A model generated the notes under the pieces. It was given only the letters and a program-made list of their open reading frames with translations. It ran no database searches and had not been told where the DNA came from. The position numbers were made by a program, and so were the translations under genes. From NCBI GenBank assembly GCA_020184695.1, contig JAANOX010000258.1, positions 310,001-374,000 of the forward strand: a DNA stretch of 64,000 nucleotides, written 5' to 3'. Positions 1 through 64,000 of the stretch are shown here, in pieces (the stretch's first letter is position 1; the number at the start of each line of letters is the position of its first letter). Source of the DNA: Histomonas meleagridis 2922-C6/04-290x (Eukaryota; Protista; Parabasalia).

Positions 1-2161
1 AGAAAATTTAACAAACGCAAAAACAAACAAAGAAAAAACTGTTAACCCCACAGACGACAAACCAAGCACGAGTGAATCTAATCAAAAGAATTTAAATCAA
101 GAATCAATAGATAACGAAACATCATCCCTTAAAGAAACTCAAATAATTAACAAAACAAACAATGAGAATACCGAGAAAACCACAGTCAAAAACGATGAAC
201 CCAACAAAATTATTGAAAATGTCAAAAAAGAAATTAATTCAGATAGTTCTCCAACAACTAATATCGAACCACGAATTGAGAAAAAGCCACGAAGAGAAAA
301 GAAAAACGTTATCATACCAACCGAAAGTTTTGGTTTGGTACCCAATTCAATTCTCTGCGAAAATTATATCAAATCAGATGAAGAAAATGAGAACAACAAA
401 ACAGAGAATGTCTTTAAATTTACAGGTCAAGAAGAAATCAGAATTCGAACAAGAAAACGGTCGTCGAGTTTTAATATCAAAACTAAGAACATTGAACTCA
501 TCAAAGAAGAAGTCAAAGGAAATGTCCTTAAAAAAGTTTATGAACAATATAAAAAGAAACCTGCTCCAGTTGTAGGGAAAAGATCATTTTTCACTCGACA
601 CAGAAGTCAAACATCACCAAGTATCAAAAAGATGTTTGAACCAATTGATTTAAGTAGTAACTCAAGTAATGACGAAGCTATTTCAAGTGAAGATGAACAA
701 AGAAGACAAAACAAAATAAAGAATGATAAAATTTGGGAATCATTAATTACAGATAATAAAATAATAAAAAATAAAAAAGTTGATCAAACAAAAGAAATTG
801 CAAACTCATCTGATAATGATAAAGTATCAGTAACAGATAACAAATCAACGAAAAGTCAAATGGTTAGTGCAAGTTCAGATAATGAAATAAAAGATAAAAA
901 AGTTAATCAACCGAAAGAAGTTACAAATTCTTCTAAAGATGATAAAGTTTCAGTAACAGATAACAAATCAACGAAAAGTCCAATGGCTAGTGCAAGTTCA
1001 GATAATGATATAAAAGTTAAAAAAACTGATCAGACAAAAGAAGTTACAAATTCTTCAGTAACATATAACAAATCAATAACTTCTAATGATGATAAAAATA
1101 ATAATAAAAGTAATCAAACTAAAGAAATTACAAATTCACCAACGAAAGATGATAATGACACTAAAAATATTAAAATCGAAAACAAATCAATAAAAAGTAA
1201 AACAATTTCAAGCAATGAAAACAAAAATATTAAATCAAAACAAATTACAGAAGAGAAAAAAGGAGATCGAGAAAATGTTATCAAAAAAGTATATGAGCAA
1301 TATAAAAAGAAAGATAATCAAAGTCCTCAAAAGATAACAACGCGAAATAAGAACAGATTTGCATCACCCACAAAAGCAAACGAAATCACTAAGAAGTCAA
1401 GTCCAAAGAAAGAAGATAACAGTAAAACATCTCCAAATTCGGTAAAAAGAACTTCAAATAAGCAAAATTCACCAAAAACAAGTCCAACACAAACTAAACA
1501 AAATGCAAACAAAAAAGTAAATTCATCAACAGAAGACAAAGAAAAACAAAACAACAAAAATCCAACAAGTTTAAAAAACGAACCAGAAAATATCGATAAT
1601 AGCACAAAAGCATCAAAACGAACTTTAAATAAAGAAATTGTAAATATTAACAAACAAAATAATAGAAAAAATATAAATTCACCAAAAGAAAAAGTAAAAA
1701 ACATAAATGATAACTTTAGTTCAGATGATGAAACTAATAATAAAACATCACCGAAAATAACTTCAAATAAGCAAAATTCACCAAAAACAAGTCCAACTCA
1801 AACCAAAAAAACAAATTCGCCAGAAGATAAAGATAAAGTTTCATATGATAAAACGCAAACAAAAATTGATGAGAAATCATTCGCAAATAAAGCAAATTCG
1901 CGAAACATGACAAACGCAGATGCTGAAGGAAAAGAAGTAAAAACAAATGCAAACTTAAAAAATGTTAACCAAAAACAGACAAATGAAACAGATAAAAATA
2001 AATACATTAATGGCAACATGATGAACCTAATACGAAAAGAACTTTTAAGTCCTCCTTTTATAGACGAAATGAGACAAAAAATTATAAGCGATGAGTTCAT
2101 TCAGGAAGTGAAGCATAAAGTTAATTTGCAAGAGACTTCATCAGATTCGGAAAACGATTAA
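1..2161 (+). CDS. Low-complexity K/N/S/T-rich hypothetical protein, 5'-partial
   Basis: The frame of ORF 335..2161 is open back to position 2, so the TTG start is probably not the real start. Internal duplicated segments: DKVSVTDNKSTKS x2, KKVYEQYKKK x2, TSNKQNSPKTSPTQTK x2. Confidence 0.7.
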   Translation, partial: ENLTNAKTNKEKTVNPTDDKPSTSESNQKNLNQESIDNETSSLKETQIINKTNNENTEKTTVKNDEPNKIIENVKKEINSDSSPTTNIEPRIEKKPRREKKNVIIPTESFGLVPNSILCENYIKSDEENENNKTENVFKFTGQEEIRIRTRKRSSSFNIKTKNIELIKEEVKGNVLKKVYEQYKKKPAPVVGKRSFFTRHRSQTSPSIKKMFEPIDLSSNSSNDEAISSEDEQRRQNKIKNDKIWESLITDNKIIKNKKVDQTKEIANSSDNDKVSVTDNKSTKSQMVSASSDNEIKDKKVNQPKEVTNSSKDDKVSVTDNKSTKSPMASASSDNDIKVKKTDQTKEVTNSSVTYNKSITSNDDKNNNKSNQTKEITNSPTKDDNDTKNIKIENKSIKSKTISSNENKNIKSKQITEEKKGDRENVIKKVYEQYKKKDNQSPQKITTRNKNRFASPTKANEITKKSSPKKEDNSKTSPNSVKRTSNKQNSPKTSPTQTKQNANKKVNSSTEDKEKQNNKNPTSLKNEPENIDNSTKASKRTLNKEIVNINKQNNRKNINSPKEKVKNINDNFSSDDETNNKTSPKITSNKQNSPKTSPTQTKKTNSPEDKDKVSYDKTQTKIDEKSFANKANSRNMTNADAEGKEVKTNANLKNVNQKQTNETDKNKYINGNMMNLIRKELLSPPFIDEMRQKIISDEFIQEVKHKVNLQETSSDSEND

Positions 2162-3203
2162 GAAAATATGTGATTTTCGAAATGAAATGAATGAATGAAT
2201 TTCGAAAATAATGTTATTAAACAAACTGTTTCTTTTATATTTTTTTTTAATGGATTTATGTATCAATAAACAAGTTTTTGAAATTATGAGTATTTGAATA
2301 GAGAATTACAAAAGTTATCTTACCATACCTATCTATTCATTTAAATCGGAGATCAATCAATAATCACAGAGAAAGAATCATGTCATAAAAAACAAGCACT
2401 ATATAATCTAAAAATATCAAAAGTTTAATGGAACAATTTAAAATTCATAAAAACTTTTAGACATTAGATCAATATCTTCAAACTAACAAACAATGCATTA
2501 TAATTCAGCTCAATTTTAATATATACACACACTAAAGCATATTTTAACAAAGCAAAATTTTGCATGATAAAGAAAAATTGCCATTTGTTACAAATTAATT
2601 AAATTAACAACAAGTGAATTCACAAATATAAAAATCATGTCTACAAATGGTTTTCTAATATTGTTTTTAATATGATTAAGATTGTCTTATCTTTGACCTT
2701 GATCTATTTTTCCAATGCATTGTTTTAAAAATAATATGTAACTTTTCATGAAAATTAGACAATGTTCCACACCTTATAAAATCCTAAAAAATATCAAAAC
2801 GAATATTTTTCATAAAAAATTATTATTTGATTACCTTAATTATGTAAAATAAATAATTACCAAGTTAAGTCCTTAATAAGGTTATAAGTTTGAGTTATTT
2901 TGTAGTTAATTTTTTAATCAATATACAAAAAACAATAATAGAATAAGTCAAAAGATTTACCCTTTATAATATTGATAAACTTAGATAATAATAAAATTTT
3001 ATTACATAATGTTTCGTATATTATTCTTATTTTTCTAAAAAAATTTCAAAAAAAGTCACTTATTCCGTAAAATAATTAACTTATTTTTACAATTAACAAA
3101 TTATAACCATTCTTTAAAAGTGTGTCGAAAAAGTTTTTTACTTTTAACCATAAAAAATTCACTTTAAGTGGCTACTTAGCAGAACGCGCATTTAGCACCG
3201 GCG

Positions 3204-4201
3204 CTATGTACTAGCGATTACAGTAATTGTTTCTTCAGTATCAGCATAGTCTACTGGCCTTTTATTTAAGGAATCTTTCAAATTTTTATTTGCGCCTTTG
3301 CTCAACAAATATTTTACTAAAGGAAAATTCGAATTTTTGGCAGCATAATGAAGGCATGTGCTTACACAACAATCTTGTTGATTTACGTCGAAATTAAGTT
3401 CGTCTAACATTTAAGAATTAAATTAGTGTTGAAAAATCGGCTTGCATTCGAGAGAGTAAAATCTAATGTACCATTACTATACATTTGGGGTGCCCTACGA
3501 TAGAAAATTTCACAACTTTATTGTTGTGGCACTGAATCGCAACGCCAATATTAGAGCTGAGGTCGTGCCTATTAGAAAGCAATTGAACCGCTTCAAGGTT
3601 ACCACCCTCAACCGCCACAACCTTAGCTTCACTTCCAAGAAAGCAATGATTTTGCTCAAAGTAATTTAAAATTTTCATCGAACCACAAAATGCTGCAAAG
3701 ACAGGCATATTAAAAATGTAGTTGTACAACGTTATTGAGGAGCTGATGTTAGGTCTCGAACTGGAAAAATCAAGAAACCCATCAAGATCATCATTTCGAA
3801 TGAAATGCCAAATTGAGTTTTCTTGAATAGGGTCTTTTTCATATTCTTCAACCGACTTGATTTTGTTTGGATCAAAGTTGTTGTCTCCAATAAGGCCGCG
3901 TGCATAAAAGTAATAAGAAGCTTCAGTTGGATAAAAATCAATGAGAGAATCCTGTGAGTTCAAATAAATCACCATATAGCTTGAGGTTAAGATAAATAAA
4001 TTGAGAAGTTATTGTACACCGGATTAATTTTTGAACCCATAACTTATCAAGCTTGTGAATAAGTGATTTTGCTTCTTCAAAATTTGAAGACGAAAGGTGG
4101 TGAACCAATTCTTCAAAATGAGCATATTCCAAAACTTTTGTTTCGAGGTCTTCAGCAGTTTCCTGAACCAATCCATCAGTTTCAGCAATTTGCTCTTGCA
4201 T
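3204..4201 (-). pseudogene. DUF3447-like/ankyrin protein split by about 3 single-base frameshifts (pseudogene or consensus error)
   Basis: ORFs 3938..4201, 3463..3975 and 3204..3410 join through shifts in TC, T and A runs. Motifs: IRNDDLDGF, AAFCGSMKILNYF, GGNLEAVQ, TCLHYAAKNSNFPLVKYLLSKGA. Confidence 0.7.
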
Positions 4202-4873
4202 AAATTTGTAAAGTATTCATATGCTATTGACTGGTTTATATTACGATATAATCGTTTTTTATTGAAAAATAAATTTGATTTGAATTTAAATGAATGATTT
4301 CTTTTGTGGTTTCATATGATAACTAATCCGAAATCGGGGAATTTGTTAAAAGCTTATCGCGTAATTGAAGAAATTGTGTTACAAAATTATTTCCAATAAT
4401 TTAATTTGTATCATGCTAGAACATTGAAAACAAAATTCCATCTGACAAGCTTGTATCATTTTTTGAAACCTTATCACTTTCTTTTTGTTGAATTTGTTAA
4501 TTTAAAATTATTGATTATTTGGGGAAAAAAATTTTTTAATCTTTGGAAGTTGAAGTGGTAACACATTTTTTTGTAACCTTAAAGATAATACCTGATTACA
4601 TTTGATTTTAATTAATTTAGTCTTTTTGGTGTTTGACTTCATTTTCTTTATATTATTACATATTAAAACATGGTTTGCATTATTTGGTGAGCTCAATCTA
4701 CAACCTAATTATGTATATTATTGAATGATTGCAACATAAGTGATATTCTTATTTATGCTACGATTGCATGTAAGTAAATAGCAGTCACGGATTTAAGTCA
4801 TTATCGGAACGATGTTTTCATGACTCCTGTGGGTGAGAGATGCAAACGTAATCTTTTGCAAGTAATTAATTAA

Positions 4874-4920
4874 AAAGTGACATTATTAAAAAGTACTTTT
4901 TAACGGTTATGGCTGGCCTT
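4874..4920 (+). promoter_or_regulatory. Trichomonad-type core promoter of RPLP2 (M2 AAAGTGAC, M3 AACGGTT, M5-like GGCCTT)
   Basis: AAAGTGAC at 4874-4881, AACGGTT at 4902-4908 and GGCCTT at 4915-4920 lie just upstream of the ATG. They match core promoter motifs described for Trichomonas vaginalis. Confidence 0.6.
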
Positions 4921-4927
4921 AATCAGC

Positions 4928-5239
4928 ATGAAATACATCGCTGCATATCTTCTTGCCCAAGCTGGTGGCGACGCCTCCCCATCCAAAGAAAAGATTACAG
5001 CAATCCTCGAAAGTGTTGGTATCCAAGTTGATGCTAAAGCAATTGATGCCCTTCTTGAAAAATTAAATGGTAAAAACATTGAAGAACTTATCAAGGAAGG
5101 TTCTTCTAAACTCGCCGTTGTTGGAGGTGGTGCTGCAGCTCCAGCCGCTGCTGCAACAACAGAAGTTAAGGAAGAAGAAAAGAAGGAGGAAGAAGAAGTT
5201 GTTGAATTGGCAGGTGGATTTGATGATCTCTTCGATTAA
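4928..5239 (+). CDS. RPLP2: 60S acidic ribosomal protein P2
   Basis: N-terminus MKYIAAYLLA, Ala-rich hinge, acidic tail ending GGFDDLFD. Confidence 0.95.
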   Translation: MKYIAAYLLAQAGGDASPSKEKITAILESVGIQVDAKAIDALLEKLNGKNIEELIKEGSSKLAVVGGGAAAPAAAATTEVKEEEKKEEEEVVELAGGFDDLFD

Positions 5240-5521
5240 AATTACATAAACGCACATTTCAACTTTGCATTTTTTTAAATTTTTTTTTGAACAATTTTTA
5301 TTTAAATCAATAAATTAACACCACTGAATCATATACCACGCCATAGTAACCAAACAACAATTTCATGTTACTAATTAAAACAAAATAGTTTTTCGTATTG
5401 AGATTTTATTTTAGAATTTTGGAATAAAAATTGTTGATAAAATTTCGCTGAATTGTGATCGTTTTATATTCAATTCACTTTTTAAAATAAAAGTCATTTC
5501 ACATAATTTTTATGATCCAAG

Positions 5522-6448
5522 TTAATCTGTCCAATCAGTGTATTTTGTATTTGCGAAAATAGAAACCCCATAGAAATAACTTGACTTGTTCACATCATTT
5601 TGGAACTCGTTGAAAACGAGCAAGATGTTTTCGTTGAGCGCATTTTCATTCGGATATTCTAGGACCCCCATTCCTACCACAGTTGGTACTTTGTCGTTTA
5701 GATATCCCTGCGCATTTTTGATTACGACTTCGGCAGTTTCGCCAGTTCCGCTATATATCATTGGTGCAACCATGTGAAGGCGTTTTGAGTTCACGAAGTC
5801 ATACCCATGAGTGTTAGGGAATCGGCCTGAATTTGCTCTATTGGGAAACCAATATGCAATGGCCGATGATAACAAACAATTTTCTGAATAATTCGAAACG
5901 AGTTTTCGAACCTCTTCAAGTACGACAAGGAACTTATCAATTATAGAGATTTGCGTATTATCGTCTCCATTTTTCCATTCGTCGAGTGCATGTGGTTCAG
6001 CATCAAGATGAATTCCTTCAACAGTCAGATTGTTATCGCGTAAGAAATCAAGAATTTCTGTAATTTTTTTTTTGGATGCATCAACATCAGTGACATATTG
6101 TGTACCTTCAAGTGTCATCCAATGAACACTTATTCCTTTATCATGAAAAGCTTTGATATTTGCTGCTGCAATGCTTGTGCGCATTGAGATAAAAACAAAG
6201 TTCCAACCTTTTGATTTTGCATAATTGGCATTATGTTCTGCATCATTATAAGATGAGTGATAAAACCATCCACCTCTACAATTGTGATTTCCAACACCAC
6301 ACAATGAAGGCGTTACACCTTCAGGATCTTTTGTTGATAAAGTTACAGACAGAGTAACTACGAGAACAACCACAATAACTGCAGAAACGCAAAGGATAAT
6401 AAAGTTTCTCATTGAAAGGCATCCAATTTTTTTATCAGCAAATCCCAT
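5522..6448 (-). CDS. Type II membrane protein with a putative glycoside-hydrolase-like TIM-barrel domain
   Basis: N-terminal TM anchor (FIILCVSAVIVVVLVVTLSV). EGIHLDAEPH resembles a GH18-like DxE strand. APMIY and GVSIF resemble later barrel strands. Confidence 0.55.
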   Translation of the reverse strand: MGFADKKIGCLSMRNFIILCVSAVIVVVLVVTLSVTLSTKDPEGVTPSLCGVGNHNCRGGWFYHSSYNDAEHNANYAKSKGWNFVFISMRTSIAAANIKAFHDKGISVHWMTLEGTQYVTDVDASKKKITEILDFLRDNNLTVEGIHLDAEPHALDEWKNGDDNTQISIIDKFLVVLEEVRKLVSNYSENCLLSSAIAYWFPNRANSGRFPNTHGYDFVNSKRLHMVAPMIYSGTGETAEVVIKNAQGYLNDKVPTVVGMGVLEYPNENALNENILLVFNEFQNDVNKSSYFYGVSIFANTKYTDWTD

Positions 6449-7189
6449 GAACTAAAGTGGTTGTGAAAAATATTTTGTTAGCTGTGGAGAAACAGAACAA
6501 TTTCGACTTTTTGAGTCAGTGATTGGTCAAAAAGTAGCGTTCATTCAATTTTGACAAGAACTTGCTTGACGGTTATTATTGTGTAATTAACAACTTTGGT
6601 ATAAAAAAGTGGCTTCATAAATTTGATGAAAGCCCGCCAAAAATTGTTTGATAATTTTTCAATACAGTCGTTAAAACCGTTTTTTCTGGTAGCTATTTAG
6701 GCATTTTTCCATCTTTATACATAAAAGTTCAATAAAATTTGGTCTTGTTATGCCAACCCCATGCTTTTTTTGTTTTGATAACCAATTATATGTTTTCGAT
6801 ATAAAATTATATAATTTACCAATTATATTTTTCAAAGGAATTGTAAATAAAAAACACTTTTTCATCGTTGTAGAAAATCAAGATAAATAGCAGATATCAA
6901 GTTTAATAATTTCGAAGATTTAAGAATCATTCAAATGAGTTTATTCTTATATTAATATTTTTCCGAAAAAAACATATCTTTTTCTCATTTTCCAAATTAT
7001 ATCTATCATTCATTGTTCAAAAGGATAAATTTATTTTTTAGGATGACGAATATTAAAGTTTTATCGAACATCCTCTTTTTGGAGACCGTTTACAGAAGCC
7101 AAGAATAAAGTTTCAATGTTAACGTACAATTTTTTCTGAATCTTCATTTAAAAACAGAAAACCTGCTTTTTCACAAGTGCATTCAATTA

Positions 7190-7639
7190 TTGAAATGGCC
7201 ACCCATCACAATCCCAATGTGCAAGGAAGTCGACGAACAGCCAAAGAAGGAAACAAAGAAGGAGAAGCCAGCCCCACCACCTCAGCCAGCCGAAACACCT
7301 AAACCAGCTGAACAACCTCAGCCAGCTGAACCACCTGAACCCGCTCAACCACCCACAGAACCAACTAAAGAAGAACCTTCAACTTCTTCCTCCTCTTCTT
7401 CTTCATCTTCTCATCATTCATCTCCTCCAGCTCCAGCTCCAACACCTGCTCCAGCTCCGGAACCAGCCCCAGCCCCAGCTCCAGAACCAACACCAGCACC
7501 ACCTCCAGAACCAACACCAGCCCCATCAAACCCTACCCCTGATACCTCAACAGGAAGCGATAGTGATTATTACACATCCTCTTATGGATCATACACCGAT
7601 GACTACACTGATTCATACGGTGATAGCTCATATAGCTAA
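7190..7639 (+). CDS. Pro/Ala/Ser-rich low-complexity protein (possibly starts at ATG 7043 across an in-frame TAA at 7106)
   Basis: PAPEP/PAPAP repeats, a poly-Ser run and a Tyr/Asp/Ser-rich tail. GC is higher than the flanks. Confidence 0.55.
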   Translation: MKWPPITIPMCKEVDEQPKKETKKEKPAPPPQPAETPKPAEQPQPAEPPEPAQPPTEPTKEEPSTSSSSSSSSSHHSSPPAPAPTPAPAPEPAPAPAPEPTPAPPPEPTPAPSNPTPDTSTGSDSDYYTSSYGSYTDDYTDSYGDSSYS

Positions 7640-8143
7640 AAAGTTTAAGCGAACCAAAATAAGAACACAATAAACGCAACGTCATCTCTTAATCTTTTTT
7701 ACCGCCTCAAAAACCATTGGATGATCAAATGGACCAAACGACGATAGGCAGAATTGAGAACAAACAACAAAATAAATTAAAAGTTTACAGGGAAAAATCG
7801 TAACAAATAACCGAAAATTGAATGAAATTAAACGTATCGGTTTTTTATAGGGACTTTGGTAAAGTTCTCAATCAAATGTTTGCCAAGAAAATATTGTGCT
7901 CAAAAAGTAAACGTGGCCTTATCGTACCAACTTTTTAAATGCGATTCTGACGAGACCGATCAAAACTGTCTTCCTTGTGTCTCTTGAGAACAAATTTGTT
8001 TCATCGTTGAAACAGTAATTTATTCATCCGATTGAATATAAAAAACAACACTTCGAAGAAATTCAATTTATTTTTAAAAAGGATATTCTAAATTTTATTA
8101 AAAAAATGAGTGTATAATTCTGATTCAACAAAAACAATTTTAA

Positions 8144-9514
8144 TTATTCGCTTTTTTCAGCCTGAGCTATTATGTGTTTAACATGCGCTGGTGAGATTTT
8201 TGTTTTTATATTTCGCATAATATTTTTTACAAGAGTCGAAAGAGGAATATTTGCCCTAAAAGAAGCACCAGAAGCGGATGGAGAATTTGGCCAAATTGCA
8301 ATTATCGGCTCATCAGCATTTGGCACTTGTAATCCGGGGACGTATTGCGACTTCGGGTTAAACTCATAAAACTCAATGTTATCATATTCCTTAAAAATAC
8401 TTATCATTTTCATTACTTTTTCTTTCGACTCTTGATAACTTTCCATTCCTGGAACAGCTATCAGAAGAATTATATCTTTGTTTTCTCGCATGACAACTTT
8501 CGCAAAGTTTCGTGCATAAAGTGTTGGGATTTCAGATGTCTCTGTTTTTATTCCAAGAATTTTTTCTTCAAGGAAAATTTTGATGTTTTCAAATGTGGAA
8601 GTTCCATGTGAAAATAAACTAAGTTGTGGATTTGTAGTTGAACGAGTACTAAGAACATAAAGAACATTACCATAATTGGTAATTCCTAGTTGTTTGGCGA
8701 CATTTGTGCATTTATAAAAATCACAAAATTGGAACGATAGATTTGATGGGAAAAGTGACGCAATTTGATTGAAGAGAATTCGCATTTGGTAGAGATGGTA
8801 TGGATCATGTTCATCAACAAAAGCAACAAGAGTATTTGGTGATGTTTCTTGTCCAAATTCTTCTTGGTTGTTAATTCTGTTAATCAAATTTTTGGAATTC
8901 TCAGAAATGGTCGAAATGTTTAAATCAGTAAGATTCATCACAAAGCCATCATATGGACGTGTTAGTTGAGCAACATTAATTCCAAGCTGTTGTGAATCTG
9001 ATTTATTACGGCAAATTGCAACGTGAACAGTGCCAATAAAATTATTTAAAAGATATTTGGCTGTTTCTATTTCTGAAATATCGGAAATAACAAGATTGCA
9101 TGGAACTTTGGTTTGCTGAAATTGAACGATATCGAATATATCTTCTAAAACTGTAACTTTATGTGAAAGAAGGCTTTCACATAATTCGTTGATTCCTTTT
9201 TCTGACCAGTCCCCTTTGTAAAAATATAATAATTTTTGTCTTGCAAAAATTGCAATAGATGGTATTTTTTTAACGTTATATTTTTGTTGAATTTCTGGTG
9301 AAACATCTGTGTCAACACCTATCATTGATATTGATGATAAGTATTTATCTGTTAGATGGTCAAGTATTTCCAAGCCTCTTTTACATTCAAGGCAATTACT
9401 CGTTTGGAATAAAACTAATGAATATGGATTCTTGTTGATGAGGGAGTCAAAACTTCGCTTATTTGAAATAAATGCTTTTGCTGAGAAACAGCAAGAAATA
9501 AAAATTGGAAACAT
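8144..9514 (-). CDS. Secreted or ER thioredoxin-fold (PDI-like) protein
   Basis: Signal-peptide-like N-terminus. CxxC (CLEC) follows YSLVLFQTSN. Thioredoxin strand KIPSIAIF. Confidence 0.65.
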   Translation of the reverse strand: MFPIFISCCFSAKAFISNKRSFDSLINKNPYSLVLFQTSNCLECKRGLEILDHLTDKYLSSISMIGVDTDVSPEIQQKYNVKKIPSIAIFARQKLLYFYKGDWSEKGINELCESLLSHKVTVLEDIFDIVQFQQTKVPCNLVISDISEIETAKYLLNNFIGTVHVAICRNKSDSQQLGINVAQLTRPYDGFVMNLTDLNISTISENSKNLINRINNQEEFGQETSPNTLVAFVDEHDPYHLYQMRILFNQIASLFPSNLSFQFCDFYKCTNVAKQLGITNYGNVLYVLSTRSTTNPQLSLFSHGTSTFENIKIFLEEKILGIKTETSEIPTLYARNFAKVVMRENKDIILLIAVPGMESYQESKEKVMKMISIFKEYDNIEFYEFNPKSQYVPGLQVPNADEPIIAIWPNSPSASGASFRANIPLSTLVKNIMRNIKTKISPAHVKHIIAQAEKSE

Positions 9515-9596
9515 TTTTAATCAGACACACATTCTCAATTTTTTGAATTAAAAATAGCACTTTTGTTTCTCACTCAATATTAGGGAACATTACATA

Positions 9597-9604
9597 AAAG
9601 TGAC
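9597..9604 (+). promoter_or_regulatory. M2-type motif AAAGTGAC upstream of the DUF3447-ankyrin gene
   Basis: Exact octamer 12 nt before ATG 9617. The same motif precedes starts at 51054, 62614 (minus strand) and 63723, and the ORF at 47142. Confidence 0.55.
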
Positions 9605-9615
9605 ACTCCCTGAAG

Positions 9616-12008
9616 ATGCTTGATAAAATCTACCAGGGGCCGACAGTTACAAATATAGATTTTACAAAAGAAAATAAAAAAACTAAAAGCCAAAGCATTC
9701 TGCTAGAATCTCTTCTTTCACTTGAACATATAATATTTAATTTAAGTAAAGAAAATATTGAATTATCAGTACAACAAACATCGAAGTTAATTGATTCAAA
9801 ATTTTTATATTCATTTAATTTTGTTATAAGTAAATTAATTTATTTTGCTTTTGTGTCTCAAAATAAAGGAAGCACTATTTATATCAATTATTTAAAATCA
9901 CTTCAGGAGAAAGAAGAAGAAATTACCAAAAACAATTATAAGATATTTGAGTTTTTTATTAATTACATCTCCAAAATTGAATCACAAGAAACATATTTTC
10001 TAATTGCTGAAATGATTGAACAAAATTTAGTTCACGAAGATATAATAAAAAATAAGAAATCAAAATATTTCGCACATTATAAAACAGAAAAGGAAAACAA
10101 TGAACTAAATGGTGAACCCTTTGAAGATACTTTTATTGACAATTATAAAAAACTTTCAGAGAATGATTTTGAACTTCATAAAAAGTTGATTGAAGAAGGA
10201 CATAATCCTGATAAAATTGCGAAAATAATTCGAAATGATGAAATCGAAAAACTTCAAGAAATATCATCACAAAATAATTTTGATTTTAATCAATTTATTG
10301 AACCATCACTTTATGAAAGATTTTCATTTATTAATGTAAAAAATGTTTCTTTAATTGATTATGCAGCATTTTTTTCTTCAATTAAATGTTTTAAATATTT
10401 ACTTATGAATGGTGCAATATTAAATAACGCAGGTAAATATGCAATTGCAAGTGGAAACATTGAAATTATTCATTTATGTGAACAGAATCATTCATCATTT
10501 GAAGATGCATATGAAACAGCAATTGAATTTCATCGAAACGATATCTTTAAATATCTTTATGAGAATAAAATTGCTGAAATTAATAATTTAGAAGAATTTG
10601 GAGAAAAATGTATTTTGTATTGTAATTATGAAATTTTGTTATTTTTGATTGAAGAAGGAATGGAAATCAATGATGATATTATTAAAGAAGCTGCAGAAAT
10701 TGGAAATATATTTCTTATTAAATATTTTTTGCAAGAAAATCACGTTCCAAAAAATATTTTAGTTTTTTCAGCTAAATCAGAAAATTTTGAGTGCTTTAAA
10801 TACATTTTAAGAAAAGATATATCTGATATCAATGCTAAAGATATTTATTTGTTTTGTTTAATATTTGTTTTAATAACTTTTTATTTCAAAATAATATATG
10901 GAAATTATTTTGAACATTTAATACAGCACTTATGAAGGCATCTTCAAAAGGTCATATAGATATAGTTAAATTACTTCTTGAACAAGAAGGAATTGATATT
11001 AATGCTAAAAATATTTATTCATTTTATTTAAAATTTATTTTAATAATTTTATAATTCAAAATAATATTTGGAAATTATCTCAAACATTTAATACAGCATT
11101 TATTTTAGCATCTTCGAATGATCAAAAAGATATTGCTAAATTACTTCTTGAACAAGAATGTATTGATATTAATACTCAAAATAATTATTTATTTTATTCA
11201 AAATTTATTTAAATAATTCTTAATTTCAAAATAATATTTGGAAACTATTTAAAATATTTAAAACAGCATTTATAAAAGCATCTTCAAAAGGTCATACAGA
11301 AATAGTTAAATTACTTCTTGAACAAGAAGTAATTGATATTAATGCTAAAGATATTTATTTGTTCTATTGAAAATTTATTTTCACAATTTAATATTTCAAA
11401 ATAATATTTGGAAATTATCTCAAACATTTAATACAGCACTTATTTTAGCATCTTCGAATGATCAAAAAGATATTGCTAAATTACTTCTTGAACAAGAATG
11501 TATTGATATTAATACTCAAAATAATTATTTATTTTATTCAAAATTTATTTAAATAATTCTTAATTTCAAAATAATATTTGGAAACTATTTAAAATATTTA
11601 AAACAGCATTTATAAAAGCATCTTCAAAAGGTCATACAGAAATAGTTAAATTACTTCTTGAACAAGAAGGAATTGATATTAATGCTAAAGATATTTATTT
11701 GTTCTATTGAAAATTTATTTTCACAATTTAATATTTCAAAATAATATTTGGAAATTATATTAAATATTTAACACGGCACTTATTTTAGCATCTTCAAAAG
11801 GTCATATAGATATAGTTAAATTACTTCTTGAACAAGAAGGAATTGATATTAATGATAGTAACTTTACTTAATTTTGTAAAAAATTTATACTAATGATTTC
11901 GTATTTCAAAAATATATTAGGAAATTATTTAAATTATTTCAAACAGCGCTTATATCTGCTAAACAGAATTGTTATATAGAAATAGTAGAATTGATTAAAG
12001 GTTATTGA
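9616..12008 (+). CDS. DUF3447-ankyrin repeat gene, locus A. Continuous ORF to about 10842, then 7 ankyrin blocks separated by 80-nt spacers
   Basis: Motifs [16 protein letters not shown] and [18 protein letters not shown]. Downstream 90-nt TAL...GIDINAK(D/N) blocks are stop-free. The terminal block TALISAKQNCYIEIVELIKGY ends in TGA at 12006-12008. Confidence 0.75.
10843..11942 (+). repeat. 170-nt-period array (90-nt ankyrin block + 80-nt spacer) x7
   Basis: Spacers at 10843-10922, 11013-11092, 11183-11262, 11353-11432, 11523-11602, 11693-11772 and 11863-11942 are all 80 nt. Confidence 0.9.
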
Positions 12009-12104
12009 GCTTAATAATGAATTTCATTTCTATTGTTATTTGGTCATTAACCTATATTTCGCCCGTTTATTTTTATAAACGGTTTTGGCGGTGAATTCAC
12101 TGGA

Positions 12105-12494
12105 ATGACAGCATCATTGGGCTCTTTATTTGACGAATATCTCCAAAAGGCATCAGATATTGTTTTTGATTATTCGTCAGTTTTGAGCACTGTTACAGGA
12201 AATCAAATTTATATTATTCCAATTGAAAATAAAAAATTAGAAAAAAAAGTTACAACAGATAAAAGCCCTAAAAAGAAGGAATCCTTAAAGAAAGAAAAGA
12301 AACCGGTTTCTTTAACGCAAAAGGAAATTGATGATATAATAATAAAATCTGTTTCACGTACAAGTCTTGATATCCACTCTAACACATTTCTAAATAATCT
12401 TAAAAAAAAGTTTCCAGGAATTTCGAAAAAAGATGTGGAAAATAGGATAGATGAATTGAATAATGAAGGAAAACTCAAGAAAAAAGATGAATAA
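12105..12494 (+). CDS. Hypothetical Lys-rich protein
   Basis: 129-aa ATG-initiated ORF with an M3-like AACGGTT about 27 nt upstream. Confidence 0.55.
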   Translation: MTASLGSLFDEYLQKASDIVFDYSSVLSTVTGNQIYIIPIENKKLEKKVTTDKSPKKKESLKKEKKPVSLTQKEIDDIIIKSVSRTSLDIHSNTFLNNLKKKFPGISKKDVENRIDELNNEGKLKKKDE

Positions 12495-12576
12495 ACAACT
12501 ATATTTTAAGATACCAAAGCATAAAAATTAAATTCTTTAATTTATTATAAGCTAAAATTCTAATTTTAAATTGATT

Positions 12577-12924
12577 TTAAAATTCTGTCGAATCAAACAC
12601 CGAACCACAGTTCATGTTTGGATTCAGTAAGAGAAGAAATTCTCTTTTTGTTTCTAAAATCAATTTCTTTCTTTCTTGGAGCCAATCTTTGAAATCATTT
12701 TGAAACCTTTCTCTTTCCTTTAGTACTTCTGCTGTTGATTTAGTGATTAGGATTATTTCATTTAATAATTTCAATTCTTTTCGTGATAATTGATCTGTTG
12801 ATTTTCCAAGTGTTTGGGTTATTAAATCTTTTTCGTGTTCAATTGATTGTTGATTGTTTTTTGGTAATGCTGTGCTAACTGGTTGATTATGATTTGTATC
12901 TCCTCTCTTTCCTTTGTTGAACAT
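12577..12924 (-). CDS. Hypothetical helical protein
   Basis: 115-aa ATG ORF with plausible composition, convergent with the previous gene. Confidence 0.5.
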   Translation of the reverse strand: MFNKGKRGDTNHNQPVSTALPKNNQQSIEHEKDLITQTLGKSTDQLSRKELKLLNEIILITKSTAEVLKERERFQNDFKDWLQERKKLILETKREFLLLLNPNMNCGSVFDSTEF

Positions 12925-13413
12925 GAATGAGTTCTAATATTTATACCATTGAATATTTTCTGATAATAATTCAATTTTTTAAAGGATTATAACGACTTTT
13001 TGATAATATTTTACCCGGATTTTTCAATTGAAAAGCGTTAGCGAACGTTTCAATATGTTTACGGACTTTTTCCGACAAAATTTTCGGACAACAATTATAT
13101 TTTGAAAGTTTTGCTCAATCATTCATCCATTAAATTAATAAATTTATAATCATTAAGTTATATAGAAGATTGATTCTAAATCGTTCATGTGATTGAAATG
13201 ATATCTCTCATTGATATTTTCTCCTTTTAATTCTAAAAATATAATTTACTTATAAAGAATCTAATAATACTATAGTATATTTTTATTAAATTACTCCCAC
13301 AACGAGACACCTGTGTTTAAATTTTTGATCATCACCAACTTTTTGATTGCTTTATTCCAATTCTTTTTATCCTTCATTGAAAAATTGAGTCAAAAGAAAC
13401 GTTTCTTCGGCGC

Positions 13414-15003
13414 ATGAATAAATCAGAACAAGCAGTTGCCCAAACACTATGCAAGTTGCACAATGATTACAAAAATAAAGCATTGAGAGTTTCCAGACGC
13501 TTTAATAGCACGTGTAAAATAAATGGGTTTCTTGATTTTCTTTTATCAAGTCAATGTGACCAACAACTACATTTAATGTTTTCTGTAAAAGACTCTCATA
13601 CATCCGTATCCAAAATTCAGTTTTCAGATTTTTATAAAAAGTATTCTCTTGAATATTTTAATATTTCTTATGCAACCAAAAATTTGTTTAACATACCACA
13701 CTCGACCCTCGTTATTTATTTTATAAATTCAACTTTCCCATCTATTTTTGGAAATTTCGTTTTTCAGGAATTTTTGGAATATGCATACAATTTCATAAAA
13801 ACTTTCATAGATAACAATAATGACATAGCATCTGGGTTGGTTGGGAGTTACCTTAGGTCATCATATTATTTTCGAGATCATTTAACTCAATGTTTCTTGA
13901 ACGACATTTCAGCTCTTTCTCAACCATTAACACTTGACAATCTTTCCAAAATATTTATTACGCATTTTGAAAAGAATGCACGTATTTTATCTGATTGTCA
14001 TCTTAAAATTATACATTACATCCAAAATAAACAACTTTCAGAACTTTTATCAGAATCAATTTTTGATTATTTCTTGAAACCTATTATAGATCTTATGTCA
14101 TATGATCCACTAATTGATGAATCACTTACATTAAAACTTCTTAAAATGAAAACGCCATTTTTCAAAAAATCTTTTTCTCTTTCATCAGTTTTTTCTAAAC
14201 TTTATTTACATATTAAGAATAACTTCTCTGATAAAATCTATGATATATTAAAAAACGAGGACGGAATGACATATCCTTCTTTCAGCAGGGTATATTTTGG
14301 TATATGTAAATTCCAATTATCGTTGACCACAGTCGACATTGAGATTTTTAAAATTTTGGTAAATAGAAACAAAAAATGTATACCTAAAATACAATTCGAT
14401 TTTTATGAACAAGCTTTTATCATAGGGAAATATGATTTGACATCTATTAAATTTGAATATAAAGACATACCTGAATATAAAGATTATGAAATAGAACAAA
14501 GGTTTAATTTAAAAATTAGTTTTATTAAGGAATCATACGCTGAGTTAAAGAAATTGTCTTGTTATACAAATGCTGCAAAAAATGTTTTAGCTTCATCTTT
14601 AAGAAAATATAGTCGATTATATCTCAAGTCATTTGATAAACACGAAATTAGTTACTTCCAATTAACAAATTACTTTAAACAATTGTCCAAATATCCAAAT
14701 GATCAAAATGCTCAGGAAGAATATAATAAAATTCTCCAAAATTTCAGTAACGTGGACCCTTGTAATTTCGATGAGACAAAAAATGTGTTGTGCGATTGTG
14801 TTAAGAAAAATAATCCTAACTTAATTATTGATAATTATATGCCAAAATTGTTTTGCTTTACCTTGAAATATTTGTGTGATACGAAACTGGAAGAAAAATA
14901 TCCTTTGATAATATTCGTTAAGTCATATATATCTTCGTTTAATTTCCAATTTTTAATGCTTGTGTTGATATTTGTGTTATATTCAATAATACAATATATG
15001 TAA
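13414..15003 (+). CDS. Hypothetical protein (529 aa)
   Basis: Long ORF in AT-rich DNA. No motif recognised. Confidence 0.7.
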   Translation: MNKSEQAVAQTLCKLHNDYKNKALRVSRRFNSTCKINGFLDFLLSSQCDQQLHLMFSVKDSHTSVSKIQFSDFYKKYSLEYFNISYATKNLFNIPHSTLVIYFINSTFPSIFGNFVFQEFLEYAYNFIKTFIDNNNDIASGLVGSYLRSSYYFRDHLTQCFLNDISALSQPLTLDNLSKIFITHFEKNARILSDCHLKIIHYIQNKQLSELLSESIFDYFLKPIIDLMSYDPLIDESLTLKLLKMKTPFFKKSFSLSSVFSKLYLHIKNNFSDKIYDILKNEDGMTYPSFSRVYFGICKFQLSLTTVDIEIFKILVNRNKKCIPKIQFDFYEQAFIIGKYDLTSIKFEYKDIPEYKDYEIEQRFNLKISFIKESYAELKKLSCYTNAAKNVLASSLRKYSRLYLKSFDKHEISYFQLTNYFKQLSKYPNDQNAQEEYNKILQNFSNVDPCNFDETKNVLCDCVKKNNPNLIIDNYMPKLFCFTLKYLCDTKLEEKYPLIIFVKSYISSFNFQFLMLVLIFVLYSIIQYM

Positions 15004-15495
15004 TTAGTTTTGGAATAATATAATGTTTGAAACGTTTCGTTTTTTGATAAAATGATAACTAATAAATAAATATCTTGCAGAAAGTGAATGTTTATATATT
15101 GATTAAATTTGGTGCGTTAATATTTCTTGAAATTAACTTTATCATTTGATTTATGGAATATTTTGCTAATGATGTTTGTTCTTAAATATATTAATGTTTA
15201 GTTTAGAGCATTATAATGCTTACTTTAATTGTATATTGGAAATATATTAATTTTCAAATACAAAAAAGTTATTCCTCATAAAAATTTTCAATAGATTTAA
15301 TACAGTAAAAACTCGTCTTTTATTTGCATTACTTAGGGAATGTGTAAAATAAAAGAATAGTACTTAAAGTGCAGATTATTTAGGCAATATTTAAATTGCT
15401 CTTAAGCTTTTATCAACCTGATTTTTCTATGTTAAAACTTTTAATAAACTAACATTTGTTGCAATATATATTATATAAAATAAAAAGTGGTTTCC

Positions 15496-15498
<3 letters not shown>

Positions 15499-15529
<31 letters not shown>
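15499..15529. repeat. (AT)n microsatellite
   Basis: About 15 uninterrupted AT units. Confidence 0.9.
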
Positions 15530-15535
<6 letters not shown>

Positions 15536-16385
15536 ATCACAGTTATATTGTGATTTTGAAATAATTAGAAAAAAGTATTTACCTTTAATAAAAAACGATT
15601 TTTTTGTTTCAAAATTCGTGTTTTTAACATATCATCTAATTGTAATTTAATGATTTACACATACACTTTTTCTCTTTCGTCAGCTCTTTGAAGCTTAAGG
15701 CGGTATTTTAACAAAATAATTTTTTTTAAATAATCATTGATAAACGATTTTATGAAAAATATATAAATATCTTTAGGATTCATGTAGTTTTGTTCATTTC
15801 ATTGAAAAAATGGGAAATGAGGGAACCACTTTGTTAATTTGACCAAATAACACATTCAATATAAAATAAATAAAAATAAAAGTTTCTCATTGTCTATTTA
15901 ATATATTTAAATGAAATGTTTCTAATAATATGATAGATTATAAGGGAAACATTTAATTATAATTGATTGTTGAAACACGATACATTTCATAAGTTCTCAA
16001 CGATAGGATCGAATGAATGAAAAATCATCGGATTTATATTCAAAAACTGAAGTGTTTGGGAAAATCTAAGAACACATATAAACGATCGCCATTATGGCGG
16101 TTAAAAAACAAACCGACGTTTTTTCGTTCTAGGTTTTACGAAACACTGGAAAAACATGTGAATGCACTCAAAAAAAGCTGATTTCGAATAACGGAGCTCG
16201 AACATAACCAAATATTGTTTGATATTTTCATAGGCACATTCTTTCTTCTTCTATTGTAATAACTTTAAAAAAATGAATGAATTGTAAGATTGGAATAATT
16301 TCGCCATAAAACGAAAAAAGAGAACATTTTTTTAGAGATAATTTTGCATAGGAAACCGCATTTTATTACTGTTAAATGCAATTGC

Positions 16386-17315
16386 TCATCTCTTTCTTGA
16401 GCTTATCCATTTACATTGTTCGATTGTGCTCTCAGTGCATCCTCTTGTGAACACGCCGCTTTGGTGCACGAGCAAACGAACTTTATCGAAGTCTACGCCC
16501 TCCAAATCACTTTCGGTGACGTATTGCAAACAATCCTTTGAACCGAGTTCAACAAATCCGTGAGATGGGAAGTTGCCTTGTTGATGAAACAGTGACCCAT
16601 CGATAGTTTTGATGCCTAAAAGGCGAGCAAATACGTTTTTGTCGACTTTTAGAACCTTATCATTAACCCATTCGATTCCAATGAAATCAATATAAAATGG
16701 ATCGTCATCAATGATCTTAAGGGCATTGTAAAGCTTGTGGTAAAAGCGACTATTGGCATTGTTCTTCCTTTGGAAGAAATCAGTAACAAGTTCTCCAAAT
16801 GTAAAATCTTTATCGGGCCAATAGGAGCGTGGAATAAAACCAAGAGCATGAGGGTTGAACTTGACTTCGGGATCAGAGCAAATGGCTTTGAACTCTTGAT
16901 CAGCTGTGGACATGATGCTCTGTATTTGGGGAACTGGTAATGATTTCTGTCGAATGTTTTGACTAGCTTTAATGATTTTGGCTATTTGTACTTGCGTGAA
17001 CAAGTTCATGATGTTCACTTGTGGCGTAGGAGTAGGTTGAGAAGGTGTTCTTCGATGATGAAATTGTGGTGTAGATTGTTGTTCTGTTTGTGGTGGTGGT
17101 TGTAATGTTGGTAGTGGTTCTTCATTAGTTGGGAATTGGGGGAAATCATCGATATCGTTCGTATTTTGATCCAAATCATTTTCAAAATTAAACGGAGAAT
17201 TTAAATCGGTATTAAAAGCAAAATTGTCATTCGAATTAAATGTATTTTCCATCCCAAACGGTGAGGAATTATCCCAACCAAACCCGAGATCATCATTATC
17301 AAAGTTGAAAGACAT
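16386..17315 (-). CDS. Initiator-binding-domain (IBD, IBP39-like) DNA-binding protein
   Basis: RKNNANSRFYHKLYNAL...IGIEWVNDKVLKVDKNVFARLLGIK resembles the winged-helix IBD. The N-terminus is acidic and Pro/Gln-rich. Confidence 0.7.
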   Translation of the reverse strand: MSFNFDNDDLGFGWDNSSPFGMENTFNSNDNFAFNTDLNSPFNFENDLDQNTNDIDDFPQFPTNEEPLPTLQPPPQTEQQSTPQFHHRRTPSQPTPTPQVNIMNLFTQVQIAKIIKASQNIRQKSLPVPQIQSIMSTADQEFKAICSDPEVKFNPHALGFIPRSYWPDKDFTFGELVTDFFQRKNNANSRFYHKLYNALKIIDDDPFYIDFIGIEWVNDKVLKVDKNVFARLLGIKTIDGSLFHQQGNFPSHGFVELGSKDCLQYVTESDLEGVDFDKVRLLVHQSGVFTRGCTESTIEQCKWISSRKR

Positions 17316-17504
17316 TCTGATTTTTGTTCAATGAAACCGTTAAGGAGACGGTTGTTTGGAAAATTTGATTCGTTTTTACTTTTAATTATCATTCCGTTAA
17401 TAAACGAACGTTTATTCATAAAAAATTGTTTTCTTTCACAATAACATGAAAATGAATTTCTTCACTTGGAAATAGATCGAAAAATAAAGTATATTGTTAA
17501 AAGT

Positions 17505-17921
17505 TTATGCCATTTCGTTTGCAAGGTTCATTGCTTCAACTTCTTCTGGAAGTCGAACATAGGCCTTCTTAAGGAACTTAGGGGTGATAAGTGTTTTAAC
17601 ACTGACTGGCTTGACATGATAAAGGCGGTTGATGGCTGCTGCAATTTCTGGTTTCTTGGCACGGATATCAACATAGAAGGTCATTGTGTTTTCATCTTCA
17701 AGCTTGCGTGATGCTTTATCAGATGTAACTGGGCCCTTGATGATCTTGTAGTCGTTGCGCTTCAAGGATACTGGTTGAACAGCCTTATGTTCATATTGTG
17801 GCTTCTTTGCTGGGATTGTGGCCTTTGGCTTTTGGAACTTCTTGAAATTCCTTGTCTTCTTGATTTGCTTTTTTTGGCCTTGTTCGGCTGCTTTTGCTGC
17901 GGCTTCTGCTTTGCCTGACAT
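17505..17921 (-). CDS. RPL23A: 60S ribosomal protein L23a/L25 (uL23)
   Basis: IIKGPVTSDKASRKLEDENTMTFYVD...KKAYVRL is the uL23 signature. An M3 motif (AACGGTTT) and ACCTTA lie upstream. Confidence 0.93.
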   Translation of the reverse strand: MSGKAEAAAKAAEQGQKKQIKKTRNFKKFQKPKATIPAKKPQYEHKAVQPVSLKRNDYKIIKGPVTSDKASRKLEDENTMTFYVDIRAKKPEIAAAINRLYHVKPVSVKTLITPKFLKKAYVRLPEEVEAMNLANEMA

Positions 17922-18638
17922 AGTAAGGTCGGACCAAAACCGTTTTTTGATGAATTAACGTTCTCTTGATTTCAAAAGTTTATTTCTTTTTCCCAAAGTC
18001 TTTTTATAATCATTAAAAACAATCTACTTTGGGCTATTTTTGAAAAGTTAATGAAATCTTTGAAGGATAATTCTACAAATATTAAAAAATTATAATTTAT
18101 TTCATCAATGCTCATGCCCATGATATTTGATAATCATATTACCATTAATTTCATAGTCCATCTGTCATAGTTTGATTAATTATTACCGTTTTTATATTGG
18201 CTGAATTCTACAATATTTAATGTATTTTTATATCTTTCTTATGATTATTGTTAGTAAGAACAAATTCATGTATTTTCTTAATGAGGATGAATATTGAAAT
18301 CAGATCATCAGTATAACAACAAAAAAATTTTTATTGTTTTGTGCAAAAATGGATATGCCATTAACCGAACTTTTTTGAAAAAGTTTGGATGCATTCAATT
18401 TTCTTCATTGTTGGAAACACTTTTGATAAGTTTACTTCATGATTCCAAAATCATTTTTTCTGTATGGAGCACATGATTTTTAAACACTGCATACAATTTG
18501 TTTTATCCAGCACACTCCTGCAAGCGATAAATTAATGCCTGATTTTAATTTACGAATTTTATCAGATTTTTTGTTTCGTAATCAATCGGAATTTGAATCT
18601 CAGAATTTTTTACAAATAAACAAAACAACTTTCACATC

Positions 18639-20956
18639 ATGAATATATTAATTTGGATTATTTGCTTTTTATTTTATTTTATTCTTTTTATTGGATTAAA
18701 TTTTGCGTTCCCTAACAAATCTCTTAATAAAACACCAAAAAATCCCATTTGTTTCAAGATTATTCCTTATTTTCTTATATTTTCATTCCAAGCTTTATTC
18801 AGATACAGGAATACTTGTAGTCACTGATAAAACTGATTTTCCTTCATCAGACATTAGAGACTTAGTTCTTCATGCTATAATCGAAGAAGGAGTACCCAAC
18901 ATTACATCATATGCGTTTCAACAATGCTCATCCTTAATTACAGTAAAAATACCTAATACAGTCGAAGCAATTGAACGCTATGCATTTTATGAATGTTCTA
19001 AACTAGCAAATATTACAATTCCAGATTCAGTCACATATATTGGAACAGATGCATTCCTCTCATGCATATCATTATTATTAGTTAATTTCGGTAATGGTCT
19101 TATAACAATTGGGGATGGGTCTTTTTCAGGATGTTCTTCATTAAAAAGTATTTGTATTCCTGATTCAGTAACAACGATAACTAAATAATCATTTACTTCA
19201 TGTACAAGTTTAGAGTCTGTTATTTTTGGAAATAATGTTAAAACAATTGGTAATGGAGCATTTAAAAATTGTATTTTATTAGAAAATATTATGATACCGA
19301 AATCAGTTACTTCAATTGGATATAATCCTATTTCTTCTTGTCCGAAACTTAAATTTATTGAAGTATCTTCAGAAAACTTAAATTATTCGAATTATAATTC
19401 TGATGGAATACTTTATAATAAAAATTTCACATCTATCATATGTTTCCCTGCTGGAATGACAACAGAATATAATTTTTTAAGTACAATAACTTATGTTGGT
19501 AATTATTCTTTTACTTCATGCGTCCTTCCAATAATAAATATTGGAGAAAATGTTAAAACAATTGGTGCTTATGCATTTGAAAATTCTTTATGTGAAACAA
19601 TTAATATTCCAAATTCAGTTACTTTGATTTTAGAAAATGCATTTTCCGGATGTTCTTTTAAATCTATTGATATTCCAAATTCAGTTATTAGTATCGAAAT
19701 TTATGCATTTGCATTTTGTAATTCGTTAGAAAATTTCATATTTACTGACTCTGTAACAGTTACTGGTCTTTTAATATTCCAATCATGTTTATCATTAGTA
19801 AGTGTTAAATTATCAAATTCAATGAAAAATATTCAATCAATGACATTTTCACAATGCGACAGCTTAGAAACAGTTTATATTGGTTTTAATGTTATAACGA
19901 TATCTCAATTTGCATTTTTTAATTGTGCAAAACTTAAATGTATATATTTTTATGGAGAAAATGAACCAGAATTTGGAATAAGTGCTTTTTCAGGTGTTCC
20001 AACAATTACTGTTATGACATTAGATTCATATAACAGCGATAAATTTGGATCTTATGATGTAATAAAAGGAACAACTATTGAAGGATGTGAACCTTGGCCA
20101 ACTTCTACTTTTACATCATCTATCACATTTTCACAATCAAATACATTTACACAATCGAATACGCTTACAAGTTCATTTCCATATGGTGCTGAGTTAGTAG
20201 GAACTATAAGTATTACATACACAAGTTATAACTCACAATCAATCAGCATATTATCATTAACATCGTACTCTTTCACGATATCTATGATTGATTCTTCATA
20301 TACGTATATTGACACCTATATTGTCGCACATATATATCTTTTTACTAATATCATTAATTATATTTCATATTATAGTTATTACTTTTTCTTTACATTTCCA
20401 GAGAAAACGAAAACTAATACATATTCAATAATAAGTTCAAATACTTTTACTGACACATTTCATTATGAAAAAGAAATTACAATTTCATTAACGTTAACTA
20501 ATGCATTTACTTATCAATATTCTTTTACAAAAACATTATTTACAATAAATACTGTTTCATTTTCTTTAATTAATATGATACAAACTTATATTAATACTGT
20601 GTTAGTTGTTTATGATTATACAATTTATAAGATATTTAACTTATTTATCATATTATTCCAATTTGTTTTTATATATGGAACAAAATGAAAATGAATTTAA
20701 TGAAAACCCAAAAACAAATTTAATTATTGGAATTTGCGTTGGAATTATTGGTGTTTTAGTTATTTCATTGTTAATTATTTAGGTAATTAGAATCAGAAAT
20801 AAGAAAGAAAGTTCTGCTGATTACGAAGTGGATAATGCGTATAATGTTGATGCTGATGGAACTACCGATAACTTTGCAATAGGAATGTCAGTGACACATG
20901 CTGAAGAGGATCCGTTCGCTGTCGATTTTAAGGAAGACAACAAAATTGGAATATGA
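18639..20956 (+). pseudogene. BspA-like (TpLRR/LRR_5) surface protein with multiple lesions
   Basis: IPxSVTxIGxxAF repeats, an S/T/Y-rich stalk, a TM segment and an EEDPFAVDFKED tail. Lesions: frameshift near 18800, in-frame TAA at 19186-19188, frameshift before about 20680, in-frame TAG at 20780-20782. Confidence 0.8.
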
Positions 20957-21781
20957 TGCACAAACTATTTTGTTTTATAAAAATTGTTTCCATGTTTTTG
21001 CTTTTGATTTGTTTGAACTTTCAATATTTTATATTGTTTCATTATTGTATAAAATTTTTCTATTCTCAAACGATCTTATATATATGAATAAGATTGAATA
21101 CATTGTTATTCTTCAAAAAATGTAAAGATATTATCTTTAAATATTTATATATTGGCTTTTCTATTTACACCAAGATTGGTTGGAAAAAAAAAATGAATAT
21201 GTTCGCTTTGCATTCTTAGATATATTGTATATACATTTGATCTCTTTTTCGTGATTGATGTAAATAAATTTGCTTTAAAGCTTTGTTTTTGGAATTCCTT
21301 TGAATGATTCGATTATGATAGGCAAAATCTTTATTTTAATAACATGAGTATAGTCCTAAATAAATATCTTTATGATCGTAATATAGATCGTACAAAATGC
21401 AACAATTTATGAAAATTGATAACAGACATTATTTTAATGAGTTAGTTAATGTTTCACTCGTTATTTAAATTATATAAAGATAATAATATTAATGTTAAAA
21501 ATTTTTATAGAATTTTAATGATATATATTCGAACATATGTAAATTATTTCCAACATTTTGAATAGTTTTTACGATTAAATAAAATATAAGATACATTTGG
21601 AGCTAAAATTTTGGAAATTAATAAAAGATGTAAGAACTTGCACTGCGAATGCAAATTTAATAATTTCTAAACTTTATATCATAAAATCTTGATTCAATTT
21701 TTTCAATGAATAATTATCGTTAAAATGTGTGGCGTAATTTGCAAATTTTGTTTTTTGCATGGCATAGATTTAAAATTCTAA

Positions 21782-22618
21782 ATGTCTTCTTGCCAACACT
21801 CCAACGAACCTTCAACCATTACTATTAGAAATATTCCAGTTGATGAATTAGGTTATTCTCTAGTCACTGAATCCATGCTTGTCAATCTCTTCAAATCAGT
21901 AGGAACAATTGTTGAAGACGGTATTCGTATATACAATTCAAGTCCTTCTTATGCGTTTGTTACCTTTTCCAATTATGAAATGGCCGATCTTGCAGTTCAT
22001 AATTTCAATTATTCTACAATTGCAGGCCACACACTTTATATCTCACATTATAGCGCTGAAACGCGTGATTCAATTTCCAGTAGCGATAATAATATTTTCA
22101 TCGAAGGGATTGATAATTCGTTTACTGAGCGCAAATTGCATTTATTTATATCGCGTCTTCTTAATTGCGAAGTTATTTCATGTAAAATTTCCATGAGAAT
22201 TGGCCCCGATAACAAACCGATCAATAGTGGCTATGGATACGTTCGATTTTTACATTCCGAAGATGCCAAAAACGCGATTTTGAAACTGAATGGCTGCAAA
22301 ATTAATGGAAACGAAATCAAAGCCAAATTGCATGACACAGAATTCACAAATTTATACATCAAAAACTTACCAAAATCCATAAAAACAGATGAAGATTTAC
22401 GTAAATTATTTTCCAAATTTGGAACTGTTGCTTCGCCGAAAATTAAGAAAAACGGATTCGGATTCTGTAACATGGCCGACCACGAAAGCGCTGTCGCAGC
22501 AATAAATGGACTTCACGGGAAGCGCGTTGACGGGCATGTGCTCTATGTGCAGAAATACGTGAGTCAGAAAGGAAGAATGGTTCAACGAGATAATGCACTT
22601 CGAAGAAAGAAATTTTAA
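21782..22618 (+). CDS. RRM-domain RNA-binding protein (PABP-like, 3 RRMs)
   Basis: RNP1 motifs SYAFVTF, GYGYVRF and GFGFCNM. RNP2 motifs NIFIEGI and NLYIKNL. Confidence 0.85.
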   Translation: MSSCQHSNEPSTITIRNIPVDELGYSLVTESMLVNLFKSVGTIVEDGIRIYNSSPSYAFVTFSNYEMADLAVHNFNYSTIAGHTLYISHYSAETRDSISSSDNNIFIEGIDNSFTERKLHLFISRLLNCEVISCKISMRIGPDNKPINSGYGYVRFLHSEDAKNAILKLNGCKINGNEIKAKLHDTEFTNLYIKNLPKSIKTDEDLRKLFSKFGTVASPKIKKNGFGFCNMADHESAVAAINGLHGKRVDGHVLYVQKYVSQKGRMVQRDNALRRKKF

Positions 22619-23347
22619 AATTTGTTTCGTAAAAGAAATTGAATTATTTTTGTTTTTGTAAATTGTGAAATATTTAAAATTCTTTGATTCCAAAATACCA
22701 TTTTGTGCATTAAGTCATTTAAATTGTTTTTTTATGTCATCTTTCTATTTTAATACGATATTTCCCAGTTAAATCGAGACATAATTTAAGGCGTTTTGTT
22801 CATGATGACTCATTTGTATATAGATAAATTATTATAAACTTGTAATAAGACAAGTATCCCAGAAGAATAAAAGTACGTAAAATTGTTTCTTAGAATTTAA
22901 AGATGCAAAATGAGAAAAATGATTAATTTCATCTAAAAGATATTTTTCTTTTAATAAATCTGTATAATTCGAGAATTAACATATTTCTAAAAAACTTATT
23001 ATATTTATTTGATCTTAAATCTCTGAGTTAAGTGATGTTGTTTGAATTTCATCAAAATCCAGAATATTATTTAGAGTTAAACAACATAACATCAATCATA
23101 TACAAATATAATATTCTTAATGTCTATTTCTAATATTATTCTGTCCAGTATAGCTACGGCGAAATTTGCGAAACGAGTTGAATACACATTTTAATAATTA
23201 AGCATTTTGAAAGAAAATCCATATATAAAAGAAAACTAAAAAAGTACCACATTTTCCTTTAAATATAAAATGACTCATTTTGCTATTAGCATATAATAAA
23301 TAATTTCACTAAACACACACAAAAATCCTTTATAAAACAACACAAAA

Positions 23348-25755
23348 TTAATTACTCTGTGGCAAGAACGAGTCATCTCTTGATCTCACTGCGAAAGTTG
23401 CTCTTCTTTTTCTTCTATATTTCTCTATTTCCTTATGTATATCTAAAGGTATTTTTTCAGGTGTTTCTGAACTTTTTGTTCTTTTCAAAGCGTCGTTATT
23501 AGCGTTTTGTAACATTTTTATTGAAACAGATGGAAACGCGTTCATTTGGTCCAACATATTCGATTCATAATTTGGAGATATCACAGTCATTGATCTTGCT
23601 CTAACTTGAGTGCAACCTTTTTTAGACATTGTAATATCGGACAAAATATCTTCATCTATTTCTTCATTATTATTTAACATTTTATATCTATCTATGAAAT
23701 AAGTTGTATCTTCATTCGATTTCAAATTAGGTACAAATGGCGGAATTAAATTGTTTTCATTTGTGTCCGCTAAAAATGGATGTTTAAATATATCATTTGT
23801 ATCTTTAGTTCCAAGACGATTTTCGGGATTTAAAATTAATAATTTCTTAACGAAATCTTTCGCGGCATCAGATATTTGTACATAGTTCGGATATATATAT
23901 TTACCTGAAAGTATATTCGTAAATACTTTCGTTTCATTATCATCATGAAAAGGTGGTACGCCAACAAGTAATTCATACGTAACTATGCCTAATGACCACC
24001 AATCAGATGAAAACGAATATCGTTGGTTCTTGACGATTTCAGGAGCAATATAATCAGGTGTACCAACAACAGTATTATTTAGATTTTCAGTGGAATTATC
24101 ATTTTCTTTATTCATTTGGCGGCCATAAAATCCAACATTCGATAATCCGAAATCAGTAAGTTTTAATGATCCATCTTTAGAAACAAGAATATTCTCGGGC
24201 TTAATGTCACGATGAATTATACCACATGAATGAAGAAATGTGATGGCTTTCGCTATTTGATATACATATACTTTAACATTAGATTCACTAAGTGATCCAA
24301 CATTCTCAAGTAACGAAAATAAATCCCCACCAGGAAGATATTCAGTTACAAGATATAACATTTTAGTTCCAACAATTGAATAGTCTATGTGTTAATGCCA
24401 AAAAAAAATTCTTGCTGAAAATTTACGATACACTCAAAAATTCAATTGACCGTACGATAGAAAATTCAATAAAAGATGTGCGGTTATGCTCTGAATAAAC
24501 AGAACATTCATCTCTGAAATTTGAATTAAAATTTATCGTTCAAACAAACGAACTTTTTTGAAATGACGTAATTTTCTTGCAAGAATCATAAAAACATACA
24601 GAAATTTACAATGTATGGATTGTTGTTATACTGAAGAAGAATGTCACGTTCAACAAGAACGCGTTTGACTTGATTCTTAAGAATGATATCATTCTTAGGA
24701 AGAACTTTAATGGCATAAACGTCGTTTGTGACTTTCTTACGAGCCAAATAAACACGAGCATTTGCGCCAGATGATATTTTTTTGATAAAAATGAAATCAG
24801 ATATTTTGACTTGATGCTGAGTTTCGACATTTTTATCATAAGAAACTGTTGTCCGATGAAGGTATTCTTGCGCTTCTTGCAATGATATGATTGATTGACG
24901 TTTTTTCATGAATAATGATTTTGCCTGAATTAAATATGACTCATTACGAAGTTCTGGAATTTCAAGTAGAAGAGATGACACAATGTTAATAGATCTTTCT
25001 ATTTCGCCTAAAGTGTTTGGTTCATTTGATTTAGCATGAAATACCATTTCAATAAGAAGAGAGGCACGAAGCATAGGAATAAGAGTAACAACATCGTCAG
25101 GATCACCAGGCCACTCAGAGTTGAGAACATTTTCGCAAATTTGGTTCTGTAATGAGATTAACTTATTATGAATACTATTGATTTTGGATTCATTTTCACA
25201 TGCAATACCACAATACTTGTTGTGCTCTTGAAATAACTCAACAGGAACTTGATGATCGCAAATCCGACATATGACATATTCATTAGAAGTAAATTGTATT
25301 TTCTTGGTTTTCTGTTGGATTTTATTGGATGGCAATACAGGGTTCTTCCAGTCAAGTTGAAGAGATGCTAGAAGTTTTGTAAGACCGGATATTCCATGGA
25401 TTATCTTTGTGGAGAGATCTCTTAAGTTATTTGATAGTAATGTATCTTGTTGGAACTGCTTCAAAATTTCAATAGCAGAATTTGATATAATGAATAATTC
25501 TCCATATGAACAATCAATGATATTTTTCATTAAGTCTTCAATCTGTAAATAAATTGGTAGATCTTTGTCAGTGTATTTACTTCTACAACTTTCAAAGTAC
25601 ATATGATATAGATTGTGCAATATTGTATGAAAACCTTTAAGATTTAAATAAAAACTTTGATAAGTGTAAGTTGTTTGACATAATGGTGTCTCGGATCGCT
25701 TGTCATTTGGATGGTGGATTTTTGTAACAACCCGAGGAGTGAAAACATTTTCCAT
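23348..25755 (-). CDS. AGC-family Ser/Thr kinase (RIM15/Greatwall/IRE-like), two exons: 25755-24600 and 24384-23348, about 730 aa
   Basis: Exon 1 has a C2H2-like motif (CRICDH...HNKYC), [10 protein letters not shown] and YAIK. Exon 2 has [20 protein letters not shown] and PPFVP. Splicing gives the in-frame junction [18 protein letters not shown]. Confidence 0.9.
24385..24599 (-). other. Spliceosomal intron, 215 nt, trichomonad long type
   Basis: Starts GTATGT and ends ATTAACACATAG (compare the T. vaginalis consensus ACTAACACACAG). Removing it restores the kinase frame. Confidence 0.9.
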
Positions 25756-26269
25756 ATTCGGCAGATTTTTTTCTGGCTTTTCTTGTGTAAAATAATTTTA
25801 TTGAAATTACGTTCAGGTGAAATGAATTCAATTGGAAAAATTAATTTGTGAGAAATTATAATTTTATTGAATCGTTTCTCAAAAGTATTTATTTCTTTGC
25901 CTGTCGTCATAAAAAATGATGGTCCTTTATAGAAAAAAAAGAATACATGGAAAAATTATGAAACCATATCACAGAGTTATATATTTAATTTTTAACTTAT
26001 TAAAACTCAAGATTAATCTTGGAAAAATTTATCCAATTGGTTTATTAATAATGTTGCCTGAAATATTTTATCGTCGTTATTAAAAAGTTATATATTAAAT
26101 AGTTTACACATTATTTATGAATGGTGAAGATCACTTCATCAGAATAATTTTTATAGGATTTGAATACTTTATAATGTGCGAAATATCACAACCATTTTAT
26201 CACTGGACAAAATCATTTCGGATAATTTTATTTTGTAACATTAAAATTCTGTGTAAGTATTGCTTTTGA

Positions 26270-27003
26270 ATCATTCTTGATCAAGTAATTCTATAATTTT
26301 AGTGTAACCATTAACATTTACAATATAATAGAAATAAAACCAAAATGAAAAAATTTTTAGCACCAATATCAATTCCTTCTTTTAGAAAAGTTATTTAACT
26401 ATTTTTGTATAGAATGAGTGCTGTATTAAATGTTGCATTATTATTTGAGAATTCTCAAATAGTAATTTGATATCAAAATATTTTTGTAAATATTATCTTT
26501 AGCATTAACATCAATTTCTTTTTGTTCTAAAACATATTTAACAAGATGTATATTTTCCGATTTTATTGAATAAATCAAAATATTTTTCTTGGAAAAAATA
26601 TTTAATAAGAAATATATTTCCAATTTCTGCAGCTTCGTTAATAATATCATCATTGATTTCCATTTTTTCTTCAATCAAAAATAACAAAATTTCATAATTA
26701 CAATACAGAATACATTTTCCTCCAAATTCTTCTAAATTATTAATATTTTTTATTTGTTATCATAAATATATATAAAGATATCATTTCGATGAAATTCAAT
26801 TGCTGTTTCATATGCACCTTCAAATGATGAATGATTCTGTTCACATAAATGAATAATTTCAATGTTTCTAATTCGAGAGCTCAATAAAATCATTTTCAAT
26901 CATTTTCTCGGAAAAATAATAAGATTCATGAGTGTTTCTTAAGATCTATTAAATCAACAAAAACATCCAATGTTGTTGGTTGGGCATTCTTTTCAATTTT
27001 CAT
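26270..27003 (-). pseudogene. Internally deleted DUF3447-ankyrin paralog of locus A
   Basis: Near-identical to locus A over [16 protein letters not shown]...EEFGGKCILYCNYEILLFLIEE...EAAEIG, but the domain core is missing and frames are broken. It carries a decayed 70-nt spacer (26425-26494) before TAL. Confidence 0.7.
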
Positions 27004-27064
27004 AAAAAAACTCAAGTGTATGTTAATATCTTTCTTTTGTACGTTCAAAATTCTAATAAAAAAA

Positions 27065-27138
27065 TGCACCCACTGGGATTCGAACCCAGGACCTTCGCGT
27101 CATAAGCACGATACTCTAACCGACTAAGCTATGGGAGC
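27065..27138 (-). tRNA. tRNA-Ile (anticodon TAT), intronless
   Basis: Cloverleaf: acceptor GCTCCCA/TGGGTGC (one T-T mismatch), D-arm GCTTAGTCGGTTAGAGT, anticodon arm TCGTG-CTTATGA-CGCGA, T-arm CTGGG-TTCGAAT-CCCAG. A T-run follows (Pol III terminator). Confidence 0.9.
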
Positions 27139-27717
27139 TCTCGAAATCTCTTTCTAGAAATAAAATTGAATGATATTTTGGTAAAAAGAAAATTATAATT
27201 CTTAATTTGTTTAGACCTGATTTGAAATTAAAAATCAGAAAACAAAAAACTTCAAGTTTTCCAAACAAACTTGAAATTGAGGTGATATACTATTCAAATA
27301 TAATTTCCCAGCACCTATATGTGCATTATCTCTTAAATGTTACGCATTCCTTACATCATGGCTAATAAACTTTTTTCGTTCCATTATTCAACGAAAATAT
27401 AATTTTTGCATATTAAAATATTAAATATTCATTTTCGAAAATTATGTCAAAGGAAATTTTTTTTATATATTATTTCAATTATATGGGCGGATGCTTCCTG
27501 CTAATCCAAAAAACAAATCAAGTATAAAATGCTAAGTAAATTAGAAAGGTTTTGTGTATAAAGAATCTAAAACTAAGGACATAATTATTTCATAAATGAA
27601 AGTATTTTGATATATGATATCGTTTTTATCCCAAATTTTTTTCTCTTTGAAAATGTGTAATAAATTTAACCACAAAATTAATACATACACGCAATCGGAC
27701 ACCATTTTATTATAAGC

Positions 27718-29898
27718 ATGAGAAGCAAAAGCAGTGAATTCCAACTGAAAAAGAAAACCTTCACACCAAAGCTTAAAGAAAAATTTAACAAGTCCAAACA
27801 CAAAACGATTCAAGAATTAATCAACACAATTCCAGCTTATACCTTACTAAAAATACCCAGTGGATCATATCAAGAAGATATTGTCATTAATAAACCAATA
27901 CATATAAAAGGCGATGGTAATGTTATATTTAAAAGCACAGGAGATAATAATGCATTTACAATAAACTCAGAGCATGCAATTCTTGAAAATATTATAATTC
28001 AACAAGGAAATACAAAATTTGGTGGAGGCATTAATCTTGTTGGTGGATATTTAGTTATTAATCATTGTAAAGTTTCAAGTGAATGTATTTCAGCAATTGT
28101 CATTGCAAATGATGCACATATTGACATTGTAAATTCAATTGTTTCTAAATCAGAAAATCCTTCTTTAATGATATCAAATGATGCAACAGCAAGTTTATAT
28201 AATTCCGAGTTTTCTGATTCTAAAACAAGTGGTATAAGTCTTTATAATAAATCAGAATGTAAAATTACTAATTGTAAAATCCATGGGAATGAAATTAGCG
28301 GGATTTTTGTTGAAAATAATTCTTCATTAATAGTTGAAAAAAGTGAAATAATGAATAATAATCATTATGGAATAACAATTTATTCGATAAATCAAATAAA
28401 AATTAACAATTGTAATATTCATGATAATAAAGAAATAGGCATAATTGTCAAAGGAAAATCAACAACAACTTTAACAAACTCAATTTTAAGAAATAATTCA
28501 TTAAAATCTGTGTTTTTGAAAGAAGAAGCCAACTTTTTTTCAAAAAATAATAAATATATTGATTCATTAGAAAACTGTATGATTCATTCGATGGAGAAAA
28601 GCATTTGTAATATGAATCAAGATACTATTGAAGGAAAATGTATATTTGGATTAGCAGCATCGGAAAATGGAGTTATTGAATGCAATGATGTATCTATTGT
28701 TAATATTGTAGGATCTGGAATAACATGTTTTAAAAACGGAATTCTAAAACTAAACAATACAAAACTTAAAAACATAGAAAAACTTGGAATTCAAGTAAAT
28801 GAAGGGACAATCGAAGCGAATAATATCCAAGTATGTTTTACTAAGCAAACAGGCATTATTATTGCAAATTCCAGTTCTGAAGGATTTATTAAAAATTCAG
28901 GTTTTCTTAATAGTAATGAATGTGGAATGGAATGTACAAATGTACAAAATTTCTTGATTGAAAATTGTGATTTTAATGAGAATCAGACACGCGGAGCAGT
29001 CTTTATTGAAGGATCAGATGTAACATTAGTTCAATGTAATTTCATGGAAAATAAATATGGAGTACAAATCCAAGATCAAAGTAAAAACCAATTTATAAAA
29101 TGTAAGTTAAACACAAATAGTTTTGTCGGTGCTGATATTTTAGATAATTCACAACCAAAATTTACTGAATGTACATTCATTAATAATGGAGAAGCAGGTT
29201 TATCATCAGAAGGTGGAAATCCGATATTAGAAAAATGTGAATTTTCAGGAAATAAAATAGCAGCGTTAATATTTGATGAAGGAAGTCAATCGACATTAAC
29301 TGAATGTAATATTCATGATGGTGGAAACATTGGTATTCAAGCACGCTCAAAAAATACTAAAATCGATATAATCGGAAGTAAAATTTTGGATCATACAAAA
29401 TCATTATCTATTATGTGTTTAGAAGAAGCAACAATAAATTGTATTGGATGTGAATTTAATAACTCACTTAAATCTCATTGTGAATCAAGAGATAATGGTA
29501 AGATTTTATTAAATGAATGTATTTTGGGTAAAACACTTCTTGGAATTTGCGTCCAAGTGCACCACGGTGGTGAATTATTTATGGAAAATTCATCTATTTC
29601 AGATCAAGGTAAAGTTGGTATATTTGTCTTTGACGGTGGACATGTTAATGCAAAGTTATCAAAGATATCAAAATGTGGTGGATTAGGCGTGTTTTGTCAT
29701 GTTGGTTCTGATTCTGTTTTCGAAAATTGTGAGTTCTTTGATAATGAACAAGCAGCAATTCAAGTAATGGGGAATGTGCAACTTAGGAATTGTATTATAA
29801 AAAATAATCAAAGAGGAATTATCATTGGCGAAAATGGGAAATTAGAAGAAACAAAAACAATTTTTGAAAATAATAATCAAGACACTTGCCGCCAATAA
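27718..29898 (+). CDS. Right-handed parallel beta-helix (PbH1/pectin-lyase-like) repeat protein
   Basis: About 23-aa periodic I.NC.I..N...GI repeats. N-terminal IQELINT...IPSGSYQEDIVINKPIHIKG is typical of beta-helix starts. Confidence 0.85.
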   Translation: MRSKSSEFQLKKKTFTPKLKEKFNKSKHKTIQELINTIPAYTLLKIPSGSYQEDIVINKPIHIKGDGNVIFKSTGDNNAFTINSEHAILENIIIQQGNTKFGGGINLVGGYLVINHCKVSSECISAIVIANDAHIDIVNSIVSKSENPSLMISNDATASLYNSEFSDSKTSGISLYNKSECKITNCKIHGNEISGIFVENNSSLIVEKSEIMNNNHYGITIYSINQIKINNCNIHDNKEIGIIVKGKSTTTLTNSILRNNSLKSVFLKEEANFFSKNNKYIDSLENCMIHSMEKSICNMNQDTIEGKCIFGLAASENGVIECNDVSIVNIVGSGITCFKNGILKLNNTKLKNIEKLGIQVNEGTIEANNIQVCFTKQTGIIIANSSSEGFIKNSGFLNSNECGMECTNVQNFLIENCDFNENQTRGAVFIEGSDVTLVQCNFMENKYGVQIQDQSKNQFIKCKLNTNSFVGADILDNSQPKFTECTFINNGEAGLSSEGGNPILEKCEFSGNKIAALIFDEGSQSTLTECNIHDGGNIGIQARSKNTKIDIIGSKILDHTKSLSIMCLEEATINCIGCEFNNSLKSHCESRDNGKILLNECILGKTLLGICVQVHHGGELFMENSSISDQGKVGIFVFDGGHVNAKLSKISKCGGLGVFCHVGSDSVFENCEFFDNEQAAIQVMGNVQLRNCIIKNNQRGIIIGENGKLEETKTIFENNNQDTCRQ

Positions 29899-30037
29899 TT
29901 TAAATAAAGACACGGTTAATTTGTATTTTGTTGTGTTGTCAATGGAGTATTATCTTTGAATATGGTAAAATCTTCAAAATCATTCAATTCATGTTAATTT
30001 AAGTAAGCTTTGATTTTTATTTTAACATTTCATAGAT

Positions 30038-30472
30038 TTGATACTTATTTTTGTAAATTTCTTAATTATTTACCAATTTCTGGCGAGAATGTGCATACCA
30101 TCTGACATTTTATTTTTTATTGAAATTTCTTTGTCAAAAAAAATTATCAATAAAATGAAAGAAGGTGCACAACAACAAAATGATAATCCTAAACTATCCT
30201 TCAAAAACTGGGGGGCACTTAGATACATCATATCTGTTTTGTTGGTATCACTGATCGCATTTTTTTTATTATCTTCAATTTCTTCTGCTTCTGATGGAGA
30301 ATCATTTTCATTTCCAAGTTTTTTCAAAGAAATGATTATTAGATTTGGTCATGTTTCCGAAAATATTCCTTATCTTTCTGACAATTTTTCATCAATAGAA
30401 ATTTTTAATTTTCTCATATTTCTTAGTGGTACTTTTGCTGTTGTTTGCATGCTTACTTGTTTTTGTCCTTAA
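30038..30472 (+). CDS. Small two-TM membrane protein (real start probably the internal MKEGAQQQ)
   Basis: Two hydrophobic segments: IISVLLVSLIAFFLL and IFNFLIFLSGTFAVVCMLTCF. Confidence 0.45.
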   Translation: MILIFVNFLIIYQFLARMCIPSDILFFIEISLSKKIINKMKEGAQQQNDNPKLSFKNWGALRYIISVLLVSLIAFFLLSSISSASDGESFSFPSFFKEMIIRFGHVSENIPYLSDNFSSIEIFNFLIFLSGTFAVVCMLTCFCP

Positions 30473-30799
30473 GATCAAAAGAATTACTATCACTTTTTAA
30501 ACACAAATTTTCAGAAATTTTGCTCAAAATATTTAAAATTTCACATACCATCATGAATATTCATGTATTACATGTTTTATTCAAAAAAATTAAAACATAT
30601 TCTTTGTAATAAATGTTAAATATTAAATAGATTTTATTTTTTTATATCTTTTGGAAGCCATTTTTCAATATTCGAAGCTTTGGACATAAGACCTAATTTT
30701 TTGAAGACGATGAGTGTAACATTGTTTTATATCCAAAAGAATTTCTCAAACTCTTCCATCTCTTTAAGTTATACTGTATAATTTATTTAACCTTCAAAC

Positions 30800-31300
30800 A
30801 TTTGTGTGGAAAGCACGCATTTTTGAGAGAATAAAATTATATCAAAAAATGAAACTTTTTGATAGAAACATTTGATTGTGTTTAATAAAAATATTAAAAT
30901 ATTTAAATTTATGCAATATTTCGGCAAATATTTAAACATTTGCATTTTATTTTCAAATTTTTTAATCATTCATTTTAAAATAAATTTCAAATAAAAGAAA
31001 TACATATTTTTAGAATTAATATCAATTCCTTCTTGTGCATGAAGTAATTTGACAATTTCAGTATGTCCTCTTGATGATGAAAACAGAAGTGCTGTATTAA
31101 AAATTATATACTTCTTCAATTGATAAAATATTTTTTCACATAATTATGTAATTTCTAGATTTCCACCTGCAATTGTATACTTTATTGTGCTATTGATTGT
31201 CTAACTATTCATAAGTAAAAATCGAAAACATTTAATTGCTCCAAAAAACTTCATTGCAGATTTAGAAGATGTTTCAATATTATCCTCTTTTAACTCAAAT
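30800..31300 (-). pseudogene. Highly decayed DUF3447-ankyrin remnant
   Basis: Recognisable fragments GGNLEII and [30 protein letters not shown], followed by an AT-rich spacer-like tract. Confidence 0.5.
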
Positions 31301-31991
31301 ATAATTTTTTCTAATGATTGTTATGGAGCTGAATTGGCAATTGAAGGATTTGGGGTTCTTCTTGTTAAATTTTCTTGTGGTGTTGTTGTTCTTTGATTCA
31401 ATGAGGGTTTTCCTTGCAACTTAATATCTTCTAATTGCTTCAAAAGTGAATTAACGTCTTTTTGGAGGGCACATTTTTACGTAAGATAAAAAAATTAATG
31501 TAAAAATTTAGGTAATATTTCTTTTTATTTCATTGTCATTTGTTGACATCTATTCTATTTAAAAGTAATATCAACACTGTTATTCCTTTGTTAAATCCTT
31601 GAGATTTGAAGGGGAAAAGAAGAACAAAGCATTAAATATAATTTATTATCCATAAAAATAAATAAAGACCTAAAAAAAAGTTATACAAACTCAAATTGAG
31701 ATATATTGATTTTGATTTTATAAGTTCAATGAACAAATAACGCTTCGTCTTTTGACCTGAATTTTAAAGTGCCAGTAACAAAATTTTTAATTAATCGGAA
31801 ATGAAATTTATAAATTAAAGCCGTTTACTAAATACTTTACAAATTATAACATTTATTTCTTTATTGCTCCTATCAAATTTGCGAAATAATCAATCGATTG
31901 ATTCGTCATCCAAAAAATCGGAGTCTGAATCCGACGATTGCGAACTTGAGATTTCTTTTGGCATTTTCTTAATTTCCGGTTTCGGTAACTT

Positions 31992-33218
31992 TTAGCAATC
32001 CGAACTTAATTCGAAATCGAAGAAATTCTTTTGTTTCTTTTCGATGTTTAAAGTTTTTGACGTTGTCAAAACGTTTTTCTTTTGACCGATTTCTTTTTTT
32101 TTTAATTCATTTTTTATTTGTATTTGTTCATTATTTTCCGGAAAAGTTTTTATCTCATTTGAATTATTATTAATATCTTTTTGTGGCATTCGAAATATAT
32201 CTGTTGAAGTCGCTTTTAATGTGTAACCTCTTCGTGATCTTTGTGTTGGGTTTTGTCTTATTGGCGTTAATGCGTTATAATTTATTAATTCTAATGCGCC
32301 CGGAATATTTTCATTTTCTTTAAAGTGTTTAATTTGTTCGATTTTTTTATTTAAATTTATAGGTTTTATTACAAAATCTTTTTTAGAAAATGTTGTCAAA
32401 AATGATAAAACTTTTTTATGTGTTAACTTTTCCTGTTTAAGTAAAATCGTTTGAAATGTTTTTGGCATTTTACATTTGATTTCGAAGTTGTTTAAATTTA
32501 ATTTTGGAATTATTAACTTAACAATTGATTTATATAACGTTTTGACCTTTTCAGATAACATTAATTGCGATTTATATATCAAATAAAAAGAAGTTAATAC
32601 AGAAGAAACATCAAAAGATGATAAAATATTATTTGAATTTGGTTTTTTGTTAGTTTTAATTAAGTTTAATAATATTTTGGTTACATTTGATGTTTGCGAA
32701 TAGTTTTGTGATATTTCCAAAACTTTAAATATATAATTATGATTTTTCCTTTGACAAAAAAGAGAAATCATAAATTTACAGATTTTTAATTCATTATATA
32801 AATAAGGAATCGATTGAAATGCTTTAATTATTAAGTTTTCATTCGTTCGATTATTTGGTTTATATTGACATAAGAATAAACAAAATGAATATGAATATAA
32901 ATATTTAATGTTTTCGATATTACTTTTACGTGATATTATATAAAACGTTTCAATTGTCCCATTTTTAGTTAATAATGTAATAAATAATCGTTGAAACAAA
33001 TTAAAATTCATTTTATCAAAAATTATTTGTACCTTTAAATATGGAAGTGGATATTCATCAATTGTAGTGATAACTCGCTCAAAAAAATTCTCTTTAAATG
33101 TCGGAAACATTTGGATATAATTCGTGAAAAATGTTCGCAATAATTTCGCACCTGAAAGTTGCGTCTCATCAAACTCAAAATAATATCGGAAAATATAAAA
33201 GACAAAAGGAATAAACAA
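31992..33218 (-). CDS. Hypothetical protein (start uncertain)
   Basis: 408-codon ORF with a non-ATG start. No motif recognised. Confidence 0.5.
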   Translation of the reverse strand: MFIPFVFYIFRYYFEFDETQLSGAKLLRTFFTNYIQMFPTFKENFFERVITTIDEYPLPYLKVQIIFDKMNFNLFQRLFITLLTKNGTIETFYIISRKSNIENIKYLYSYSFCLFLCQYKPNNRTNENLIIKAFQSIPYLYNELKICKFMISLFCQRKNHNYIFKVLEISQNYSQTSNVTKILLNLIKTNKKPNSNNILSSFDVSSVLTSFYLIYKSQLMLSEKVKTLYKSIVKLIIPKLNLNNFEIKCKMPKTFQTILLKQEKLTHKKVLSFLTTFSKKDFVIKPINLNKKIEQIKHFKENENIPGALELINYNALTPIRQNPTQRSRRGYTLKATSTDIFRMPQKDINNNSNEIKTFPENNEQIQIKNELKKKEIGQKKNVLTTSKTLNIEKKQKNFFDFELSSDC

Positions 33219-34181
33219 CGAATTTTTGATTGGCGCTTTTCCCGTGAAAAAAAGAAGTGAAATTTTGCGTATAATTTCTTAGGGAAATTGAAGTTGTTGT
33301 AATAAAAGTAACGAATTCAAAACAAGTTCGGAATTGGTATTTGTTTACGCCATTTCTATAAGATTTGGATCGCGAGAAAGAAGAATTTAATATATGGGAA
33401 CATTGTTTTGAAGATGAAAATCAATAAGAAAGGAAATAAAATGTGGTAAAATCCTTAGTGGAAGAAATAATGAACAGGTACACATGACTTTTACAAAGTG
33501 CTTCGGGTTTATTTTGAATAATTTTTGAAAATAAGGAAAAAGGTTAGAAAAGAAAATGTCAGGTAAATTTTCTGGAATTTCGTTGATTTTTATTTGGTAC
33601 CTTGCTGATGGGCCTCTAAGAACATGAAATCGTTGGATGCTGAAGTAAAAATGATATGAAATATATTGCATCTTTATCCCTTTCATTATCAAGTGATGAA
33701 ATTTTTAAATTTAAATTAGAGCCCCTTGTTGGGGGTGTTTTATCTGGTACAATATCTTGGATGACTGCTGTAAAAGTATTTTCACTTTCTGCTTTGCTTC
33801 CATCGGATGTGAATCACTTTTTCATATATTTACAAAAAAATTATAATTCGGAAAAAGTGGAAATTTCATTCACTTTACTTGCAAAATAAATCTTGCTTGA
33901 AAATTCTTATAATATATTTCTAATATTAGGAAATTCATCAAAAAGTTGAATGAACAGTACTGTCAAATACAGTACTGTATTTAAAACCCAAAATTTGTAT
34001 TACTAAATTGTTTTGCAAAGGGGGTTTCCCAAATAAAAATCACCATCAAATTTCGATCCAGATAATATATCATAACTTAATTCGAAATATATAAATTAAT
34101 TCTCAGATATGTACTGTTTATGTGAAAACAGACACAAATTAAAAATTAAATAAAATTAAACTCGAAATCATTTATATTTAT

Positions 34182-36647
34182 TTAAATATTAACAAAACGT
34201 TCTTCTTTGAAATCTTCTGCAAATGGGTCTTCATCAATAACATTCATATTACCCATTGAAAATGTGCCAATACTTTTATTTTCATTCACTTCATAACTAA
34301 CAACACTTTCGTTTTTATTTTTGTTATGAGAACGAATAACAAAAACAACAACGAATACAATAATTAAAATTATAACAACTAAAACACATACAATAATTAT
34401 AATGATAATATTATTATTAAATTGATTTTCATTATTATTTTGTTCATTTTGTTTGATAATTGTATAAAAATCTGAATAAAAATAAAAATATGTCGAATAT
34501 TGAACAAATGTATAATTATAACAAATGAATTCTGTGATTAGATATGTAAATGATGATGATATCATTGAAATGACATATGTATTTGTTACAAATGAATAAT
34601 TAATAATAGTATTAACATAAGATAAAGAATATTTCATTGTTAATGAATGCGATATTGTTGTATAAAATTCTAATATATCACTTATAAATGTATTTGATTG
34701 AGAATATGTATTTGATTGTGAAAATGTATTTGATTGTGAAAATGTATTTGATTGAGAATATGTATTTGATTGAGAATATGTATTTGATTGAGAATATGTA
34801 TTTGATTGTGAAAATGTATTTGATTGAGAATATGTATTTGATTGAGAATATGTATTTGATTGAGAATATGTATTTGATTGTGAAAATGTATTTGATTGTG
34901 AAAATGTATTTGATTGTGAAAATGTATTTGATTGAGAATATGTATTTGATTGAGAATATGTATTTGATTGAGAATATGTATTTGATTGAGAATATGTATT
35001 TGATTGAGAATATGTATTTGATTGTGAAAATGTATTTGATTGTGAAAATGTATTTGATTGAGAATATGTATTTGATTGAGAATATGTATTTGATTGAGAA
35101 TATGTATTTGATTGTGAAAATGTATTTGATTGAGAATATGTATTTGATTGAGAATATGTATTTGATTGTGAAAATGTATTTGATTGTGAAAATGTATTTG
35201 ATTGTGAAAATGTATTTGATTGTGAAAATGTATTTGATTGAGAATATGTATTTGATTGAGAATATGTATTTGATTGAGAATATGTATTTGATTGTGAAAA
35301 TGTATTTGATTGAGAATATGTATTTGATTGAGAATATGTATTAGATTGAGAATATGTATTTGATTGTGAATATGTATTTGATTGTGAAAATGTATTTGAT
35401 TTTGTAAATGGATATAATTCTGTCGGTGTAAATTGAAGTGTTGACATTATAGAGCAACCAGAAGCTGCAGTCGTAATTGCATTAAATCCTCCAAATGTAC
35501 TCCCTTGATATGAATTTAATACCATAATATCGATACTGATTGTGCAACTACTAAAAGCATCTTCGTTAATTTCTGGTTCAGTTTCTCCATAAAAATAAAA
35601 ACATTTCAGTGAATTACAAGCGCGAAACGCATTAGTTCCTATTGATTTTACATTTTTGCCGATATATATTGTAGTTAAACTAGAACATGATGAAAATAAG
35701 CTAGTTGGAATTTCTGATACTTCATTAGAAATGGTGAAAGTTTTTAGATTGGAACATACAAAAAATGCAAACATTTCAAAACTATTAATTTTTTCACAAT
35801 TAATAATCTCTTCCAAATTGGTAGCATGATAGAATGCGCCCTTTTTTATAGCAGTAACAGTTGATGGAATCTCATACACAGAACCTGTTTTTGTTGGAGG
35901 ATAATAAATTATTGTTTGTACATTTTTATCATAAAGAACATCATCATTATTTAAATTACAATAATTTTTATTATTTGGTGCAACTTTATAATATGCTATT
36001 TTAGCGCAAAGATTAAAAGCAGAATCTCCAATTGAAGTAACTGAAGCTGGAATTGTTATGCCACTCAATGCAGTACCCTGAAATGCAATCCCGCCAATGG
36101 TTTCAACATTTTCTCCTAAAATTATTGATTCCAAATTTGAACAAGAATCAAAAGCTTGAAGATTAATTGCTGTAACAGAACTTCCAATTACAACTGATAT
36201 CAAAGATTTCCATGATTGAAATGCAAAATTATCAATTGTTGTGACTCCACTTTCAATTATAAGATATTTAGTCAAATCTTTATATGAAGATCGATTATTG
36301 TAGTCATCTAAGGTCGTGATTGTGAATGTTTCTTCTGAAAAAGCTTCACTTGAATGTATAAAATATAGAATGAATATCAATAGAAGAAATTTATTGGTGA
36401 TATTTTCATAAGATTTTAAATGTAATTTTTTTTTAAAATAACTCTTTTTGAAAAATAATAAAGCAGCAAAAAACATAATTGAAATTACTAAAACATTATC
36501 AATTTTGATAAATGAAGACAAAACATTAGAATCTCTTGCTGATACAAGAAAAAAATCGGGTGTACACTTCGAAGTTATTTGCTTATCTTCATAATAAGTG
36601 CAAGAGCAAATTTCAAGCATTGTAAGAATAGTCCAGTGTGCAAACAT
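34182..36647 (-). CDS. BspA-like LRR surface protein with a tandem-repeat stalk, TM segment and acidic DPF tail
   Basis: TpLRR repeats (IPASVTSIGDSAFNLC), about 39 SQSNT(Y/F) units, TM IIIIIIVCVLVVIILIIVFVVVFVI, tail DEDPFAEDFKEERF. Confidence 0.9.
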   Translation of the reverse strand: MFAHWTILTMLEICSCTYYEDKQITSKCTPDFFLVSARDSNVLSSFIKIDNVLVISIMFFAALLFFKKSYFKKKLHLKSYENITNKFLLLIFILYFIHSSEAFSEETFTITTLDDYNNRSSYKDLTKYLIIESGVTTIDNFAFQSWKSLISVVIGSSVTAINLQAFDSCSNLESIILGENVETIGGIAFQGTALSGITIPASVTSIGDSAFNLCAKIAYYKVAPNNKNYCNLNNDDVLYDKNVQTIIYYPPTKTGSVYEIPSTVTAIKKGAFYHATNLEEIINCEKINSFEMFAFFVCSNLKTFTISNEVSEIPTSLFSSCSSLTTIYIGKNVKSIGTNAFRACNSLKCFYFYGETEPEINEDAFSSCTISIDIMVLNSYQGSTFGGFNAITTAASGCSIMSTLQFTPTELYPFTKSNTFSQSNTYSQSNTYSQSNTYSQSNTYSQSNTFSQSNTYSQSNTYSQSNTYSQSNTFSQSNTFSQSNTFSQSNTFSQSNTYSQSNTYSQSNTFSQSNTYSQSNTYSQSNTYSQSNTFSQSNTFSQSNTYSQSNTYSQSNTYSQSNTYSQSNTYSQSNTFSQSNTFSQSNTFSQSNTYSQSNTYSQSNTYSQSNTFSQSNTYSQSNTYSQSNTYSQSNTFSQSNTFSQSNTYSQSNTFISDILEFYTTISHSLTMKYSLSYVNTIINYSFVTNTYVISMISSSFTYLITEFICYNYTFVQYSTYFYFYSDFYTIIKQNEQNNNENQFNNNIIIIIIVCVLVVIILIIVFVVVFVIRSHNKNKNESVVSYEVNENKSIGTFSMGNMNVIDEDPFAEDFKEERFVNI
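34685..35400 (-). repeat. 18-bp coding tandem repeat, about 39 copies of two alleles (SQSNTY / SQSNTF)
   Basis: On the plus strand the units read GTATTTGATTGAGAATAT versus GTATTTGATTGTGAAAAT, with no unique spacers. Confidence 0.95.
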
Positions 36648-37243
36648 ATTGGGGAGAATAATATGGTAATTAACCGATTTTGGTTCTCAAATTCCATGAT
36701 TCTGAAGTTCGATCATTCAAATTCAGTATGTAAATGAGATAATTTTCCATGAAAAATTATCAAGAAACTTTTTGATTACTTTAGTGAAAATTTTCACTAA
36801 CAAAAAAATCAGCCCAATAGATCTCTTAGCAAATTTAAATTCATAATCTACATGCCATATATGATAAAAAAAATTCATATCTAAGGAATCGTAACATAAT
36901 GTTTCGCAAAATTATCATATTATAATTTTTTATGGTTTATATGGAAATTTGGATTATATCGGTCTTACTTTTTAAATACCACACAACACCAATGCACAAC
37001 AGATGTTCGATTCGAATAGAACCAATAAATGATAAAAAACCAATTGCATACAACGACAAATGTTATTTTATTATTTACTTTTTCCATTAAAATTGTTTAA
37101 ACATAAAACAAAACATTTAAAAATAACAAAATAAACTAAAATTTTTTAATCACAACACAAACATCACTTTACGTAAAGTTTCTTTTTTAAAGGCAATGGA
37201 ATATCAGGAGACAAATTACTTTTAATACTTTTTATCCCAACAT

Positions 37244-37618
37244 TTACCTCAAAACGTTTTGTTGTTTTAAAGGCTCAGCTCTATGTGGTAAAGTTCGTAA
37301 GAACTCATCTGTCATTTTTCTTGCAGCTTCTTGTGAAGCTCTAATTTGCGCTTGCTTATTTAATTGACTTTTATTTTGTTGTTGATTTGTATTAAATCTT
37401 CTTTTTTTAATCGGCGTAATATTATTTGGATTTGTTAATGGCACAATTTTGTTTTGTTGCTGTTGTGTATCAATACTTTTAGGAAAAACGATGTTGTTCC
37501 ATACTGGTATTTGTGTGTATTGTTGTTGAGGCTTTTATTCTTGTTGTTGTAACTTATTATCTGTTTTAAAATTCTTTTTACGTGAAATATTTCGTTTTTG
37601 TTGAATCTTTTGATGCAT
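37244..37618 (-). pseudogene. Gln-rich ORF interrupted by one in-frame TAA (37535-37537)
   Basis: ATG at 37618 is in frame with ORF 37244..37444. The only interruption is CAA CAA GAA TAA AAG CCT CAA. Confidence 0.4.
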
Positions 37619-37770
37619 TATTCTTTCGAATTGTGCAACTCTTTGAACTTTATGATTAGAATGAAGTGAATATATTAATATACAATTGTATTTTTTACTG
37701 TTTTGCTCTCCAAAAACTGTTTTAAGGTTTAAATGGGTGGGTGTGCCACTGCTAAACCTGTGTTTATTTT

Positions 37771-40700
37771 TTATATTATTTCTTTAATCAATTCAACGAT
37801 TTCATTATGACCATTTTTATATGCATACATTATTGCTGTTTTATATAATTTAATTAATTTCCAAATATTATTTTGTACCATGTTATCAAAACAAATTTCA
37901 TATGAAGCAAATTAATTTCTTTAATATTAGTATCAATTCCTTCTTGGTTAATAAATAATTTTACAATATCTTTATGACCTCTATCGCAAGCATAAGTTAA
38001 TGCTGTCATAAATAATAAGGATAAAAATTAAACAACAGTTTGAAATATAAAGAAATTAAAACATACATTAAATTTGATAAATTAATATCTTTAGTATTAA
38101 TATCAATTCCTTTTTGTTCAAGAAGTAATTTAACTATATCAAAATTACCTTTTGTGGATGCTGCTATAAGTGCTGTACTAAATACATAGTATATTTTCCA
38201 AATATTTTTATGCAATATTAAATATTTATTATAAATAATATTTTGCACATTAATTTCAATTCCTTCTTGTTCAAGAAGTAATTTAACTATTTCTGTTTGA
38301 CCGTTTGCTGCGGCGCGAATAAGTGCTGTTCGAAATAAATTGAATAATTTCCAAATACTATTTTGAAATCCAAAATTTTTGCTATTAATATTGTCTTTTG
38401 CATTGATATCAATCCCTTCTTGTTCAAGAAGCAATTTTACTATTTCGTTATTACTTTTTGCTGAAGCGGTTATAAGTACTGATAAAAATAATATTAATAT
38501 TTTCCAGATTTTTTTTTGAATCATGAAGAAATTGGAAAAAAAAATATCTTTAGCATTAATATCAATTCCTTTTTGTTCAAGAAGTAATTTAACTATTTCT
38601 GTTTTACTATTATTGACAGCATAAAAAAGTGGTGTCTTAAGTAAATTGTATCAATTCCATTTATCGTTTTAAAATATAAAATAATTAAAATTTTTAGGTG
38701 TAAATCAAATAAATATTTTTAGGATTAATATCAATACCCTTTTGTTCAAGAAGTAATTTAACTATTTCTACATTGCCATTGAAAGTTGCACACTCAAGTG
38801 CTGTACCAAATAATTTAAATAATTTCCAAATGTTATATTGAAATATTAAACAATTAAAGTTATTATTTGCTTTAGCATTAATATCAATATCATTTCGTTC
38901 AAGAAGTAATTTAACCATCTTTAAAAAACCACCACAACATGCACGCATAAGCGGATTTAGAAATATTTTAAATAATTTCCAAAATTTATTTTGAATCTTT
39001 AAGTGATTGGGAAAAAAATTATCTTTAGCATTGATATCAATTCCTTTTTGTTCAAGTAGTAATTTAACATTTTCTATCTGATTACTTGCAGATGCTAAAA
39101 TAAGTGCAGTATTAAATAATTAAAATAATTTCCAAATATTATTTTGAAATATAAAATTATTAATATTAATTTTGAATAAAATAAATTAATATCTTCAGCA
39201 TTAATATCAATTCCTTCTTGTTCAAGAAGTAATTTGCAAATCTCTATGTAATCACTCACAGATGCTAAAATAAGTGCTGTACTAAACAATTTGAAAAATT
39301 TCCAAATACTTTTTTAAAAAATTGAATTATTATAATATTCATTTGTTTTAGCATTAATATCAATACCTTTTTGCTTAAGAAGTAATTTAACTATTTCTGT
39401 ATTACCGTTTTCAGATGCTTTCATAAGTGCTGTTTTAAATAATTTAAATAATTTCCAAATGTTATTGTGAAATACCAAATTATTAAAATAAATGTTAAAT
39501 GAAACAAATAAATATCTTTAGCATTGACATCAATGCCTTCTTGTTTAAGAAGTAATTTTACTATTTCATAACAACTTTTATTAGATGCATAAATAAGTGC
39601 TGTACAAAATATTCTTAATAATTTCCAAACACTAATTTATAACATCATATTAAACATATAAATTTTATCATTAGCATTGATATCAATTCCTTTATGCTCT
39701 AGAAGAGATTTAACAATTTTTACACGAGCATTTTTAGTAGCTATAATAAGTGCTGTTTCATATTATTTAAATAATTTCCAAATATTTTTTAAAAATATTA
39801 AATAAACGAAAAAAAAAATTATATAAAATCTAAAAATATTTTTAGCATTAATATCAATTCTTTCATGTTTAAGAAGTAATTTGGTTAAAGGGCATAACAC
39901 ATTTCCAACTGCGATTAAAAGTGCTGTATCACATTATTTAAATAATTTCCAAATTTTATTTTGAAATATTAAAAAATCTAAAAAAATTTTAATTAAAATA
40001 TATGAATATCTTTAACATTTACATCAATTTTTTCATGTTTAAGAAGTAATTTAAATATTCTGATTGAACTCTTTAGGGATAGTGTAAGAACTGTATTAAA
40101 TATTTTCTATATATTCCAAATATCATTTTTAAATCTTAAAATATTAAAATTAATAATAAATGAAACAAATAAAAGTCCATAGCATTAACATCAATTCCTT
40201 GTAGTTTAAGAAGTTTTTCAAAAATATCAAAATTGCCATATTGACATGCCAACAAAAGACCTGTTCTAAATAATATAAATAGATTCCAAAAATTAATTTG
40301 AAACATAAAACTATATAAACGAATTTTAAACAAAAGAAATAAATATCTTTAGCATTTATATTAATTGATTTTTGTCTCAGAAGTTTTTGAAAAATATAAT
40401 CATGACCTTTGGTGCATGCAAGCAAAAACGCTTTATCGAATAATTTAAATAATTTCCAATTATTATTTTAAAACACCAAAATTTTCAAATAAATATTATT
40501 GATGTCTATTCCCTCATAATCAAGTATTAAATTAACAAGATCACAATTTCCGGAATTAGAAGCAAATGACAAAATATTTGTTGGAATTGGGTAAATATCA
40601 AGAAAGTGTTTCACAAGGAATAAATTTCCTGATGATGCAAATAGATTAATAATATTTTCATCTATATTCATTCCTTTTTCAATCAAAAACTGAATAATCA

Positions 40701-41634
40701 CAAAGTTATTATATTTTAAACAAATTTCTACCAAACCTTTATACATATTTTTATTATTTTGTAACCGTTCAAATTGGTTTTCATAAAAATATTTAAAGAT
40801 ATCATTACGATGAAATTTAATTGCTGTTTCAAATGCGTACGAAAATATTGAATGATATTGTAAACATAAATGAATTATCTCTAAGTTTCCATCTGCAATT
40901 GCATATCTACCTGTGTTATTTACTATTGCGCCATTCATAAGTAAATATTTAAAACATTTAATCGATCCAAAGTATGCAGCATAATCAATTAATAAAGTGT
41001 TAGATTGATTAATATAAGAACACCTTTCATAGAGAGAAGGTTTAATAATTTGATTAAATCTAAATTTAGGATGAGATGATATTTCTTGAAGCTTTTCTAT
41101 ATCATCATTTCGAATTATTTTTGCAATTTCATTTGGATTAACTCCTTCTTTAATCAATTTCTTATGAAGTTCAAAATTATTCTTTTTAAGTTCTTCATAA
41201 TTTTCTTTATAAAATTCTGGAAGCATTGGGTCTGAATTGTAGTGTGAAAAATATTTTGTACTTAAATTATTGGCAGATAAAGAATCAATTAAATCGGATT
41301 CAATTATTTTACCTATAAGATAATATGATTCTTGTGAGTTAATTCCAAAGTTTATTCGAATAAACTTTTTTATAATATTAACATCATTAATCTCATTTAA
41401 ATTTTCTTGAATTAATTGTAAATATTTAAGATATATTTCGTGTTCCTGCATAAGAGATGAAAATGCAAAATTAATAAGTGAGCAAATAATATCACAGCTT
41501 GAATAAATGTAAAATTTATCAAGTAAACAGATTGTTTGTTGAACTGAATCATCAAGGTTTTTTATGGATAAATTAAATATAATTTGTTCGAGTTGTATAA
41601 GTTTTTGTAATTCGGTGATCCTATTGGATTCCAT
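37771..41634 (-). CDS. DUF3447-ankyrin repeat gene, locus D. Continuous ORF to about 40495, then 17 ankyrin blocks separated by spacers
   Basis: Motifs [16 protein letters not shown] and LIDYAAYFGSIKCFKYL. The blocks are stop-free, and the terminal block TAIMYAYKNGHNEIVELIKEII ends in TAA at 37771. Confidence 0.72.
37840..40494 (-). repeat. Ankyrin block/spacer array, 17 spacers in two main length classes (80 and 63 nt)
   Basis: Spacer lengths in gene order: 60,80,80,80,81,63,80,63,80,63,63,79,63,63,63,80,77. Coding blocks are 90 nt (one is 87). Confidence 0.85.
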
Positions 41635-41898
41635 AAATGAAGATATGTGACAATATTTGTATGAAGAACAAAGATATTGTTTTAACCGCTATGTAAAACA
41701 AACAAAATTAGTAATGTAAAGAGTTCAAATTCGAGCTTATATATAAATTTATTTAATTCAGTTGATTTTGTTTGTTCGAAATTTTATTCATTTGTAAAAA
41801 CAAAAAATAATTCTTAAAATATTTTAAAAACAAAATAAATCCAGCGCAAGAAAATTTATTATTATTAATTAATTCCTCGAATCATATAACAAATTATT

Positions 41899-44800
41899 TC
41901 ATACATCAGATACCAATGTAGCGAAAACTTTTTCGAAGTATTCGTGAGGCTTCATTTCATTTTCTTTTCTTACCACTCTATCCGCGATTACAGCTGTTGT
42001 TCTTACGAAGTATCCAAGTTCTTTCGGCCCTACAATTGAATCCGGTGGCAATGGGAAGAAGTTCAATTCTTGATTTTTCCTTTTCGCGATAACTCTATAT
42101 AAACCATTTGGATAAGGGAACACAATAATATGAGCGTCATTAAATTGGGAAGAAATTACAGAAGTATCATAACCCAAAGTATTTTCGCACCATACTATAT
42201 GAACATGATCATTACCGATATGTCTTTTTTTGTCGATCTTTTGTTCATCATTAGGGTCATCAGGTAATAATGTTGACACATGAAACATTACTTCCATTTG
42301 TCGATTACAATAATAAACAGATTTACCATTACCGGAAAGTTTACCATTATAACCTTTATGTGTACTTATGTCTATAAAACAACCTAATGAAAACAAAAAA
42401 TCTTTAAATCGTTGTGAACAATTCTTTTCGGTGTTTGCTAAGATACTCTTTTGATCAAATTGATCAGGACCGACATATAAAACGCCGATTTTTATTTGTT
42501 CATAACGTGGCGCAGAGAAAACAGAGTTAATCTTTACTTTAAATAATGGCGTTCGTTGAATATAATGTATATCATTACCACAAAATGTAGTAAAGAAAGA
42601 ACGTGAAGCTTCATTTGAACATGTTAATGAAATAAATGAATTTTCAATTGTGTTATTATTATTATTATTTGTTAATTCTTTAAATGTGTTGAAAAATTGT
42701 TCTTCATCAATAACATTTGTTGGTATTTCCGCTGGTTTAATATTTGTCGGATAATTATTTGTTGTTGTTTGAGGTATCGGAAATACATCTTGAAGACATA
42801 ATAAAAGTTGATGATTTTCTTCTTTTTGGAATTCTTCATTTGAAATTGAAGTTTTTGATTCAGTTATAGGTATTAATTTATTATTATTTATATTATACCA
42901 TTTTTCTTCATTAGTTTCAAATGGATCAACATGGAAATGCATTGAAGAATTTAATGAATGTGTATAAAAATCAAATGATTCTTCTTTATTAAATTTAATT
43001 GATACTAAATACTTATTTTCAATTGTAAAATGTAAATCAAGTTGTTCTGGATCAATAGTATAAGGTAAATATTTAGTATATAATGTAAAAGGTATTGAAT
43101 CAAATAAAATTGACATGTTTGTTAATTTCCGTTGTTTTAATATTAAGAAGAATTCAATGATAGCTTCTTTGAAATTAGCTATAAGATCAAAAGCAGAACG
43201 TAAAAATGTTTGATCTTGGAGATTTGGTACTATTTTCATTATAAATTCCTTATAAAAACTCGGGAACTTTTGTAATATTAAATCTTGTAAATCACTTAGA
43301 AATAAAATCATTCGGAAATTATTAATTGAACTTTCATTAATTTTCATGTTTAAAATTGATTCTTTTATCCAATCAGTTAAAAAGAATTTATCGACATATA
43401 ATTCTTTAATGAACATTGGTATTACATTATAGATTGGATATGAACCATCCGGTAATTTTTGGATTGTTAATTGTATTGCTTTAAGGAATAAATGTTTATT
43501 AATAGGATCAATTAATAACAATGATTTAGTTAACATGTTAGAATCAATTTGATTCTCATCCCATTGTGAATAAATATCACCTAATTGTGAAGGTATTGGA
43601 AAATCACAATTCTCAAAGTATATAGTATATGCAGTAACATTAAAGTTATGCATTAAATTTTTGGTAGTTTTCGATATATTTAATGATAATATAATTGTTA
43701 AAAATGGTATTAATATAAATGATGTTGGTGGACATTGTAATACTGATTGATATGCTAAATTCGCTGCTGAATTTGCAATGATACTATTTTTCGAACATAA
43801 ATATTTCATTATAGTTTCAACCCATATAATCGAATTGGAAACATCAGAGATATAAAAACCTAATTTTTCTATTGCTAAGTTTAATGAATAAAGAATTTTA
43901 ATACTTGAGTTTTGTGTTAATAAATAATTTAACATTGGTGTAACAAATCGAACCCATACAACGAATTTATTTTTAATGATATCTAATGATAAAAGGTTTT
44001 GAACAAATGATAATATAAATATAAAACATTCATATACTTCAAATTGGAATTCTTGTGGAAATGAATTCATTAATATACATGAAAAACTAATTGCTAATTC
44101 AGAATTCCAAGAATCACAATGTAATTCTAATAAACAAATCGAATTATTATCAATTAATTGTTGGATTTTAACTTTTGTTTCTCCAAATTGATCATTTGGT
44201 AATACATTAATTAATGAATATGGATCATCAAACATTTCCATACACATTTCTGTTTCTTTAGTTTCTTCTTTTAATCTCTTTTTCTTACTTAATAAGAAAG
44301 TGAAATATTCTTTAGCTTGATTAACATCGAATTCAAATAATAAAGGTGAAATAGCTACGCCCATTAATGCAATAAATATTAATGAAATCGCTTTCCATTC
44401 TTTATCAAAACTTTCTGTTTGAAGTAAGAATTTATATGCACGAACATCAACAATTTTAGCATCAAAACAAAAAGTTAAATATATTATTAACGCTGCAGCA
44501 GGATAATATTGTGATATCTCTTTGTAAATCGCTCGAAGAATTTCGGGATAATGTTCTTCGATCTTTAACACTTGAATTGGTCCTCGCCAAATGTTACGTA
44601 ATATTGTAAAGTAACGAAGCATCGATTTTTGGTTACGATTACGCTTATCAAGTAATTTAAATGTTACATATTTCGCAAACAATTGCATAAATGATGTTAT
44701 TATTTCTGGAGCAAGTGTTGCAAATATATTAAATAATGAAAATGGTTCACAATTCTCAAAATTATCTTTGGATAATGGAATCCATAACTTTGCAAACCAT

Positions 44801-45582
44801 TCAAGCATCGAATCGTTACTAAATTCATTAAAATTAAGAAGAAGATATATTAATGAGATTGCATCATTAGGTGATTCTTTCTTTAGAAGACATGCATTTC
44901 GAGCATTAACGTTCTTAAAAAGACGAACAACATCATCAAATACTGATTTGGGACAATGCCCATCTAAACAATTCATGGGAATAACATTACCATCAAGTGA
45001 TATAACTGGATATGGAATAAAAAGCGAAAGAATGACAGAACTAATGACTTCCCACCAAACAGTAATGATTTGTGGCTTTCGCTTTAAAATGTAATTACAT
45101 AGAAAACGAAATCGATCAGATAATATACGTGGCTCTTGAAGTATGTTAACATTGCATGGTGACGCTAAGAACGTGCGTTGAATTGCATCATGCCAAAGAT
45201 GAACATTAGAAGAATCGAGTAAAAATGTTACAATTTTAACTGACTTCTGCCAAACTGTGTTATAAAAATCACTATCACTCATAACCAATGGCGCATGTAA
45301 AACAATATCTCTGATTTTATTTGGAATTCTTGCAAAATCACTTGACACACGGATTTTATCGAAAACTTTGTTTGCTCTAACAAGCATTTTTATTACAGAA
45401 AAAGAGGATATTATTGCGCTTGAATATGAGTGTGAAATGGTTTGGTTTGTCTTCCTCTTTTCATCAATTGTATTATTTAGAAGCTCAATAAAAGGCGGTA
45501 GCTGATTGGAAATTTTAGTATAGTCTTCTGCTTGAATGTATTTTTTAAGTTTTGTGCACTGTTGGTTAAGCTTTTTTGTCAT
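41899..45582 (-). CDS. Large Rap/Ran-GAP domain protein (tuberin/RalGAP-like). Likely start is ATG 45582 rather than 45777
   Basis: C-terminal KIGVLYV...FLFSLG...EVMFHVSTLLP...KKRHIGNDHVHIVW. The first 65 codons of the track ORF are antisense to RPL39 and its promoter. Confidence 0.85.
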   Translation of the reverse strand: MTKKLNQQCTKLKKYIQAEDYTKISNQLPPFIELLNNTIDEKRKTNQTISHSYSSAIISSFSVIKMLVRANKVFDKIRVSSDFARIPNKIRDIVLHAPLVMSDSDFYNTVWQKSVKIVTFLLDSSNVHLWHDAIQRTFLASPCNVNILQEPRILSDRFRFLCNYILKRKPQIITVWWEVISSVILSLFIPYPVISLDGNVIPMNCLDGHCPKSVFDDVVRLFKNVNARNACLLKKESPNDAISLIYLLLNFNEFSNDSMLEWFAKLWIPLSKDNFENCEPFSLFNIFATLAPEIITSFMQLFAKYVTFKLLDKRNRNQKSMLRYFTILRNIWRGPIQVLKIEEHYPEILRAIYKEISQYYPAAALIIYLTFCFDAKIVDVRAYKFLLQTESFDKEWKAISLIFIALMGVAISPLLFEFDVNQAKEYFTFLLSKKKRLKEETKETEMCMEMFDDPYSLINVLPNDQFGETKVKIQQLIDNNSICLLELHCDSWNSELAISFSCILMNSFPQEFQFEVYECFIFILSFVQNLLSLDIIKNKFVVWVRFVTPMLNYLLTQNSSIKILYSLNLAIEKLGFYISDVSNSIIWVETIMKYLCSKNSIIANSAANLAYQSVLQCPPTSFILIPFLTIILSLNISKTTKNLMHNFNVTAYTIYFENCDFPIPSQLGDIYSQWDENQIDSNMLTKSLLLIDPINKHLFLKAIQLTIQKLPDGSYPIYNVIPMFIKELYVDKFFLTDWIKESILNMKINESSINNFRMILFLSDLQDLILQKFPSFYKEFIMKIVPNLQDQTFLRSAFDLIANFKEAIIEFFLILKQRKLTNMSILFDSIPFTLYTKYLPYTIDPEQLDLHFTIENKYLVSIKFNKEESFDFYTHSLNSSMHFHVDPFETNEEKWYNINNNKLIPITESKTSISNEEFQKEENHQLLLCLQDVFPIPQTTTNNYPTNIKPAEIPTNVIDEEQFFNTFKELTNNNNNNTIENSFISLTCSNEASRSFFTTFCGNDIHYIQRTPLFKVKINSVFSAPRYEQIKIGVLYVGPDQFDQKSILANTEKNCSQRFKDFLFSLGCFIDISTHKGYNGKLSGNGKSVYYCNRQMEVMFHVSTLLPDDPNDEQKIDKKRHIGNDHVHIVWCENTLGYDTSVISSQFNDAHIIVFPYPNGLYRVIAKRKNQELNFFPLPPDSIVGPKELGYFVRTTAVIADRVVRKENEMKPHEYFEKVFATLVSDV

Positions 45583-45648
45583 TTCTTGTTTTTTTTCTGG
45601 GATATAACCAACCGAAAATAAAACGGTTAAGTCGAACCTTTTACTGTA
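45583..45648. promoter_or_regulatory. Compact divergent promoter between RapGAP and RPL39
   Basis: 66 bp between the two ATGs. Contains AACCG (about 45610) and AACGGTT (45622-45628) in opposite orientations, plus CCTTT (M5) at about 45638. Confidence 0.6.
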
Positions 45649-45804
45649 ATGACAGCCCACAAAACCCTCAGAATGAAGCGTATCCTTGCTAAAAAAATCA
45701 AGCAGAATCGTCCAATGCCACAGTTCATTAGACAAATGACCGGTGTTCGTCATGTTCAAAACCCAATGCGTCGTCATTGGAGACGTAGGAAGTTAAACAT
45801 TTAA
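45649..45804 (+). CDS. RPL39: 60S ribosomal protein L39 (eL39), 51 aa, not in the ORF track
   Basis: [51 protein letters not shown] matches the eL39 pattern (LAKKxKQNRPxPxW/F...RRHWRRxKL). Confidence 0.95.
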
Positions 45805-47570
45805 AAAAATATGATTGAATTAAAAATATTTCTCAAATAAACTTTGTTATTCGTATTTTATGAATTTAATTCTTCTTTTTTGTTTTAAGCACACACAAAG
45901 ACTGTAATGAAATCTATCGCTATAACGATTGTTTTGACAGTTTCGAAAAGAGGTACTTCAACTCCCAAAAAAACAGATTTTTTTTTCCTAAACTCATGAA
46001 ATATATTTTTTAATCGATTTTTTTAAAAAAATTTATTTTTTCCAGTCATTCATGATTAATTTATGATGAATTTTATATTGTATTGATTTGAGAACCCTAA
46101 ACCCACCAGGAAAAAAATCATTCAAATTTTTCATTTTTTTCTCCCATTTTTTTTTTTAATTGATGAAAAAATTATATAAAGTGGCGACCTGATTTATTTT
46201 AAATATTTATTTTTAGCACAACTTAGAATCCTTGTTTTATAAATTTTATTGAAAAATGAAAATAAAAATATTTTATTATCCAAAAAATGCTGTAATATTC
46301 AAAATATTTGTTTTTTTCAATAAACAATAAAAATTAAAACATAATAATTAGCACAATCAAATTATTTTATGTCATTTGTGCTATATTTTGGAGTGTTTCT
46401 TGATTGAACGATGCATTTTGAGAACTCATTCTCAGAATATGATGATTTTTTGATAAATACGATATCTCTATGTATCGTATTTAAATTTTTTTGAAGATGC
46501 TATTGATAAACTTATATATATAATTTTATATATATTAAATATATATGGCATACATCAACTGAAATATATTATTTCGAGGAAAGTACTCAATTTTATATAC
46601 AGAGAATTGAGATTAATTCATTTATTTTTTTCTCGTTAATTTCTATCATTAATTGGTCGGCAAACAAGAAGAGACGGGGGTGGGTCATATAACCGCTTAT
46701 TGTCGCAACAAAATTAAAAATGATAATATCTTTGGATTATGCCAATATATTTCAATAAGATATGAAATTCAATATTACCTACTTGAATGTATTAATATAA
46801 TCAGATTTAAAAAGTATTTATCATAGAATTTATCAGAAATAATGAAAAATCGAAAAAGAGTTTGTTTTCATCTTCTCATTTAACTTTTAACAAAAATAAC
46901 TAGGCATTTTAAAGTAATAGCAAAGTAGATTTCTAGTCATGCAGCGCAATTCATAATAATTTTAACATTGCATAAAAAAATCAAAAAAAAAAAAAGTAGA
47001 AAAAATCACACCTTAATTTGTCACTTCATCTTATTTTGAAACAAAAATTTCTTATTCTTAACAATTTAAATAAAGCTGAATATTAGAATTATTAATTATT
47101 TAATAAAATTTCTTATCAAATTTAAAATTATTTCTTTCTAAAAAGTGACACTTCAAGGAAACTCAAAGCATGGGATTTTTGAAGGACCCATGTTTAAGCC
47201 TACCATTTGGAAAAGGAATAAATAAATTGGATGTTGGCTCAAAGATTCAATTTCATAGAAAAGTTCCCTTCTGGGCCCCCCGAATCTATCCTTTGAATGT
47301 AACCGTCCACGGTTTTTCTTTACATCGCAAACGGCCGATAGGCAAGAGATCTCTTTCATTTGAAAATGGCAATTTGGCACGATTGCCCCCGGTTGAAAGA
47401 GTGTACCATTTTCCTCCATTATATAAAGCGTTGAGTTTCACAAGAACCATATGATTGGCAGTATTCATGAATAAACGGCTTTTTGTGAAGGATGAAACTT
47501 TTTAACGGTTTCAAAAGTATTATTATTAACGGCCGCCTTCAGCAAGTGATTTCCCATTTTTCATTACCAA

Positions 47571-48824
47571 ATGGAGAATGAAGATTATCAAACCACAAGA
47601 AGGGAAGCACAAAAGGAATCCAGAAATACACGCATAGGAATAATCACAAGAATTAAAAATTTAATTACTTCAATTATCAATGGTCAAGATGTTACCTCAT
47701 CTCTTACTCATTTAGAAAAAATAATTATGAACAATTCCGAGCATTTAGATGATTATTTCCAAGAAATCGATTTTCCGTATGCATTTTTTTTACAAAAAAT
47801 AATTGAAGATCCAAATAATCCAGACGCTAACTTATATCTTTCTACTGTTTCCCGTTTATCAAAGGCTTCAAATTTTCAGTTTAATCATTTTCAAAATTCT
47901 CCACAATTAATCGATTTTTTTCTTCATATTCTTACTACCACCACAAACAGGTATGTATTTTCAAATATCCTTTTACTTTTTCAATCACTTTGCCATCATT
48001 TCCCGGAAATTTGTCAACTCATAATTGCAACAGACTTTATTCATAATTTTTCCAATAACAGCCTTTTATATTCGGCACAACGATCACCTTTTTTCCTACG
48101 GGAGTTTATCTTTAGTCCATATGTCAATATTAATATTTTATTAGATATCAATTATATCTTTTCCAACTTCTTCAAACGCACAGACAAATGTTTTATCATT
48201 ACTTCTGTTCTTGAAATTACCAAAGAAATTGTTGAGCGAAATGTTCAACCGTTTAACATTGATTACATCCAAGAAAATTTCATACGACTTCTTCGATATA
48301 ACAGGTTCAGCATTACCATTAAATTGGCTGAACTGATCACTATCATTCCTACTTTTCCATGTTGCATAGAAATATTATATCAATTAATAATACAAAATCA
48401 TTACAAAATTATTCCATCGATTATGAACTTGTTTCGAGTAAAATATGAAATTTGGCATCAATTTGTGAACGACGAGTTCATTGAGGGGTTACTTTCGATT
48501 ATGGACAAATCGTCATTTTATGATGAAATCGAAATATTTAAAACACTTTTATTATATTTCGATTTCAACAGATTTCACCCGAAAATGTTGCAAAAAGTTC
48601 TTAAGTTTGTCGTTTTGAGAGATTTTTCATTAATTTGTTTGTGCAAATTGTTACAAATGTTAAAATGCGTGGCTATGAATAACGAACATCTGAAAATATT
48701 TTTCGATTTGGTGAATAACGATTTGGATGAAATAGAAAATTTGGTTTGCGATTACGATGAATGCGAAGCTGCAGGAATTGAGTTCTTGGAAATGTTCAAT
48801 GAACTAAGCGAAAAAATTAATTAA
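47571..48824 (+). CDS. Hypothetical alpha-helical (ARM/HEAT-like) protein
   Basis: 417-aa ATG ORF with Leu/Ile/Phe-rich amphipathic helices. Confidence 0.6.
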   Translation: MENEDYQTTRREAQKESRNTRIGIITRIKNLITSIINGQDVTSSLTHLEKIIMNNSEHLDDYFQEIDFPYAFFLQKIIEDPNNPDANLYLSTVSRLSKASNFQFNHFQNSPQLIDFFLHILTTTTNRYVFSNILLLFQSLCHHFPEICQLIIATDFIHNFSNNSLLYSAQRSPFFLREFIFSPYVNINILLDINYIFSNFFKRTDKCFIITSVLEITKEIVERNVQPFNIDYIQENFIRLLRYNRFSITIKLAELITIIPTFPCCIEILYQLIIQNHYKIIPSIMNLFRVKYEIWHQFVNDEFIEGLLSIMDKSSFYDEIEIFKTLLLYFDFNRFHPKMLQKVLKFVVLRDFSLICLCKLLQMLKCVAMNNEHLKIFFDLVNNDLDEIENLVCDYDECEAAGIEFLEMFNELSEKIN

Positions 48825-49451
48825 ATTTATGTAAAAAATGCGTTTGAAAACTGTTTTTTGTTGTAGAGTTTTCTACTGAAGTGATTTTAAAGTTGTATTT
48901 TTGAAATCAAACTTCATGAAGTTAGAACTAGTTCCTATAAAATATAATCAGCGATAGCATTAATTTGTATTATCTTATTAGTTATTTTGGGAATAACATC
49001 TGTCAGATCAATTGATCTCTTTGGAATGACTTTCAAACAATTAGAAAAACTTTTAACATTTGTAGCAGATATTGTGTATCTTGACAGAAGTATATTGGGC
49101 TCTTTGAAAAGGTTTCAATTTTTTTTCATTGGTTGCATATATATTTCATACATTTTTCATGAATTTTACCGCCATGTTTTTCGTACATTATATGCTTGTT
49201 AAATCCTTAAAAAAATAAGTTCATTAATTGTAATTCAAAAAGGTTTTTTTATACGCAAAGAATCATTTTGTAAATGACAAAATAGTTCCTTTTTATTATA
49301 AAGAAATCAAGGATTTATTTATTTTTATTTTTAAATAACTTAATATTGAACCGATTTGATAATAGAGAATGAAAAATGGTGTATTTTTGATTTGATTAGT
49401 GGTTGACTTAATCAAGAAAAAAGCTTTCTTTTCACATCACATTTCAGAAAA

Positions 49452-50822
49452 ATGGAGAATCATGGCCCAGACGAATATATGGGCGGTGCTATATCATGCA
49501 ACAAAAACAAAATTGCGTTATTCACAAAGGATCGTCTTGGTTTAGTTTCAGTTAAAAATCTAAAAAATGATTTCTTAGATAAAAATGTTGATCCATTCTT
49601 TCCTTCAAAACTATTAACAAAACAACAAGAAATCAAAGGGGTTGCATCGGTGTGTTTCTTCTTTGATCCTTTTATGAATCAATTTCTTGCAGTTTCAACA
49701 AAACAAAAAAAATCAATTATTGACATATACGACAAGCAGCTTGCCCATGTAAAATCTCTTAGTGTACCAGAAAATTCACAAATCCTCAAATTGGAAACAG
49801 ACGATAATTTTCCAAATATATTTTACGTCCTTACAGAAGATAATTCTATATACCAATACAACTCCCATTTCCCAGTTATTGCAAAAGTACAATCCAATGG
49901 TTGGAATATCTTTCCACCTCTTAACTACAAATATGATTTTGGTAATATTCCTCAAGAAAAAACTCCACAAAACCATTGCCTTCTTACTCCCAATTTATCA
50001 CTAATCTTTTCTTCATCCGAAAATGTTTTTTATCTTTATAACAGTGATACTAATAAATATACTAAAAATGATCAAATTCAAAGCCAAGCTAAATTTTGGA
50101 ATAACTCTAGTTCGCCTTGTATTGTCTCCATGCCCGTTCAGCATATCGCTTTAGTTTATTTCCCATCAAATGACACTTTTGTCACTAACGGTTTCATCCA
50201 ACTTAACGTCTTCAACAACAGTTTGATTCGAACAAAAATTCATCAATTTAATAATTTAGATTTACGTTGTATACTTAAACTTTCTGAGCATGAACTTCTT
50301 TTCATTCATAAAAATCGAGTTATTCCATATCAATTTGGTTATTCGGATTTTTTTGATGGGAACAAATTTTCAAAAGAATTTAATTTCCGAGTTAATAAAA
50401 TGAATTATAATGATAACAATGTACAAGAAGATAATAATGAAGTAACACAAGAAATGATTAATGAGTTACCAAAACCTTTGAACCTTTCGAAACTTAATGA
50501 ATTTCTTGATAATGCAATTTCAGCAAACCAATTTTCCAAGTTTGATAACTTAAAAGAAACAATTAATCGCACCGAATGCTTACTTAATCAAATAAAAAGA
50601 ATGGAAGGATGCTACAACGGAGTTCCGCATTTGTTGCAAGGTCCGTATAAGGAATTAATGCTCAACGTAAAGAAATTGCAGTCATTGATAAGAACAATGC
50701 CCGGTCATGAAATGAAGGATACATCAATGGAAGAAAAGGAAATGATCGAAACAGCAAAAGGTTACGCCACACAATACTCTGGTTTTACGCCAAATGATTT
50801 AAATTATATTAAAAGTAATTAG
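49452..50822 (+). CDS. Hypothetical protein (beta-rich N-terminus, helical C-terminus)
   Basis: 456-aa ATG ORF preceded by Inr-like TCACAT motifs. Confidence 0.65.
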   Translation: MENHGPDEYMGGAISCNKNKIALFTKDRLGLVSVKNLKNDFLDKNVDPFFPSKLLTKQQEIKGVASVCFFFDPFMNQFLAVSTKQKKSIIDIYDKQLAHVKSLSVPENSQILKLETDDNFPNIFYVLTEDNSIYQYNSHFPVIAKVQSNGWNIFPPLNYKYDFGNIPQEKTPQNHCLLTPNLSLIFSSSENVFYLYNSDTNKYTKNDQIQSQAKFWNNSSSPCIVSMPVQHIALVYFPSNDTFVTNGFIQLNVFNNSLIRTKIHQFNNLDLRCILKLSEHELLFIHKNRVIPYQFGYSDFFDGNKFSKEFNFRVNKMNYNDNNVQEDNNEVTQEMINELPKPLNLSKLNEFLDNAISANQFSKFDNLKETINRTECLLNQIKRMEGCYNGVPHLLQGPYKELMLNVKKLQSLIRTMPGHEMKDTSMEEKEMIETAKGYATQYSGFTPNDLNYIKSN

Positions 50823-51067
50823 AAATTATTTCTGACTTTTTTTTATTTGATTTGTAAAAAATGGAAAAAAATGATCAAACAAAAAGAATGTGGCTCTAAA
50901 ATGCGTTACAAGATGTCTAACCTAATATCAAATGTTAAATTACATGTAATTCTTTAGAAAATATTTTAATATGTGAAGAAGAAGAAGAAGTGCATAAAAA
51001 CAATTTGACTTGTCTACTTAACGGTCGTGCTATGACTTAACGTTCATTCTTAAAAAGTGACATACAA

Positions 51068-52018
51068 ATGAGCTATTTTAATGAAATTTATCGTGACTTC
51101 GATACACATTTTGTTGAAGAAAACATAAACATGGTGTCATTCCCAAATTGTATTGACTTAGGTCCAATTGTATTCGTGGGAAATCAAGGAAGTGGGAAAT
51201 ATTCTATTCTTAGTCAATTAACAGATAAATTCAAAATATCACCCAATGACTCACAAGGCACTCAAGCAGAAATACGAAATGTTATGATTAAATTCCAAAT
51301 TGTTGATTGTCCAGATTTCTTTGCTTCCAGTAATCCTTTATCCATATTTTCTGGATGTAAAGGGATTGTTTTAGTATTAGATTGTACTGATGAACTCCCC
51401 ATAGATCTAATTATGTCTGTTAATAACATTCGTGATTCAATATCTCCATCACTTGAAGTTCATGTATTCCTTAATAAAGTAGATCTTTTAGATCCTCAAA
51501 ACGGCGAAAGCATTCTGAGCAATATTACATCCCAAATTAGTAGCGAGCTCCCAAATTCGATAATTCATAATGCATCCATTACAGATGGTTCAGCACTTCT
51601 TCATATCAGTCGATTTGTTGAAAGCCTTATTCCTAAGAAAGAACTTCTTATGAAAGAAATGAATAACTTTATTCACTCATTAGGTTTGTCGCATGCATTT
51701 TTAGTCGATTTGCAGTCGCGCATCTTCTTTCTCGGCTTCGATGAGGCACTGATTGACTTAGAACAATTTGCAGCTGCACACGATGCTGTGGATATGTTCG
51801 TTGGAACAGCTGCGGCAATGGAAGCGCGGAATTCGCAGCCGACGGCATCAGTGCAACTTAAGGACGGAACATTTGTACACTTCTTTTGGTCCACTTATGA
51901 CGTGATTCTTGTCGGAATATCTTCGCATAGAATTCCTATAGCTACGGCTAAGAACAATGTACTTGTGTTGTTGCATTCCATTAAAAAAATTATGAAATCA
52001 TTGAATAAAAATTTATAA
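51068..52018 (+). CDS. Divergent Rag (Gtr1/RagA family, RagC/D-like) GTPase
   Basis: P-loop GNQGSGKY, FQIVDCP, VFLNKVD, ASI (G5) and a C-terminal roadblock-like region (AFLVDLQSRIF). M2 motif at 51054. Confidence 0.75.
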   Translation: MSYFNEIYRDFDTHFVEENINMVSFPNCIDLGPIVFVGNQGSGKYSILSQLTDKFKISPNDSQGTQAEIRNVMIKFQIVDCPDFFASSNPLSIFSGCKGIVLVLDCTDELPIDLIMSVNNIRDSISPSLEVHVFLNKVDLLDPQNGESILSNITSQISSELPNSIIHNASITDGSALLHISRFVESLIPKKELLMKEMNNFIHSLGLSHAFLVDLQSRIFFLGFDEALIDLEQFAAAHDAVDMFVGTAAAMEARNSQPTASVQLKDGTFVHFFWSTYDVILVGISSHRIPIATAKNNVLVLLHSIKKIMKSLNKNL

Positions 52019-52479
52019 TAAAATTTCGAATTAAATAAAAGTTTTTCATTTTATTTAGTTAATGATTTATAGATAAAAAAATAAAATATCGAACTTATTT
52101 TAATGAAAGAGATGTATAATTCTGTCTTTTGGTAGAGTTAATGTAAATATGAATTAAAAGAGGTTGCTGTTTGCTCATATGCTTTTAGAATTTTGGTTAT
52201 GCATTCAAATTATTTTTTTTTTCTTCTATTTCATTATCGAGATGATTTATGATATTTTTAAATACACCAAAAAATACTAAATCGAGTGATTGAAATAAGT
52301 TTGTAGTGTGGGAAGCGAAAACAAATGCAATTATTGAGTTTTTCCCTAATATCTTAAAATTCTATCGTTACAGTGCACTAAACGAAGTCTATTGTTCGTT
52401 ATCAAAAAAAAAAAAAAAAATAACTAGGTTGCTGCACACTTTATGTTGCCAAAAGTGCATAAAAAAACGAGGATAGTTT

Positions 52480-53003
52480 AGAAAGGGACTTGAAAATCGC
52501 TCTTGTTGGAAAAAGTCATGGTGTTGGAAAAACATGCCTTGTATTTGTTTTGGATACTAAACCTTTCCGACGCGTTATATCCCGAACGTATTTGAAGGAT
52601 ATACGATAATTTATGACTATGGAGACAAAACATTTAGGTTATGTATTTGAGCCAAGATCCATTCCTAGACTTAAAGCTATACGGAACAGATGTCGTTCTT
52701 CTTTGCTTTGCACTTGATTCTCGGCAATCATTTTGTGATCTAACCCAAAAGTGGATTCCTGAAATCAAGCGGTCTTGTGAAAAGGCTTGCATAATTTTAG
52801 TTGGAACAAAATCTGACTTATATGAGCCTGGTCATCTAGAGCATGTTTCTGAAAAAGAAATTGAAAAATTCGTTGCTTCCCAAAAATTCGCTGGCTACAT
52901 TCTATGTTCAGCAAAGACAGGTGATGGCGTAGAACAAATTTTTCCGTCAGCGATTCAAGCATCAAAATATTTTGGTAAGAATTTAACTTGTGGAATTTTT
53001 TAA
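52480..53003 (+). pseudogene. Rho/Rac-family small GTPase, frameshifted or degraded
   Basis: LKIALVG...GVGKTCL, YIPNVFE (effector loop), TDVVLLCF, LVGTKSDL and CSAKTG are spread across three frames. The WDTAGQE region is eroded. Confidence 0.65.
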
Positions 53004-53150
53004 TTTTTAAATATGATAAAAAATTTTCTTTCATTTTAATAATTTATGATTTTTGATGAATTCTTAATTTTTTTGAAGAATGATTTTTATAAAATTTCAA
53101 AATTTTAACAAATATTTGTTATTTATACATAATAAGTGTTTATTATAAAA

Positions 53151-56100
53151 TTATTTGGTTCTTTTATATATTGATCCTTTCTCTTGAAGTAATTTGAATA
53201 TTTCTGTATGACCATTTTCATATGCCCACATAATTGCTGTTTTAAATAATTAATGATATTTCCATACAATATTTAGAAATACAATATTTTAAAAACTAAT
53301 TCTAAACACACCAAATTAATATTTTTAGCATTTATAACAATATCTTTTCGTTGGAGAAGTAATTTTACAATTTCGATATGGCCATTTTCAGAAGCCAACA
53401 TAAGTGCTGTTTTATATGATTCAAATAGTCACCAAATATTCTTATGAAATACTGTTTCATGCTAACAAATTTTAAATAAAATATTTAAACATCTTTTGCA
53501 TTAATGTCAATGCCTTCTTGTTTAATTAGAAATTCAACTGCTTTAGTATAACCATTTTGAGATGCTACCATAAGTACTGTTTTAAATAATATGAATAATT
53601 TCCAAATATTATTTTGAATCATAATATTATTTATATAATAATTTTGCATAACAAATAAATTCCTTTAGCATTTATATCATTATTTTTATGTACAAGTAGA
53701 ATTTTCATGATTTCAATATTACAATATTGGGCTGCCCACATAAGTGCTGTTTTAAATATTTTAAATAATTTCCAAATACTATTATGAATTGTTATATTGT
53801 CAATTGAAATACTAAATAAAATAAATTAACATCTGTAGCATTGATTTCTATATCATTATGTTCAAGAAATAATTTGACGATTTCTATGAGACCATTTTCT
53901 ATAGCTAAAATAAGTGCAGTTTTAATTGTTTTGAATAAATTCCAAATATTATTTTGAATTTAAATATTATTAAAATTCGCTTTATTCAAATGTAATAAAT
54001 ATCTCTTGTATTGATATCAATTTCTTCATGCCCAAGAAGTAACTTAATTATTTCGATGTAGCTAGAAACCAATGATAATTTTTGTGGATCTTTTGCAATT
54101 TCTGTGTGATTATATTTCGATGCTAAAATAATAATTGTAGTTTGATGAAATTTAAATGAATTCCAATCATAGTTATAAAATATTAAATTATTAAAACGAA
54201 AATTAAACAAAGTATATAAATATTTTTACTATTAACATCAATTTCTTTATGATTTAGAAGTAATTTTACTACTTCTATTTGACCATTTTCAGATGCTTTC
54301 ATAAGTGCTGTCCAAAATAATTTAAATAATTTCCAAGTACTATTTTGAAATATCAAATTGTGAAAACAAATTTTCAATAAAATAAATAAATATTTTTAGC
54401 ATTAATAACAATTTCTTCTTGTTCAAGAAGTAATTTAACAATTTCTGTATGACCATTATCAGATGCTTTAATAAGTGGCGTATCAAATATGTTAAACAAA
54501 TTCCAAATATTATTTTAAAATATTAAATTATTTTTATGATACCAAAATAAAATTAAAAAATATCTTTAGCATTAATATCAAATCCTTCTTGTTCAAGAAG
54601 TATTTTTACTACTTCTACATGACCTTTTTGAGATGCTGACAAAAGTGCTGTTTCAAGATATTAGAATAAATATAGTTATAAATATTAAATTATTAAAGTA
54701 AATATAATAAGAAATTAATAAAATCCATTTGGATAAATATCAAATTCAATTTGCTCGAGAAGTAATTTGACAATTTCTTTATTTCCTTTACTGGCTGCTA
54801 AAGTAAGTGCTGTTTTATGTAATTTGATTAATTCCCACATTTATTTTAGATACATAAATTTTTTATAAAACCATCCAAATAAAAGAAAAAATCATTATAA
54901 TCAATATCAATTCCTTCTTGTTCAAGAAGTAATCCAACAATTTCGATTTGATTATTATCAGATGCTCTCATTAGTGCTGTTCTAAATGATTTAAATAATT
55001 TCGAAATATTATTTCGAAATATAAAATTTGTAAAATTAACATTAAATACAACAAATAAATATCTTTAACATTAACATCAATTCCTTTTTGTTTAAGAAGT
55101 AATTTAACTATTTCTGTACGACCATTTTCAGATGCTATTTTAAGTGCTGTATCAAATAATTTAAATAATTTCCAAATATCATTTTGAAATCAAAAATTAT
55201 TAAAATAAATATCAAATAAAACAAATAAATACCCTTAAAATTAACATCAATTCCTTCATGAGCAAGAAGTAACTTAGCAATTTTTGTATTGCCATTTTTA
55301 GATGCATACATTAATGCTGTATAAAATAGTTTGAATAAATCCAAAATATTATTTCAAAATTGGATAAAATTTTAAAAATTAACATCAAATAAAACAAATA
55401 AACATATTTTTTAGCATTAACATCAATTCCTTTTTGTTCAAGAAGTAATTTAACTACTTCTATACGAACCTTTTTAGATGCTATTATAAGTGCTGTATAA
55501 AATAATTTCAATAATTTCCAAATACTATTTTGAAATAGAAAATTAATAAAATAAATTTTAAATAATGAAAATAAATACTTTTAATGTTAACATCAATTCC
55601 TTTTTGTTCAAGAAGTAATTTAACTACTTCTATACGACCATTTTTAGACGCTTTCATAAGTGCTGTCCAAAATAATTTAAATAATTCCCGAATATTGTTT
55701 TGAAATATTAAAATATTAAAATAATCATAAAGTAAAACATACAAATATTTTTAGCATTAACATCAATTCCTTTTTGTTCAAGAAGTAATTTAACTATTTC
55801 TGTATGACCATTTTTAGATGCGGCCATAAGTGCTGAATTAAATGATTTAAATAATTTCCAAATATTGTTTTGAAATATTAAAATATTAAAATAATCATAA
55901 AGTAAAACATACAAATATTTTTTGCATTAACATCAATTCCTTTTTGTTCAAGAAGTAATTTAACTACTTCAGTTTTACCAAACATAGATGCTTGCATAAG
56001 TGCCATCGTAAATATTTTAAATTGTTTCCAAATAATATTTTAAAATATAAAATAATATAAATAAAATTTAAATATAACAAATAAGTATTTTTAATGTTGA

Positions 56101-57376
56101 TATCAATTCCTTTTTGTACAAGAAGTAATTTAACTATTTCTGTATTACCATTTTTAGATGCACATATAAGTGCTGTATTAAATGATTTAAATAATTTCCA
56201 AATATTATTTTGAAATACCAAATTATTAAAACAAATTTTATCTTTAGCATTGATGTCAATTCCTTGTTGAAAAAGAATATATTGAATAAGTTCTAAATTT
56301 TGTGATTCTACGGTTTTAAATATTATATCTTTTGGAAATTTCTTTTTATGGAGAAAATGTTCAACAAGATATAAGTTCCCGGTTCTTGCAGATTCACTTA
56401 AGTCATCATCACTTTCCAAACCTTCTTTTTCCAAAAATGATAGAATTTCATAATTTCCACTGTTAATACAAAAACATATCAGTTTATCTTGTTCAATATT
56501 CTCAAAGTTATTATCATAAAGATAAAGAAAAATTTTATTTTTATGGAATTGAATTGCTGTTTTATATGCATCTTCAAATGATGAATGATTTTGTTCACAT
56601 AAATAAATAATTTCTTCGTTTCCGCCAGCAACTGCATATTTACCTGCATTATCTATTTTTGAACCATTCACAAGTAAATATTTAAAGCATTTAACTGATG
56701 AAAAAAATGCTGCATAATCAATTAATGTAACATTTTCTTTATTAATAAAATTACATCTTTCATAAAGTGATGATTCAATTTTTTGATTAAAATCAAAATT
56801 TGATTGTGATGATATTTCTTGAAGTTTTTCTACTTCATCATTTCGAATTATTTTTGCAATTTTACTTGGATTAACTCCTTCTTTGATTAATTGCTTATGA
56901 ATTTTAAAATCATCATTTGAAAGTTCTTCATATTTTTTAAAAAAGCTTGTAGTTATATTTGAATCAACAAATTTTCGTTCAATCATCCGATAAATTAAAT
57001 AATATGCTTCTTGCGTTTTGATTTTAGATAAAAAATTATAAAAAATTTCAAAAATTTTTTGATTGCTTTTTATTTCTTCTTCTTTTGTTTGAATTATTTC
57101 TAAATAATTTAAATAAATATCATTTACATTCTTCTGTGAACAAAATGCGGAATAAACCAAGTTACAAATTACAATATTAAATGTGTATGGGAAATTTAAA
57201 TCATATAATTTTATTATTTTTAGAATGGAAGAATTCAAATTATCTTCATTTAATTTGAAAACGACCTTTTGCATTTTAATAAGAACTTCCATGCTGATGT
57301 ATTTATAACCAAGGCTTTTATTATGTATTATCTGGGATAATGGTGTAGCTTTGGAAGTGCTTTTGCTTTCCATCAA
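53151..57376 (-). CDS. DUF3447-ankyrin repeat gene, locus E. Continuous ORF to about 56087, then ankyrin blocks separated by spacers
   Basis: Motifs [16 protein letters not shown] and [17 protein letters not shown]. The blocks are stop-free, and the terminal block [29 protein letters not shown] ends in TAA at 53151. Confidence 0.72.
53241..56239 (-). repeat. Ankyrin block/spacer array, 18 spacers (13 exactly 80 nt)
   Basis: Spacer lengths in gene order: 63,80,80,80,80,86,80,80,77,72,80,80,83,80,80,80,80,80. Confidence 0.85.
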
Positions 57377-57476
57377 ACATTGAGTTCGACTTGATCGTTT
57401 TCATTCAAAAAATAGCGTAATTTTAAAGGGTAAAATTTGTGAACATTTAACGGTTTTTTACTTTTTGACAGTAAAA

Positions 57477-58022
57477 ATGGGAGAGATAGCAGAGAAGGTT
57501 CAAAGGCTCCAGAAAGAATTTGAAGATGCTAAACAAGAAATAGAAAAGTTAAATAATGATAAAGCAAAGCAAGACGCTAAGATTCAAAAATTAAGAGATA
57601 CAATTCAAAACAATTTAAGCATAATTGAAGAACTTGAAAAACAACTAGAAGAATACAAAGATAAGTGTGCTGCTTTAACAGAAGAAAGTGGTACTATTCG
57701 GGCTGAAAGACAAAATAAACATCGTGTTAGTAATACAAGTAACATCCAAAAGAATGCTATAAGTATTCTTCTTGATGATCTTGTTAAGCTCCAGAAGGAA
57801 AACATTGATAAAGTTAATAATGTTAACAAGAAAACGGCAGATAATATTGCAAAAATTACAAAACAAGCTGACAAACTTCAACAAAAATACATGGAACTTA
57901 AGAACGCAGCAATGGAGAAGCGAGAAAACAAGAAGAATGCTGACATCGATCTAAATCAATTGTTTGTCGACATTCCAAAGGGAGCAACAATACAGATGGT
58001 TTTCCGCAGACCACCAGCTTAA
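57477..58022 (+). CDS. Coiled-coil hypothetical protein
   Basis: Heptad-rich E/K/Q/L composition. M3-like AACGGTT about 28 nt upstream of ATG 57477. Confidence 0.65.
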   Translation: MGEIAEKVQRLQKEFEDAKQEIEKLNNDKAKQDAKIQKLRDTIQNNLSIIEELEKQLEEYKDKCAALTEESGTIRAERQNKHRVSNTSNIQKNAISILLDDLVKLQKENIDKVNNVNKKTADNIAKITKQADKLQQKYMELKNAAMEKRENKKNADIDLNQLFVDIPKGATIQMVFRRPPA

Positions 58023-58097
58023 TTAATAAATCAACAAAATTGGCCAAATTTTTATGTAAATTGAAATTTTTGCTGTGCTTTTTATAGAGATTGCTCA

Positions 58098-58558
58098 ATG
58101 TTAACTAATTGTTTAACATACATCATTAATTTTAATATAAAAGCAGATTTGTTACATTCAGTCCTTTACTTTCCGTAACCGAAGGTGAATATACTTATAT
58201 TGACACATCATTTGTTTACTATTCATACATTGTGGTTCAATTCTCTTTTTATGAAACTTATTATTATGGATTTTATACACTGATATATCAAAATTATGAA
58301 AAGCAAAACAACAAAAATGGAATTATCATTGGTGTTTGTGTTGCTTTGGCTGTTGTTATTGTTATTTTGTTGGTTATTTTGTTAATTCGAATCAAAATAC
58401 GTAAGCGAACAAACAGTGTAAACATCGAAGAAGCCGAAGAAGTCAAAGAATTTGGTGAAACAACGAACAAATTTTCGGCTGGTTTAAACGTAGCGAATGT
58501 TGACGAAGATCCATTTGCAGCAGATTTTAATGAAAGTAATGAATTTGTTAAAATATAA
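58098..58558 (+). pseudogene. Orphan stalk + TM + acidic DPF-tail fragment of a BspA-type surface protein
   Basis: Tyr-rich stalk end, TM GIIIGVCVALAVVIVILLVILLI and tail DEDPFAADFNE. There is no ectodomain upstream, and one frameshift near 58150. Confidence 0.55.
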
Positions 58559-58608
58559 AAATAAATGAATAAATAAATAAATAAAGAAAATGAAAAATTT
58601 TTGTTTCT

Positions 58609-59799
58609 TTAGAAATCTATTTCGCGATCATAGAAAACTGCGAGAAGTAATTTCTCCATTTCTTCTTGTGTTGGTTGGCGTGGGTTAGAGCCTGTGCATG
58701 CATCGCCGATTGCGTTAGTTGCAACTGCTGAAAGTTTATCAAGAAATTCCTTCTCGTCGATGATTCCGCCTTCGTATTCTTTGATGCACGTAGGAATTTC
58801 GAGTTCGACATTCATTTGGCGAATTTCTTTGATAAGTGAGTCGACAAGTTCTTCTGTGGTTGAGCCTGGAAGATGAATGAAGCGCGCAATTTCAGCATAA
58901 CGTTCTGCGGCTTCTGCGTTCTTAGAGTTGTATTTGATAACTTTAGGAAGATACATAGCGTTAGCGCACCCGTGGATAATGTGACCGCCGCTGTATGCTG
59001 CGCCTGTTTTATGTGCCATAGAATGAACAATGCCAAGAAGTGCATTAGAGAATGCCATACCGGCAAGGCATTGCGCATCATGCATCGTCGCACGGCAATT
59101 CATGTCACCATTAAATGACTTAATGAGATTTTCATGAATAAGTTTGATGGCATGAAGTGCAAGACCATCTGTGTAATTGCAATGAAGTGTTGAGACATAT
59201 GCTTCAATGGCATGTGTAAGTGCATCCATACCTGTGTGTGCTGTGAGTTTCTTGGGCATCGTCTCGGCAAGTTCAGGATCAACAATGGCAACATCGGGTG
59301 TGATGTTGAAATCTGCAAGTGGATACTTAATGCCTTTATGATAATCTGTGATAACAGCAAAGGCTGTAACTTCAGTGGCTGTGCCAGATGTGGATGGAAT
59401 AGCACAGAACTTCGCTTTAGTACGAAGTTCGGGGAAGTTGAAAGGTTGAATAAGTGACTCAAAGGTGGTCTCTGGATATTCATAAAATGCCCACATGGCT
59501 TTGGCTGCATCAATTGGTGAACCACCACCAATAGCTACGATCCAATCTGGATTGAACTTGCGCATCGCTTCTGCTCCACGCATAACTGTTTCAACTGATG
59601 GATCTGCTTCAACCCCTTCAAAGGTTTCGACTTCCATACCTGCTTCTTTAAGATAATTAATGGTCTTTTGAAGAAAACCAAACTTTTGCATCGAGTGGCC
59701 GCCTGTAACAACAATTGCACGCTTACCTTTAAGGTTCTTTAAGTTAGCAAGTGCACCTTTGCCATGATAAAGATCACGTGGAAGTGTAAAACGTCCCAT
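58609..59799 (-). CDS. Iron-containing alcohol dehydrogenase (clostridial NADPH-dependent butanol dehydrogenase-like)
   Basis: GGGSPIDAAK, PSTSGTATE, GMDALTHAIEAY, HSMAHK and HGCANA are the Fe-ADH His/Asp ligand motifs. Tandem Inr-like TCATTT/TCACTT upstream. Confidence 0.95.
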   Translation of the reverse strand: MGRFTLPRDLYHGKGALANLKNLKGKRAIVVTGGHSMQKFGFLQKTINYLKEAGMEVETFEGVEADPSVETVMRGAEAMRKFNPDWIVAIGGGSPIDAAKAMWAFYEYPETTFESLIQPFNFPELRTKAKFCAIPSTSGTATEVTAFAVITDYHKGIKYPLADFNITPDVAIVDPELAETMPKKLTAHTGMDALTHAIEAYVSTLHCNYTDGLALHAIKLIHENLIKSFNGDMNCRATMHDAQCLAGMAFSNALLGIVHSMAHKTGAAYSGGHIIHGCANAMYLPKVIKYNSKNAEAAERYAEIARFIHLPGSTTEELVDSLIKEIRQMNVELEIPTCIKEYEGGIIDEKEFLDKLSAVATNAIGDACTGSNPRQPTQEEMEKLLLAVFYDREIDF

Positions 59800-59826
59800 A
59801 GGAATGTTTTTTCCAAAGTGAAATGA

Positions 59827-60120
59827 TTGCAGGCGACCAAAAAAGCGCTATCAATTCCTATCGAAGATACTGAAATGGCTATCGTCGTTTATCAAAGCCT
59901 ATCTACCGGATTCAATTTTGCGTACAATTCAATATTTCACCACTTTTCACGCTTTCTGAAAACTCAAAGAAAAAAATTCAACTTTTTAATAGAAGAAGAT
60001 TTTAACCTTCAATTTTCAATAAAAAATATTTTTACAGAAACTTACAACAATTACCAAAGCGAAGAATCATTTCATAGAAATCCAATATTAATGCAAAGGT
60101 TTCTTGAAATTAATGGTTAA
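59827..60120 (+). CDS. Possible short hypothetical ORF
   Basis: 97 codons with a TTG start. No motif recognised. Confidence 0.25.
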   Translation: MQATKKALSIPIEDTEMAIVVYQSLSTGFNFAYNSIFHHFSRFLKTQRKKFNFLIEEDFNLQFSIKNIFTETYNNYQSEESFHRNPILMQRFLEING

Positions 60121-60471
60121 ATTCAATATTTTGAAAAAATTAAGATAATCTTTTATTTTTGATTTAAACTCAAAATTTTGAATTTTAATTCACACTCTCA
60201 TCTATGTTTGGCTTCATATTCTCAATTTCCTATTTTTTTTTTTTTTTCTTTGTTGAGATTTAATAATTGATAATTTTTCTTTTTTTAAAAAATTGTTTTC
60301 TGTGTCCAAACTCTTTTGAGACTGGAACTTTGAAGTTCTTAATTTTCTTGCTCAAGTTTCTTTTATATAAATTTAGTTTTTTTTTTAATAAAATGAAAGT
60401 ATTTAACGTCCTCCTGTCAGTTTTGGTCAAATAAACGCAAAATAAAATGACTATCTTTGTTCGATTTTCAA

Positions 60472-61116
60472 ATGCCAATTTACTTCATTCATGTTGTTAG
60501 ACTAAGTGATTCCCTCATCTTAACATCAACAATGGACGATGACTCAAATGCTTCATCGCTTAAAACTGAAGCGAAACGATTTTATTCACAAATCAACCAA
60601 AACTCACCACCGAAAAACAGTTTTAAAATGACCAATGGAACGATTTATATTTCTGTTTATGGAGAATTTTTCTCATCCTGTGTTACAGATCCTAATTTCC
60701 CACCTTCTACAGCTTTTCAAATGCTTGATGACGTTAACGCAAGCTTTAATAATGAATATGGTGAATCTGTTTCAGCAGCAGAACGTGAGTATGTTTTTAT
60801 GGAATTTCATACAACACTTGATGCTTTACGAGCACAACATCTTAAAATCTCAGCTGACGCATCAATGGGTAAACTTCAAAGTGAACTCAATGATGTTCAA
60901 ACAGCTATGGCGAACAATGTTAAGACAGCACTTATTCGTGAAGAAATGCTTAGTGACATCGGAGATCTTTCAGAGAAACTTGGGCAAGGCGCGAGCATGT
61001 TTGCATCTGACGCGACAAATTTAAACAGATATTACTATTGGAACACGTATGGAAGGCCTGCGACAGTTATTTCTATTTCAGCGTTGATTTATTTCCTGGT
61101 TTCATTAGTGATCTAA
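60472..61116 (+). CDS. SEC22: Longin-domain R-SNARE, Sec22-like
   Basis: N-terminal longin domain, SVSAAEREYVFMEF (compare Sec22 ARPYAFIKF), R-SNARE helix MANNVKTALIREEML and a C-terminal TM segment. Confidence 0.75.
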   Translation: MPIYFIHVVRLSDSLILTSTMDDDSNASSLKTEAKRFYSQINQNSPPKNSFKMTNGTIYISVYGEFFSSCVTDPNFPPSTAFQMLDDVNASFNNEYGESVSAAEREYVFMEFHTTLDALRAQHLKISADASMGKLQSELNDVQTAMANNVKTALIREEMLSDIGDLSEKLGQGASMFASDATNLNRYYYWNTYGRPATVISISALIYFLVSLVI

Positions 61117-61499
61117 ACATAATTTATTTTTATATTTTTATAATTTTCTAAATTGTTATATGTTTTTATAATAGTTTTAGGAAAAGTTATTTAAACACAA
61201 AGAATAATGTTTTAAAGTTTCATTAAATGTTCAGTGCATTAATTGGTGGGTTCGAGACCTTAAGGATATCTTCAGCGATAAAAATTGCTACATGTGATAT
61301 GAAATAAATCAGAACGTTTTTTATTTAATGAAGTATGTAGAACTAAGTGTTGCATTTCATATATTCGTTACGCACTTCACTAAAATGCATTTATTTTTTT
61401 GACGAAACATTGCTAACAGTTACAATGCTTTTTCCACGAATAAACAAAATATACATATAATACTTTTCCAATTTTCTCTTGTGCGATATTTCAGAGAGA

Positions 61500-62121
61500 T
61501 TACCATTTACCAAAATGCATTTTTTCGTCAACGTTATACTCGACTTGTTCTACAACAGTTTTGTCATCTGCAGGATATCCTAATCCGATGTAGCAAGGCA
61601 AAAGATAATCATCTGGTGCTCCAACTTCTTTTGCTACTTTTAATCCTTCATCACCAACAGGTATTCTCATTGAACAAGCCAATCCTTCTGCAGTTGCAGC
61701 TAGAAACATATTTTCAATTACACACCAAATAGAAGAAATTGGATTAAAAGAGCTGACAGAAGTAGGTTTCATGAGATCAGGAGCTGTCTTAAAGAATGGC
61801 AATATAAGATGCGATGCATTATAAAGCATTGTGTATTGTTTGGGCATCGCATCTGCATACATTTTTTGTTGGGCGGTGCCGTCAACAAGAACTCGTTTAA
61901 GGATTTCCAGCTGAGGTTTGACTCCTTTTCCAATGAATTGAAGAGCCTTCTTCTTGTCATTGGAATCTTGAAGAATGACAAATTCCCAATTCCTTAAATG
62001 ATCATGTGTAGGTGCTTTGAGTCCTGATTCAATGACTTTCTTCAAAATATCATTGGGTACAACTTTTGCTTGGAAATCTCGAACAATCCTCCGCTGATCA
62101 ATGGCCAGTATAAAGTGACAT
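61500..62121 (-). CDS. Bacterial-type nitroreductase family protein, one +1 frameshift near the start
   Basis: From ATG 62121 it reads MSLYT/(shift)AIDQRRIVRDFQ..., then APTHDHLRNWEF and ENMFLAATAEGLACS. The span is 622 nt, i.e. 3n+1. Confidence 0.85.
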
Positions 62122-62176
62122 CGTTCCTAGCGGAGGTTTAGATTCGGGAGCTTTGCGTTTGGAAACGCTTTTCTTT

Positions 62177-62599
62177 TTATGGTGAATCTCTGGTTTTGAT
62201 TGCTATCTCTCCCAGAATTGAAATGAAGTATTCCCAGTTTTTGATTTCTTCATTTTCAATACTTGAGTTTCGAGGAATCATCTCCAGTGAACCTGTTGGA
62301 CATGACCTTGTACACACACCGCATCCAATGCAATCGTTTGGTGATACTTGGATTCGAAATTGGTAATCCTTCATTTCTTTATCGTTGGATTTTGCGGTTT
62401 TAATTTGCTTAGTTTCTTTTGGTGAAAGGAAGAAGGGATGAATGGAGCCATGTGGACAGATTATTGTGCATGAATAACATTGAAGACACTTTTTTTCGTC
62501 CCAGTGTGGAATCATGGATGGTTTACCTAATTTCACCCCTGTTTTGAAAAGCCTTGAAGCAAATAATCCCCCATCATGCCTGCTGAACGAAGAAAGCAT
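62177..62599 (-). CDS. Stand-alone 2[4Fe-4S] ferredoxin resembling the PFOR delta domain, with a hydrogenosome-type presequence
   Basis: WDEKKCLQCYSCTIICPH...FRIQVSPNDCIGCGVCTRSCP...NWEY. N-terminus MLSSFSR. M2 motif at 62614-62621. Confidence 0.75.
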   Translation of the reverse strand: MLSSFSRHDGGLFASRLFKTGVKLGKPSMIPHWDEKKCLQCYSCTIICPHGSIHPFFLSPKETKQIKTAKSNDKEMKDYQFRIQVSPNDCIGCGVCTRSCPTGSLEMIPRNSSIENEEIKNWEYFISILGEIAIKTRDSP

Positions 62600-62679
62600 A
62601 TGCCTGAATCGTTGTCACTTTTTTGATAGTTCGATGATAAAAATTTAAATGTCCGGAGTCGAACCTTGACATTTTTATT

Positions 62680-63100
62680 ATTAAAGCCGTTGATAATCTT
62701 CTTGATTAAGAATATTAATTCACCAACTTCATTTGGAACATTTTCATGTTTATTACTGAGGAAGAATTTGCAAATTGAAATTTTTTTCTTTTGTTAATTA
62801 AAAAGATATTTAAACACAAAAGCAATAGAACCACTAATAATTCTAATTAAAGCACCTGTTGAAATTTTATCTTTTTTTGTTCCTAAAATATTCAAGAAAA
62901 TATGAAATTAAAGAATTTTAGAGGTGTAAAAGTATTTGAACTAATAAATGCTTTTTAACTAGTAAATGCAGAGTTGTTAATGAATTACATTCTTGAGCTG
63001 TTTCATTTCTATCGAAATTACAAAATTTTTCATCTGCATAATTAATATATTTCATTACATTTAGGAAACATTAAAAAATGAAATGAGTTCGAGACTTGGT
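62680..63100 (-). pseudogene. Decayed surface-protein C-terminal remnant
   Basis: Broken fragments FISSNTFTPLK and ISTGALIRIISGSIAFVF resemble stalk and TM segments of trichomonad membrane proteins. Confidence 0.3.
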
Positions 63101-63751
63101 TGATGAACTCCATAAAAATACAAACATTTAATATTATATAAATCTGAAAATGCATAACTTGAAATTATTTTAAAACTTTCAGAGAATAACTGTTTCTAAA
63201 CTAAAATGCATTACTTCCAATTAAAGTAACTAAACTTGGAATTGTAATATTTATTAAACTTGTATAATTGAAAAATGAAGGTAATTACCTCCTATTTCTT
63301 TTATATTTTCACCATAAATAACTGTTTCTACATTAGTTCAATAAGATAATGCATTATTTCCAACTAAGGCAACAAGAAATTTTGCTTAAGTCATCGCTCA
63401 GTTATATAACAAATGTATGAACAAAAATTAATACGTTGAAATTTTTATTCACCTTCAAGTTTCTTCTTTATCTTATCTCTCTTTGGAATTGTTTTTGATA
63501 AGAAAAATTTCTTTGAGGATATAAAAATTTTAACAATCTTCAAGTAGATAGGAAATTGGTTTTAAAGAAAATTAGTGGTAACTGCTAAAAAATGATTTTT
63601 GATCAATGTTTTACACAAAACAAATTGCATTATTTTTAAAGAAAGCTAAAAATAGCTCTTTTTGAAAAATATAAAAATTGATCATGAAAACGTGTTTAAA
63701 TTTTTTTTTCATATGCCAATAAAAAGTGACGCCCTTATTCTCCAGGCCGAG

Positions 63752-64000
63752 ATGACTGAGGTGCCAAATGATGATTCTGTTGTCAAAGTTCATCTCTCAA
63801 TCAATCATGAAAATGAAACGCTATCTGTTGACTTTCCATTTAGCAAGAAATTTGATGATATCGATAGTGTTGTTGCAGATTTGATTGAAACATTATCAAT
63901 ATCAGACATAGATCCAAATGCCATTAAATCCATGATTGAGGCCCAGGTATACAAAGCAGCTCCACCCCGAAGTGGTCCAAGCTTTGAACCAATTAATGAT
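63752..64000 (+). CDS. Hypothetical protein, 3'-partial
   Basis: ATG 63752 is open to the window end (MTEVPNDDSVVKVHLSIN...). M2 motif at 63723. Confidence 0.6.
   Translation, partial: MTEVPNDDSVVKVHLSINHENETLSVDFPFSKKFDDIDSVVADLIETLSISDIDPNAIKSMIEAQVYKAAPPRSGPSFEPIND

Follow-up and report, generated by a model that had tools for sequence, protein, structure and literature searches.

Serial 17-nt elements between single codons of a DUF3447/ankyrin gene of Histomonas meleagridis are probably removed at the RNA level

Results

Organisation of the gene and its repeat array

The gene lies at 9616-12008 on the forward strand of the window, the 64-kb stretch of DNA analysed in this work. Its first exon (9616..10842, +), an ORF of 409 codons from the ATG to ...DISDINAKD, encodes a DUF3447 domain and the first ankyrin helices (Pfam DUF3447, E 2.7e-8; Ank_2, E 4.3e-9). 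Seven 170-nt units follow within 10843-12008, each made up of an 80-nt spacer and a 90-nt ankyrin block, with spacer starts at 10843 + 170k and every array spacer exactly 80 nt long. The 90-nt blocks are stop-free and translate as TAL/TAF...NAK(D/N), and the last one ends in ...ELIKGY followed by TGA (12006-12008). TRF reports a period of 170 (6.6 copies, 81% match) and one of 340 (90% match). These features confirm the preliminary description of the locus, which had listed the seven 80-nt spacers, the 170-nt period, the stop-free blocks and the final stop. It had also pointed out that the spacer at 11013-11092 has neither GT nor AG, which is correct for spacers 2, 3 and 5; spacers 1, 4 and 6 have GT and no AG, and spacer 7 has both. 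Its statement that the spacers diverge while keeping their length is overstated for the array itself: a recent 340-nt duplication has left spacers 3 and 5 with the same sequence, and spacers 4 and 6 with almost the same. Across paralogous genes and related organisms the statement is correct.

Each 80-nt spacer can be parsed as four 17-nt elements, each followed by one codon. In linker 1 (10843..10922, +), elements e1 to e4 occupy 10843-10859, 10863-10879, 10883-10899 and 10903-10919, and the codons AAT (10860-62), TTT (10880-82), GGA (10900-02) and AAT (10920-22) encode NFGN. Parsed in the same way, linker 2 (11013..11092, +) contains four elements and AAA, TAT, GGA, AAT (KYGN), linker 3 (11183..11262, +) AAA, TTA, GGA, AAA (KLGK), linker 4 (11353..11432, +), where RNA contig edges also fall, AAA, AAT, GGA, AAT (KNGN), linker 5 (11523..11602, +), identical to linker 3, again KLGK, and linker 6 (11693..11772, +) AAA, AAT, GGA, AAC (KNGN). 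The elements of linker 7 (11863..11942, +) are found at 11863-79, 11883-99, 11903-19 and 11923-39, and its codons AAA (11880-82), CGT (11900-02), GGA (11920-22) and CAA (11940-42) encode KRGQ; RNA contig edges are present there too. Between the linkers, translation gives ankyrin blocks 1 (10923..11012), 2 (11093..11182; TAFILASSNDQKDIAKLLLEQECIDINTQN), 3 (11263..11352), 4 (11433..11522, also matched by RNA contig X5 rec30), 5 (11603..11692) and 6 (11773..11862), all on the forward strand, and in the element-free ORF the array closes with the capping half-repeat TALISAKQNCYIEIVELIKGY and its TGA stop (11943..12008, +).

In all seven linkers the isolated codons spell the x-x-G-x of the ankyrin hairpin. 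Block 1 matches positions 4-32 of the 33 in the Pfam Ank profile (PF00023, a 33-residue helix-turn-helix-hairpin profile; E 1.4e-8), and therefore exactly hairpin positions 33 and 1-3 are missing from it; the Gly among the four single codons falls at the Gly position of the profile. Deletion of the 28 elements (476 nt) from the sequence produces a single 1917-nt ORF of 638 aa, with the DUF3447 domain and seven canonical 34-aa ankyrin repeats (DxxGxTAL). The earlier calculation that about 68 nt must leave each spacer for 34-aa repeats to form agrees with the removal of 4 x 17 = 68 nt, 12 nt staying behind. The spacer, however, is not the single unit of 80 or 68 nt envisaged there, but four 17-nt elements alternating with single codons.

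Sequence and structure of the 17-nt element

The consensus of the element is (A/G)(T/A)TT-N9-ATTT. Among 79 distinct elements, A is present at position 1 in 62 and at position 14 in 68, and T occupies positions 15-17 in approximately 70. The columns of the elements have an entropy of 0.61 bit and a GC fraction of 0.087, against 1.04 bit and 0.27 for the codons, and pairwise distances are 0.24 in elements vs 0.41 in codon columns, so that the elements are better conserved than the codons that they separate. Taken alone, the motif amounts to a median of about 10 bits, which is too little to account for specificity.

In a test for U2-type introns, GT stands at the start of 4 of the 79 elements and AG at the end of none, and no element combines the two, which bears out the earlier view of the spacers as a non-GT-AG intervening sequence. 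The fused branch/3' motif of trichomonads, ACTAACACACAG (PMC12316389), is not matched by the elements, which have just an A-rich centre and an A at -4. As for the U12 type, 43/79 elements start with AT, but as ATTT, and a single one ends with AC; neither the /ATATCC 5' site nor the TCCTTAAC branch site was found. The paired CAG...CTG and end-joining structure of euglenid nonconventional introns were not found either in these elements of about 9% GC. RNAalifold predicted 0 pairs over 19 aligned spacers and single-sequence folding gave z = +0.36, and no conserved pairing of the bulge-helix-bulge or IRE1-type stem-loop kind was seen at the cut sites, A/U-only helices being weak and easily missed by such searches.

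Several other readings of the spacers were discarded. ACAG was considered as the 3' splice site, but its AG belongs to the Thr-Ala codons and TPL blocks lack it. An 82-nt AT-AC intron breaks the frame. Reading TAA as Gln, as its recurrence at a 'Q' position might suggest, is contradicted by the many ORFs of 300-1292 aa that have neither TAA nor TAG.

Spacers in the window and in related DNA

Starting from the 3' end, the element/codon parse fits some 30 spacers, which belong to three genes of the window; spacers of 72 nt and 79 nt do not parse. Paralogous genes with spacers are found at 53300-57376 and 37771-41634, both on the reverse strand. The fixed length of 80 nt noted initially is thus a property of the array and not of the window as a whole, where 20 of 30 spacers have 80 nt and 6 have 63 nt, the others measuring 86, 77, 72 and 79 nt. 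In the window and related contigs, lengths of 46, 63 or 80 nt follow the rule 12 + 17k. The third single codon encodes Gly in 26/30 spacers of the window. No stop occurs among the 76 single codons of 19 distinct 80-nt spacers, a count for which a register-shift control gave no discrimination by itself. No frame of the window contains D..G.TAL without an interruption, whereas block starts number at least 27.

Contigs L001 and L003 and locus L005 of a Histomonas meleagridis assembly contain the same 17-nt units, 2, 3 or 4 per linker, with diverged sequences. Their elements have a 5' end of GU or AU, an A-rich centre, a conserved A at -4 and U as last base; a GT start is frequent (~37%) and an AG end occurs in none. 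Diverged paralogues and other organisms retain the length of exactly 17 nt, and L005 also has spacers of 67 nt and 61 nt that do not parse. Decayed fragments are present in the window beside non-parsing spacers, and public gene models stop inside the first spacer, one of them (L005) being shown as truncated. The dN/dS comparison of blocks proposed in the preliminary description gave only ~0.8; stops are absent from the 90-nt blocks of the array. Within the window, the elements are confined to ankyrin hairpins. Dynamic-programming ORF stitching with free 17-nt skips required no skip in the non-ankyrin genes, a method that is not discriminating because T-rich frames are often open.

Comparison of RNA and DNA runs

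The RNA evidence consists of Logan contigs rather than reads, from runs guessed to be RNA, and the DNA and RNA samples come from different cultures of the same labelled organism. Two stretches of exon 1, 9625-10179 and 10604-10843, are covered by RNA contigs with 0 mismatches. RNA contigs specific to the gene (236-842 nt), with no mismatch in unique flanks, break from the genome at the element edges 10842/3, 11429/30 and 11939/40. At the first edge, the match of X3 rec12 and X4 rec19 ends at 10843 and 17 unmatched letters follow, whereas the DNA contig X1 rec3 continues into linker 1 to 10852. In linker 4, X3 rec13 and X5 rec30 have 3-4 unmatched letters and then match from 11430, where the fourth codon begins. 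X5 rec30 goes on with 0 mismatches to 11524, as predicted because the codon AAA and the element AAT... share their first two bases, before 38 unmatched letters. At linker 7, the 886-nt RNA contig X4 rec22 matches 11940-12781 with 0 mismatches and has 44 unmatched letters upstream, which therefore places the junction at the e4/codon-4 edge; in neither the 17-nt nor the 44-nt unmatched stretch is the sequence itself visible. The DNA contig X1 rec7 crosses linker 7 unbroken (11828-11947), and both DNA contigs have single-copy depth (~460-540 vs a baseline of 495).

Element e4 of linker 7 is kept in two RNA contigs, X5 rec31 and X3 rec14, the latter matching from 11920, the e3/codon-3 edge. X3 rec14 may be partly processed RNA, which suggests that e3 is removed before e4 in this linker. 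Alternatively, the retention of e4 in these two contigs may reflect unprocessed RNA or contaminating DNA.

The share of array 31-mers is 0.31-0.35 in RNA runs, with 0.349 expected if only blocks are present, and 0.79-0.88 in DNA runs. The best-supported block-to-block joints in RNA runs have about 11-12 nt of xxGx-type linker at the spacer site and are at depth 0 in the DNA run, with very large paralogue noise and incomplete DNA counts due to overflow of the joint counter. A consensus of RNA loose ends from paralogues, A + AATATGGAAATACAGCACTT, encodes a product of the KYGN-TAL type, as in linker 2. A search of a protein database for RNA-derived products crossing the first junction gave no hit, and short Logan contigs therefore seem to be absent from it. 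At contig level, the edges and the 31-mer shares give indirect support for what defines an intron: presence in the DNA, absence from the mature RNA and precise joining of exons. The RNA data thus point to removal at the RNA level and support the earlier description of the spacers as intron-like.

Discussion

We consider it probable that serial, non-canonical 17-nt micro-introns, 28 of them in this 638-aa DUF3447/ankyrin gene, are excised at the RNA level. What is observed is the architecture of the DNA and its conservation, the 12 + 17k lengths, the departure of RNA contigs from the genome at element edges and the depletion of spacer k-mers in RNA runs; we infer that removal is a splicing-type reaction. 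In the proposed scheme, the coding sequence at 9616-12008 (+) would be broken 28 times by A/U-rich elements, (A/G)(U/A)UU-N9-AUUU, four per inter-repeat linker and each between two adjacent codons (phase 0), so that the x-x-G-x codons would be left as isolated 3-nt exons, 80 being 4 x (17 + 3). Once the elements had left the transcript, the mature mRNA would have ordinary 12-nt linkers, such as the predicted AATTTTGGAAAT and AAATATGGAAAT, and would be 476 nt shorter than the genomic sequence. The predicted junction peptides are ...INAKDNFGNTALMK and ...DINAKDNFGNTALMK.

Other explanations have to be weighed against RNA-level excision. That the arrays are decayed pseudogenes, in which old insertions in dead ankyrin repeats were tandemly amplified and canonical-linker RNAs come from intact paralogues elsewhere, would fit the recent expansion of the array (340-nt period, 90% match), the dN/dS of ~0.8, the decayed fragments and non-parsing spacers of the window, the public gene models ending within the first spacer and the incomplete joint counts of the DNA run. 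We nevertheless regard it as unlikely: the gene-specific RNA contigs break exactly at element edges and the DNA contigs do not, RNA k-mers of the array amount to the share of the blocks only, the single codons are free of stops with Gly kept, the 17-nt length is exact across diverged paralogues and other organisms, and the window is without an uninterrupted hairpin. Programmed elimination from a transcribed DNA copy, like that of ciliate internal eliminated sequences, is very unlikely. RNA copied from such processed DNA would indeed lack the elements, which are short, A/T-rich, of fixed size and precisely excised. Nevertheless, the spacers are present at single-copy depth in DNA runs of the same organism (X1 rec3 and rec7; word share 0.79-0.88), which contradicts the excision at DNA level that had initially been entertained, and canonical-linker joints are at depth 0 in DNA. 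Separate germline and somatic nuclei are not known in parabasalids.

A translational solution, with elements staying in the mRNA and ribosomes bypassing them or shifting frame as in T4 gene 60 and the yeast mitochondrial 'byps', was another early proposal, consistent with short inserts of fixed length inside an ORF and with RNA contigs that keep e4 of linker 7. It is contradicted by the RNA contigs without elements, which part from the genome at element edges, and by the spacer k-mers missing in RNA runs; 28 successive bypasses per protein would presumably be very inefficient, and we hold this solution to be extremely unlikely. The chance that each linker contains one intron is just as slight for its three forms taken together. 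In its favour, several 63-nt spacers are open and in frame, 25 copies have a conserved core, TTTCAAAATAATATTTGGAAATTAT, and 80 - 63 = 17. Removal of all 80 nt would give 30-aa repeats, but the match of RNA to the genome begins at the fourth codon (11430, 11940) and not at the block start. In a second form, the 3' 63 nt would encode 21 aa of loop (..FQNNIWKLF..), with removal restricted to the first 17 nt as an intron, or with a -1 frameshift instead; that frame has stops in 13/28 spacers and two in L001, and the RNA edges disagree with it, as the letters of X5 rec30 just upstream of 11430 are unmatched. A 12-nt micro-exon (ATATTTGGAAAT, IFGN) between introns of 51 nt and 17 nt predicts match ends at 10844 for the exon-1 contig and 11523 for X5 rec30, whereas 10843 and 11524 are observed, and it leaves the variable, GC-richer columns 18-20 and 38-40 unaccounted for.

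As for the agent of RNA-level excision, it would most likely be a highly divergent spliceosome with a ruler-like choice of the 3' site, the alternative being a non-spliceosomal cut-and-ligate machinery. More tentatively, it is possible, if somewhat doubtful, that the machinery is other than the canonical spliceosome. Candidates would be an endonuclease-ligase of the ruler type, guide-dependent excision, or a spliceosome altered so far that it can do without both GU and AG. A transcriptome would require a very large number of such events, and the machinery would have to be capable of leaving single-codon exons. We know of no splicing machinery that removes introns without GU-AG set apart by 3-nt exons, and our literature searches found no report of such elements.

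Heterotrich ciliates have introns of about 15 nt. Other ultra-short spliceosomal introns measure 16-17 nt in mikrocytids (PMC10245619), and type B introns of Trichomonas vaginalis 23-25 nt (PMC12316389). The elements resemble ultra-short spliceosomal introns in their size at the lower physical limit, their extremely narrow length range, their removal from RNA and their U-rich sequence with an A-rich centre, and many elements of the relatives start with GU. However, the ultra-short introns have GT-AG ends and a branch motif that can be recognised, whereas 0/79 elements here are GT..AG; most of them begin with A, and they end in U. The elements are also in tandem, four per 80 nt with 3-nt exons between them, and in the window are confined to ankyrin hairpins. 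Euglenid nonconventional introns (PMC12501133, PMC6221363) similarly lack GT-AG, are removed by an unknown or unusual mechanism and abound in one lineage. Unlike the fixed 17-nt elements, with almost no G or C and no conserved pairing, they vary in length and need paired CAG/CTG and a secondary structure joining their ends. The 3-nt micro-exons of animals and plants (e.g. PMC8042270) are also exons of one codon. They are rare and surrounded by long canonical introns, whereas here they are serial with 17-nt elements around each. Bypass elements (T4 gene 60, Magnusiomyces 'byps') are short non-coding inserts in ORFs that are kept in the mRNA; like them, the elements do not end the protein, but the RNA is without them. 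The short, TA-bounded internal eliminated sequences known from ciliates share with the elements an A/T-rich composition, precise excision and many interruptions of coding sequence. They are lost from the DNA of a somatic nucleus, however, whereas here the sequenced cells still carry the elements in their DNA. The A-U start is shared with AT-AC introns of the U12 type, which are much longer than the 17 nt seen here; the elements have neither /ATATCC nor TCCTTAAC, and a 3' AC in just 1/79.

If confirmed, these elements would be some of the shortest intervening sequences so far described, and the first serial ones around single-codon exons; they also lack GU-AG. Their short size, serial arrangement and lack of GU-AG would all three challenge ideas on the steric and sequence limits of splicing. 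They would also make it possible to look for the machinery in a concrete and testable way, with a minigene that carries a 17-nt element. Trichomonads are thought to be very intron-poor, with ~60-100 introns in T. vaginalis and 573-638 predicted in H. meleagridis (PMC12316389, PMC8529796). Should our proposal be true, genes of this ankyrin family in the parasite would be mis-annotated as truncated proteins, as seen for one public gene model (L005). Should a non-canonical machinery be at work, the elements would represent a new class of nuclear intervening sequence, which hides such ankyrin genes from standard annotation.

Spacers consist of 17-nt elements separated by single codons

The spacers of the array at 10843-12008, which forms the 3' part of the DUF3447/ankyrin gene at 9616-12008 (+), conform to the preliminary description: there are seven, each exactly 80 nt long, and together with the 90-nt stop-free blocks they generate a 170-nt period. 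Each block starts with TAL or TAF and ends with NAK(D/N), the final one closing with a capping helix and TGA at 12006-12008. Both dinucleotides, GT and AG, are absent from spacers 2, 3 and 5. A 340-nt period is also present, with a 90% match; spacer 5 repeats spacer 3 exactly, and spacers 4 and 6 differ only slightly. The array is thus a recent expansion, and the constant spacer length within that one array is therefore little evidence. Upstream, an ORF of 409 codons (9616-10842, +) carries DUF3447 and ankyrin helices. Reading this exon 1 straight through into the first spacer (10843-10935, +) yields a hydrophobic tail, IYLFCLIFVLITFYFKII..., and then TGA. Public models for proteins of relatives (P0004, P0006, P0018 and P0020) also end in such hydrophobic tails, which there are probably annotation artefacts.

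A parse into 17-nt elements and single codons was tried on every spacer in the window, reading from the 3' end. The 80-nt spacers consist of an element followed by a codon, four times over, and the 63-nt spacers follow the same scheme minus the first element. In spacers 1-7 of the focal gene, the isolated codons spell NFGN, KYGN, KLGK, KNGN, KLGK, KNGN and KRGQ; other linkers read KDGW, NYGK, NWGR, DLGD and more. The third isolated codon is Gly in 26 of 30 spacers, and the 76 single codons in the 19 distinct 80-nt spacers include no stop. The linkers spelled in this manner look like typical ankyrin hairpin tips. One block matched positions 4-32 of the 33 of the Pfam Ank profile, so that exactly four hairpin positions are absent from it. 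Deletion of 28 elements (476 nt) from the focal gene gives a single 1917-nt ORF of 638 aa, which holds seven canonical DxxGxTAL repeats, and no uninterrupted D..G.TAL hairpin is found in any frame of the 64-kb window.

The architecture recurs in the family

The core of the spacer, TTTCAAAATAATATTTGGAAATTAT, is present in 25 copies in the window for 0.02 expected, including in two further DUF3447/ankyrin genes with the same element architecture, at 53300-57376 (-) and 37771-41634 (-), and in decayed fragments. The gene at 37771-41634 mixes 80-nt linkers of four elements with 63-nt linkers of three, the first being missing; the presence of individual elements thus varies from repeat to repeat. 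Some family copies are plainly decayed, such as a 70-nt spacer that precedes a block containing stops (~26330-26560, -) and a lone ankyrin block followed by element remnants (~30850-31120, -). Across the window, inter-block spacers are mostly 80 nt long, with six of 63 nt and others of 86, 77, 72 and 79 nt. The 72-nt linker (54723-54652, -) has no stop-free parse into 17-mers and codons, the first element of the 79-nt linker (38714-38636, -) has only 16 nt, and the 86-nt linker (55406-55321, -) has two additional codons and no Gly. These three may be decayed repeats or contain variant-size elements. Non-parsing linkers are those of 72 and 79 nt in the window and of 67 and 61 nt in L005, another locus of the H. 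meleagridis assembly.

L005 (GCA_020184695.1, contig JAANOX010000047.1, 4001-8000) harbours an annotated 428-aa gene that stops within its first linker, and ~2.7 kb of ankyrin blocks without a gene model follow 3' of it. Its linkers have two 17-nt elements each (NR[17]G[17]W, FA[17]G[17]R), most of which begin with GT. In L005 and the related DNA contigs L001 and L003, linkers contain 2, 3 or 4 elements and measure 46, 63 or 80 nt. Linker length is thus 12 + 17k, plus steps of 3 for each extra codon, and elements therefore come and go as discrete units, like introns. The nearest named proteins to the focal gene are 'caskin-like' DUF3447 proteins of H. meleagridis; additional relatives are present on gut-metagenome contigs, and 5-6% of the words of the focal array occur in chicken-gut metagenomes. 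The GC content is 27.7% in the window and 28.7% in the public H. meleagridis genome (PMC8529796).

Sequence constraints on the elements

In the 19 distinct 80-nt spacers, the 12 codon columns have an entropy of 1.04 bit versus 0.61 bit for the element columns, and a G+C fraction of 0.27 versus 0.087. Codon columns have a pairwise distance of 0.41, compared with 0.32 at third codon positions in the blocks and 0.24 in the elements; the elements are thus more constrained than the codons between them. Between ankyrin blocks, dN/dS is ~0.8. The pooled consensus is (A/G)(T/A)TT-N9-ATTT, with A at position 1 in 62 of 79 elements, A at position 14 in 68 and T at positions 15-17 in ~70, and GT...AG ends occur in none of the 79. 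The 17-nt units of L001, L003 and L005 have sequences very unlike those of the window: 44% have G at position 1, 78% have T at position 2 and 96% end in T. The element motif carries a median of ~10 bits, which is insufficient for specificity, and tandem context or some other cue must contribute. AUUUA pentamers, the classic AU-rich-element motif, abound throughout the 17-nt elements of the window, and unprocessed transcripts might therefore be unstable.

Elements are missing from RNA contigs

The RNA data consist of Logan contigs only, and the 'RNA' status of the runs is a guess. Contig placement is dominated by paralogues, and we used contigs anchored in unique sequence. Two RNA contigs (X3 rec12 and X4 rec19) match 10604/8-10843 with 0 mismatches and continue with 17 non-genome letters, while a contig of the DNA run (X1 rec3) extends into the first spacer, up to 10852. 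RNA contig X4 rec22 matches 11940-12781 with 0 mismatches after 44 foreign letters; 11940 is the first base of CAA, codon four of linker 7. In X3 rec13 and X5 rec30, the genome match starts at 11430, codon four of linker 4, and it ends at 11524 in X5 rec30. Serial removal of 17-nt elements predicts all these ends exactly, since the first codon (AAT/AAA) has 1-2 bases in common with the element start. Removal of the whole 80 nt and a 12-nt micro-exon were both rejected, as the contig ends that they predict differ from those observed.

In the best-supported block-to-block joints of the RNA runs, an xxGx-type linker of ~11-12 nt, such as EDGK, KKGR, KNRK or KYGN, replaces the spacer. In the DNA run, for which counts are incomplete, the depth of these joints is 0. 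Of the sampled 31-mers of the focal array, RNA runs hold 0.31-0.35 and DNA runs 0.79-0.88; 31-mers wholly within blocks represent 396/1136, or 0.349, of the array. The match of X3 rec14 begins at 11920, codon three of linker 7, with the fourth element kept, and this element is joined to the last block in both X3 rec14 and X5 rec31 (11920-11942, +). X3 rec14 may be partly processed RNA, or chance. These two contigs suggest partly processed transcripts, with elements perhaps removed 5'-to-3'.

Just 3' of the ankyrin gene, a small 129-aa Lys-rich ORF (12105-12494, +) is far better represented in the RNA runs, with a contig depth of 120-675 versus 5-70 for the ankyrin gene, and its RNA contig runs on unbroken from the last ankyrin block. 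Within the adjoining minus-strand ORF (12577-12924), RNA contig X3 rec15 matches in two pieces, 12710-12813 and 12784-12903, that overlap by 30 nt. A difference in a short duplication may account for this, or else the assembly.

Nature of the elements

What the data show is the architecture of the linkers and that RNA lacks the elements. As for the removal reaction itself, which we infer, we lean slightly towards a divergent spliceosome with ruler-like choice of the 3' site. In favour of a spliceosomal origin, the elements have R-U at their 5' ends, and GU is frequent in relatives. Their U-rich body and A-rich centre recall type B (poly-T) introns of T. vaginalis (PMC12316389), and their strict minimal length the 16-17-nt introns of mikrocytids (PMC10245619). 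Against such an origin, they have neither AG nor a branch motif, an A lies just 4 nt from their 3' end, and the 3-nt exons between them leave no space for exon contacts. Machinery other than the spliceosome is less likely, and the rival explanations, taken jointly, share the small probability that remains after these two.

Among the models that we rejected are a 3' site at ACAG, an 82-nt AT-AC intron, a coding 21-aa insert combined with a single 17-nt intron or with a -1 frameshift, and a reading of TAA as Gln. A structured intron was also rejected; conserved RNA structure was sought in the spacers, and none was found. With GT-AG, AT-AC and euglenid nonconventional introns, the elements share removal at the RNA level and differ in the other defining features. 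They probably differ in the same manner from bulge-helix-bulge and IRE1-type introns, although A/U-only helices, being weak, can readily escape notice. The defining features of bypass elements and of eliminated DNA segments, both of which had been proposed at the outset, are likewise lacking. No such elements are reported in the searchable literature. We conservatively place them among introns, as introns of a new sort, and there is a substantial chance that they represent a new class.
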